Source of the DNA: Candidatus Baldrarchaeota archaeon
GTDB lineage: Archaea > Asgardarchaeota > Baldrarchaeia > Baldrarchaeales > DXJG01
Direction: 5' to 3'
DNA: 16,141 bases
Assembly: GCA_019056805.1 (NCBI GenBank)
Contig: DXJG01000011.1
Coordinates: 1-16,141 of the forward strand
Shown here: one piece after another, positions 1-16,141 of the stretch
Layout of the letters: each line of letters opens with the position of its first letter
Numbering within the stretch: the stretch's first letter is position 1
Made by a program: the position numbers and the translations under genes
Notes under the pieces: generated by a model
Database searches by the model: none
Seen by the model: the letters and a program-made list of their open reading frames with translations, nothing else
Told to the model about the DNA's origin: nothing

Positions 1-60
1 GCCGGAAGGTTTCGACCGACCGGTTCAGCCCGCGGGTCCCAATCGCCCGAGCGTGCTGGG
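1..60 (+). rRNA. rrl: 23S rRNA, 3'-terminal ~60 nt (gene truncated by window start; exact 3' end approximate)
   Basis: GCCGGAAGGTTTCGACCGACCGGTTCAGCCCGCGGGTCCCAATCGCCCGAG matches the recalled archaeal 23S 3' terminus (..GTAAG-hairpin-GTTCAGCCCGC..TCCCAATCGCCCGAG), which corresponds to E. coli GTTGAGCTAACCGGTACTAATGAACCGTGAG. GC-rich and non-coding. Confidence 0.8.
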
Positions 61-163
61 TCCGAAAAGGAGGTTTACCTAGGTGAAATTCCAGCTAGCT
101 AGCAACTTACCTATGCACGACTCTTGGAACACCTAATTTTTAGAATTTTAGAGATATATTGAG

Positions 164-178
164 CGAAGATTAAATATA
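164..178 (+). promoter_or_regulatory. Putative BRE/TATA promoter of the RNase P RNA gene
   Basis: CGAAGATTAAATATA with TTAAATAT at 170-177, about 27-34 nt upstream of the P1 helix start at 204. Confidence 0.5.
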
Positions 179-203
179 GTCGAAGGATTATTATATTATA
201 CAT

Positions 204-607
204 GGAGCCGGGAGGGGCAGGACGGCCGCCGGTGCCCTGGTTTAACCGGGGTGCTGAGGAAGGTCCCCCCTCCTTCGAAGCTACGGCGTGGTGTAAACCA
301 CAAGCCGAGAGGCTTGCTCCGGGAACAGAAACGACACGTCCACATGTGCAGATGACGATGAGGCGGTTGAGAATCACCGGTTTGGTGATTCGAGAAGGAA
401 CCTGGTGACAGGTTCCGAGTTAACCCGTTGAGGAGCCATGTGGGATCGGTGAAACGGCCCGACGCCGTGGAGCAAGCCCGAGTAGGCCGGGAGGTTTGCT
501 TCGAGCCGGATGACCGGCGGGTTGGGTGCTTAGTTTAATGCCGTCTGGGCACTTCCGGTGACGGAGGTGCCGAAACAAAAGGGGGCCTACTCGCCCCACC
601 CGGCTCC
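204..607 (+). ncRNA. rnpB: RNase P RNA, archaeal type A
   Basis: Terminal P1 helix GGAGCCGGG-A-GGGGC (from 204) pairs with GCCCC-A-CCCGGCTCC (to 607). Conserved regions in the right order: GAGGAAGGTCCCCCC (CR-I), ACAGAAAC, GAAACGGCC, GGAGCAAG, GCTTAG..AATGCCGTC, AACAAAAGGGGGCCTAC (CR-V). A P19-like hairpin GGCACTTCCG-GTGA-CGGAGGTGCC is present. T-rich tract follows at 608-620. Confidence 0.95.
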
Positions 608-625
608 AATTTTACTTTTATGTTG

Positions 626-1603
626 TTAAGGTTGTATTACGCAACATGTTTCGTGGTACTTTAATGTGTATTTTTGTTTTTGGAGTTGTTTTTGTGTTAG
701 ACGTGTTGGTGTTGTTAGTTTGTTGATTCCAGCTTTTACTGCCAATAGTTCTGTTTCTGTTTTTTGTTTTCCTCCTGGTATCATACATCCGAGGGCTATT
801 GGTGTTTTTGGGAATAGTATACGTGTTATGGCTGTTATTGTTGCTATTGTTTGAGGTGATGGTGGTGATATATTTTGCATAGAAGTTTTTGGTGTTGGTT
901 TTAGAGCAATAAGAACTATTGTGGAAGGTGTTATCGTTGATATTATTTTTAGTGCGTTTAGTTCGTGTTTTATTTTTCCATAGTGTAGTCCTATACATAT
1001 GTGGGGGGATATTCCTTTTACACCTGCTTCTTCTAGGGTTTTAAGTGCTGTTTGATAGTCTTTAGGGGTTTTTTCTATTTGGTAAATTTCTTTTATTGTT
1101 GATGTGTCTCCAACGATGTCTATGGATGCGTAGTCTATTTCTGTTTTTGCTAGTTGTTTTGCTAGTTTTAGAGGTATTAATCCGGTGTGAACATTTATTA
1201 TTAAGTTTGTTTCGTGTTTTACTCTTTTTAATACATCTATGAAGTTTTCGAGGAGTACGTATCCGTTTTTTGTGTTTCCGCCGCTTATTAAAACTCCTTT
1301 AGCTCCTTTCTCATATAATTTTAAACAGATTTCGAATAGTTTAGATGGTGTTGGTGCTGATATCATATGTTTTAAATAGTGTTTTTCGCAATGTTTGCAG
1401 TTTAAAGCACACCAAGTACCTGTCACCGATATAGGTGGAAAATTTTTGCCAGGATAATAGCAGTGTATAGTTTTCTGGAAGTTTTTATATGTTATCTCCT
1501 CGGCTCTTCTTACAAGTTGCTCAAATACTTCTATTTTACCTAATTCCTTGAAAAGACTATCTATGTTGCTGAAGTCGTTTAAATTGTATTGAAGGGGTTT
1601 CAT
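626..1603 (-). CDS. lipS1: Radical SAM protein, archaeal lipoyl synthase subunit LipS1 type
   Basis: CxxxCxxC (CALNCKHC), GG motif (LISGGN), LGCMIP (variant of the LipS1 GC(M/A)R motif) and a C-terminal CC (ETCC). Adjacent to a LipS2-type gene. Confidence 0.8.
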   Translation of the reverse strand: MKPLQYNLNDFSNIDSLFKELGKIEVFEQLVRRAEEITYKNFQKTIHCYYPGKNFPPISVTGTWCALNCKHCEKHYLKHMISAPTPSKLFEICLKLYEKGAKGVLISGGNTKNGYVLLENFIDVLKRVKHETNLIINVHTGLIPLKLAKQLAKTEIDYASIDIVGDTSTIKEIYQIEKTPKDYQTALKTLEEAGVKGISPHICIGLHYGKIKHELNALKIISTITPSTIVLIALKPTPKTSMQNISPPSPQTIATITAITRILFPKTPIALGCMIPGGKQKTETELLAVKAGINKLTTPTRLTQKQLQKQKYTLKYHETCCVIQP

Positions 1604-1635
1604 GTTTCAATCCCTTTAAGACTATTCGATCATTT

Positions 1636-2637
1636 TTATAGAAATTGTAGTTCCTTTCTAATTCTTTTTATTTCTTCCTTTGAAGGATTCCATGGAAAAT
1701 TGTAGATTGGGCCTCTTGGAGATTCGTTGTAAAATGGTCTATTACAACCTGGGCAGCCACTTGTTCTAAAAGGTTGTCCGCTTTCAATTATTTTATTTAA
1801 TTCTTCTCGAGTTATCCCGAAATCTATTATTTTACCTTCTTCACTAAAGCCCATATTTTCTTTTCTTGTTATTTTGTTTTGAATAAGATATCTTGCAATT
1901 TGTATTCTTCTATATTTGTCTATTGGAGGTGAAGGATGTTTTTCCAGTTTTGTTCCCGTAATGGGTGTGAAAGCGAAAAGTCCAATGATAATTTTCAAGT
2001 CGGAAAACTCTTGTATAAAGTTAACAGCCTCCTTCTCGGTCTCGCCTAACCCAATAATGAGATGGGTTGATACCTTACCTTCTCCAAATATTTTAATTGC
2101 CCTTTTCAAGGCGTCCATATGTTTTTCCCAAGTATACGGTCCCCCTACCTGTTTACCTTTAATTTTGTCAAAAATTTCAGGCGTTGCAGCGTCAAAAGGT
2201 ATACCTAATCGTTCTACCCCCAATTCTTTCAAAATTTTCATTTTGTTTTCGTCTATTGGGTGAACTGGTAGAGAAATAGGAATTTCAGGTGCTAATTTGT
2301 ATATTTGGGTAATAATAGCTTGGAGATCTTCAAAAAGGCTGAGATAATTCAGGGTTTGAATACATATTCTTTTTATTTCCTTTTTCACTTTTTTGTTCTT
2401 TAATGCTTTGCAAACTTGGTTGAAAGGATAAGTAGGCCACGAGATTCTCGATAACATTTTCAGGTTCGATTTACTTTCTCTTGCTTGGGGGCAAAATGCG
2501 CAGTTCGCTGTACATCGCCTCGATGTATAGGTCATAAAATATGCGGTTGTTGGGTAAGCTAGCAATTTAATGTGTGTTAAATTTAGTACTGCTGCTGTTC
2601 CAAGAGAAACCCTTATTTTAAACGAACTGTTAAACAT
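1636..2637 (-). CDS. lipS2: Radical SAM protein, archaeal lipoyl synthase subunit LipS2 type
   Basis: CxxxCxxC (CTANCAFC) and TSGCPGCNRP, which is the LipS2 signature TxGCPxC(N/D)RP. Start moved from the ORF-track GTG (2652) to ATG 2637 because GGAGG lies 8 nt upstream of that ATG. Confidence 0.85.
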   Translation of the reverse strand: MFNSSFKIRVSLGTAAVLNLTHIKLLAYPTTAYFMTYTSRRCTANCAFCPQARESKSNLKMLSRISWPTYPFNQVCKALKNKKVKKEIKRICIQTLNYLSLFEDLQAIITQIYKLAPEIPISLPVHPIDENKMKILKELGVERLGIPFDAATPEIFDKIKGKQVGGPYTWEKHMDALKRAIKIFGEGKVSTHLIIGLGETEKEAVNFIQEFSDLKIIIGLFAFTPITGTKLEKHPSPPIDKYRRIQIARYLIQNKITRKENMGFSEEGKIIDFGITREELNKIIESGQPFRTSGCPGCNRPFYNESPRGPIYNFPWNPSKEEIKRIRKELQFL

Positions 2638-2735
2638 TAATGCTTCCTCCACAGTTCTCAGTGTTCTATAAGACCTTTCATATCAAGACGTGTTGAAAGC
2701 AATGTTACAACTCGAAATTGGAATTTATGTAAATT

Positions 2736-3281
2736 TTAAATGTCTAATTTGTATTTTTCCTTCAATAATTTATTTTGCTTTTCCACAACTTCTTCAGGTG
2801 TTTTAGCATTTCGGTAAGCTTCAAGAAAATCTTCGTTTAATTCTAGGAAATGCAATCCCCACTTAAAAATCGAAAGTATATCTTTTGCTTGATTTTCAAA
2901 ACCTATTATGTAAAGGGCTGCAGCTAAAGCTTCTGCTGTGCTCAACATTCCTATTTTGCCGTAATTTATAGGGTTTACTGCTACTAAAGCAGGTAAAATC
3001 CTTCCTCTTCCTCGAAGTAGGTTAGGAATTCCCTCCTCGATTTTTTTCCATGAACAGTCAATAGCTACAATACCATGTTTTACTGCTAACTCTCTATCTA
3101 GGGGAGAAAAGACTTGAGAAACTAGAGGATTAAGTATTAATGTCTTCTTCGGAATATATCTTAAATTATAAACTACTTTAGCTTTGCCATGCCTATTTAA
3201 TTTTAATGCTGTACACTTCTTGGGATCGCACTGTCTTTCATGATATACATACAATTTAATGGTCTTTTTTGCTTTCTCCAT
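2736..3281 (-). CDS. tsr3: SSU rRNA aminocarboxypropyltransferase Tsr3 (DUF367 family)
   Basis: Family motifs QCDPKKCTALKL, DCSWKK, LPALVAVNPINYG, LSTAEALAAALYI and FKWG..F.ELN. Confidence 0.92.
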   Translation of the reverse strand: MEKAKKTIKLYVYHERQCDPKKCTALKLNRHGKAKVVYNLRYIPKKTLILNPLVSQVFSPLDRELAVKHGIVAIDCSWKKIEEGIPNLLRGRGRILPALVAVNPINYGKIGMLSTAEALAAALYIIGFENQAKDILSIFKWGLHFLELNEDFLEAYRNAKTPEEVVEKQNKLLKEKYKLDI

Positions 3282-3354
3282 TTTTCTCGATATAGTAAAG
3301 AAAGATTAATTTAAAATTGCATCGATTAAATTATGAAGATAAGGAGGGAAAGAT

Positions 3355-3603
3355 TTGCCGATAGCTTTTATCCTTATTAAAACTAAGGCTGGTTTAGAAG
3401 AAAAAGTTCTTAAGAAGGTTTTAGAAATCGAAGGGGTAAGAGAAGCCTATATTGTGCTAGGTGTATACGATATCATTGCTAAAGTATCTGTTGAACGTTT
3501 AGAAAAACTACAAGAAATTATTCGTCAAAAAGTGAGGGGAGAAATAGAAGAAATAGAAGAAACCATGACTATGCTTGTTATAGAAGGAGCTTCAAAAGAT
3601 TAA
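3355..3603 (+). CDS. Stand-alone Lrp/AsnC ligand-binding (RAM) domain protein, no HTH
   Basis: 82 aa with pattern AFILIK..G.E..V...L.EIEGV.EAY.V.G.YDIIAKV. TTG start preceded by SD AGGAGGG. Confidence 0.85.
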   Translation: MPIAFILIKTKAGLEEKVLKKVLEIEGVREAYIVLGVYDIIAKVSVERLEKLQEIIRQKVRGEIEEIEETMTMLVIEGASKD

Positions 3604-3614
3604 CATGCTCATAT

Positions 3615-5177
3615 TCACTTTCTCAGTAGATATTTTCCAATAGCCAAACAATCCATTAAACCTTCTTTAAAAGTTTTAATTGCATCTAAAGGGGAACATA
3701 CAATAGGTTCTCCATGAATATTCATCGACGTATTCAAGATTGCGCCCATACCAGTTTCTTTCTCAATAATTTCTATAATGCGCCTATATTCTTGGCACTC
3801 GCCTCTTTTAATAGTTTGAGGTCTTGTTGTCCTATCCACATGAACCACAGCTGGGATCTCCTCCAACGCTTTTTCAGTAACTCTAAAAGCTATAGTCATA
3901 AAAGGAGCATAACATGCATCCACCAAGTACTCATTAACCCTCTCATATAAGATGGTTGGAGCAAAAGGCTGCCACCATGGACGTCTCTTCCTCTTGTTAA
4001 GCTCACCTACAAGCTTCTTTTCACTAGGCAATGATAGGACACTTCTATTTCCAAGAGCCCTCGGGCCAAATTCCATTCTGCCAGAAAATCTCCCAACAAT
4101 ATATCCTTTTAAAAGTAAATCTGCAATAGCTTCATTAATGTCATCATAATATTCCGCTTTATCTTCCATCCTATATTTTCTTAAAGCCTCCTTTATACCC
4201 TCATCATCGTATTCCGGACCAAGATAAACATGTTCAAGAGGTCTTGGCTTAGTATCCTTGCCATCTATAAGTCTCATCCTAGCCCAAACCTCGAGCGCTG
4301 CACCAACACATAATCCTCCATCACCCATATGAGGAAACACGTACAAATCTTTTGAAATTTCCTCTCTTATCCTCATGTTTAAATGTACATTTGCAGCTAT
4401 TCCACCTGCGAAAACGATTTTCTTTACATCAACTTCCTCAAGCACCTTTTTTAAAAGGTTTAAAACTAACTCTTCAAGTCTTTTTTGAGCCGCAGCAGCT
4501 ATATCAAATGAAGAAACCTCCTTTAACTTTTCTTTCATTAGCTTAACAGCCTCTGCCCCTACTGCACCTAATTTATTTCTAAAACTTAAACTTTTAACGT
4601 CTAAATCTATAAACTCACTTACAATGCCATAACATTTGGAAGGATCTCCATGAGCCGCCATACATGCTACTTTAGCTTCATCAGCCATCGGTCTGAAACC
4701 AAGCAGCTCAGTAATATTAGCAAAGAAATCGCCTACGGAGTTATAGGCGTTAGATTGATAAAGTGGGATAATTTCACCTCTCCTTCCTAGACTTACTGTA
4801 GCAGATAAGCCGTCACCCGCCGCGTCAATCGTCACTACAAGTGCATCACTCCAACCACACGTTCTATAAGCGGAAGCAGCATGGGCTAAATGATGATCAA
4901 CATATATTTGAGGAATACCTGGAAAAAGCTTTAAAAGATATTTTTCTAATTGAGAAGCTCTTGTAAACCTCCTAAAAACTCCGCCAATAGCAATATAATC
5001 TACATCACCAAAACTTAATCCAGTGCAACGGAGAAGCTCATTTATTGCGTTTTTAGGAATCCCTCTTTGATGTTTAACACGTGTAAATCTCTCTTCACTA
5101 GCCGCTGCAATCACAACTCCATCTTTAACTATCGCAGCGCCAGCATCATGACCGTCACAAATACCTAAAATAATCAT
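3615..5177 (-). CDS. Carbamoyltransferase, NodU/CmcH/TobZ family (Kae1-like N-domain plus YrdC-like C-domain)
   Basis: MIILGI.DGHDAGAA, EERFTRVKH, HHLAHAASAY, IDAAGDG, GGIAANV, MGDGG..VGAAL, GRMEFGPRALGNRS, RPWWQPFAP, VHVDRTTRPQT, LNTSMNIHGEPIV. Confidence 0.92.
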   Translation of the reverse strand: MIILGICDGHDAGAAIVKDGVVIAAASEERFTRVKHQRGIPKNAINELLRCTGLSFGDVDYIAIGGVFRRFTRASQLEKYLLKLFPGIPQIYVDHHLAHAASAYRTCGWSDALVVTIDAAGDGLSATVSLGRRGEIIPLYQSNAYNSVGDFFANITELLGFRPMADEAKVACMAAHGDPSKCYGIVSEFIDLDVKSLSFRNKLGAVGAEAVKLMKEKLKEVSSFDIAAAAQKRLEELVLNLLKKVLEEVDVKKIVFAGGIAANVHLNMRIREEISKDLYVFPHMGDGGLCVGAALEVWARMRLIDGKDTKPRPLEHVYLGPEYDDEGIKEALRKYRMEDKAEYYDDINEAIADLLLKGYIVGRFSGRMEFGPRALGNRSVLSLPSEKKLVGELNKRKRRPWWQPFAPTILYERVNEYLVDACYAPFMTIAFRVTEKALEEIPAVVHVDRTTRPQTIKRGECQEYRRIIEIIEKETGMGAILNTSMNIHGEPIVCSPLDAIKTFKEGLMDCLAIGKYLLRK

Positions 5178-5302
5178 TTTAATACACCTAAATTAACATG
5201 AATAGGGTGACATATGAAAGTTTAAATTTTCACGCTCTCGAATAACATCAAATCGTTTTAATCCCTAAATAAATGAAACTCAGAAACTAGGTCGAATCAA
5301 CA

Positions 5303-6631
5303 ATGACATTACTTCATATCGGAATCGATGATACGGACTCACTTATTGGCGGTTGTACCACTTACATAGGTGCTAGGCTAGTTCATCGACTAGAAAAAGA
5401 AACAAAAGCCAAATTCATCGATTATCCAAACCTTATAAGATTAAACCCAAACATCCCATACAAAACAAGAGGAAACGGAGCTGTATGTCTAAGAATAAAC
5501 ATAGAAGAAAATATGATAGAAGATGTAGAAAACATTGTTATCGAAGAAGTAGAAGAAAACTCCGACCTAAAATGCGAAGAAACACATCCCGGAATCGTTT
5601 TCTTCAAAGGAAACGTCCCACCTGAACTTAAAAAATTCGCAAAGAAAGCTGTAACTGATGTCATAATGCTCGACGAAGCTCTAAAAATAGTAAACAAAAC
5701 CGGTGCAAAAATAAAAACCTACAAAAAGGGAAGAGGCATCATAGGGGCCCTGGCAGCCATCGGAAACACTTTAGAAAAAGACCACACATATGAACTGTTA
5801 TCCTACAGGTCCCCAGAACATTGGGGAACCCCCAGAACCATAGATGAAGACTCAGTTTATCTAATGGACAAGCTAACAAACCCAGAAACCTTCAACAACA
5901 TAGACAAGGAAACCAAAAGAATATTAATTACTCCCCACGGACCCGACCCAGTACTATATGGAATAAGAGGAGAAACCCCAGAAATAGTTAAACTAGCATC
6001 AAAAATCGTAGTATCATACGAGCCAATAGAAAGATGGGTAATATATAGAACAAACCAGGGAACAGATGAACACCTAACAAAACTAAGAAAAATAAAAGAA
6101 ATAAAACTATATCAACCAGCAAAAACCCTCGTAAAAATAATAGAACCACCTAAAATCATACCAGGAGGACATGTAATAGTAAAAGCGGCAGACAACACAG
6201 CAACCATCGATCTCGCTGCATACGAACCAACAGGAAACTTCAGAAAAATCATCCAAAAACTAATCCCAGGAGACACCATAATCGCGTACGGAGGAGTAAA
6301 ACCCCAAGAAAACAAACCTCTAACATTAAACCTGGAAAAAATAGAAATACTAAACTTAGCACCAAAAATAATATACAAAAACCCCAAATGCTCGAAATGC
6401 GGTAAAAGAATGAAATCAGCAGGAAAAAACCAAGGATACCGCTGCAAAAAATGCAAAACCCATGCAAAAAACATAGAAAAAGAAAAAATACAAATACCAA
6501 GAGAAATAAAGCCAGGAATATACCTACCGACACCAAGAGCACACAGACACCTTACTAAACCCCTTCAAAGATACGGCAGGGAAAAGAAAAACAAACCAAA
6601 AAAACTCATAGAAAAATGGCATTACCCCTAA
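5303..6631 (+). CDS. tiaS: tRNA(Ile2) agmatinylcytidine synthetase TiaS
   Basis: IGIDDTDS..GGCTTY, LIRLNPNIPYKTRGNGA, GRGIIGALAAIG, PHGPDPVLYGIRG, TNQGTDEHL, GGHV (OB fold), zinc ribbon CSKC..CKKC and RHLTKP. Confidence 0.96.
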   Translation: MTLLHIGIDDTDSLIGGCTTYIGARLVHRLEKETKAKFIDYPNLIRLNPNIPYKTRGNGAVCLRINIEENMIEDVENIVIEEVEENSDLKCEETHPGIVFFKGNVPPELKKFAKKAVTDVIMLDEALKIVNKTGAKIKTYKKGRGIIGALAAIGNTLEKDHTYELLSYRSPEHWGTPRTIDEDSVYLMDKLTNPETFNNIDKETKRILITPHGPDPVLYGIRGETPEIVKLASKIVVSYEPIERWVIYRTNQGTDEHLTKLRKIKEIKLYQPAKTLVKIIEPPKIIPGGHVIVKAADNTATIDLAAYEPTGNFRKIIQKLIPGDTIIAYGGVKPQENKPLTLNLEKIEILNLAPKIIYKNPKCSKCGKRMKSAGKNQGYRCKKCKTHAKNIEKEKIQIPREIKPGIYLPTPRAHRHLTKPLQRYGREKKNKPKKLIEKWHYP

Positions 6632-6685
6632 CCAAAACACTACAAGACAATAAACCCGCCCAAAAACCAAAAAGCAAACAAAAAC

Positions 6686-6703
6686 CAACGATAAATTTAA
6701 AAA
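6686..6703 (+). promoter_or_regulatory. Putative BRE/TATA promoter of tRNA-iMet
   Basis: CAACGATAAATTTAAAAA with TTTAAAA at 6696-6702. Typical archaeal spacing puts the start site near 6724-6728. Confidence 0.5.
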
Positions 6704-6726
6704 ACAAAAATATCACACACTAACAT

Positions 6727-6748
6727 AGCGGGGCAAAACACAGCGGGG
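6727..6748 (+). repeat. Direct repeat AGCGGGG (6727-6733 and 6742-6748), 8-nt spacer CAAAACAC; the repeat unit equals tRNA-iMet nt 1-7
   Basis: Seen directly: AGCGGGG-CAAAACAC-AGCGGGG. The upstream copy is a G-rich stretch in a flank that is otherwise almost free of G. Confidence 0.85.
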
Positions 6749-6779
6749 ACTACCCCAATACAAAATTGGGTAGCCGCAA
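6749..6779 (+). other. 31-nt non-canonical tRNA intron between nt 7 and 8
   Basis: Bulge-helix geometry: central helix GCGG(6743-46):CCGC(6774-77), 5' bulge GG|A, intron helix CUACCC(C)AAU:AUUGGGUAG, 3' bulge AA|U. Cutting after the second nt of each bulge joins G7 to U8 exactly. Confidence 0.85.
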
Positions 6780-6811
6780 TGGGGTAGCCAGGAGATCCCG
6801 CGGGGCTCATA

Positions 6812-6843
6812 AGCCCGACAGATACATCCTCTCGGGTTAAGAA
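6812..6843 (+). other. 32-nt canonical 37/38 tRNA intron
   Basis: Central helix CUCA:UAAG (one C:A mismatch), 5' bulge UA|A, intron helix GCCCGA:UCGGGU, 3' bulge AA|A. Confidence 0.92.
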
Positions 6844-6888
6844 ACCCCGAGATCGGAGGTTCAAATCCTCCCCCCGCTACCATATACC

Positions 6889-6920
6889 TTTACCTTTTTT
6901 GGTGGTTTTTTGTGGGTTTT
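6889..6920 (+). terminator. Oligo(T) terminator tracts after tRNA-iMet
   Basis: T6 runs at 6895-6900 and 6906-6911, immediately after CCA. Confidence 0.55.
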
Positions 6921-6960
6921 CGTGGCGATTTTTTTGAGTTTTATTTGCTTAAATAATTCG

Positions 6961-7191
6961 TTAAGTTTTCTCATAATTAGAACCTCTCTTTATTTTGTCG
7001 GAATATCTTTCGATGATAAATTGGGCGAAATCTTTCTCGTGTTTTTGAAAGAACCAGTCTTTGAACAGTTTTCTAAATGAAATTGGTTCTTCAACTATTT
7101 TTGCAAAATATCTCTCCAGTTCAGATGTGAATATTACGAGTCCTCCTTGGAGATTGATTAGTTGGGCAAGGGTCAGTTTTTTGTCACCGAT
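6961..7191 (-). pseudogene. Start-less 76-codon open frame, probable gene remnant of unknown function
   Basis: Manual translation gives IGDKKLTLAQLINLQGGLVIFTSELERYFAKIVEEPISFRKLFKDWFFQKHEKDFAQFIIERYSDKIKRGSNYEKT*, which has protein-like composition. One extra A in the A6 run would put GTG (7187) in frame. Not in the ORF track. Confidence 0.35.
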
Positions 7192-7298
7192 TTAAACGTG
7201 AAAAAACGTTTTAAAATTTTATCGGAAAAATTATACGTGGAGATAAAGAGAGTCGACGAAAGTATTTTAATTTTTAATCATTGATTTATCGATAAGAT

Positions 7299-7322
7299 AT
7301 ATCTGGAAACGTTTCCAGATAT
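7299..7322. repeat. Perfect 24-bp palindrome ATATCTGGAAAC|GTTTCCAGATAT
   Basis: Seen directly. Extends to 7294-7325 if a 2-nt AT duplication in the left arm is bulged. Confidence 0.85.
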
Positions 7323-7466
7323 CTTGAGGGGGTCTCAGCCTAGCTTAGACAAGTCATTTCATCATGTGAAGGTGATGAGTAAAGCTTTCTAAGCTGGTTA
7401 TCATCGGCTCTGATGACATTTATTTTAACTTTAGTTTATAAGTTGAGTCCTAGATGGGTGTGATAA

Positions 7467-8942
7467 ATGAATACTAAGTTGACTAAGTTGGTAGGTGCGG
7501 CAATTATTGTGGTGCTACTTTCATTAACGGTCTATGGATGTTACGAATTATTGCTCAACGAGTCGGAGAAACCGTGCACAGCAAAGGTGAAAATGCATAT
7601 AATCCCGGTGGATGAGAAAGGAAAAGAGGTCCGGTGGAACTTCTGCACAGCAATACATAATTTTACCGAGTACTGGGCTAAGCCGCATAGCGAAGTAGTA
7701 TATCTAGGAACCAAAAGAACGGTGACATTGAATGTGCATAGAGAACTACTTATTGGAGGAAGATTGCTTATCCATGAATATGCCATCTTCCTGTATAATG
7801 GTACGCACTCGGGTGGAAAGCTGGTTCGTATAGAGCCTAGGGAGTACCGTATTGAACTTTCCATCAGAATACGTGTATATAGGGTATCTGAAAACTCACA
7901 TTCACCTCTAAGAAAAGTCGTACCACCCCTACTTAACTCGTCGTCAGAACCAGTAAAAGGTTATTGCTATGAGGAACTCGAAGAAGTTGTATATACGTCA
8001 GAATTGATGCCTGCTTTACAACTTCATTCAATAGGAGGAATTTCCGTTAGCGTCCACTTTGAAATAGGCAACTACTTATTCTATTCTCAAAAGTATAGAG
8101 AAGCAGATCTACCGGGTGAGTGGGGTCCTTGGCAGACATCTGGCGATAAGGCCACAAAATCTAACAATAAACTCACAACGGGATCAATTTCGGGTGGCAG
8201 TAAAAAGTGGATCTACGTAAACGTAGATTATAGATATGAGCGATGGTTTTACGGGGTGGATTGGGTCCAATGGTGGAGGGAAATAGTGACGCCAGTGAGT
8301 TTTGGAGGATATGACTGGGGTGAGTCTATATCATGCACTTACTGTGAAGGAACTCCTACAGGCTTTGTACAGAGCTATCCTAGGGGCACTGGAATGCCTA
8401 TCGAAATGAGCCTAGGTCCAGGCATCAGCGAGATTGAGAGATCAGGTATAAGCGTATCCTTCGAGGTGTCTTATGGTGTGGTCTCCCTGACTGTAGAGTT
8501 ATGGTATGAAATAGAGAGAGGTGAAGCTCTCTATCCTCCATCAATACTGGTTAATGTAGATACATGGTACGCTGACACTTTATATGTCTTCGATGCCAGC
8601 ACCGAGTGGAAGGTAGTGCATTTCACGTGGAGTGGCGGAGGTAGTGGTGGTATGGTTTTTAGGCGTGGTGTTTTTAGGGTTTCTGATTATTGGGTTAGGG
8701 AATGTATTTCTTGGTTTGTTAGGGATCTTGATCTTAATAGATTGGGTGATTTCTTTATTGTTGGTCTGGGTTGTGGTTATAGTCCTTTCCATAAGTATCT
8801 TGAAGATGTAGTTAGGGTTGAAGGTAAGGCTCGTGATATTGAGGTGTATACGGGTTACTATGAAGGGGTTAAGGTATCTGCTATTGCGACTCCTGGTGGT
8901 ATGGTTCATACGGAGCCTGTGGTGATTTTGGGAGGTTGCTAG
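7467..8942 (+). CDS. Hypothetical secreted or membrane-anchored protein (~395 aa) fused in frame to the N-terminal ~96 aa of a nucleoside phosphorylase
   Basis: N-terminal basic plus hydrophobic segment (KLTKLVGAAIIVVLLSLTVYGCY), sequons NFT, NGT and NSS, beta-rich aromatic body, then a GGGSGG linker. From ATG 8652 the sequence resembles a PNP/UDP N-terminus (YTGYYEGVKVSAIATPGG). Confidence 0.65.
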   Translation: MNTKLTKLVGAAIIVVLLSLTVYGCYELLLNESEKPCTAKVKMHIIPVDEKGKEVRWNFCTAIHNFTEYWAKPHSEVVYLGTKRTVTLNVHRELLIGGRLLIHEYAIFLYNGTHSGGKLVRIEPREYRIELSIRIRVYRVSENSHSPLRKVVPPLLNSSSEPVKGYCYEELEEVVYTSELMPALQLHSIGGISVSVHFEIGNYLFYSQKYREADLPGEWGPWQTSGDKATKSNNKLTTGSISGGSKKWIYVNVDYRYERWFYGVDWVQWWREIVTPVSFGGYDWGESISCTYCEGTPTGFVQSYPRGTGMPIEMSLGPGISEIERSGISVSFEVSYGVVSLTVELWYEIERGEALYPPSILVNVDTWYADTLYVFDASTEWKVVHFTWSGGGSGGMVFRRGVFRVSDYWVRECISWFVRDLDLNRLGDFFIVGLGCGYSPFHKYLEDVVRVEGKARDIEVYTGYYEGVKVSAIATPGGMVHTEPVVILGGC

Positions 8943-9453
8943 AAATGTTAAAGCTATTGTGGGTGTTGGTTTTTGTGGGGTTTTGAGGGAAGATATTGGT
9001 ATTGGTGATGTGGTGATACCTGTTGCGGCTGCAAGGGATGAAGATACAACTGATCATTATGTGGATAAGAAGGTGCCTGCTGTAGCAGATTTTGAATTAA
9101 TTTCGAAGTTAATTGAGGTGGCTAGAAGGTATAAATTGAAAGTTCATGTTGGATCTATAGTTACGACGTCATCACCGTTTAGTGAGGATGTAGAATGGGT
9201 TAGGAAATGGAGTAGTTATGGTGTATTGGCGGTTAAGTGTGAAACGTCGGTCCTATATCTTCTATCATACTTGAATAATATACCAGTGGCAGCAATACTT
9301 ACTGTAAGTGATAATGTTGTGAAGAAAGAAATGTACTGGATGAAACCTGAAGTAGAGAAAGCAATGGTGGAAACTTATGATAAGGTAATTAAGGTAGCCT
9401 TAGATATTTTAACTGAAATAGTTTATAGCGAAAAACATGGTTTATACCGCTAA
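8652..9453 (+). pseudogene. Nucleoside phosphorylase (PNP/UDP family), split by a +1 frameshift at ~8930-8932
   Basis: The 3' ORF has VGVGFCGVL..DI.IGDVVIP.AA.RDE, HVG.IVTT, VKCETSVL and ILTVSD but no N-terminus. The missing N-terminus lies in the upstream frame from ATG 8652 (SD-like GGTGGT). Removing one G from the GGG at 8930-8932 gives ..PVVILEVARNVKAIVGVG.. continuously. Confidence 0.75.
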
Positions 9454-9560
9454 TATCTTTAAAATACACAATTTAGTTTCAAATTTCCCTAATATGGTTC
9501 AAAACACCATAAAAATCTTAAAAATAAATTTGATTAGAAGAAGGATTGGAGAGGAAAATG

Positions 9561-12500
9561 CTAGTTTTGTTCTTCGGTGGGGTGTATGATTTTTTGGTTG
9601 ATGAGGATTTTTAGGGTTTTTAGGGTTTTTAGTGGGTTTATTTTTTCTTTTTTGGTTACTTCTGTTAGTAGTTTTGCTATGGTGAATGATCCTTCTATTT
9701 CTGTGATTTCTTTCGCTACTTTTAATATTTTTCTTTTGATTCCTCTAATTCTTGGAGGGATTTCTGTGACTTCGTATTTTGTGAAGATGTGTTTTGGGAA
9801 GCTTTCTTTTACTATGTTTTTGGCTTTGTCAAAAATTGATATTTCGAAGGTGTTGGTTTTAAGGTTTTTTTCGAATTTGTCTTCAAATTTGTCTAGGAAG
9901 TTTCTTAGGGATTCTTTTATTTCTGGGAGTAGTTTTCCGGGTGCTATGAGTATTGAGTAGGCGTATTTTCCTGAGTGGAATGTTAGTACTTTGGGTTCTG
10001 GGGTTTCGTAGTATATTTCTCCAATTTCTCCTTCTCCTGTGCCTCCGATTTCGGAGTAGAATCCTCTTACTGCTTGGACAAATCCTGCTACGATGTTTGG
10101 GTCTGTAGGTGTCTTTTTGAAGGAGTATTCGAATATGCAGCGTCCGCTTTCTTTGTCGACGACTAGGAGAGATTCTAGGCTGTTGAGTTCTAATATGAGT
10201 TCGTATTCTCGTAGAAGTTTTTTGTTTTCTGTTTTTATTTTGTGTTTTCTTTTTGATATGTATCCGAAGGTTCCTATAAAGATGATAGATGTGATTAATA
10301 TTATTGTGGTAAGCCAGCGTGGAAGTAGGGATTTCGAAGTTGAAATAGAGGGTTTGATTGTGATGTTGTAGGTGGTGTGTGCGGAGGTTTTATCGGTCAT
10401 TCCTTCGTAAACTACTGTTATTTGTATTTTGGACATTTCGTTATTTGTTGGTATGGTGTATGAGAATTCTCCTTTCGTGTTTGTTACGGTTTCGTATTCA
10501 AATTGTTTCTTTGTTCCATTTTTGTAAGTCACTAAGACTATTATTTTGATGGTTGCCATGCCTATTGGATCTTTGTTTTCTGTGGTTAGAGTTCCTGATA
10601 TTAATATGGTGTTGCCAGCAGTTACTTCTTGTGGGACATTAACTGTAAGTATTGTGCGTGTTTTTGGTAGAATGTAAAGTGGAATTTCAAGTGTTTGTGG
10701 AAGATAGTATGGTGCCTCTATTACTACGTTTATTGAATAGTTGCCGGGTTGGAGTCCTGTTAGGTTTAAAGTGCAGCTATAGTTTTGATAGTTAAATGTT
10801 GCAAGCCATTTATGGTTGTTTACGGTTAATGTGATGCTGCAGTTTTCTAATGGAGTGTTTCGGAAAGAATCTATGATGTTAAAGTGTATTGTTATTGTTT
10901 CGTTTTCATATTGTTTAAGGACTTGGGGTTGATATGTTATTTTCATTTTTCCATAAATTGTTAGGTATCCTTTCCATGTTTTGGTTTCATGATTTGGGCA
11001 GTTTACCATGATGGAGATGGAGTAGTTGCCGACATATTGTGTTATGTTAAAGTAGATGGTTGATGAGTTGCTAAAGATTGTAAGTACTGATTCGTTGAGA
11101 TAAATTGTGCCATTAAAGTGGGTTATTGGGTTTCCCCATTGATCTGTATAGTTTATTGATATTGTAAACTGTTGTCCGGCTTCTATTTCTTTGGGGCATA
11201 ATACATCAAGATTCGTTTTCTTGGGCATTATGCGAATTGTGATGTTTATTTCTTTGGGTTCATAGCTCTCTTTTGAACATTGAATTGTCATATTGTACGT
11301 TCCTAGTTCATGAAAAGTTGTTATATTTATGTATGCCGTGCCATTATATTCGAAAATGTATTTTGATGTCCCAATGTATCCTATAACGGTTGCATTTTCA
11401 AGATGTGTGCCATTAATATCTGTGTAATAGATGGTTATTGTTAATGGGGTTTCATAGTTTCCAATTATGGTTTCATTTGGCATGCTTACATTTGTTGAAT
11501 ACACAAATGTGATGTTAAAGCTGAGGATTGCATCTTCATATCCCGTTTTTTGAGCGTATACGGTCAAGGAATGATTCCCAGAAGAATATCCCTTTGTGGT
11601 GAGGTTGGCGGCATATATACCTTCTCCTTCATCTTTGAAGTAAGTAACTTGGTTGTTCCACGTTGTCCAGACCGTTGCACCTTCTATTCCGGTATCGTGA
11701 ACTTTATCAACATATTTTACCTTTACTGTTGCATTTTCACCTATACAATAATAGGGAGCAGTATGGCTTTCAAGAAATGCGGAATACACAAATAAAACAT
11801 TACCAATGTACAGGTAACCAGCTTCGAATCCTGTAAGAAAAAGTGTTGCAATAATGTATGTTCCATTTGTAAATGACTTATCTGGTGTCCAGTAGATTCC
11901 TAGTGATGACTTATTGTTGGTTGGTTGCGAAGTATTGTAATAGAGAATATTATCTGAGGAGTTGTATACTAAGAAGGTGAGGGTCCCGTTCCAATCATGA
12001 GCTCCTGGTATTAGAAGAATTAAAAAGGAATTTTCTTCGTCTATAATAACGGGTGAGGGAGAATCGATTTTTTTAACGTAGTTGGGACTAGTGAACTCTA
12101 TGCGCCAGTTATCGTAAACATATAAAGTAATGTTTTTCCAGTTTGCTGCAGTAATTGGTGTTTCCTCTATGTCTGTTATATTCCAGCATCTGGAGACATT
12201 CCAATCTTTTGGAACTTTGAATGTAACACTACAATTTGTAAAGGTTGACGGAAAGGTTTCAGAGGGTGAAACGTTCCAGAAAACTGTAGTAGTATCAGCA
12301 TCTGCTAAAAATCTTGTCAGACACCGACTGTCTTTGTCGTGTTTCATAAGGTAATTTAGATCAAAGGTTATGTTCCAAAGAGAAGTTATGTTAAACGTTA
12401 TACTTTCGCTATTGTTGAGTACGCCCTCTAGTTCTATGATTCCACTATTCGGTACTTGTGTTCCGTTAACTTGAAGATTTATTTCTGAAGGTGAGAGGGA

Positions 12501-13379
12501 TAGGTCGAGTGGTTGAAGATTTAAATCCATGACCATATCGATATTTGAGATGTTGTACGTGTTTGATATCCAGACATCTTCTTCGTTTTCTCCATCCGTA
12601 GCGTCGTTAACACAATACCACCAAAAATCGTATGCTTTTGGCGCGGGAGGTCCTGCTTCGGCTTCTAACCGTATGAAAAATGTGTTATTATCCGTTTCGT
12701 TGGTGAGAAGTGTAACATTGATATTTAGTGATAGAAAAAACTGGTCTAAAGAGGATGCGGTTTCAAACAGGGTTTCTCCACTTTTAATTATTTTGTCAGG
12801 ATACGAAGTATTAGAGAGAGAATTCCACGTAGAGTTTAAGATAGCCCACCTCAAAGTAAAACTACCGTCAACGTAAACCAAGATTTGTACCGTATCTAGG
12901 TGGCATGACATAGGTAGGGTAAAAGAAGCGTATACGGTTAGATTCTGGTCATTACTATTTTCAAAGAATTTTACGTAACCATCTGGACTATCCTCTTCTA
13001 TTATTTTTGAGAAATTTTGCGGTGTTATTTTTTCAAATTTAAGCCTTATATTACTCGTACTATATCCATAAGTCTTTACTTGAGTAATATTGGCAAACTT
13101 GTCAAATCTTCTATTTGTATCGATAAAAAAATGATTCGTGGAAGCATTACCAAGCGATCTATTTTGTTGTCCATAAAGAATTGTCAAAATTCTTGATCCA
13201 TTTCCCTTAATATATGGTTGAAATGTTTCTATCGAGTCTGTTTCAATAATATTATCATTTTCTAAGCATCTGGAGGGAGGAGAAGTTACCCAGAGGACGC
13301 TGAATATTAATGGTAAAATTAATAGTATGAAAATTTGCCTAGTTCTTCGGGAACTCTTTAACAACTGGGTACCTCCCAA
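9561..13379 (-). CDS. Large single-pass surface protein: signal anchor, ~1000-aa glycosylated ectodomain with about five Ig-like repeats, TM helix, cytoplasmic longin-like and winged-helix-like domains
   Basis: N-terminal RRTRQIFILLILPLIFSVLW, many NxS/T sequons, and repeats of the type (V/I)xYxD..G.P(I/L)..A.V..Y.(L/I)T(V/I)...K.GY. TM WLTTIILITSIIFIGTFGYI (~10260-10315) is followed by SKRKHK, then LLVVDKESGRCIFEYSF..DPNIVAGFVQAVRGFYSEI. The likely start is TTG 13364, 6 nt after GGAGGT. Confidence 0.8.
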   Translation of the reverse strand: MGGTQLLKSSRRTRQIFILLILPLIFSVLWVTSPPSRCLENDNIIETDSIETFQPYIKGNGSRILTILYGQQNRSLGNASTNHFFIDTNRRFDKFANITQVKTYGYSTSNIRLKFEKITPQNFSKIIEEDSPDGYVKFFENSNDQNLTVYASFTLPMSCHLDTVQILVYVDGSFTLRWAILNSTWNSLSNTSYPDKIIKSGETLFETASSLDQFFLSLNINVTLLTNETDNNTFFIRLEAEAGPPAPKAYDFWWYCVNDATDGENEEDVWISNTYNISNIDMVMDLNLQPLDLSLSPSEINLQVNGTQVPNSGIIELEGVLNNSESITFNITSLWNITFDLNYLMKHDKDSRCLTRFLADADTTTVFWNVSPSETFPSTFTNCSVTFKVPKDWNVSRCWNITDIEETPITAANWKNITLYVYDNWRIEFTSPNYVKKIDSPSPVIIDEENSFLILLIPGAHDWNGTLTFLVYNSSDNILYYNTSQPTNNKSSLGIYWTPDKSFTNGTYIIATLFLTGFEAGYLYIGNVLFVYSAFLESHTAPYYCIGENATVKVKYVDKVHDTGIEGATVWTTWNNQVTYFKDEGEGIYAANLTTKGYSSGNHSLTVYAQKTGYEDAILSFNITFVYSTNVSMPNETIIGNYETPLTITIYYTDINGTHLENATVIGYIGTSKYIFEYNGTAYINITTFHELGTYNMTIQCSKESYEPKEINITIRIMPKKTNLDVLCPKEIEAGQQFTISINYTDQWGNPITHFNGTIYLNESVLTIFSNSSTIYFNITQYVGNYSISIMVNCPNHETKTWKGYLTIYGKMKITYQPQVLKQYENETITIHFNIIDSFRNTPLENCSITLTVNNHKWLATFNYQNYSCTLNLTGLQPGNYSINVVIEAPYYLPQTLEIPLYILPKTRTILTVNVPQEVTAGNTILISGTLTTENKDPIGMATIKIIVLVTYKNGTKKQFEYETVTNTKGEFSYTIPTNNEMSKIQITVVYEGMTDKTSAHTTYNITIKPSISTSKSLLPRWLTTIILITSIIFIGTFGYISKRKHKIKTENKKLLREYELILELNSLESLLVVDKESGRCIFEYSFKKTPTDPNIVAGFVQAVRGFYSEIGGTGEGEIGEIYYETPEPKVLTFHSGKYAYSILIAPGKLLPEIKESLRNFLDKFEDKFEKNLKTNTFEISIFDKAKNIVKESFPKHIFTKYEVTEIPPRIRGIKRKILKVAKEITEIEGSFTIAKLLTEVTKKEKINPLKTLKTLKILINQKIIHPTEEQN

Positions 13380-13590
13380 TATCTTGCCCTATTTTTGCAG
13401 TTATATATGTAGTATCAGTAATAACTACAATAATTATTATATCGTTCTTAAGAATATAAGACTTGTTTTCGGTAGTTTTTGAGAAATTCGCAATGAGAAG
13501 CAAGAAAAGAAAATCTAAGATATTTTGCCGTCATAACTCATTTCCATGGTGTTTATATCGGATATTCATGAATTTTATTTTCAACGTTAT

Positions 13591-14463
13591 TTATAGTTTG
13601 ATAAACGGAGAACCAACAAATATTATAAGCGCTGTCAACATCGCAATTAAGACAAGATTTTTTATTTTCTTAGCGTTTTCTGACGAGTAGTCTCTAAGTA
13701 GAGAGATTGAAAATATTATGAACAGTGAATCTGTCACGAGAATTATGAGAATGAGGTAGGAAATTCCAAGTAGGCCTAATAGATATGGTAAAGGACTTAA
13801 AACAACTGCTGAGAGATAAAACAATGCTGCAATACGTGCAGCTGTTCTCGGTCCGAAAGATATAGCTATTGTCTTTATGTTTTTAGTTTTATCTCCTTCT
13901 ATGTCTACTATTCCCTTATTGATTTCTCTTCCAGTGTTCGCAAGAAAAGCTAGAAGAGAAAATATTATGAGAATAGGTGGGAAGCTTTTTGTAACCACTA
14001 GTCCTCCGAATAAGAAAGGCGCTGCTACACATAAACTTACAATTATATTTCCCAAGAATCCTGTAGCTTTAAGTTTAGCATTATAGGCAAAGGAAAGACC
14101 TAGAAAGATACTTGCAAAAATGAAGCATTCTAATCCAAGTGGTATAGCTGAAGATAATCCTATAATTGTAAATAATATGAAAAGGAGTACTGCTTCTTTT
14201 GGTGTGATATCTCCGCGTGGAATTGGTCTATTAGGATTATTAATGGCATCTATTTCTCGGTCAAAATAATCATTAATGACATCTGCAGCAGCTTGAAGAA
14301 AAAACCCTGTAAAAAAGCCAAGAATAACCTCCTTTATTTTCAAATAATCTTGAAACGCAAAAATTTCGCCTATAATTACAGCAAAACCAATCATAACACA
14401 ATTAATAACACGCATAATCTCAATGATACCTCTTACTTTCAAGCAAGATTCCTCCACAAACAC
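13591..14463 (-). CDS. Digeranylgeranylglyceryl phosphate (DGGGP) synthase, UbiA prenyltransferase family
   Basis: IMRVINC, NDYFDREIDAINNPNRPIPRG (NDxxDxxxD), YNAKLK..G..GN and REINKGIVDIEGD, with multiple TM helices. The true start may be TTG 14442, after GAGGA. Confidence 0.88.
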   Translation of the reverse strand: MFVEESCLKVRGIIEIMRVINCVMIGFAVIIGEIFAFQDYLKIKEVILGFFTGFFLQAAADVINDYFDREIDAINNPNRPIPRGDITPKEAVLLFILFTIIGLSSAIPLGLECFIFASIFLGLSFAYNAKLKATGFLGNIIVSLCVAAPFLFGGLVVTKSFPPILIIFSLLAFLANTGREINKGIVDIEGDKTKNIKTIAISFGPRTAARIAALFYLSAVVLSPLPYLLGLLGISYLILIILVTDSLFIIFSISLLRDYSSENAKKIKNLVLIAMLTALIIFVGSPFIKL

Positions 14464-14697
14464 CCATACAATAATTTTCTTTCTATATTATTCAAATTAT
14501 GGTGTAAACAGAATAACCACCATTCATTCACAAGCACTTAAAATATATTATATATCATAACCACCGACAAACTAAATTCACAACCTCAATTTTATGAAAT
14601 CAACATAACTTACAATCACCACTTAAACACCTAAAAATTATCCTTATCTAAATATAAAATTCTACCTAAGTTACCAGAGACGTTTAAAAGTAGAAAA

Positions 14698-14775
14698 TGG
14701 TGGGCCCGGAGGGATTTGAACCCTCGACCGCCCGGTTATGAGCCGGACGCTCTAACCTGGCTAAGCTACGGGCCC
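14698..14775 (-). tRNA. tRNA-Ile2(CAU), intronless, CCA encoded (TiaS substrate)
   Basis: Reverse complement GGGCCCG-UA-GCUU-AGCCAGGUUA-GAGC-G-UCCGG-CUCAUAA-CCGGG-CGGUC-GAGGG-UUCAAAU-CCCUC-CGGGCCC-A-CCA, 78 nt. The GGGCCC acceptor is the isoleucine type, and it closely matches the recalled Archaeoglobus tRNA-Ile2. Confidence 0.9.
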
Positions 14776-14867
14776 CTAAGCCAACGTCACCTCACCTGAA
14801 TTTATGCTTTTTGGTAATCCCTACCGCACAACACAACGCTAATATACCGCCGATTTTATTTGGAACC

Positions 14868-15647
14868 ATGGAAGCATATGGCAGATTTTATGCGAACGGA
14901 GAGGTATTCGAGGGATATTTTAAGATTGATGGCGATAAACTGAATTTTGAGGGTCTTGAGTTCCATACCGATGCCTTGAAGTTCCTACCCCCCGTTAAGC
15001 CGAAGAAAATCGTGTGCGTAGGGGTGAATTACAGGGATCATGCTGAAGAATTCGGGAAAGAGGTCCCTGAAGAACCGATAATTTTCATGAAGCCCGAATC
15101 CGCGGTTATAGGAGATTCGGACCCAATAATTCTTCCTCCCCAATCCGGGAGGGTTGACTACGAGGGAGAGCTTGCAGTCGTAATCGCAAAGAGGTGTAGA
15201 AATGTCGGATACGAGGAGGCAAAGGATTTTATCCTTGGTTACACGTGTTTCAACGATGTAACGGCGAGAGATCTGCAATTTAAAGACGGTCAGTGGACAA
15301 GAGGAAAGTCCTTCGACACCTTCGCACCCCTCGGCCCCTACGTAGTTCACGACTTGGATCCTGAAAATCTGAAAATCGAAACGTTTCTGAACGGAAAAAT
15401 CGTGCAGGCATCTAACACTTCGAACATGGCCTTCAATGCGTTCAGGCTTGTGGAATTCATCTCATCGATCATGACGCTGAAAAGGGGTGACGTGATAGCC
15501 ACCGGCACACCCTCTGGCGTGGGAGCGTTGAAGCATGGTGACGTGGTCGAGGTGAGAATAGAGGGAATCGGCGGTCTGAGAAATCCCGTGAGGTCTTGGA
15601 AGTCAGATCCCTGGAAGGCAAATCCTGAGATCACAGGAAGCTTTTAG
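14868..15647 (+). CDS. Fumarylacetoacetate hydrolase (FAH) family protein
   Basis: KIVCVGVNY.DHAEE, PEEPIIFMKP, DYEGELAVVI, GYTCFNDVTARDLQ, WTRGKSFDTF.PLGP and GDVIATGTP.GVG. Start set at ATG 14868 (MEAYGRF) rather than the upstream TTG 14811. Confidence 0.92.
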   Translation: MEAYGRFYANGEVFEGYFKIDGDKLNFEGLEFHTDALKFLPPVKPKKIVCVGVNYRDHAEEFGKEVPEEPIIFMKPESAVIGDSDPIILPPQSGRVDYEGELAVVIAKRCRNVGYEEAKDFILGYTCFNDVTARDLQFKDGQWTRGKSFDTFAPLGPYVVHDLDPENLKIETFLNGKIVQASNTSNMAFNAFRLVEFISSIMTLKRGDVIATGTPSGVGALKHGDVVEVRIEGIGGLRNPVRSWKSDPWKANPEITGSF

Positions 15648-15789
15648 GTGGAGGTATGGAGACAATGCGATAGAAATCACTTCAGAAATTTTTAATAGCC
15701 ACCCGTTCGATGGAACTTCTGAGAAAGTTCTGAAACGGAGTGATTGAAGCGTTAATCTGAACCTGACCTCAACTTTCAGGGTGATTGGG

Positions 15790-16141
15790 ATGGAAAAGGA
15801 GGATATATCACCGGATGAGGGTAAGCTACTGGGTAAGGATATACCGCTGGATAAAGAATACAAGGCCATTGAAAACGAAATGAAATGGATCGAGGCATGG
15901 GAGGGGATGGATCTCTACCGCTTCGACTGGGATTCTGAAAAACCCCGCTACATAATCGACACTCCTCCTCCCTACCCAACCGGCTCCTTCCACATTGGCA
16001 ACACGCTGAACTGGTGTTACATCGATTTCATAGCCAGATACAAACGAATGCGTGGATATGAGGTGATGTTCCCGCAGGGATGGGATTGCCATGGATTGCC
16101 GACTGAAGTCAAGGTGGAGGAGAAGCATGGGATAAGCAAGA
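15790..16141 (+). CDS. valS: Valyl-tRNA synthetase, 5' part (runs off the window; absent from the ORF track)
   Basis: Manual translation [94 protein letters not shown]. It has the HIGH-type motif (HIGN) and GWDCHGLP; SD-like AGGGTGAT lies upstream. Confidence 0.93.

Follow-up and report, generated by a model that had tools for sequence, protein, structure and literature searches.

The window analysed here, a 16,141-nt stretch of DNA that makes up contig C1 of a 1.92-Mb, 18-contig archaeal bin assembled from metagenomes, carries on its forward strand an initiator tRNA-Met (iMet) gene that is interrupted by two introns and preceded by a second copy of its own first seven bases. The gene was rebuilt by hand and with an intron-length sweep. 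Exon 1 (6742–6748) supplies tRNA positions 1–7, and its GCGG (6743–6746) is the 5′ strand of a central splicing helix. It is followed by a 31-nt intron between positions 7 and 8 (7/8; 6749–6779), assigned to the HBh′ type from motif geometry; by exon 2 (6780–6811), which holds the D arm, the anticodon stem and CAU (positions 8–37); by a 32-nt intron at the canonical 37/38 site (6812–6843), of hBHBh′ type with three of four central base pairs, a 6-bp h′ and a 5-bp h; and by exon 3 (6844–6882, positions 38–76), with CCCCGCT at 6872–6878, A73 at 6879 and an encoded CCA at 6880–6882. A run of T residues on the same strand (6895–6900) is the likely transcription stop, with a second run at 6906–6911.

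The motif recognized in archaeal tRNA splicing comprises a 4-bp central helix, whose bases lie two upstream of each cut, 3-nt bulges and a flanking helix of at least 2 bp (restated in bioRxiv 10.64898/2026.10.13.758758). At intron 1, GCGG (6743–6746; tRNA bases 2–5) pairs with CCGC (6774–6777) in all four positions, the bulges are GG/A and AA/T, with the cut at the slash, and CTACCC (6750–6755) pairs with GGGTAG (6768–6773) in a 6-bp h′; there is no outer helix. Only the downstream copy of the repeated heptamer fits this geometry, as the earlier note on this DNA had maintained: the upstream copy could build the same 4-bp helix with no flanking helix, and for this reason we rejected it as an alternative 5′ splice site. 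Intron bases 6750–6757 (CTACCCCA) are perfectly complementary to the start of exon 2 at 6780–6787 (TGGGGTAG), an 8-bp helix that rivals h′ in models, and the 3′ part of the intron (TGGGTAGCC) looks like TGGGGTAGCC of exon 2; both features may hint that the intron was born by local duplication.

Removal of both introns yields a 77-nt RNA that ARAGORN calls as a full-length tRNA-Met(cat). The spliced product has an A1:U72 pair, GGG/CCC at the base of the anticodon stem and a CUCAUAA loop, and the combination of A1:U72 with three G:C pairs identifies this CAU tRNA as the initiator. The unspliced gene escaped both ARAGORN and an Rfam gathering scan of the window, RF00005 reaching 27.8 bits at 6778–6879 against a cut-off of 29, and a separate elongator tRNA-Met is found by both programs at 14698–14775. 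Upstream of the iMet gene, and ending 96 nt before the leader copy, lies the gene for TiaS (5303–6631, forward strand), the agmatidine synthetase whose substrate is tRNA-Ile2 with a CAU anticodon; by its A1:U72 pair and anticodon stem, the CAU tRNA beside it is the initiator and not tRNA-Ile2. The neighbours of the iMet gene are TiaS and an ORF without a Pfam match. Elsewhere in the window, a 491-aa ORF (7467–8942, forward strand) has no Pfam match and a 1272-aa ORF (9561–13379, reverse strand) has a weak carboxypeptidase-regulatory-like match alone.

Components of the expected processing machinery are present. The archaeal RNase P RNA, part of the enzyme expected to remove the leader, is encoded at 210–601 on the forward strand (RF00373, 178 bits) and, compared with the Rfam model, has several long insertions. 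Matches to PF01974 in open frames of 189 and 203 aa mark two EndA paralogues in the genome (C9:197884–198129 and C9:13779–14039), a pair that would fit a broad-specificity alpha/beta heterotetramer. Most tRNA genes of the window genome (G000) bear introns, often in the D loop after position 16–20 (for example C5:3063–3159, C9:4520–4612 and C17:29566–29669), and nearly all encode CCA.

The heptamer AGCGGGG occurs on the forward strand at 6727–6733 and again as exon 1 at 6742–6748, with its reverse complement CCCCGCT at 6872–6878. The observation that started this work, two copies 15 nt apart in a G-poor flank, is accurate. Both strands of the window together hold four matches, compared with 0.77 expected from shuffles; per 60-nt leader the expectation is 6.7e-4 at the genome-wide frequency and about 1.2e-6 at the local composition, the latter so small because the 95 nt upstream carry just 4 G. 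The adjoining stretch 5500–6726, which runs from the 3′ part of TiaS through the intergenic region, has very little G and an A-over-T skew of up to 0.56. Logan contigs assembled separately from runs of three studies (X1, X3 and X4) span at least 6606–6888 and bridge the repeat with zero differences; the repeat is therefore not an assembly duplication, and an artefact that the earlier note had listed as a possible refutation is removed.

A TATA-like box, TTTAAAAA, at 6696–6703 on the forward strand is read from the sequence as a putative tRNA promoter. It lies 24–31 nt ahead of 6727, the usual archaeal distance from TATA box to start, and (C)TTTAAA or CTTAAA boxes stand 28–43 nt before the 5′ ends of other tRNA genes of the same genome, which is too AT-rich for typical leader lengths to be read from a simple search for TATA-like words. 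Judged from the position of the box, the transcript probably opens with the extra AGCGGGG, a duplicate of tRNA bases 1–7; transcription could also start inside the spacer, from a weaker A/T-rich stretch at 6705–6712, which would leave the copy outside the transcript. Together with a T6726:A6879 pair, the leader copy (6727–6733), our proposed placeholder on the basis of sequence and folding models, can form 8 bp with the 3′ strand. The remainder of the proposed 15-nt leader is an 8-nt spacer, CAAAACAC (6734–6741), which varies in length (3–10 nt) and in sequence across every related case described below.

Folding of the precursor in models

Because the central helix of intron 1 uses tRNA bases 2–5, its formation excludes the acceptor stem, and the two helices are mutually exclusive. 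What difference does the upstream copy make to this competition? Our models treat equilibrium secondary structure, leaving out co-transcriptional folding, proteins and tertiary contacts. In the partition function of a transcript spanning 6727–6881, the leader copy pairs with the 3′ strand at 6872–6878 with a probability of 0.89–0.99, and the central helix forms with a probability of 0.45–0.47 at 37 °C, 0.28–0.30 at 60 °C and 0.17–0.19 at 75 °C. If the transcript instead starts at 6734 or 6742, or if the copy is swapped for any of four unrelated 7-mers, the central helix drops to 0.006 or less and the acceptor stem takes about 0.9–0.99. With the helices of the motif enforced and its bulges kept unpaired, the ensemble probability of the whole motif at 37 °C is 130 times higher with the copy than without it, and constrained ensembles of six related iMet genes give gains of 13- to 130-fold. 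For the relatives described below whose intron lies at 4/5, the unconstrained fold adopts another register of the same hairpin, with a central-helix probability of about 0, so that the constrained ensembles alone are informative there.

The earlier note had proposed that the upstream copy pairs with the 3′ acceptor strand, frees the downstream copy for the splicing helix and, after ligation, yields to it by strand exchange, leaving a 15-nt leader for RNase P. Modelling and comparison support the first part of this switch. The last part is not supported by the two-dimensional model: once both introns are removed, the placeholder helix persists at 0.97–0.99, against 0.01–0.03 for the native acceptor stem, since the exon strand, now free, is taken up in pairing with the D-arm 3′ strand. 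If these models are a guide, release must depend on tertiary folding, on proteins or on kinetic capture of the minor conformer by RNase P.

Leader copies in initiator genes of relatives and in other tRNA genes

We collected 57 distinct iMet genes from relatives of the window genome and of a second genome, the Bathyarchaeia bin that carries locus L034. Of these, 51 lack an intron in the 5′ acceptor strand, and each of the 51 contains exactly one copy of its own 7-mer in the 230 nt before the anticodon. The look-alike intron of L034 itself, 31 nt long at 7/8, shares its final GTAGCCGCAA with intron 1 of the window, and its h′, CTACTCA:TGAGTAG, is a compensatory variant. The locus holds three copies of AGCGGGG with AAT between them. 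TATA-like boxes lie about 30 nt before the first copy and about 30 nt before the third, real copy, an arrangement that suggests two possible starts, one with decoys and one without. At about 990–1050 of L034, and in the same DNA in L094, AGCGGGG is in tandem with a period of 10 nt. A third variant of the 7/8 intron, its h′ CTGCTTGT:ACAAGCAG likewise compensatory, was found in a contig of run X5 that does not show the leader. When metagenomes were scanned for the intron's 3′ end, the sole match was another copy of the L034 locus, and among 400 relatives of the L034 genome a pattern scan found, besides L034, random non-tRNA matches alone.

In five further Bathyarchaeia species AGCGGGG is followed by an insert of 38–39 nt. 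Read as a 38-nt 7/8 intron, this insert was rejected, no pair of cut sites giving a central helix. When A1 is set 9–10 bases downstream, a complete hBHBh′ motif appears at 4/5, with h ACC:GGT, H GTAG:CTGY, h′ GAGC:GCTC and bulges CG/A and AC/G; it uses leader bases, and splicing rebuilds AGCGGGG-U8 exactly. The full AGCGGGG copy thus lies 9–10 nt upstream in the leader even though exon 1 is only 4 nt long, and a TATA-like box precedes the first copy by about 30 nt. The leader copy is invariant in all five species; of the flanking columns, 8 of 24 are invariant between TATA box and copy, 4 of 42 in the trailer and 1 of 57 farther upstream. In G001, a genome of the same genus as the window, iMet is present as two near-identical copies without introns (L030 and L172), neither of which has a leader copy, a weak control given 9% contamination, no shared flanks and uncertain orthology; no iMet match was found in G002 and G003.

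Partial RF00005 matches in five of these genomes led to four more gene lineages whose first intron borrows the 5′ acceptor strand, confirmed with our own motif finder and ARAGORN. Their introns lie at 8/9 or 9/10, and their central helices use acceptor bases 3–6 or 4–7. A tRNA-Cys gene with an 8/9 intron has GCCAGGG twice, 7 nt apart. In a tRNA-Met(CAU) gene whose exon begins GCCGGGG, the leader carries TGGTGCCGGAG, the exact complement of the 3′ end CTCCGGCACCA, so that the element pairs through the discriminator and CCA. A tRNA-Arg(CCG) gene with a 9/10 intron has the leader element GGGCGGa in two genomes whose spacers differ. The fourth, a Pro-like tRNA gene, at first seemed an exception; its leader has two tandem cAGCTCC units that pair with bases 68–73. 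At this locus, L133 (G122:C8), the motif finder placed the first intron alone, and the leader contains the tandem 13-nt repeat CCAGCTCC-AACAA-CCAGCTCC, a degenerate two-copy element.

To compare invaded with other genes on one scale, 72 tRNA genes were scored with RNAduplex for how well the 45-nt leader pairs with the 3′ strand and the discriminator. Duplex energies range from −12.0 to −16.4 kcal/mol in all seven invaded lineages (iMet with its three types of intron, and Cys, Met, Arg and Pro-like, every one with a sequence of its own), and from −10.5 to +1.2 kcal/mol in 60 others; the window's iMet leader and 3′ end score −15.2 kcal/mol. The separation is complete (U = 0, p about 9e-6), a value that is optimistic, as the genes are related and the intron positions were assigned by us, by hand or with our motif finder, which overstates their independence. 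Within the window genome, iMet is the only one of 36 CCA-encoding tRNA genes with an intron before position 16; the other 35 are contiguous through at least position 15, and in none of these 35 does a second 7-mer pair with the 3′ strand. In the L034 genome the leader element accompanies all three invaded genes and is matched in 1 of 21 others by a wobble-rich chance pairing. Across the invaded genes the copy spans 5–7 acceptor positions and exon 1 measures 4, 7, 8 or 9 nt, and by these extents the leader copy tracks the acceptor strand and not exon 1.

A proposed placeholder strand and its alternatives

We propose the following model for maturation of the initiator precursor. Exon 1 (6742–6748) would pair with the intron through GCGG:CCGC to form the bulge-helix-bulge (BHB) recognized by the splicing endonuclease; in the acceptor stem, these bases have the 3′ acceptor strand as their partner. 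Situated where the transcript starts or very close by, the leader copy (6727–6733) would pair with the 3′ strand CCCCGCU in their place, and a 3′ strand so held could not displace the splicing helix. Once intron 1 has been cut out and the exons joined at 7/8, the reconstituted tRNA body would compete with the leader copy for the 3′ strand, and RNase P cleavage between 6741 and 6742 would discard the 15-nt leader for good. Most likely, then, the leader copy keeps the 3′ end of the tRNA occupied and leaves the real first strand available for the cutting signal. This role is supported by modelling and by a consistent comparative pattern, of which the comparison across 72 tRNA genes is, as we read these sequences, the strongest evidence; what we infer is where transcription starts, that the strands pair inside cells, in which order splicing and RNase P act, and how the 3′ strand is released. 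Taken as a whole, we consider this account of the precursor somewhat more probable than all else together. Against it, transcription completes the splicing motif about 90 nt ahead of the 3′ strand, and the motif might be cut co-transcriptionally with no helper of any kind. The position of the TATA box also matches the upstream copy as an ancestral +1, which fits an origin of the copy as a relic too.

Could the upstream copy be a functionless relic, the original start of the gene left behind when a local duplication or mobile-element event placed a new exon 1 and intron behind it, and tolerated since it is cut away by RNase P? Disrupted archaeal tRNA genes with remnants of their 5′ part next to them are documented (PMC3293823), the 10-nt tandem unit of L034 resembles slippage, the TATA box stands about 30 nt before the upstream copy as it would before the ancestral start, and TGGGTAGCC, from the 3′ side of the intron, is similar to the first bases of exon 2. 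Against a relic, the copy ends at acceptor position 6–7 regardless of exon 1 length, and since exon 1 of the 4/5 group has 4 nt, the copy there is not a repeat of contiguous DNA. It is moreover invariant in five species with diverged flanks, and such a leader occurs in none of the 60 non-invaded genes. The Met element, which differs from its exon toward better pairing and complements the 3′ end through CCA, cannot be explained by duplication of a gene start, and the Pro-like element is a partial copy with an added base pairing with U73. A Pfam scan of the ten largest ORFs of the window found no integrase or transposase domain, and the repeat is just 7 nt long. We therefore regard a functionless relic as improbable. 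The related suggestion of the earlier note, that the repeat is a scar of intron gain, is weakened as an account of its origin; a duplication origin is possible, and an element that arose by duplication and was then kept for its function would agree with all the data.

A different function for the same pairing is less probable still, and we consider it quite doubtful. The copy would here pair with the 3′ end without promoting formation of the motif, either to block RNase P, 3′ trimming or aminoacylation until splicing is done or to shield the end from exonucleases. Such a reading is consistent with the dominance of the placeholder helix both before and after splicing in our model, with the element of one relative that covers the discriminator and CCA, and with inhibition of bacterial RNase P by leader pairing with the 3′ RCCA (PMC9433436). 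It leaves unexplained why the element is restricted to introns that borrow the 5′ acceptor strand and is not seen in the many genes with introns in the D loop, anticodon or T arm. A chance repeat or an assembly artefact, conceivable for a short 7-mer in a metagenome-assembled bin, is effectively refuted already by a leader expectation of at most 6.7e-4, by the base-for-base agreement of contigs from three studies and by the recurrence of the arrangement in other genes and genomes.

The placeholder strand that we favour has partial counterparts. Transcription attenuators are switches in which three segments compete for mutually exclusive helices and the pair that forms sets the outcome. The iMet precursor likewise has three competing segments; unlike attenuators, it involves no ribosome, ligand or terminator, and intron removal would drive the proposed switch. 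Thermoproteales and other intron-rich archaea are known to have non-canonical and multiple BHB introns (PMC4090602, PMC4033280). Intron 1 shares with archaeal BHB introns a central helix of 4 bp, a pair of 3-nt bulges, each cut after its second base, and the relaxed HBh′ form, and, as in intron-rich archaea, the genome has two EndA paralogues and the gene more than one intron. It differs from the described BHB introns in that acceptor bases 2–5 build the central helix and the leader carries a spare strand; an acceptor-copying leader element is not mentioned in PMC4090602, PMC4033280 or bioRxiv 10.64898/2026.10.13.758758. We class the element as an accessory element of non-canonical BHB introns.

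Helices of leader and trailer sequences are known from the split tRNAs of Nanoarchaeum equitans and Caldivirga maquilingensis and from permuted tRNAs (PMC4090602, PMC3978253). There, as proposed here, pairing outside the mature tRNA presents the splicing motif and is later discarded. In those systems, however, the two flanks are paired together and themselves make up the motif, whereas the leader described here would pair with the mature 3′ acceptor strand; it would act indirectly, by removing a competitor, and would be taken off by RNase P and not by EndA. In tRNA-Thr of Caldiarchaeum subterraneum, integration of an element leaves a 5′ gene fragment (PMC3293823), so that a 5′ duplicate lies upstream of an intron-bearing copy, as at our locus. 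That fragment covers positions 1–27, with identical upstream DNA and element DNA in between (PMC3293823), unlike the present copy, which comprises the acceptor strand alone, lies 3–10 nt from the gene, is conserved and in one relative complements the 3′ end beyond the start of the gene. Bacterial pre-tRNAs in which pairing of the 5′ leader with the 3′ RCCA hinders RNase P (PMC9433436) resemble the proposed arrangement in that 5′ processing is influenced by a leader bound to the precursor's 3′ end; the bacterial leader extends a normal acceptor stem, whereas the leader here would replace the 5′ acceptor strand.

What is the relevance of a spare strand in the leader? Introns within or beside the acceptor stem face a folding conflict, as the bases needed for the cutting signal are those that close the tRNA, and this conflict is unaddressed in the literature on archaeal tRNA introns. 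A spare leader strand would settle it by RNA alone, would explain how such introns persist and predicts an enforced order of processing. If true more widely, a stand-in strand would be kept at the 5′ end of the transcript wherever the splicing motif borrows the 5′ acceptor strand; it would sequester the 3′ end, impose splicing before RNase P cleavage and leave with the leader, and introns could thereby settle in the acceptor stem where they would otherwise block their own removal. Whether leader copies form such a general and so far undescribed class of cis-acting folding helper in archaeal pre-tRNAs, with these consequences for processing order and intron settlement, we consider evenly balanced. 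Leader copies of the acceptor strand are not described in the reviews and primary papers that we searched on archaeal tRNA introns, on split and permuted tRNAs and on EndA specificity.

The leader copy also offers a simple extra signal for tRNA genes that finders such as ARAGORN and Rfam miss and for placing their true 5′ ends; the gene missed by both programs in this window is that of the essential initiator tRNA. Two further kinds of disrupted gene came to light among the genomes compared. In L134 (G122:C10) and L139 (G123:C9), the sequence that follows the T arm of a tRNA-like gene does not run into the acceptor strand, and an intron or other interruption on the 3′ side may be present, which would be the mirror case of the genes described here. 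In L003 (G006:C33, 1–206) and in L016 (G010:C6, with G010:C5:19313–19349), the initiator tRNA appears as a separate 3′ half, and in one of these two relatives the 5′ half lies on another contig; by their arrangement, both look like split, trans-spliced iMet genes.

Follow-up and report, generated by a model that had tools for sequence, protein, structure and literature searches.

The window, that is the whole stretch of 16,141 nucleotides analysed here, came from the 1.92-Mb MAG of a heat-loving Asgard archaeon (35% GC, 91% complete, 18 contigs). Judged from its bases, the plus strand between 6742 and 6882 very probably carried a true initiator tRNA gene interrupted by a true BHB intron between tRNA nucleotides 7 and 8. 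A canonical intron was present as well, and a second AGCGGGG, identical to the first exon, stood upstream of the gene. The features were as follows.

6693 to 6704, plus strand: TATA-like promoter element AAATTTAAAAAA, read directly.
6727 to 6733, plus strand: leader copy AGCGGGG, an exact 7-mer repeat, proposed to act as a placeholder on the 3' acceptor strand.
6734 to 6741, plus strand: leader spacer CAAAACAC, 8 nt, between the leader copy and exon 1.
6742 to 6748, plus strand: exon 1, AGCGGGG, tRNA nucleotides 1-7, with nucleotides 2-5 supplying the 5' side of the central BHB helix.
6749 to 6779, plus strand: intron 1 at position 7/8, 31 nt, from a base read and an excision ranking; inner helix 6750-6755:6768-6773, 12-nt loop, CCGC at 6774-6777 and an AA end.
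6780 to 6811, plus strand: exon 2, UGGGGUAGCCAGGAGAUCCCGCGGGGCUCAUA, opening with UGGGGUAGCC, assigned by ARAGORN; tRNA nucleotides 8-37, comprising the D arm, the 5' strand of the anticodon stem and CUCAUA.
6812 to 6843, plus strand: intron 2 at the canonical position 37/38, 32 nt, from the ARAGORN intron call with pairing by eye.
6844 to 6882, plus strand: exon 3, tRNA nucleotides 38-76, ACCCCG...CCCCGCUACCA, ending in the 3' acceptor strand CCCCGCU, the discriminator A and an encoded CCA (6880-6882).

When 6742-6748, 6780-6811 and 6844-6882 were joined, ARAGORN reported a 78-nt tRNA-Met(CAU) with a perfect cloverleaf. This agreed with the initial annotation, which had proposed an initiator tRNA with one intron exactly at 7/8 and another at the canonical site. 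The spliced product read AGCGGGG...CCCCGCU and CGGGG-CUCAUAA-CCCCG, and it had the features of an archaeal initiator tRNA, namely A1:U72, a GGG:CCC anticodon stem, the CAU anticodon and an encoded CCA. The 7/8 junction was unique because A, instead of U8, followed 6748 and A, instead of G7, preceded 6780. The three exons were colinear within 141 nt, and the gene was neither split nor permuted.

It had been anticipated that standard scanners would truncate or miss this gene, and they did. In its default mode ARAGORN missed it and reported only the elongator tRNA-Met(CAU) at 14698-14775 on the minus strand, which had G1:C72 and was distinct from the initiator gene. With introns allowed, the gene start was put at 6778 and AAUGGGG was taken as the acceptor strand, giving a model with an acceptor mismatch and a degenerate D arm. 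The Rfam tRNA model scored the gene at 27.8 bits against a cut-off of 29 bits. For comparison, tRNAscan-SE 2.0 lengthens its candidates by 60 nt to catch introns close to the gene ends (PMC8450103).

The bulge-helix geometry described for intron 1 (GCGG:CCGC, GG|A, AA|U and a strong hairpin) was found as claimed. Its central helix paired GCGG (6743-6746, tRNA nucleotides 2-5) with CCGC (6774-6777), all four pairs being Watson-Crick, and cuts within the 5' bulge GG|A (6747-6749) and the 3' bulge AA|U (6778-6780) yielded the G7-U8 join. A 6-bp inner helix h' (CUACCC:GGGUAG) started straight after the 5' bulge. The outer helix h, already noted as weak, was essentially absent, and with its one flanking helix the motif belonged to class HBh'. 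This is one of the canonical BHB classes in a recent Asgard census; with four of four central pairs and a flanking helix, the motif was not especially relaxed, contrary to the earlier description. Among 200,000 shuffles of the insert, a 4-bp helix appeared in 1.5%, a helix with an inner stem of at least 2 bp in 0.1%, and a helix with an inner stem of at least 6 bp in none. Moreover, 6749-6779 ranked first as an HBh' when compared with every excision possible in 6700-6900 (9,323 in all). Since the central helix took acceptor nucleotides 2-5, the splicing helix and the acceptor stem were mutually exclusive, as had been pointed out. Unconstrained MFE folding restricted to the 5' region did not return the BHB (z = -1.55); it made up a sizeable fraction of the ensemble in the partition function but was not the MFE of that region.

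Intron 2 was of the hBHBh' class, with a central helix CUCA:UAAG containing one C.A mismatch, an inner helix GCCCGA:UCGGGU and both flanking helices. A blastn-short search of the host's own genome returned no further copy of either intron, and therefore there was no sign of intron transposition.

The host genome encoded both a splicing endonuclease and an RNA ligase, namely two EndA paralogues and RtcB. The 184-aa EndA aligned end to end and almost without gaps with the catalytic subunit of A. pernix, and also with those of S. tokodaii and P. aerophilum, and it kept the GPGIDHAPF motif with the catalytic histidine that was mutated in PDB 3AJV. In the alignment, one of its lysines fell opposite Lys44 in the specificity loop of the A. 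pernix enzyme, a residue whose role was reportedly studied by Hirata et al. in 2011. The 178-aa paralogue had both EndA domains and was devoid of a GPGIDHAPF-type histidine motif. From these sequences we infer that the two proteins would form an EndA heterotetramer, and its substrate range is predicted on the same grounds.

No second initiator tRNA was matched in the 91%-complete assembly, the incompleteness of the MAG leaving room for one; the proposed search for an additional intronless copy in this genome thus came back empty. Many other tRNA genes of the host had introns in the D loop and elsewhere. In Asgard genomes 92-95% of tRNA genes contain introns (PMC11291895), and the earlier statement that non-canonical introns occur mostly in Thermoproteales did not fit a host that is an Asgard archaeon, a group for which heavy intron loads have been published. 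D-loop introns of about 30 nt that start with A and end with AA were seen in the host genome at C6:174771-174876 (minus strand), C17:29567-29676 (plus strand) and C13:19048-19156 (minus strand), and both introns of the initiator gene had the same A-start and AA-end signature. Other short-scoring tRNA matches were considered as 5'-proximal introns and rejected as D-loop introns, for example the tRNA-Val at C6:174771-174845. Runs of N, standing for scaffolded or withheld sequence, broke two tRNA-rich stretches of the assembly (C5 from 3799 onward and C9 at about 475-515), cutting at least one tRNA gene.

Homologues of the 7/8 intron were sought by matching public metagenome contigs to the locus and by a pattern scan. 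A related organism was present in the marine metagenome runs X4 and X5, where a contig matched 6772-6812 and was preceded by AUAGCGGGG-ACUGCUUGUCCUAUGACAAGC. Its insertion site, CCGC and AA|U were as in the window, its stem was different and 9 bp long, and its upstream sequence was known for just 2 nt before exon 1. At the locus L144, to which L080 is identical and whose MAG bears the label Bathyarchaeia, the 7/8 intron was 31 nt long with a 7-bp stem and ended in CCGCAA; the flanking proteins were 31-45% identical to those of the host genome. The locus L121, from another metagenome, had a 30-nt intron at 7/8 with a 10-bp stem, also ending in CCGCAA. The insertion site, central helix and 3' bulge were thus common to four lineages with inner stems of 6 bp (window), 7, 10 and 9 bp, and double pair-preserving changes were found at stem positions 3, 5, 6 and 7, a covariation based on four introns only. 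Such compensatory changes in three other lineages backed the reading of the insert as an intron.

The scan pattern AGCGGGGN{14,44}CCGCNNTGGGGTAG had low specificity and matched mostly by chance in GC-rich bacteria. Two pattern scans gave at least 118 matches each, and the true cases among the matches listed were L080/L144 and L121. One further candidate, from a Desulfurococcales MAG (L249), was rejected as a chance match inside a coding region. By pattern search, a 7/8 intron turned up once among 400 genomes of the host phylum, once among 23 of the order of L144 and once among 250 sampled from its class, Bathyarchaeia. The patterns demanded the exact exon sequence, and divergent 7/8 cases would therefore escape them. 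The same-genus genome G001 (9% contamination) had intronless initiator tRNA genes, and thus the 7/8 intron was either recent or patchy in its distribution. The genus genomes G002 and G003 gave no initiator tRNA match.

In relatives, the introns of initiator tRNA genes sat in the D loop, the anticodon stem, position 37/38, the variable region and the T arm. For instance, two Asgard initiator tRNA genes, one on G027:C65 (L014) and one at G025:C1:470680-470960 on the minus strand (L264), had 3-4 introns each, located in the D loop, the anticodon stem, 37/38 and the variable region or T arm, and none at 7/8. G025, which belongs to the host phylum, has an initiator tRNA gene at precisely the position reported for the complete Atabeyarchaeia-2 genome, and this identifies the phylum as Asgardarchaeota. 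Two other loci, L003 (G006:C33) and L008 (G010:C6), contained just the 3' half of an initiator-like tRNA, from position 38, preceded by unrelated GC-rich hairpin sequence and lying near the contig starts. Such loci may represent initiator tRNA genes that are split (trans-spliced) or have a long intron; G010 also had a separate initiator-like match on its contig C5.

The distance from the TATA-like element to the leader copy AGCGGGG upstream of the gene was 31-32 nt, the usual spacing for tRNA genes here, and the transcript was therefore expected to open with this copy; the putative transcription start lies near 6724-6727. By MFE, the precursor folded with CCCCGCU, the 3' acceptor strand, paired to the leader copy and not to exon 1. 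A leader copy was found at all three complete 7/8 loci (the window, L144 and L121), although these initiator loci may share ancestry, so that three of three overstates their independence. L144 had two extra copies (AGCGGGG-AAU-AGCGGGG-AAU-exon 1) and L121 had one (AGCGGGG-AUGAU-exon 1), and the leader spacers were unrelated between loci in both length and sequence. None of 12 initiator tRNA genes without a 7/8 intron that were compared had a leader copy. Within the host genome, a second candidate 5' strand was found at none of the 30 other tRNA loci, the initiator gene being alone among 31 in this respect.

A comparable arrangement occurred in a different tRNA. In a table of three complete Asgard genomes there was one intron within the first 9 nt, that of a Freyarchaeia tRNA-Thr(CGT) at offset 8; this 8/9 intron, called by tRNAscan-SE, is given in Supplementary Data 4 of PMC11291895 as table coordinates only and is not discussed there. 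At this locus (L265, G039:C1:1545200-1545500, minus strand) the intron was of the HBh' class with the central helix CUCG:CGAG, which used acceptor nucleotides 3-6. An imperfect leader copy, GCCUUCGG, with one extra U, lay 3 nt upstream of GCCUCGG, and pairing of the leader UGGAGCCUUCGG can cover the 3' acceptor strand together with the discriminator and CCA.

The effect of the leader was modelled with partition functions, which describe secondary-structure thermodynamics only. With natural leaders at 37 C, P(BHB) was 0.12 for the window, 0.004 for L144 and 0.33 for L121, and P(exon 1:3' strand) was 1e-5 to 1e-2 at each of the three. When the leader copies were mutated in silico, P(exon 1:3' strand) at these loci climbed to 0.5-0.96, and P(BHB) was cut 5- to 5000-fold at 37-80 C. 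At the Freyarchaeia tRNA-Thr, mutation of the leader lowered P(BHB) 4- to 8-fold; over all four loci P(exon 1:3' strand) rose to 0.4-0.96 and the drop in P(BHB) was 4- to 5000-fold. In the model of the spliced RNA, the leader copy still occupied the 3' strand with P about 0.8-0.96, versus 0.001-0.01 for exon 1. The final strand exchange would therefore need tertiary folding and irreversible cleavage by RNase P, and this modelled preference after splicing is a real weakness of the placeholder proposal.

The processing pathway that we propose would run as follows. The transcript would begin near the start given above, with the second AGCGGGG at its front. This leader copy would occupy the 3' acceptor strand CCCCGCU, and exon 1 would thereby be free to pair with the CCGC of the intron, showing the two 3-nt bulges. 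A two-subunit EndA of the crenarchaeal type would cleave after G7 (6748|6749) and before U8 (6779|6780), RtcB would ligate the exons, and the canonical intron would leave in the same manner. Once the exons are ligated, exon 1 would take the place of the leader copy on the 3' strand. RNase P would then cleave at 6741|6742 and the leader would be lost, CCA being already encoded. The splicing, the positions of its cuts and the start of transcription are all predictions from sequence. That the locus works as an archaeal initiator tRNA gene with two EndA-type introns, processed along such a route, seems probable to us; on whether the leader copy serves as the placeholder, the sequence and the folding models leave us evenly divided.

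Three other explanations were weighed against this proposal. The upstream AGCGGGG (6727-6733) might itself be the true exon 1, with an intron of 46 nt (6734-6779) removed by a relaxed bulge-helix-loop cut. In that case the upstream copy would pair with CCGC, the proximal copy and the hairpin would be intronic, and the mature tRNA would be unchanged, as either copy yields an identical product. The promoter stands at a normal distance from the upstream copy, which in the MFE fold also lies on the 3' strand as in a normal acceptor stem, and broad-specificity EndAs have been reported to cut relaxed BHL and hBH motifs (PMC4033280). However, such an intron would have no helix beside its 5' bulge, AAAACAC being unable to pair with GGGUAG, whereas in four lineages a stem of 6-10 bp begins 1 nt past the proximal copy, in HBh' form and with compensatory changes. 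Furthermore, pairing of the upstream copy with CCGC and of the proximal copy with the 3' strand would cross, producing a pseudoknot. We therefore find a 46-nt intron improbable.

If the 31-nt intron at 7/8 is real, the leader copies could still be neutral by-products, left for example by slippage duplication of a GC-rich 7-mer or by the insertion event itself. The leader of L144 resembles a 10-nt tandem repeat (AGCGGGGAAU x2.7), and the copy is predicted to impede correct folding once splicing is done, both of which would suit neutrality. On the other hand, an exact 7-mer was kept at three loci despite spacers unlike in length and sequence, it was missing from the 12 initiator genes without a 7/8 intron and from the host's other tRNA loci (31 in total), and a leader copy also accompanied the 8/9 intron of a tRNA-Thr in another Asgard class. 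At every locus the copy was predicted to shift the fold toward the BHB. Neutral origin thus appears to us rather unlikely, though clearly less so than the 46-nt intron. Finally, the locus might be a pseudogene, decaying or unspliced, with the working initiator gene hidden in what the assembly lacks; the 18 contigs reach 91% completeness, and intronless copies do exist in the same-genus genome G001. Against this stand the perfect stems of the spliced product, a splicing motif far above chance, an architecture kept with compensatory changes in distant lineages, the intact TATA-like element and encoded CCA, and the introns found in nearly every tRNA gene of the host, and we consider a pseudogene very improbable.

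With respect to known systems, the non-canonical intron positions listed in PMC4090602 were 20/21, 22/23, 25/26, 29/30, 30/31, 45/46, 53/54, 56/57 and 59/60, and the same paper, citing Sugahara 2008, refers to a 3/4 acceptor-stem intron of Thermoproteales as 'an extreme case'. The initial annotation had regarded 7/8 as an uncatalogued position. Introns of the acceptor region had already been recorded at 3/4 and 8/9, and what is left of that claim is a modest positional novelty, judged against the positions in PMC4090602 and PMC11291895. As far as the account in PMC4090602 describes it, the Thermoproteales 3/4 intron resembles the present one in being spliced by proteins, in having a 4-bp helix with 3-nt bulges, in lying outside the anticodon loop and in having a host whose EndA is made of two subunits (predicted for the present host). 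Both introns lie inside or next to the acceptor stem and therefore compete with it. Within the limits of that account, the differences are the position 7/8, the Asgard host and the initiator tRNA. The Freyarchaeia tRNA-Thr(CGT) shares HBh', a 3' bulge (AA|A), a short exon 1, a leader copy and a modelled fold switch. It differs in that the intron lies one nucleotide later (8/9) in another tRNA of another class, and in that its leader copy is imperfect with pairing that reaches the discriminator and CCA.

Surveys of Asgard tRNA introns describe the same phylum, with several introns per gene, many of them unannotated, with HBh', hBH and hBHBh' boundaries, and with two EndA paralogues in most genomes; in contrast to the present case, most extra introns there are in the D arm. 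In the split and permuted tRNAs of Nanoarchaeum and Thermofilum (PMC4090602, PMC3218864), flanks outside the tRNA likewise shape the substrate of EndA. However, those flanks make the BHB itself, whereas here the pieces are colinear, the BHB forms in cis and the leader is proposed to sit on the competing 3' acceptor strand. The papers searched, which treat the Thermoproteales introns at second hand, contain no account of an acceptor-strand leader copy. Thus, the intron itself belongs to a known kind, and the leader copy may be the new part. We give even odds to the broader idea that introns borrowing acceptor nucleotides become spliceable through a second 5' acceptor strand in the leader, which guards the 3' strand until excision and is later discarded by RNase P. 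This would constitute a hitherto undescribed class of pre-tRNA folding element in the initiator tRNAs of Asgard archaea and Bathyarchaeia and in an Asgard tRNA-Thr.

Every protein of this host apparently starts with a tRNA that needs the loss of an intron near its 5' end, and in this tRNA splicing works directly against folding. With this case, the range of archaeal intron positions on record reaches the acceptor/D junction of an essential and apparently single-copy tRNA, in a type of gene that common scanners mis-call. If the leader copy is indeed a placeholder, it would be a simple answer to how introns persist where the helix needed for splicing rules out that of the mature tRNA, and vice versa, and it would provide a signature for hidden introns near the acceptor stem. 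This bears on the question of what sets where tRNA introns can persist in Asgard archaea.

The remainder of the window contained several other genes. A full-length archaeal RNase P RNA was located at 210-601 on the plus strand (Rfam RF00373, 178 bits), with several expansion segments relative to the Rfam model. The ORFs at 7467-8942 (plus strand, 491 aa) and 9561-13379 (minus strand, 1272 aa) had no Pfam match at E<=1e-5. A search for orthologous loci within the genus gave no match to the ORF downstream of the initiator tRNA, and the four nearest genomes searched held no homologue of the 491-aa product. Directly upstream of the initiator tRNA, at 5303-6631 on the plus strand, was the gene for TiaS, the agmatidine synthetase acting on the CAU anticodon of tRNA-Ile2. 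In the genus genome G003 the TiaS gene stopped at a contig edge, and in G004 it did not adjoin the initiator tRNA gene. In the window, three genes related to CAU tRNAs lay within 10 kb, namely those for TiaS, the initiator tRNA and the elongator tRNA-Met.

Follow-up and report, generated by a model that had tools for sequence, protein, structure and literature searches.

How can a tRNA be spliced if the helix presented to the splicing endonuclease is built from the same bases as its own acceptor stem? The question is raised by an initiator tRNA gene in contig DXJG01000011.1, of which positions 1 to 16,141 form the stretch analyzed here (the window, 16,141 nt). The host, whose genome we call G000, is an uncultured hydrothermal Asgard archaeon and Baldrarchaeia-like. 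The gene is an extreme case for protein-dependent tRNA splicing, as the splicing motif and the acceptor stem cannot coexist, and it suggests a simple RNA-encoded solution to this conflict.

An Initiator tRNA Gene with Two Introns

The tRNA-iMet(CAU) gene occupies positions 6742–6882 of the plus strand, on which all features described below are located, and consists of three exons and two introns. Exon 1 (6742–6748, AGCGGGG) provides tRNA nucleotides 1–7 and is followed by a 31-nt intron at position 7/8 (intron 1, 6749–6779), identified by a scan for bulge-helix-bulge (BHB) geometry, shuffles and conservation. Exon 2 (6780–6811) covers nucleotides 8–37 with the D arm, the 5′ strand of the anticodon stem and the anticodon CAU (6808–6810), and is identical in an intronless orthologue, L217. 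A canonical intron of 32 nt at 37/38 (intron 2, 6812–6843), called with the same length by ARAGORN when introns are allowed, separates it from exon 3 (6844–6882; nucleotides 38–76), which holds the 3′ strand of the anticodon stem, the T arm and the 3′ strand of the acceptor stem. The latter, CCCCGCU (6873–6879), is followed by A73 and an encoded CCA, given as 6880–6882, the last base of the gene being 6882. Intron 2 has a central helix CUCA:UAAG with one C·A mismatch, the anticodon stem as the outer helix and, as read from the sequence, an intron helix 6813–6818:6832–6837. When both inserts were removed in silico, ARAGORN returned a 78-nt tRNA-Met(cat) with a perfect cloverleaf. The gene with its coordinates, its two introns and the cloverleaf had all been put forward in an earlier sequence-only reading of the locus, and our analysis agrees with it on each.

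The marks of an initiator are present: A6742 pairs with U6879 (A1:U72), and the anticodon stem, in which GGGG pairs with CCCC, includes the three consecutive G:C pairs 29–31:39–41. The genome's two further CAU tRNAs begin with G1. Upstream, a promoter-like element of BRE/TATA type, ataaatttaaaaaa, lies at 6692–6705; its putative promoter role fits the aaacTTTAAAAA-like motifs located 25–27 nt (up to 35) upstream of the mature 5′ ends of other tRNA genes in the genome, and the element is kept in the variant L210 and in the sister clade. Downstream, the sequence contains a run of six Ts (6895–6900), a likely terminator, as oligo-T tracts serve as terminators in archaea.

Standard scanners had been expected to truncate or miss the gene, and this was found for both ARAGORN and the Rfam tRNA model. 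In its default mode, ARAGORN missed the gene, and with introns allowed it shortened the gene to 6778–6882; the Rfam model gave 27.8 bits, below the gathering cut-off of 29, with a wrong alignment to 6778–6879. An essential single-copy gene is thus invisible or shortened to common tRNA finders and, as the finders miss it, genomes of the clade would be scored as having no initiator tRNA. The possibility of another, intronless iMet gene had also been raised, and no second iMet-like sequence was found in the 91%-complete assembly. Taken as a whole, the locus is in all likelihood a functional single-copy initiator tRNA gene with two protein-spliced introns, to which we add a proposed role for the leader.

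Splicing Motif of the 7/8 Intron

In a blind scan of positions 6700–6900 for BHB geometry, the proposed 7/8 intron ranked first. Its central helix GCGG:CCGC (6743–6746:6774–6777) is paired at four of four positions and is flanked by the 5′ bulge GG|A and the 3′ bulge AA|U (A6778 A6779 | U6780); the intron helix comprises 6 bp (6750–6755:6768–6773). The insert shows the two opposite 3-nt bulges of an EndA-type intron, with a 4-bp helix between them and predicted cuts that restore the tRNA, and the same geometry at the required positions appeared once in 1,000,000 shuffles of the insert. The predicted cut sites give the G7–U8 join described earlier, and the in silico spliced product equals the contiguous intronless gene L217 of the sister clade. 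On the exon side, the scan found an outer helix of 0 bp with the leader, which departs from the strict hBHBh′ form; because this helix is absent, the motif is of a relaxed, bulge-helix-loop-like type, as the sequence-only reading had described it. In the local fold, a D-arm helix in shifted register (G9–U13:A21–C25) starts directly after the 3′ bulge and could substitute for the outer helix.

The central helix and the acceptor stem compete for the same bases of exon 1: G2–G5 make up the helix's 5′ strand, and G6 and G7 fall in the 5′ bulge. The two structures are mutually exclusive through the shared G2–G5, consistent with the initial description. Without the leader copy of exon 1 described below, the minimum-energy fold favors the acceptor stem, with the 5′ arm of the intron paired to G9–G15.

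The genome contains two EndA genes, in the regions C9:197884–198129 and C9:13779–14039; one of the two is catalytic and one lacks the catalytic His. The catalytic protein matches the catalytic subunit of A. pernix (3P1Z_B, E 1e-44) and aligns gap-free through the crenarchaeal specificity loop (CSL-like), with K at the position of K44 and K at that of R46. The function of this loop has been described, and (αβ)2 EndA cleaves relaxed bulge-helix-loop-like motifs (PMC3241643); from the alignment we infer that the host EndA has broad specificity. RtcB is also encoded (608 bits). We are highly confident that the 31-nt intron at 7/8 is presented to EndA in a relaxed BHB, cut by EndA and its flanks joined by RtcB.

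Distribution and Conservation

The 7/8 intron was found in seven independent metagenome assemblies, representing three sequence variants. Among these the bulges, the central helix and the stem of the hairpin are kept; the loop of L210 and L212 has diverged. Exon sequences show 100% identity within the clade and with L217, the intronless orthologue; this contiguous iMet gene on a syntenic sister-clade contig scores 61.9 bits with the Rfam tRNA model. The canonical intron varies in sequence and, among the relatives, in length (32, 33, 30 and 0 nt). Synteny with TiaS is the same for the intron-bearing gene and the intronless orthologue; TiaS homologues labeled Bathyarchaeia and Methanomethylicota show 55–60% identity. 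The sister clade carries the labels Baldrarchaeota and Odinarchaeota. Within the genus, no iMet gene is assembled in G002 and G003, the contig of the latter stopping inside TiaS, and the G001 bin, with 9% contamination, has two intronless iMet copies, both on short contigs.

The predicted 7/8 design is not unique to the Baldrarchaeia-like genome. A Bathyarchaeia metagenome-assembled genome (MAG), L034, contains a near-twin 31-nt intron at the same site, with the same central helix and 3′ bulge, a 5′ bulge GG|U in place of GG|A, and one compensatory change of a stem pair from C:G to U:A. Across the four distinct sequences of the motif from the two lineages, a mismatch occurs in one variant and the intron begins with A or U. 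An ESCRT-II EAP30 protein is encoded in G000 and G004 and is absent from the Bathyarchaeia genomes; on this ground and on that of the sister-clade labels, we rejected a placement of the host in Thermoproteota, to which the TiaS homologues had pointed. The Bathyarchaeia intron is also carried by the metagenome contig L161, which comes from the same organism as L034; it was the one real hit of a metagenome pattern scan whose other matches, 39 of 40, were chance occurrences in GC-rich bacterial genes. No further 7/8 intron was found in 400 genomes of the phylum or 23 genomes of the Bathyarchaeia order with patterns requiring AGCGGG(G) and a D-arm start of type GGG-N-W-AG, plus GGGCTCATA for the phylum and CCGC for the order, so that more divergent genes would escape.

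Other insertions are found close to this site in iMet genes. We considered a 38-nt insert after AGCGGGG in four other Bathyarchaeia MAGs as a second 7/8 family and rejected it: the boundary is ambiguous, from 4/5 to 7/8, and the sole BHB-like fit is at 4/5. A 20-nt insert in a Micrarchaeota iMet gene fits best, by eye, at 9/10. Insertions near 7/8 are thus probably located at 4/5 in the other Bathyarchaeia and at 9/10 in Micrarchaeota.

A Second Copy of Exon 1 in the Leader

A feature absent from the sequence-only reading is a second AGCGGGG in the leader (6727–6733). It matches exon 1 exactly, is separated from it by the spacer caaaacac (6734–6741), invariant in seven of seven clade assemblies, and starts 22 nt past the TATA-like element, about where transcription is expected to begin; we propose it as a surrogate acceptor strand or tether. 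The chance of an exact leader copy is ~6e-4. None of the 23 other tRNA genes of the genome has such a copy, even with one mismatch allowed, and among 44 T-arm candidates the iMet gene alone shows two exact copies of the 5′ strand. Copy and spacer are conserved at 15 of 15 positions (100%) in the seven assemblies, and the same sequences differ strongly in the intron loop, the canonical intron and the trailer. Every gene with a 7/8 intron has at least one extra copy, the G000 clade having one and the Bathyarchaeia gene two. The copy is absent in ~45 iMet genes lacking the 7/8 intron, namely 5 sister-clade loci with identical exons, those of G004 and G001, 19 from the Bathyarchaeia order and ~18 others from the phylum. 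This co-occurrence requires no function if intron and copy arose in one duplication event, and the independent observations amount to two lineages, or fewer if intron and copy were transferred together. Upstream AGCGGG also precedes ordinary iMet genes of Methanothrix, Methanomassiliicoccus and others; these cases were selected by the pattern, their number is about that given by chance and shared descent, and we do not count them.

In folding predictions, the leader copy (6727–6733) pairs with the 3′ acceptor strand (6873–6879). The energy cost of forcing the BHB is then +0.5 kcal/mol in G000 and 0.0 in the Bathyarchaeia gene, compared with +2.2 to +4.2 and +2.6 kcal/mol, respectively, without the copy. 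For the central helix, a predicted occupancy of no more than 0.04 in G000 without the copy becomes 0.17–0.45 with it, and in the Bathyarchaeia gene no more than 0.01 becomes 0.13–0.68; a scrambled copy brings no increase. The gain is small in the variant L210 (0.10 vs. 0.01–0.03 at 60 °C, and none at 37 °C), and at 37 °C the effect is gone for a Bathyarchaeia transcript with both extra copies. By eye, that gene has two TATA-like elements, one of which would direct transcription from the genuine A1, so that the copies would not be part of the transcript. On these models, the clash with the acceptor stem is probably relieved by the leader AGCGGGG.

Alternative Explanations

The strongest competing account accepts the 7/8 intron and denies the upstream AGCGGGG any part in splicing: the copy would be a leftover of duplication or reflect promoter-proximal constraint, and the acceptor stem would open transiently. 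We consider this a serious possibility, if a somewhat doubtful one. Conservation bears on it in two ways, as it spans the region from the TATA-like element through exon 1 and not the copy alone, yet copy and spacer are kept in full where the intron loop, canonical intron and trailer have diverged. A leftover is credible in a region that resembles a patchwork of local copies, with AGCGGGG present twice and GGGUAGCC found both in the intron (6768–6775) and in the exon (6782–6789), and the Bathyarchaeia gene similarly contains a series of AGC-led units with a 10-nt periodicity; copies nevertheless recur in this second phylum with another spacer and in another number. The 5′ half of the intron, moreover, resembles the leader of the sister clade (p ~0.01–0.02 for two variants, 0.11 for a third). 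As for folding, the benefit is weak in L210, whereas scrambling the copy removes the predicted gain in the central helix. If the copy had no role, the 7-nt exon would presumably be untethered at cleavage and paired to the intron alone.

The remaining accounts question the gene structure or the gene itself. Taking the upstream copy (6727–6733) as the real exon 1, with a 46-nt intron (6734–6779) removed, would yield an identical mature sequence and place the exon at the predicted transcript start, as in a leaderless tRNA. Although the central helix could form, the 5′ bulge would have no intron helix next to it, as the bases from 6735 on do not pair with those up to 6773; this pair is also missing from the output of the BHB scan, and in the Bathyarchaeia gene the hairpin is next to the proximal copy alone; we judge this reading very improbable. 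Equally improbable in our view is a decaying or silent locus with the working iMet gene in the ~9% of the genome that is unassembled. The assembly is 91% complete and MAGs often miss tRNA genes, but no second copy was found in any of the seven assemblies, and exon identity is 100% both within the clade and with the intronless orthologue, which has the same TiaS synteny. Promoter, leader, splice stems and terminator are also kept where unconstrained parts diverge. We found no point in favor of an assembly or binning artefact, and its probability is close to nil, given that the same architecture recurs in contigs drawn from six or more distinct samples and assemblers (JGI 3300004069, 3300037558 and 3300003332; ENA ERZ27227317, ERZ27227318 and ERZ940666).

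A Model for Splicing and the Origin of the Intron

In the pathway that we propose, exon nucleotides 2–5 (GCGG) would pair with CCGC of the intron, leaving the bulges G6 G7 | A and A A | U8. The 5′ side of the intron would be closed by the 6-bp hairpin and the 3′ side, if at all, by the D-arm helix from G9. The two-subunit EndA would cut after G7 and before U8, and RtcB would ligate the cut ends to give the junction AGCGGGG-UGGGGUAGCC; the canonical intron would leave by the usual route and the leader be trimmed by RNase P. The 7-nt exon 1 would otherwise be unheld once cut. The leader AGCGGGG may pair with CCCCGCU and tether the 5′ fragment to the tRNA body, leaving exon 1 available to the splicing helix; the model predicts the intermediate AGCGGGGCAAAACAC-AGCGGGG-U8. 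After ligation, the authentic exon 1 would replace the copy in the acceptor stem, and the 15-nt leader would be removed by RNase P. We see the arguments for and against such a tether as evenly balanced.

Intron and leader copy probably arose together and recently in the Baldrarchaeia-like lineage. The syntenic orthologues have identical exons, no 7/8 intron or leader copy, and a canonical intron or none, and thereby offer a rare view of the states before and after a recent gain of an archaeal tRNA intron. The resemblance of the intron to the sister-clade leader is absent for the Bathyarchaeia intron, and derivation from the old leader is a lead only. Tentatively, we picture the leader duplicate as a dedicated helper of an acceptor-invading intron, itself born locally from copies of exon 1 and the old leader, although we would not call this combined scenario probable. 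If true, a tRNA intron was gained without a mobile element within a genus-level time span, and local birth was possibly repeated in a second phylum. A 2026 census of tRNA introns in Asgard archaea leaves open how they arrive.

Comparison with Known Systems

The 7/8 intron resembles the known noncanonical archaeal introns (Marck and Grosjean 2003; Sugahara 2008; PMC4090602; PMC3241643) in its two 3-nt bulges and 4-bp helix, intron hairpin, cloverleaf-restoring cuts and coexistence with a canonical intron, and in a host that encodes a catalytic subunit with the crenarchaeal loop, a structural subunit and RtcB. It differs from them in its location at 7/8, the junction of the acceptor stem and D arm, in a central helix made of acceptor-stem bases, in the lack of an outer helix with the leader, in the Asgard host and in the leader copy of exon 1. 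The text of PMC4090602 names introns at 20/21, 22/23, 25/26, 29/30, 30/31, 45/46, 53/54, 56/57, 59/60 "etc." and at 3/4, and calls the last, found in Thermoproteales (Sugahara 2008), "an extreme case." The 3/4 intron shares with ours the 5′ acceptor region, a very short exon 1 and a motif opposed to the acceptor stem, and differs in position and lineage. The 2026 census reports Asgard hosts with many D-arm introns that annotation tends to miss and gains that were recent and repeated, all similar to the present case; its main text makes no mention of iMet, initiator tRNA or position 7, and a keyword search of it found none of leader copies.

A parallel to the proposed helper is given by the split and permuted tRNA genes of Nanoarchaeum, Caldivirga and Thermofilum (PMC3218864, PMC4390854), where sequence outside the tRNA likewise holds the pieces together and builds the BHB, and where T. 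pendens and N. equitans have an essential single-copy iMet among the affected genes. The gene described here is contiguous and colinear. Split and permuted genes employ complementary leader and trailer sequences, whereas the helper proposed here would be a duplicate of an exon strand that pairs with the gene's own 3′ end.

Layout and Detection of the Initiator tRNA Gene

The initiator tRNA-Met(CAU) gene (iMet; 6742–6882, forward strand) consists of three exons: AGCGGGG (6742–6748), U8 to A37 with the anticodon CAU at 6808–6810 (6780–6811), and A38 to the acceptor 3' strand CCCCGCU, A73, and an encoded CCA (6844–6882). They are separated by a 31-nt insert between tRNA nucleotides 7 and 8 (6749–6779) and a canonical 32-nt insert (6812–6843), and a run of six T follows the gene at 6895–6900. 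With both inserts removed in silico, ARAGORN folded the 78-nt product into a perfect tRNA-Met cloverleaf, as the sequence-only reading had claimed. The product has A1:U72 and a G:C-rich anticodon stem, which are marks of archaeal initiators. The predicted failure of scanners was likewise borne out for ARAGORN, which missed the gene in default mode and truncated it to 6778–6882 with introns allowed, and for the Rfam tRNA model, which gave no report at gathering (27.8 bits vs. a 29-bit cut-off, with a wrong alignment at 6778–6879). Searches with the anticodon arm, the 3' end, and the T arm plus acceptor found a single iMet-like gene, the other two CAU tRNAs (C1:14698-14775 and C17:67335-67445) having acceptors of the G1:C72 type; the intronless second gene that the earlier reading had proposed to look for is thus missing from the 91%-complete assembly. 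The genome gives about 37 tRNA matches, many with D-loop introns, and ARAGORN reported 11 tRNA genes without and 18 with intron search. In many of the genes the D-loop introns are about 30 nt long (C13:42280, C17:29602, C6:28887, C9:4520, C9:66875, and others).

A Relaxed Splicing Motif at Position 7/8

We scanned 6700–6900 for the bulge–helix–bulge (BHB) geometry used by the archaeal endonuclease, a 4-bp helix and two 3-nt bulges, each helix strand being followed by a bulge that is cut between its second and third bases. First in rank came the proposed 7/8 intron, with GCGG (6743–6746):CCGC (6774–6777) as the central helix, GG|A and AA|U as bulges, and CUACCC:GGGUAG as a 6-bp intron helix adjoining the 5' bulge. 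One in 10^6 shuffles of the insert gave a 4/4 central helix together with a helix of at least 6 bp at positions producing the G7–U8 join, and 42 in 10^6 did so when a helix of at least 4 bp sufficed. The join read from the bulge–helix geometry is upheld by the intronless sister-clade locus L217, where the same product is found contiguous (see below). The scan found no pairing between the leader and bases past U8; in the local fold, a D-arm helix G9–U13:A21–C25, its register shifted by one, starts right after the AAU bulge and, if stacked on the central helix, could replace the absent outer helix. CCGC (6774–6777) can also pair with G26–G29 (GCGG, 6800–6803), the second-ranked match, and together with the D stem this would give a BHB-like geometry excising the D arm (6780–6805), a potential mis-splicing trap. 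As read from the sequence, the canonical intron has the usual layout: the anticodon stem acts as outer helix, CUCA:UAAG contains a single C.A mismatch, UA|A and AA|A form the bulges, and the intron helix spans 6 bp.

Relatives with and without the 7/8 Intron

TiaS (tRNA-Ile2 agmatidine synthetase; 5303–6631, forward strand) lies directly upstream of iMet and was therefore used as an anchor for finding relatives. Contigs with a TiaS at least 90% like the 93%-identical representative were assigned to the clade of this genome. They come from at least six samples, and all have identical exons and the leader AGCGGGG-caaaacac-AGCGGGG. Every one carries the 7/8 intron, in three variants of 31, 32, and 31 nt: no change is seen in the bulges, the central helix, or stem pairs 1 to 3, stem pair 4 is an A.G mismatch in one variant, and in the loop about half of the positions differ and the length differs by one base. 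Within the clade, divergence is strong in the canonical intron and in the trailer. In the sister clade, where TiaS is 81% identical and gene order fully conserved, all five loci have the same exons to the contig limit and AGCGGGG runs straight into UGGGGUAGCC, with no 7/8 intron. The canonical intron alone is present in three of them, L220 stops before the anticodon loop, and L217 has no intron at all; as it shares the exons, L217 is the predicted spliced product, contiguous in DNA, and scores 61.9 bits with the Rfam tRNA model. The order-mate G004 is also without the 7/8 intron and has one intron in the anticodon stem instead. By parsimony, the 7/8 intron would have been gained in this lineage after its split from the sister clade.

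The 3' CCA is encoded (GCTACCA; 6880–6882 and L211) in the intron-bearing clade, and the sister clade is without it (L217–L219), having GCTACTA or, in L218, GCTTCCA. The TiaS–iMet linkage is kept in both clades, not in G004, and is seen also in Bathyarchaeia MAGs with a 38-nt insertion (G401, G402, G404). Heavy interruption is also seen in other iMet genes of the phylum (L021, L022, L029, L014): that of L014 has three introns, that of L029 has an insert within the 3' acceptor strand, and in two (f18 genomes) inserts closely follow the 5' acceptor strand.

A Leader Copy of Exon 1

An exact second AGCGGGG lies at 6727–6733, fifteen bases upstream of exon 1; the sequence-only reading, right about the gene, its introns, and the stem clash, had overlooked it. 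With an intergenic strand of 57% A and 8% G and 43 occurrences of AGCGGGG genome-wide, a copy within 60 nt would arise by chance with a probability of about 6e-4. An upstream copy of the gene's own 5' strand, exact or with one mismatch, is seen in none of 23 other tRNA genes, and iMet alone among 44 T-arm candidates has two exact 5'-strand copies. The leader copy and spacer are invariant in 7 of 7 assemblies of the clade. Two extra copies, as AGCGGGGAAU repeated, are present in the Bathyarchaeia gene described below, and none was found upstream of iMet genes without the 7/8 intron (five sister-clade loci, G004, two genes of the same-genus G001, 19 genes from the Bathyarchaeia order, and about 18 more from the phylum). 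AGCGGG is conserved 15–35 nt upstream of iMet, near the TATA box, in Methanothrix and Methanomassiliicoccus (L035, L047, L054, L103, L106, and others; L060, L110, L116, L125), which may reflect chance and shared descent, the search pattern having selected for it.

The leader copy lies 22 nt past the end of the TATA-like element aaatttaaaaaa. In other tRNA genes of the genome, the same element ends 25–27 nt (up to 35) before the mature 5' end, which would put the leader copy at the transcript start or right beside it. The distance from the element to A1 is 37 nt here and 38 nt in the sister clade; the leader length is thus ancestral, with the copy filling its first bases.

Predicted Folding and a Possible Role of the Copy

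The central splicing helix takes G2–G5, the bases that pair with C68–C71 in the tRNA. Since G2–G5 are needed for both CCGC and C68–C71, the splicing helix and the acceptor stem are mutually exclusive, as claimed earlier, and a 7-nt exon paired to the intron alone would be free to leave after cleavage. The fold figures that follow are nearest-neighbor predictions, counting as support and not as proof. For a transcript from A1 (6742), the BHB would cost +2.2 (37 °C) to +4.2 (80 °C) kcal/mol, with a predicted central-helix occupancy of at most 0.02; from 6727, the cost is +0.5 kcal/mol (37 °C) and the predicted occupancy 0.45, 0.28, and 0.17 at 37, 60, and 75 °C, and with the copy scrambled at most 0.04. 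The Bathyarchaeia gene gives +2.6 kcal/mol and at most 0.01 with no extra copy, and 0.0 kcal/mol and 0.68, 0.43, and 0.13 with one; with both extra copies included, the effect is gone at 37 °C. In the clade variant L210 the effect is weak (0.10 vs. 0.01–0.03 at 60 °C). Without the leader copy, the 3' acceptor strand is forced to mispair; with it, the copy pairs with CCCCGCU in the minimum-energy and BHB folds alike.

These predictions suggest how the leader copy could resolve both the stem clash and the loose 7-nt exon. In the proposed mechanism, to which we give an about even chance, the copy would hold the 3' acceptor strand, EndA would cleave with the 22-nt 5' fragment remaining tethered, the true exon 1 would displace the copy beside U8, and RtcB would ligate before RNase P takes off the 15-nt leader. 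U6726 could lengthen the surrogate helix by pairing with A73.

A Second Lineage and a Possible Origin of the Intron

One genome from each of 185,579 species was scanned for the pattern AGCGGG, 10–40 nt, GGGGTAG, 8–38 nt, and GGGCTCATA, and a single additional gene with this design came up, in a Bathyarchaeia-labelled MAG (CAYPFQ010000050.1); the metagenome contig Ga0209314_10007823 has the same sequence. Its 7/8 intron, also 31 nt (U-CUACUCA-cccauagcga-UGAGUAG-CCGC-AA), has the same central helix and 3' bulge (AA|U), with GG|U vs. GG|A at the 5' bulge; the stems share CUAC:GUAG, pair 5 being U:A in place of C:G, and there is an extra A:U pair. The exons match the type of their own order and not ours, so there was no transfer of the entire gene, and the 7/8 intron is found in none of 19 other iMet genes of that order. 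The two introns may be linked by transfer or may be parallel in origin. The Bathyarchaeia gene (L034 1020–1150; L161) has three tandem AGCGGGG copies with a 10-nt period, two TATA-like elements upstream, and no canonical intron. Four other Bathyarchaeia MAGs (L044, L064, L129, L141) have four insertions each in iMet, including one of 38 nt after the 5' acceptor strand whose best BHB-like fit is 4/5. Two Micrarchaeota MAGs (L045, L142) have a 20-nt insert that separates the acceptor strand from the D stem; it was rejected as a 7/8 intron, its boundary being ambiguous from 7/8 to 9/10 and 9/10 fitting best by eye.

The 3' arm of our intron plus CC (GGGUAGCC, 6768–6775) repeats exon nucleotides 10–17 (6782–6789) and the 5' arm is complementary to G9–G15, hence the pairing of intron and D-arm strand in the leaderless minimum-energy fold. 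MAFFT aligned the sister-clade leader acgaCCCCAccacaacaa and exon 1 to the intron acuaCCCCAauacaaaauu...AGCCGCAA, the leader–intron similarity having a P value of about 0.01–0.02 for two variants and 0.11 for the third; no such similarity was seen in the Bathyarchaeia intron. The Bathyarchaeia 5' region is made of 10-nt units, mostly AGC-led (AGCGGGGAAU, AGCGGGGAAU, AGCGGGGUCU, ACUCACCCAU, AGCGAUGAGU, AGCCGCAAUG). Such repeats, units, and similarity make a local origin of the intron conceivable, if tenuously so: exon 1 would have been duplicated upstream of the old leader, the old exon 1 would have decayed into the CCGC strand, and the leader would have been captured as the intron. Degenerate AGC-led 10-mers extend through the Bathyarchaeia intron.

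Host Genome and Enzymes

The window is contig C1 of an assembly of 18 contigs (1.92 Mb, 35% G+C). Among 199,900 species genomes, its kin are limited to three of the same genus and one of the same order; close TiaS relatives were found in Guaymas Basin sediment and hydrothermal-vent metagenomes, and sister-cluster members are labelled Baldrarchaeota, Odinarchaeota, or Thaumarchaeota by NCBI submitters. An ESCRT-II EAP30 protein is encoded by this genome (97 bits) and G004 (89 bits) and was not found in the Bathyarchaeia genomes tested. On the names and this one marker, we take the host as an Asgard archaeon of the Baldrarchaeia kind. G401, G402, and G404 probably belong to another phylum, the one tested, G401, being without EAP30.

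The genome encodes two EndA proteins. The 184-aa protein most resembles the catalytic subunits from A. pernix, S. tokodaii, and P. aerophilum. Its alignment crosses the Crenarchaea-specific loop with no gap, and Lys is found at the K44 and R46 positions; the loop and Lys44 confer cleavage of noncanonical and bulge–helix–loop introns (PMC3241643). In the 178-aa protein Val replaces the catalytic His, as expected of a structural subunit. RtcB is encoded as well, and so is an archaeal RNase P RNA (210–601, forward strand; 178 bits), which has a length of 392 nt and several long insertions relative to its model of 288 positions; RNase P is the enzyme that would have to take off the copy-bearing leader. 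Elsewhere in the window, a 491-aa ORF (7467–8942, forward strand) has no Pfam match and a 1272-aa ORF (9561–13379, reverse strand) only a weak CarboxypepD_reg-like stretch.

Comparison with Known Systems

The gene is very likely an iMet gene with an EndA-spliced 7/8 intron in a relaxed BHB. Such an intron falls in a known class, that of archaeal protein-spliced tRNA introns with a relaxed motif, and the host enzyme type matches. Introns in the 5' acceptor strand are known at position 3/4 in Thermoproteales (PMC4090602), and position 7/8 is not named in the texts consulted on archaeal tRNA introns, although databases may list it. As far as we have seen, the new elements are a 7/8 intron that is well documented in an initiator tRNA both essential and single-copy, the strict co-occurrence of this intron with a leader copy of exon 1, and an intron-free orthologous gene in the sister clade.

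Follow-up and report, generated by a model that had tools for sequence, protein, structure and literature searches.

Many longin domains, including those of SNAREs, AP sigma/mu and SRX, have no part in GTPase regulation. In the longin SNAREs, the transmembrane (TM) helix is C-terminal and follows the SNARE motif. Ragulator (LAMTOR1-5) is anchored by lipidated LAMTOR1, with no TM helix joined to an ectodomain, and surface proteins with Ig repeats typically terminate in nothing more than a short anchor, for which PGF-CTERM, simple TM helices and LPXTG are examples, and are not known to carry a folded cytoplasmic module. Dimers of Roadblock and of longin domains serve as small-GTPase platforms in MglB, Ragulator, TRAPP and Mon1-Ccz1 (PMC10933270), and Ragulator anchoring is a subject of PMC5696360. 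In Asgard archaea, 130 asCOGs of the Roadblock/LC7 superfamily are reported by Liu et al. (bioRxiv 10.1101/2020.10.19.343400). In the covered portions of that study and of Tran et al. 2024 (PMC10933270), Asgard longin/Roadblock architectures are described as soluble, whether stand-alone or fused to GTPases, two-component domains or Vps28-C. PDB entry 8yqg is a Lokiarchaeal Roadblock-Longin protein.

Herein, we describe an Asgard protein that combines a predicted signal peptide, an ectodomain, a TM helix, a longin-fold domain and a winged helix, and in this it differs from the soluble proteins of those covered portions. Its gene lies in a window of 16,141 nucleotides, the whole stretch of DNA analysed (contig DXJG01000011.1, positions 1 to 16,141). 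Within the library of papers searched, none was found to describe these five elements in one protein. With the Asgard longin/Roadblock proteins it has in common the phylum, the fold (8yqg_B) and a tendency to domain shuffling. In contrast to eukaryotic longins, its longin domain has the TM tether on the N-terminal side, behind a large ectodomain, and the winged helix comes after it. It shares a beta-sandwich stalk and a heavy sequon load with archaeal and bacterial Ig-like-repeat surface proteins (Big, CARDB, CarboxypepD_reg and MG-type), but unlike them it carries a folded cytoplasmic module. Ragulator and MglB follow a like principle, in which a platform made of a Roadblock-type dimer sits at the membrane and docks small GTPases. 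Chains of MglB and LAMTOR align with the modelled tail at Z 8-9; however, their topology is that of Roadblock whereas the tail has the predicted longin topology, and GTPase binding is here a candidate function. On balance, we lean towards a glycosylated surface protein whose paired longin platform would dock cytoplasmic partners.

Gene and host

The minus strand carries a single open frame at 9561-13379, which counts 1272 codons when read from the first TTG and ends with a stop codon at 9561-9563. It is a real gene, and its product is a single-pass type I membrane protein. The second TTG (13364-13362) is more likely to be the true start than the first, because GGAGGT (13376-13371) precedes it with a 6-nt spacer, the two together occupying 13362-13376, and because the resulting 1267-aa product has the length of the protein database representative, P0002. 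Residue numbers below count from the first TTG. Orthologues are 40-76% identical to the product over the ectodomain and 65-84% over the tail; in the more distant ones the tail is conserved better than the ectodomain (67% against 40% in P0006).

The host is a Baldrarchaeia-like Asgard archaeon, since the genome encodes a eukaryote-like actin (459 bits), the ESCRT-II protein EAP30 (97 bits), 12 small GTPases (Ras/Arf/Rag-like) and 10 Roadblock proteins, and since the closest named relatives come from Candidatus Baldrarchaeia MAGs and not from outside the Asgard archaea. The first-pass annotation had taken this protein as its main evidence for such a host; the assignment holds and now has a broader basis. 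The description of the protein as uncharacterised also stands: Pfam has no family that matches the tail, and the nearest relatives with a name carry the annotation “hypothetical protein”.

Topology and ectodomain

The receptor-like type I topology with a tail of ~230 aa, as initially proposed, was recovered. An N-terminal hydrophobic segment, preceded by a basic stretch, forms the predicted signal peptide (residues 13-36; 13272-13343, minus strand; Kyte-Doolittle 19-mer mean up to 2.35). It is followed by the ectodomain (residues 37-1020), one TM helix identified by hydropathy (residues 1021-1041; 10257-10319, minus strand) and a cytoplasmic tail of 231 aa (residues 1042-1272). The basic stretch KRKHKIK right after the helix fits the positive-inside rule. 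All 51 N-X-S/T sequons of the protein fall within the ectodomain, ahead of the TM helix, and the tail has none. In 2000 composition-preserving shuffles, the ectodomain yielded 18.2 +/- 3.6 sequons and never more than 33. The sequence has the features of a type I (N-out, C-in) single-pass glycoprotein, glycosylation being predicted from the enriched sequons.

The ectodomain had been described as a series of Ig repeats, and this applies to its membrane-proximal part. Residues ~436-1011 (10347-12074, minus strand) were modelled by AF2 as a stalk of tandem Ig-like beta-sandwich domains at pLDDT 80-88; five units stand out clearly between ~540 and 1010, and one or two more precede them. In Foldseek, the stalk matched MG/Ig chains of CD109, C3/C5, alpha-2-macroglobulin and titin Ig at E 1e-20 to 1e-16. 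These models conform to tandem Ig-like or macroglobulin-type beta-sandwich repeats. At the sequence level, all Ig-like Pfam matches to the ectodomain (CarboxypepD_reg, MG4, Invasin_D3 and Big_7) fell under the cut-off, CarboxypepD_reg reaching 23.5 bits against 32.3, and blastp self-comparison returned no repeats in the protein. The membrane-distal residues 37-435 (12075-13271, minus strand) form a sequon-rich, predicted all-beta region in which AF2 placed strands only, with pLDDT mostly under 50. A lectin-like family was considered for this region and rejected; the Atlas lead scored 0.80, which is the chance level.

Predicted longin fold of the tail

The tail was modelled by AF2 from an alignment of 101 sequences, with a pLDDT of 86.7 and a pTM of 0.80. 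The model begins with a helix, continues as beta-beta-alpha-beta-beta-beta-alpha-alpha and ends as beta-alpha-alpha-alpha-beta; from this order, the first unit is predicted to be a longin domain and the second a winged helix. The initial helix (tail residues 2-25; 10182-10253, minus strand) is basic, with a net charge of +4, is continuous with the TM helix and was modelled at pLDDT 83-92. In the predicted longin-fold domain (tail residues 27-155; 9792-10178, minus strand), the five strands occupy 29-34, 40-45, 78-83, 89-95 and 99-105; the helices span 53-70, 111-127 (plus 129-134) and 139-152. The longin motifs quoted in the first-pass annotation are present as written, and the structure search of the tail region (9561-10259) upheld the fold it had proposed.

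When the tail model was compared with solved structures by VIA-align, the top 20 matches were all longin-type (Z 9.7-12.0), and the first Roadblock structure came at rank 21 (Z 9.4). The longin of VAMP7 scored 12.0 (4afi_B), 7q3d_C 11.9, 2dmw 11.7, the Lokiarchaeal longin 8yqg_B 11.7 over 135 residues, Sec22 (3egd_C) 11.1, and AP sigma/mu, SRX and sedlin about 10. The same strand and helix order recurs, at Z 10-12, in VAMP7, Sec22, the N-terminal domains of AP sigma/mu, SRX of SR-alpha, sedlin/TRAPPC2 and the first longin of Fuzzy/Inturned. Foldseek ranked AP sigma and zeta-COP at the top (AP2 sigma, 2e-4). By topology and by structural similarity, the modelled domain has the longin fold of the SNARE-like superfamily.

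Sequence comparison is where the tail departs from the eukaryotic longins. Identity to longin structures is 3-16%, Pfam longin models gave no match to the tail even at E <= 10, and no PDB sequence matched the tail profile. Nor did Roadblock/LC7 (PF03259) match the tail, and the gene is absent from the 10 Robl_LC7 matches of the genome; judged by its sequence, the tail falls in neither Pfam Longin or Fuz_longin_1 nor Roadblock/LC7. The low identity and the missing longin and PDB sequence matches would suit a domain that is no true relative of eukaryotic longins, whether an archaeal offshoot of the Roadblock/LC7 superfamily or an alpha/beta sandwich that arose by convergence; the comparison with trafficking proteins would then mislead. 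Roadblock structures do match the tail (Z 7.9-9.4 over ~100 residues), and longin, Roadblock and profilin have one core fold in common (PMC10933270). However, the longin matches are longer (120-135 residues) and cover model residues ~26-160, including the two C-terminal helices that define longin topology, while the Roadblock matches end at about residue 130. The N-terminal helix, which lies outside nearly all longin matches, does not align with the first Roadblock helix either. Moreover, two family paralogues in the same genome weakly match Longin PF13774 (20.3 bits, cut-off 26.2) and Fuz_longin_1 PF19036 (17.7 bits, cut-off 26.1), both below threshold. We regard an origin apart from the longins as very unlikely.

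Predicted winged helix at the tail end

The winged helix that had been suspected at the end of the tail was also supported by the model. Tail residues 160-231 (9564-9779, minus strand) follow the order E-H-H-H-E in AF2 (E161-163, H173-188, H193-204, H208-220, E224-226), with a net charge of +7 and a pI of 9.9. The best match was the C-terminal winged helix of MCM (2ma3; Z 8.4, rmsd 2.3 over 60 aa), followed by the winged helix of SAMD1 (6lui; Z 8.2), the matches spanning 60-62 residues. On structural grounds, the predicted domain is a winged helix.

A winged helix this basic raises the prospect that the protein regulates transcription while tethered to the membrane, as regulators of the ToxR/CadC type do. 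The longin domain would then act as the dimeriser, and the winged helix would bind DNA at the membrane or after proteolytic release. The match to DNA-binding winged helices such as SAMD1 is in keeping with this, as are weak HTH/winged-helix Pfam matches (NirdL-like_HTH, HTH_22, HTH_24) in 8-11 family members. However, the net charge of the winged helix varies across the family between -11 and +15, with a median of +2, and the conserved positions are those of the hydrophobic core only (F191, I193, L196, L197, L218, P226), with no conserved basic residue across the family. Furthermore, the best-matching domain, that of MCM, is to our knowledge no sequence-specific DNA reader, and the dozens of copies per genome lack conserved target-like neighbours. 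Because the core positions alone are conserved and the charge varies so widely, the DNA-binding output offered as one possibility in the first-pass annotation is unlikely as a family property, and a regulator of the ToxR/CadC type appears highly improbable.

NPRL2 and NPRL3, the longin subunits of GATOR1/SEACIT, may resemble the tail in that further small domains follow the longin. Chains 8fw5_B and 8adl_S span both the longin domain and the winged helix of the tail (Z 7.9-8.4 over 176-178 residues), but at an rmsd of 11-12 A, and the domains are therefore arranged differently. NPRL2/3 belong to a Rag GAP complex and are soluble, whereas the tail is membrane-tethered, and NPR2 (PF06218) had no match in the genome at E <= 1. 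We do not assign the tail to an NPRL2/NPRL3-like group.

Predicted pairing and proposed function

Two tails are predicted to pair symmetrically, with helix alpha1 and strand beta3 (residues 49-74 plus 76-87) as the interface. The homodimer score was 0.48, while the best of 3 controls reached 0.00; the mark it passed is also passed by 20/30 solved one-chain pairs and by 1/23 solved single chains, and the pass indicates likeness, not binding, and may stem from model memory of solved Roadblock/longin dimers. Contacts agreed between runs to at least 90%, and the partner pLDDT was at least 80. The predicted pairing resembles that of longin and Roadblock dimers. Helix alpha1 of this interface holds the invariant or near-invariant L55, G58, F59 and A62, and all of these but G58 are among the predicted contacts. 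A second conserved patch, on alpha2-alpha3 and off the dimer interface, comprises F120, F124, E125 (99% conserved), L132 and F142. The family motif W-x-G (tail positions 135-137) is missing in the protein studied.

We propose that the protein would present a fast-evolving all-beta head outside the cell, atop the stalk of Ig-like domains. The TM helix would run on into the basic juxtamembrane helix, whose fixed length would keep the longin domain just beneath the membrane, with the winged helix after it. Two tails would pair via alpha1 and the edge strand beta3, in the manner of Roadblock and longin dimers, and so create a membrane-tethered platform. This platform could dock cytoplasmic partners under the surface protein, and docking could couple surface events such as binding or clustering to the interior, or position the surface protein from inside. 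That the tail docks a partner at all seems to us somewhat probable. The leading candidates would be the small GTPases and the Roadblock/longin proteins encoded in the same genome; that the partner is a GTPase is possible, though we consider it rather doubtful.

As a prediction, the tail does present the dimer of Roadblock or longin domains that characterises GTPase platforms. The first-pass annotation had suggested a GTPase output and a search of the genome for paralogues, GTPases and Roadblock proteins. All three were found, but genomic context gave the output no support. No small GTPase or Roadblock gene occurs in the window or adjoining the orthologues, no other signalling gene adjoins the gene or its orthologues, and the sole conserved neighbour of the gene and its orthologues encodes a UbiA prenyltransferase. 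Close to each of two paralogues, within 1.5-2.2 kb, lies a GTPase gene that does not share an operon with it; given 12 such genes across 1.9 Mb, we estimate that chance alone would produce this proximity roughly 7% of the time. Among the 157 best relatives, no cytoplasmic part contained a Walker A motif or a GTPase domain, and 0/11 short relatives have a GTPase domain on record. A GTPase link was thus found neither as a fusion nor as an operon. Since no GTPase or Roadblock linkage was found and a DNA output is unlikely, signalling is a role that we infer.

Spread of the module across the phylum

The tail family comprises 355 clusters at 50% identity (E <= 1e-3) and matches 192/201 sampled genomes of the phylum, including all of the high-quality ones (86/86). 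A TM segment lies just upstream of the module in 131/151 members, and the gap between the TM end and the first strand is fixed, with a median of 23 aa (IQR 21-26). The ectodomains above the module differ widely between members, and there are dozens of copies per genome.

The recurrence of one module under dozens of unrelated ectodomains in each genome is easier to reconcile with generic anchoring than with specific reception. On this view, the tail might serve as an all-purpose anchor on the inside of the cell, by which surface proteins are paired, clustered or attached to a cytoskeleton or a scaffold below the membrane. In cells without an S-layer, it would thereby give order to the surface-protein coat, and neither a signal nor a GTPase would take part. 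The fixed spacing and the lack of a linked GTPase are compatible with such a role, and so is the concentration of the most conserved residues on the predicted dimer-interface helix rather than on an obvious partner site. Lokiarchaeum ossiferum, whose surface has many complex proteins and no ordered S-layer (PMC9834061), provides a fitting setting. Against this, the second conserved patch off the interface suggests a further contact, and the winged helix, together with the extra winged-helix units of some relatives, points beyond pairing alone. The family also has soluble members, among them two paralogues of 314 aa and 203 aa that this genome encodes. We rate a purely structural anchor as unlikely, though a serious contender.

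The platform that docks cytoplasmic partners, which we prefer, has a broader form: a phylum-wide, pre-eukaryotic system in which surface proteins bear their own membrane-tethered longin platform, which would serve to recruit small GTPases or adaptor-like proteins or to regulate them. We think this extension decidedly unlikely. If true, the archaea most closely related to eukaryotes would possess a direct link between the surface and GTPase/trafficking-type machinery, and this link might be a forerunner of cargo/adaptor or receptor/GTPase coupling. Relatives of the tail are present in named genomes, including those of Promethearchaeum syntrophicum MK-D1 and Lokiarchaeum ossiferum.

Gene and topology of the receptor

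The receptor is encoded by the sole long open frame at its place in the window, at 9561-13379 on the minus strand. The earliest start codon available is a TTG at 13379, from which residues are counted here (P0001, 1272 aa). The sequence suggests that 13364 is the likely start: a second TTG begins at this position, 6 nt downstream of a GGAGGT (13376-13371), and the resulting 1267-residue product is the one in the protein database (P0002). The protein has two hydrophobic segments, one at residues 13-36, preceded by a basic stretch, and one at residues 1021-1041, followed by KRKHKIK. All 51 N-X-S/T sequons fall between these segments and none in the last 231 residues, while 2000 composition-preserving shuffles of the ectodomain gave an expectation of 18.2 +/- 3.6 sequons and a maximum of 33. 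Because the sequons are confined to this region and exceed the number in the shuffles, the pattern is read as the signature of a single-pass, N-out/C-in surface protein that is presumably N-glycosylated. The receptor-like type I architecture described in the first-pass annotation was thereby confirmed.

The same annotation took this gene as its main evidence for an Asgard host. The host itself is well supported by its gene content, and the receptor gene is not the sole support. In this genome of 1.92 Mb (18 contigs, 91% complete) there are genes for a eukaryote-like actin (459 bits) and the ESCRT-II protein EAP30 (97 bits), together with 12 Ras/Arf/Rag-like GTPases and 10 Roadblock proteins. 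The receptor's nearest named relatives are proteins of Candidatus Baldrarchaeia MAGs, annotated as "hypothetical" or "carboxypeptidase-like regulatory domain" proteins.

Fold of the cytoplasmic tail

The tail (residues 1042-1272, numbered 1-231 below) matched no Pfam family; the only entry at E <= 10 was TnsA_C, at 0.1. Comparison with PDB sequences, by phmmer and by profile, returned nothing meaningful, and Pfam NPR2 had no match in the receptor's genome. A search of 1.84 billion representative proteins returned 355 clusters at E <= 1e-3, in which the module is mostly C-terminal in proteins of 1000-2600 residues. An alignment of 101 of these clusters (A1) was used for an AF2 model of the tail, which reached a pLDDT of 86.7 and a pTM of 0.80. 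The model comprises a juxtamembrane helix that continues from the transmembrane helix (tail residues 2-25), a beta-beta-alpha-beta-beta-beta-alpha-alpha domain (27-155) and a beta-alpha-alpha-alpha-beta unit (160-231).

The model was aligned structurally to 48,161 PDB chains, among which longin domains ranked first: VAMP7 (Z 12.0), a CPLANE subunit (7q3d_C, Z 11.9), SYBL1 and a Lokiarchaeal longin (8yqg_B), both at Z 11.7, and Sec22 (Z 11.1), followed by AP sigma/mu, SRX, sedlin and synbindin at Z about 10. The longin matches have lengths of 108-135 residues and include both C-terminal helices; Roadblock proteins rank below them, with Z of 7.9-9.4 over about 100 residues. Foldseek was concordant, with AP2 sigma and zeta-COP on top. 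The last 60 residues of the tail match the winged helices of the MCM C-terminus (Z 8.4, rmsd 2.3) and of SAMD1 (Z 8.2). Two paralogues in the same genome match two different Pfam longin models weakly, which would form a faint sequence bridge to longins. Together, the structural matches and this bridge confirm, as far as a confident model can, the earlier assignment of a longin fold to the first part of the tail and of a winged helix to its end.

Distribution of the tail family

The arrangement of membrane segment and module recurs throughout the family. A hydrophobic segment lies just before the module in 131 of the 151 representatives that include the module start, and a near-constant gap separates the end of the transmembrane helix from the first strand (median 23 residues, interquartile range 21-26). 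The parts before the membrane vary in length between a few dozen and about 2000 residues, and for most of them Pfam has no match. At the other end, extra winged-helix-like units occur in 15 of the 56 members with a C-terminal extension of at least 150 aa. In the more distant orthologues of the receptor, identity is higher in the tail than in the ectodomain (67% vs 40% for P0006).

The single tail sequence found no relative in genome contigs; A2, a subset of the tail alignment, did find relatives, and a scan of species-representative genomes with it gave 164 confirmed loci. The best 80 of these carry Promethearchaeota labels in nearly all cases and one Zixibacteria label, and their named hosts include Promethearchaeum syntrophicum MK-D1, Lokiarchaeum ossiferum, and Hermod-, Hod- and Odinarchaeota MAGs. 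The Zixibacteria-labelled member lies on a 4.3-kb contig (QNAH01000273.1) and is 61% identical to Asgard members; a binning error is the probable explanation, rather than a bacterial homologue. Among genomes sampled from the window's phylum, the module was matched in 192 of 201 and in all 86 of high quality. Matches numbered > 2,200 in all, often more than ten per genome, and many genomes had at least 14. The window's own genome has seven family members: two type I receptors (this gene and a 990-aa paralogue on contig C15), one multi-pass membrane protein ending in the module, two soluble proteins of 314 and 203 aa, both on C9, and further matches on C6 and, weakly, on C11.

Two groups of proteins found in the Atlas have predicted parts that resemble the helix plus longin-like unit, with TM-scores in the 0.51-0.54 range: bacterial OmpA-family proteins (Pseudomonadota, Cyanobacteriota) and DUF11/CARDB surface proteins of Thermoplasmatota. 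On these model comparisons, membrane-proximal modules of a like kind may exist outside Asgard archaea. The most conserved family member, which has a C-terminal extension of ~400 aa, is 45-69% identical across Asgard classes. Of 80 loci, 59 have it convergent with radA, 25 have an unannotated ORF of ~167 aa behind it in the same orientation, and 14 have a Roadblock/LC7 gene 1.5-2 kb away. Its synteny with radA and an aspartate kinase is taken as conserved position rather than as an operon.

Predicted pairing and candidate outputs of the tail

When two copies of the tail were folded together, the homodimer prediction scored 0.48 vs 0.00 for the best of three controls, with contact agreement of at least 90% between runs and partner pLDDT of at least 80. 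The mark that it passed is reached by 20 of 30 one-chain pairs of solved structure, against 1 of 23 single chains. The predicted interface is symmetric and is formed by helix alpha1 (49-74) and strand beta3 (76-87), the mode in which Roadblock and longin dimers pair. Since similar dimers have already been solved, the pass shows likeness to them and is no proof of pairing. Helix alpha1 carries the invariant or near-invariant residues L55, G58, F59 and A62, all of them listed contacts except G58. Outside the predicted interface there is a further conserved patch (F120, F124, E125, L132, F142). A W-x-G motif at tail positions 135-137, present in most family members, is missing from this protein.

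We lean towards reading the tail as a dimeric, membrane-tethered docking platform. A purely structural anchor is a role that we consider unlikely. Were the tail merely to pair or anchor surface proteins, it would still be an undescribed anchoring device of archaeal cell envelopes.

For the docking platform, a GTPase is a possible though doubtful partner. The first-pass annotation had proposed a longin/GTPase or DNA-binding output, and genomic linkage did not bear out the former. The window contains no GTPase or Roadblock gene, and neither 157 relatives nor the short ones retrieved carry a GTPase domain fused to the module. Four Walker-A-like strings, judged to be chance occurrences, are present in the 157 relatives, three in ectodomains and one before the transmembrane helix of a 418-aa protein; none follows the transmembrane helix. 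Elsewhere in the genome, in the region C15:47000-60000, the 990-aa receptor paralogue has a gene for a RagA/Gtr1-like GTPase of 308 aa 1.4 kb upstream of it, and in the region C9:584000-596000 a Ras-like GTPase gene (247 aa) lies 2.2 kb from the soluble 314-aa paralogue. This proximity was rejected as evidence, as other genes lie between or the genes are on the other strand, neither pair forms an operon, and chance is estimated to produce it in roughly 7% of cases. A gene for a small HTH protein also lies 2-3 kb from the soluble paralogue.

A DNA-binding regulator is a very improbable role for the tail. The winged helix of this protein is basic (+7, pI 9.9); among family members its charge varies between -11 and +15, and the conserved positions are core hydrophobics only. 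DNA binding is therefore unlikely to be a family property, and the DNA-binding output proposed earlier was not upheld.

Asgard archaea, whose cells lack internal organelles, have many small GTPases and longin/Roadblock proteins. For these proteins, a longin platform in the tails of surface proteins would offer a testable site of action directly under the cell surface. If its partners are GTPases or adaptor-like proteins, it bears on the pre-eukaryotic origin of receptor-to-interior coupling and cargo recognition. The diversity of these proteins was already known, with 130 asCOGs (bioRxiv 10.1101/2020.10.19.343400), and structural work includes PMC10933270 and PDB 8yqg. In the available portions of these two reports and of PMC10936438, the Asgard architectures described are soluble or fused to GTPases, two-component domains or ESCRT parts. 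In the main texts of the literature library searched, no paper turned up on surface proteins whose tail combines a longin domain with a winged helix. Both cultured Asgard species carry family members, and in L. ossiferum tomography has revealed unexplained "complex surface proteins" (PMC9834061), which makes pull-downs, structural work and localisation feasible.

Ectodomain

Pfam matches to the ectodomain were all sub-threshold and belonged to Ig-like families (CarboxypepD_reg, MG4, Invasin_D3, Big_7). Blastp self-comparison detected no internal repeats, which are visible in the AF2 model alone. The ectodomain has nine relatives, all close, and the model, built on a 10-sequence alignment (A3), is all-beta. 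Residues ~436-1011 form a string of beta-sandwich domains with pLDDT 80-88, and residues 37-435 are poorly modelled. Foldseek returned macroglobulin and Ig-domain chains (CD109, C3/C5, alpha-2-macroglobulin, titin) at E about 1e-20, with a high global rmsd, as expected for a beads-on-a-string arrangement. Given the confident sandwiches and these matches, the label "Ig-repeat ectodomain" is right for the membrane-proximal 60%, the head being poorly modelled. "Lectin_like" clusters proposed for residues 37-540 by an Atlas feature search were discarded, their score of 0.80 being at chance level.

Genomic neighbourhood

The neighbours in the window are archaeal housekeeping genes: TiaS, a Tsr3-like protein, radical SAM enzymes, a carbamoyltransferase, a UbiA-family prenyltransferase, an archaeal RNase P RNA (210-601, plus strand, 178 bits) and a tRNA-Met (CAT; 14698-14775, minus strand). 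The UbiA gene (13591-14463, minus strand) is upstream of the receptor gene and co-directional with it, both here and on each of the three orthologous contigs; these share no other neighbour, apart from a tandem paralogue in two. Those two contigs have a tandem pair of receptor paralogues along with a 1484-aa protein that matches no Pfam family.

A PNP_UDP_1 phosphorylase gene is split at 8600-9453 on the plus strand. Its N-terminal part shares the frame of a 491-aa ORF (7467-8942) whose N-terminus is signal-like and which matches no Pfam family. The remainder, at about 8926-9453, is one frame over, the frame changing within a TTTTGGG run (about 8926-8932). Possible causes are a frameshift, a pseudogene and an assembly error; a tRNA-type intron found no support (fold z-score 0.28). 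This ORF and the split gene occupy a stretch of ~2.9 kb (6632-9560) between TiaS and the receptor gene. One orthologous contig (L095) lacks the stretch, its receptor gene lying directly beside TiaS. The stretch may be an insertion. Within it, GC content at 8001-9000 is 0.44 vs about 0.36 in the flanking windows, with a strong GC skew.
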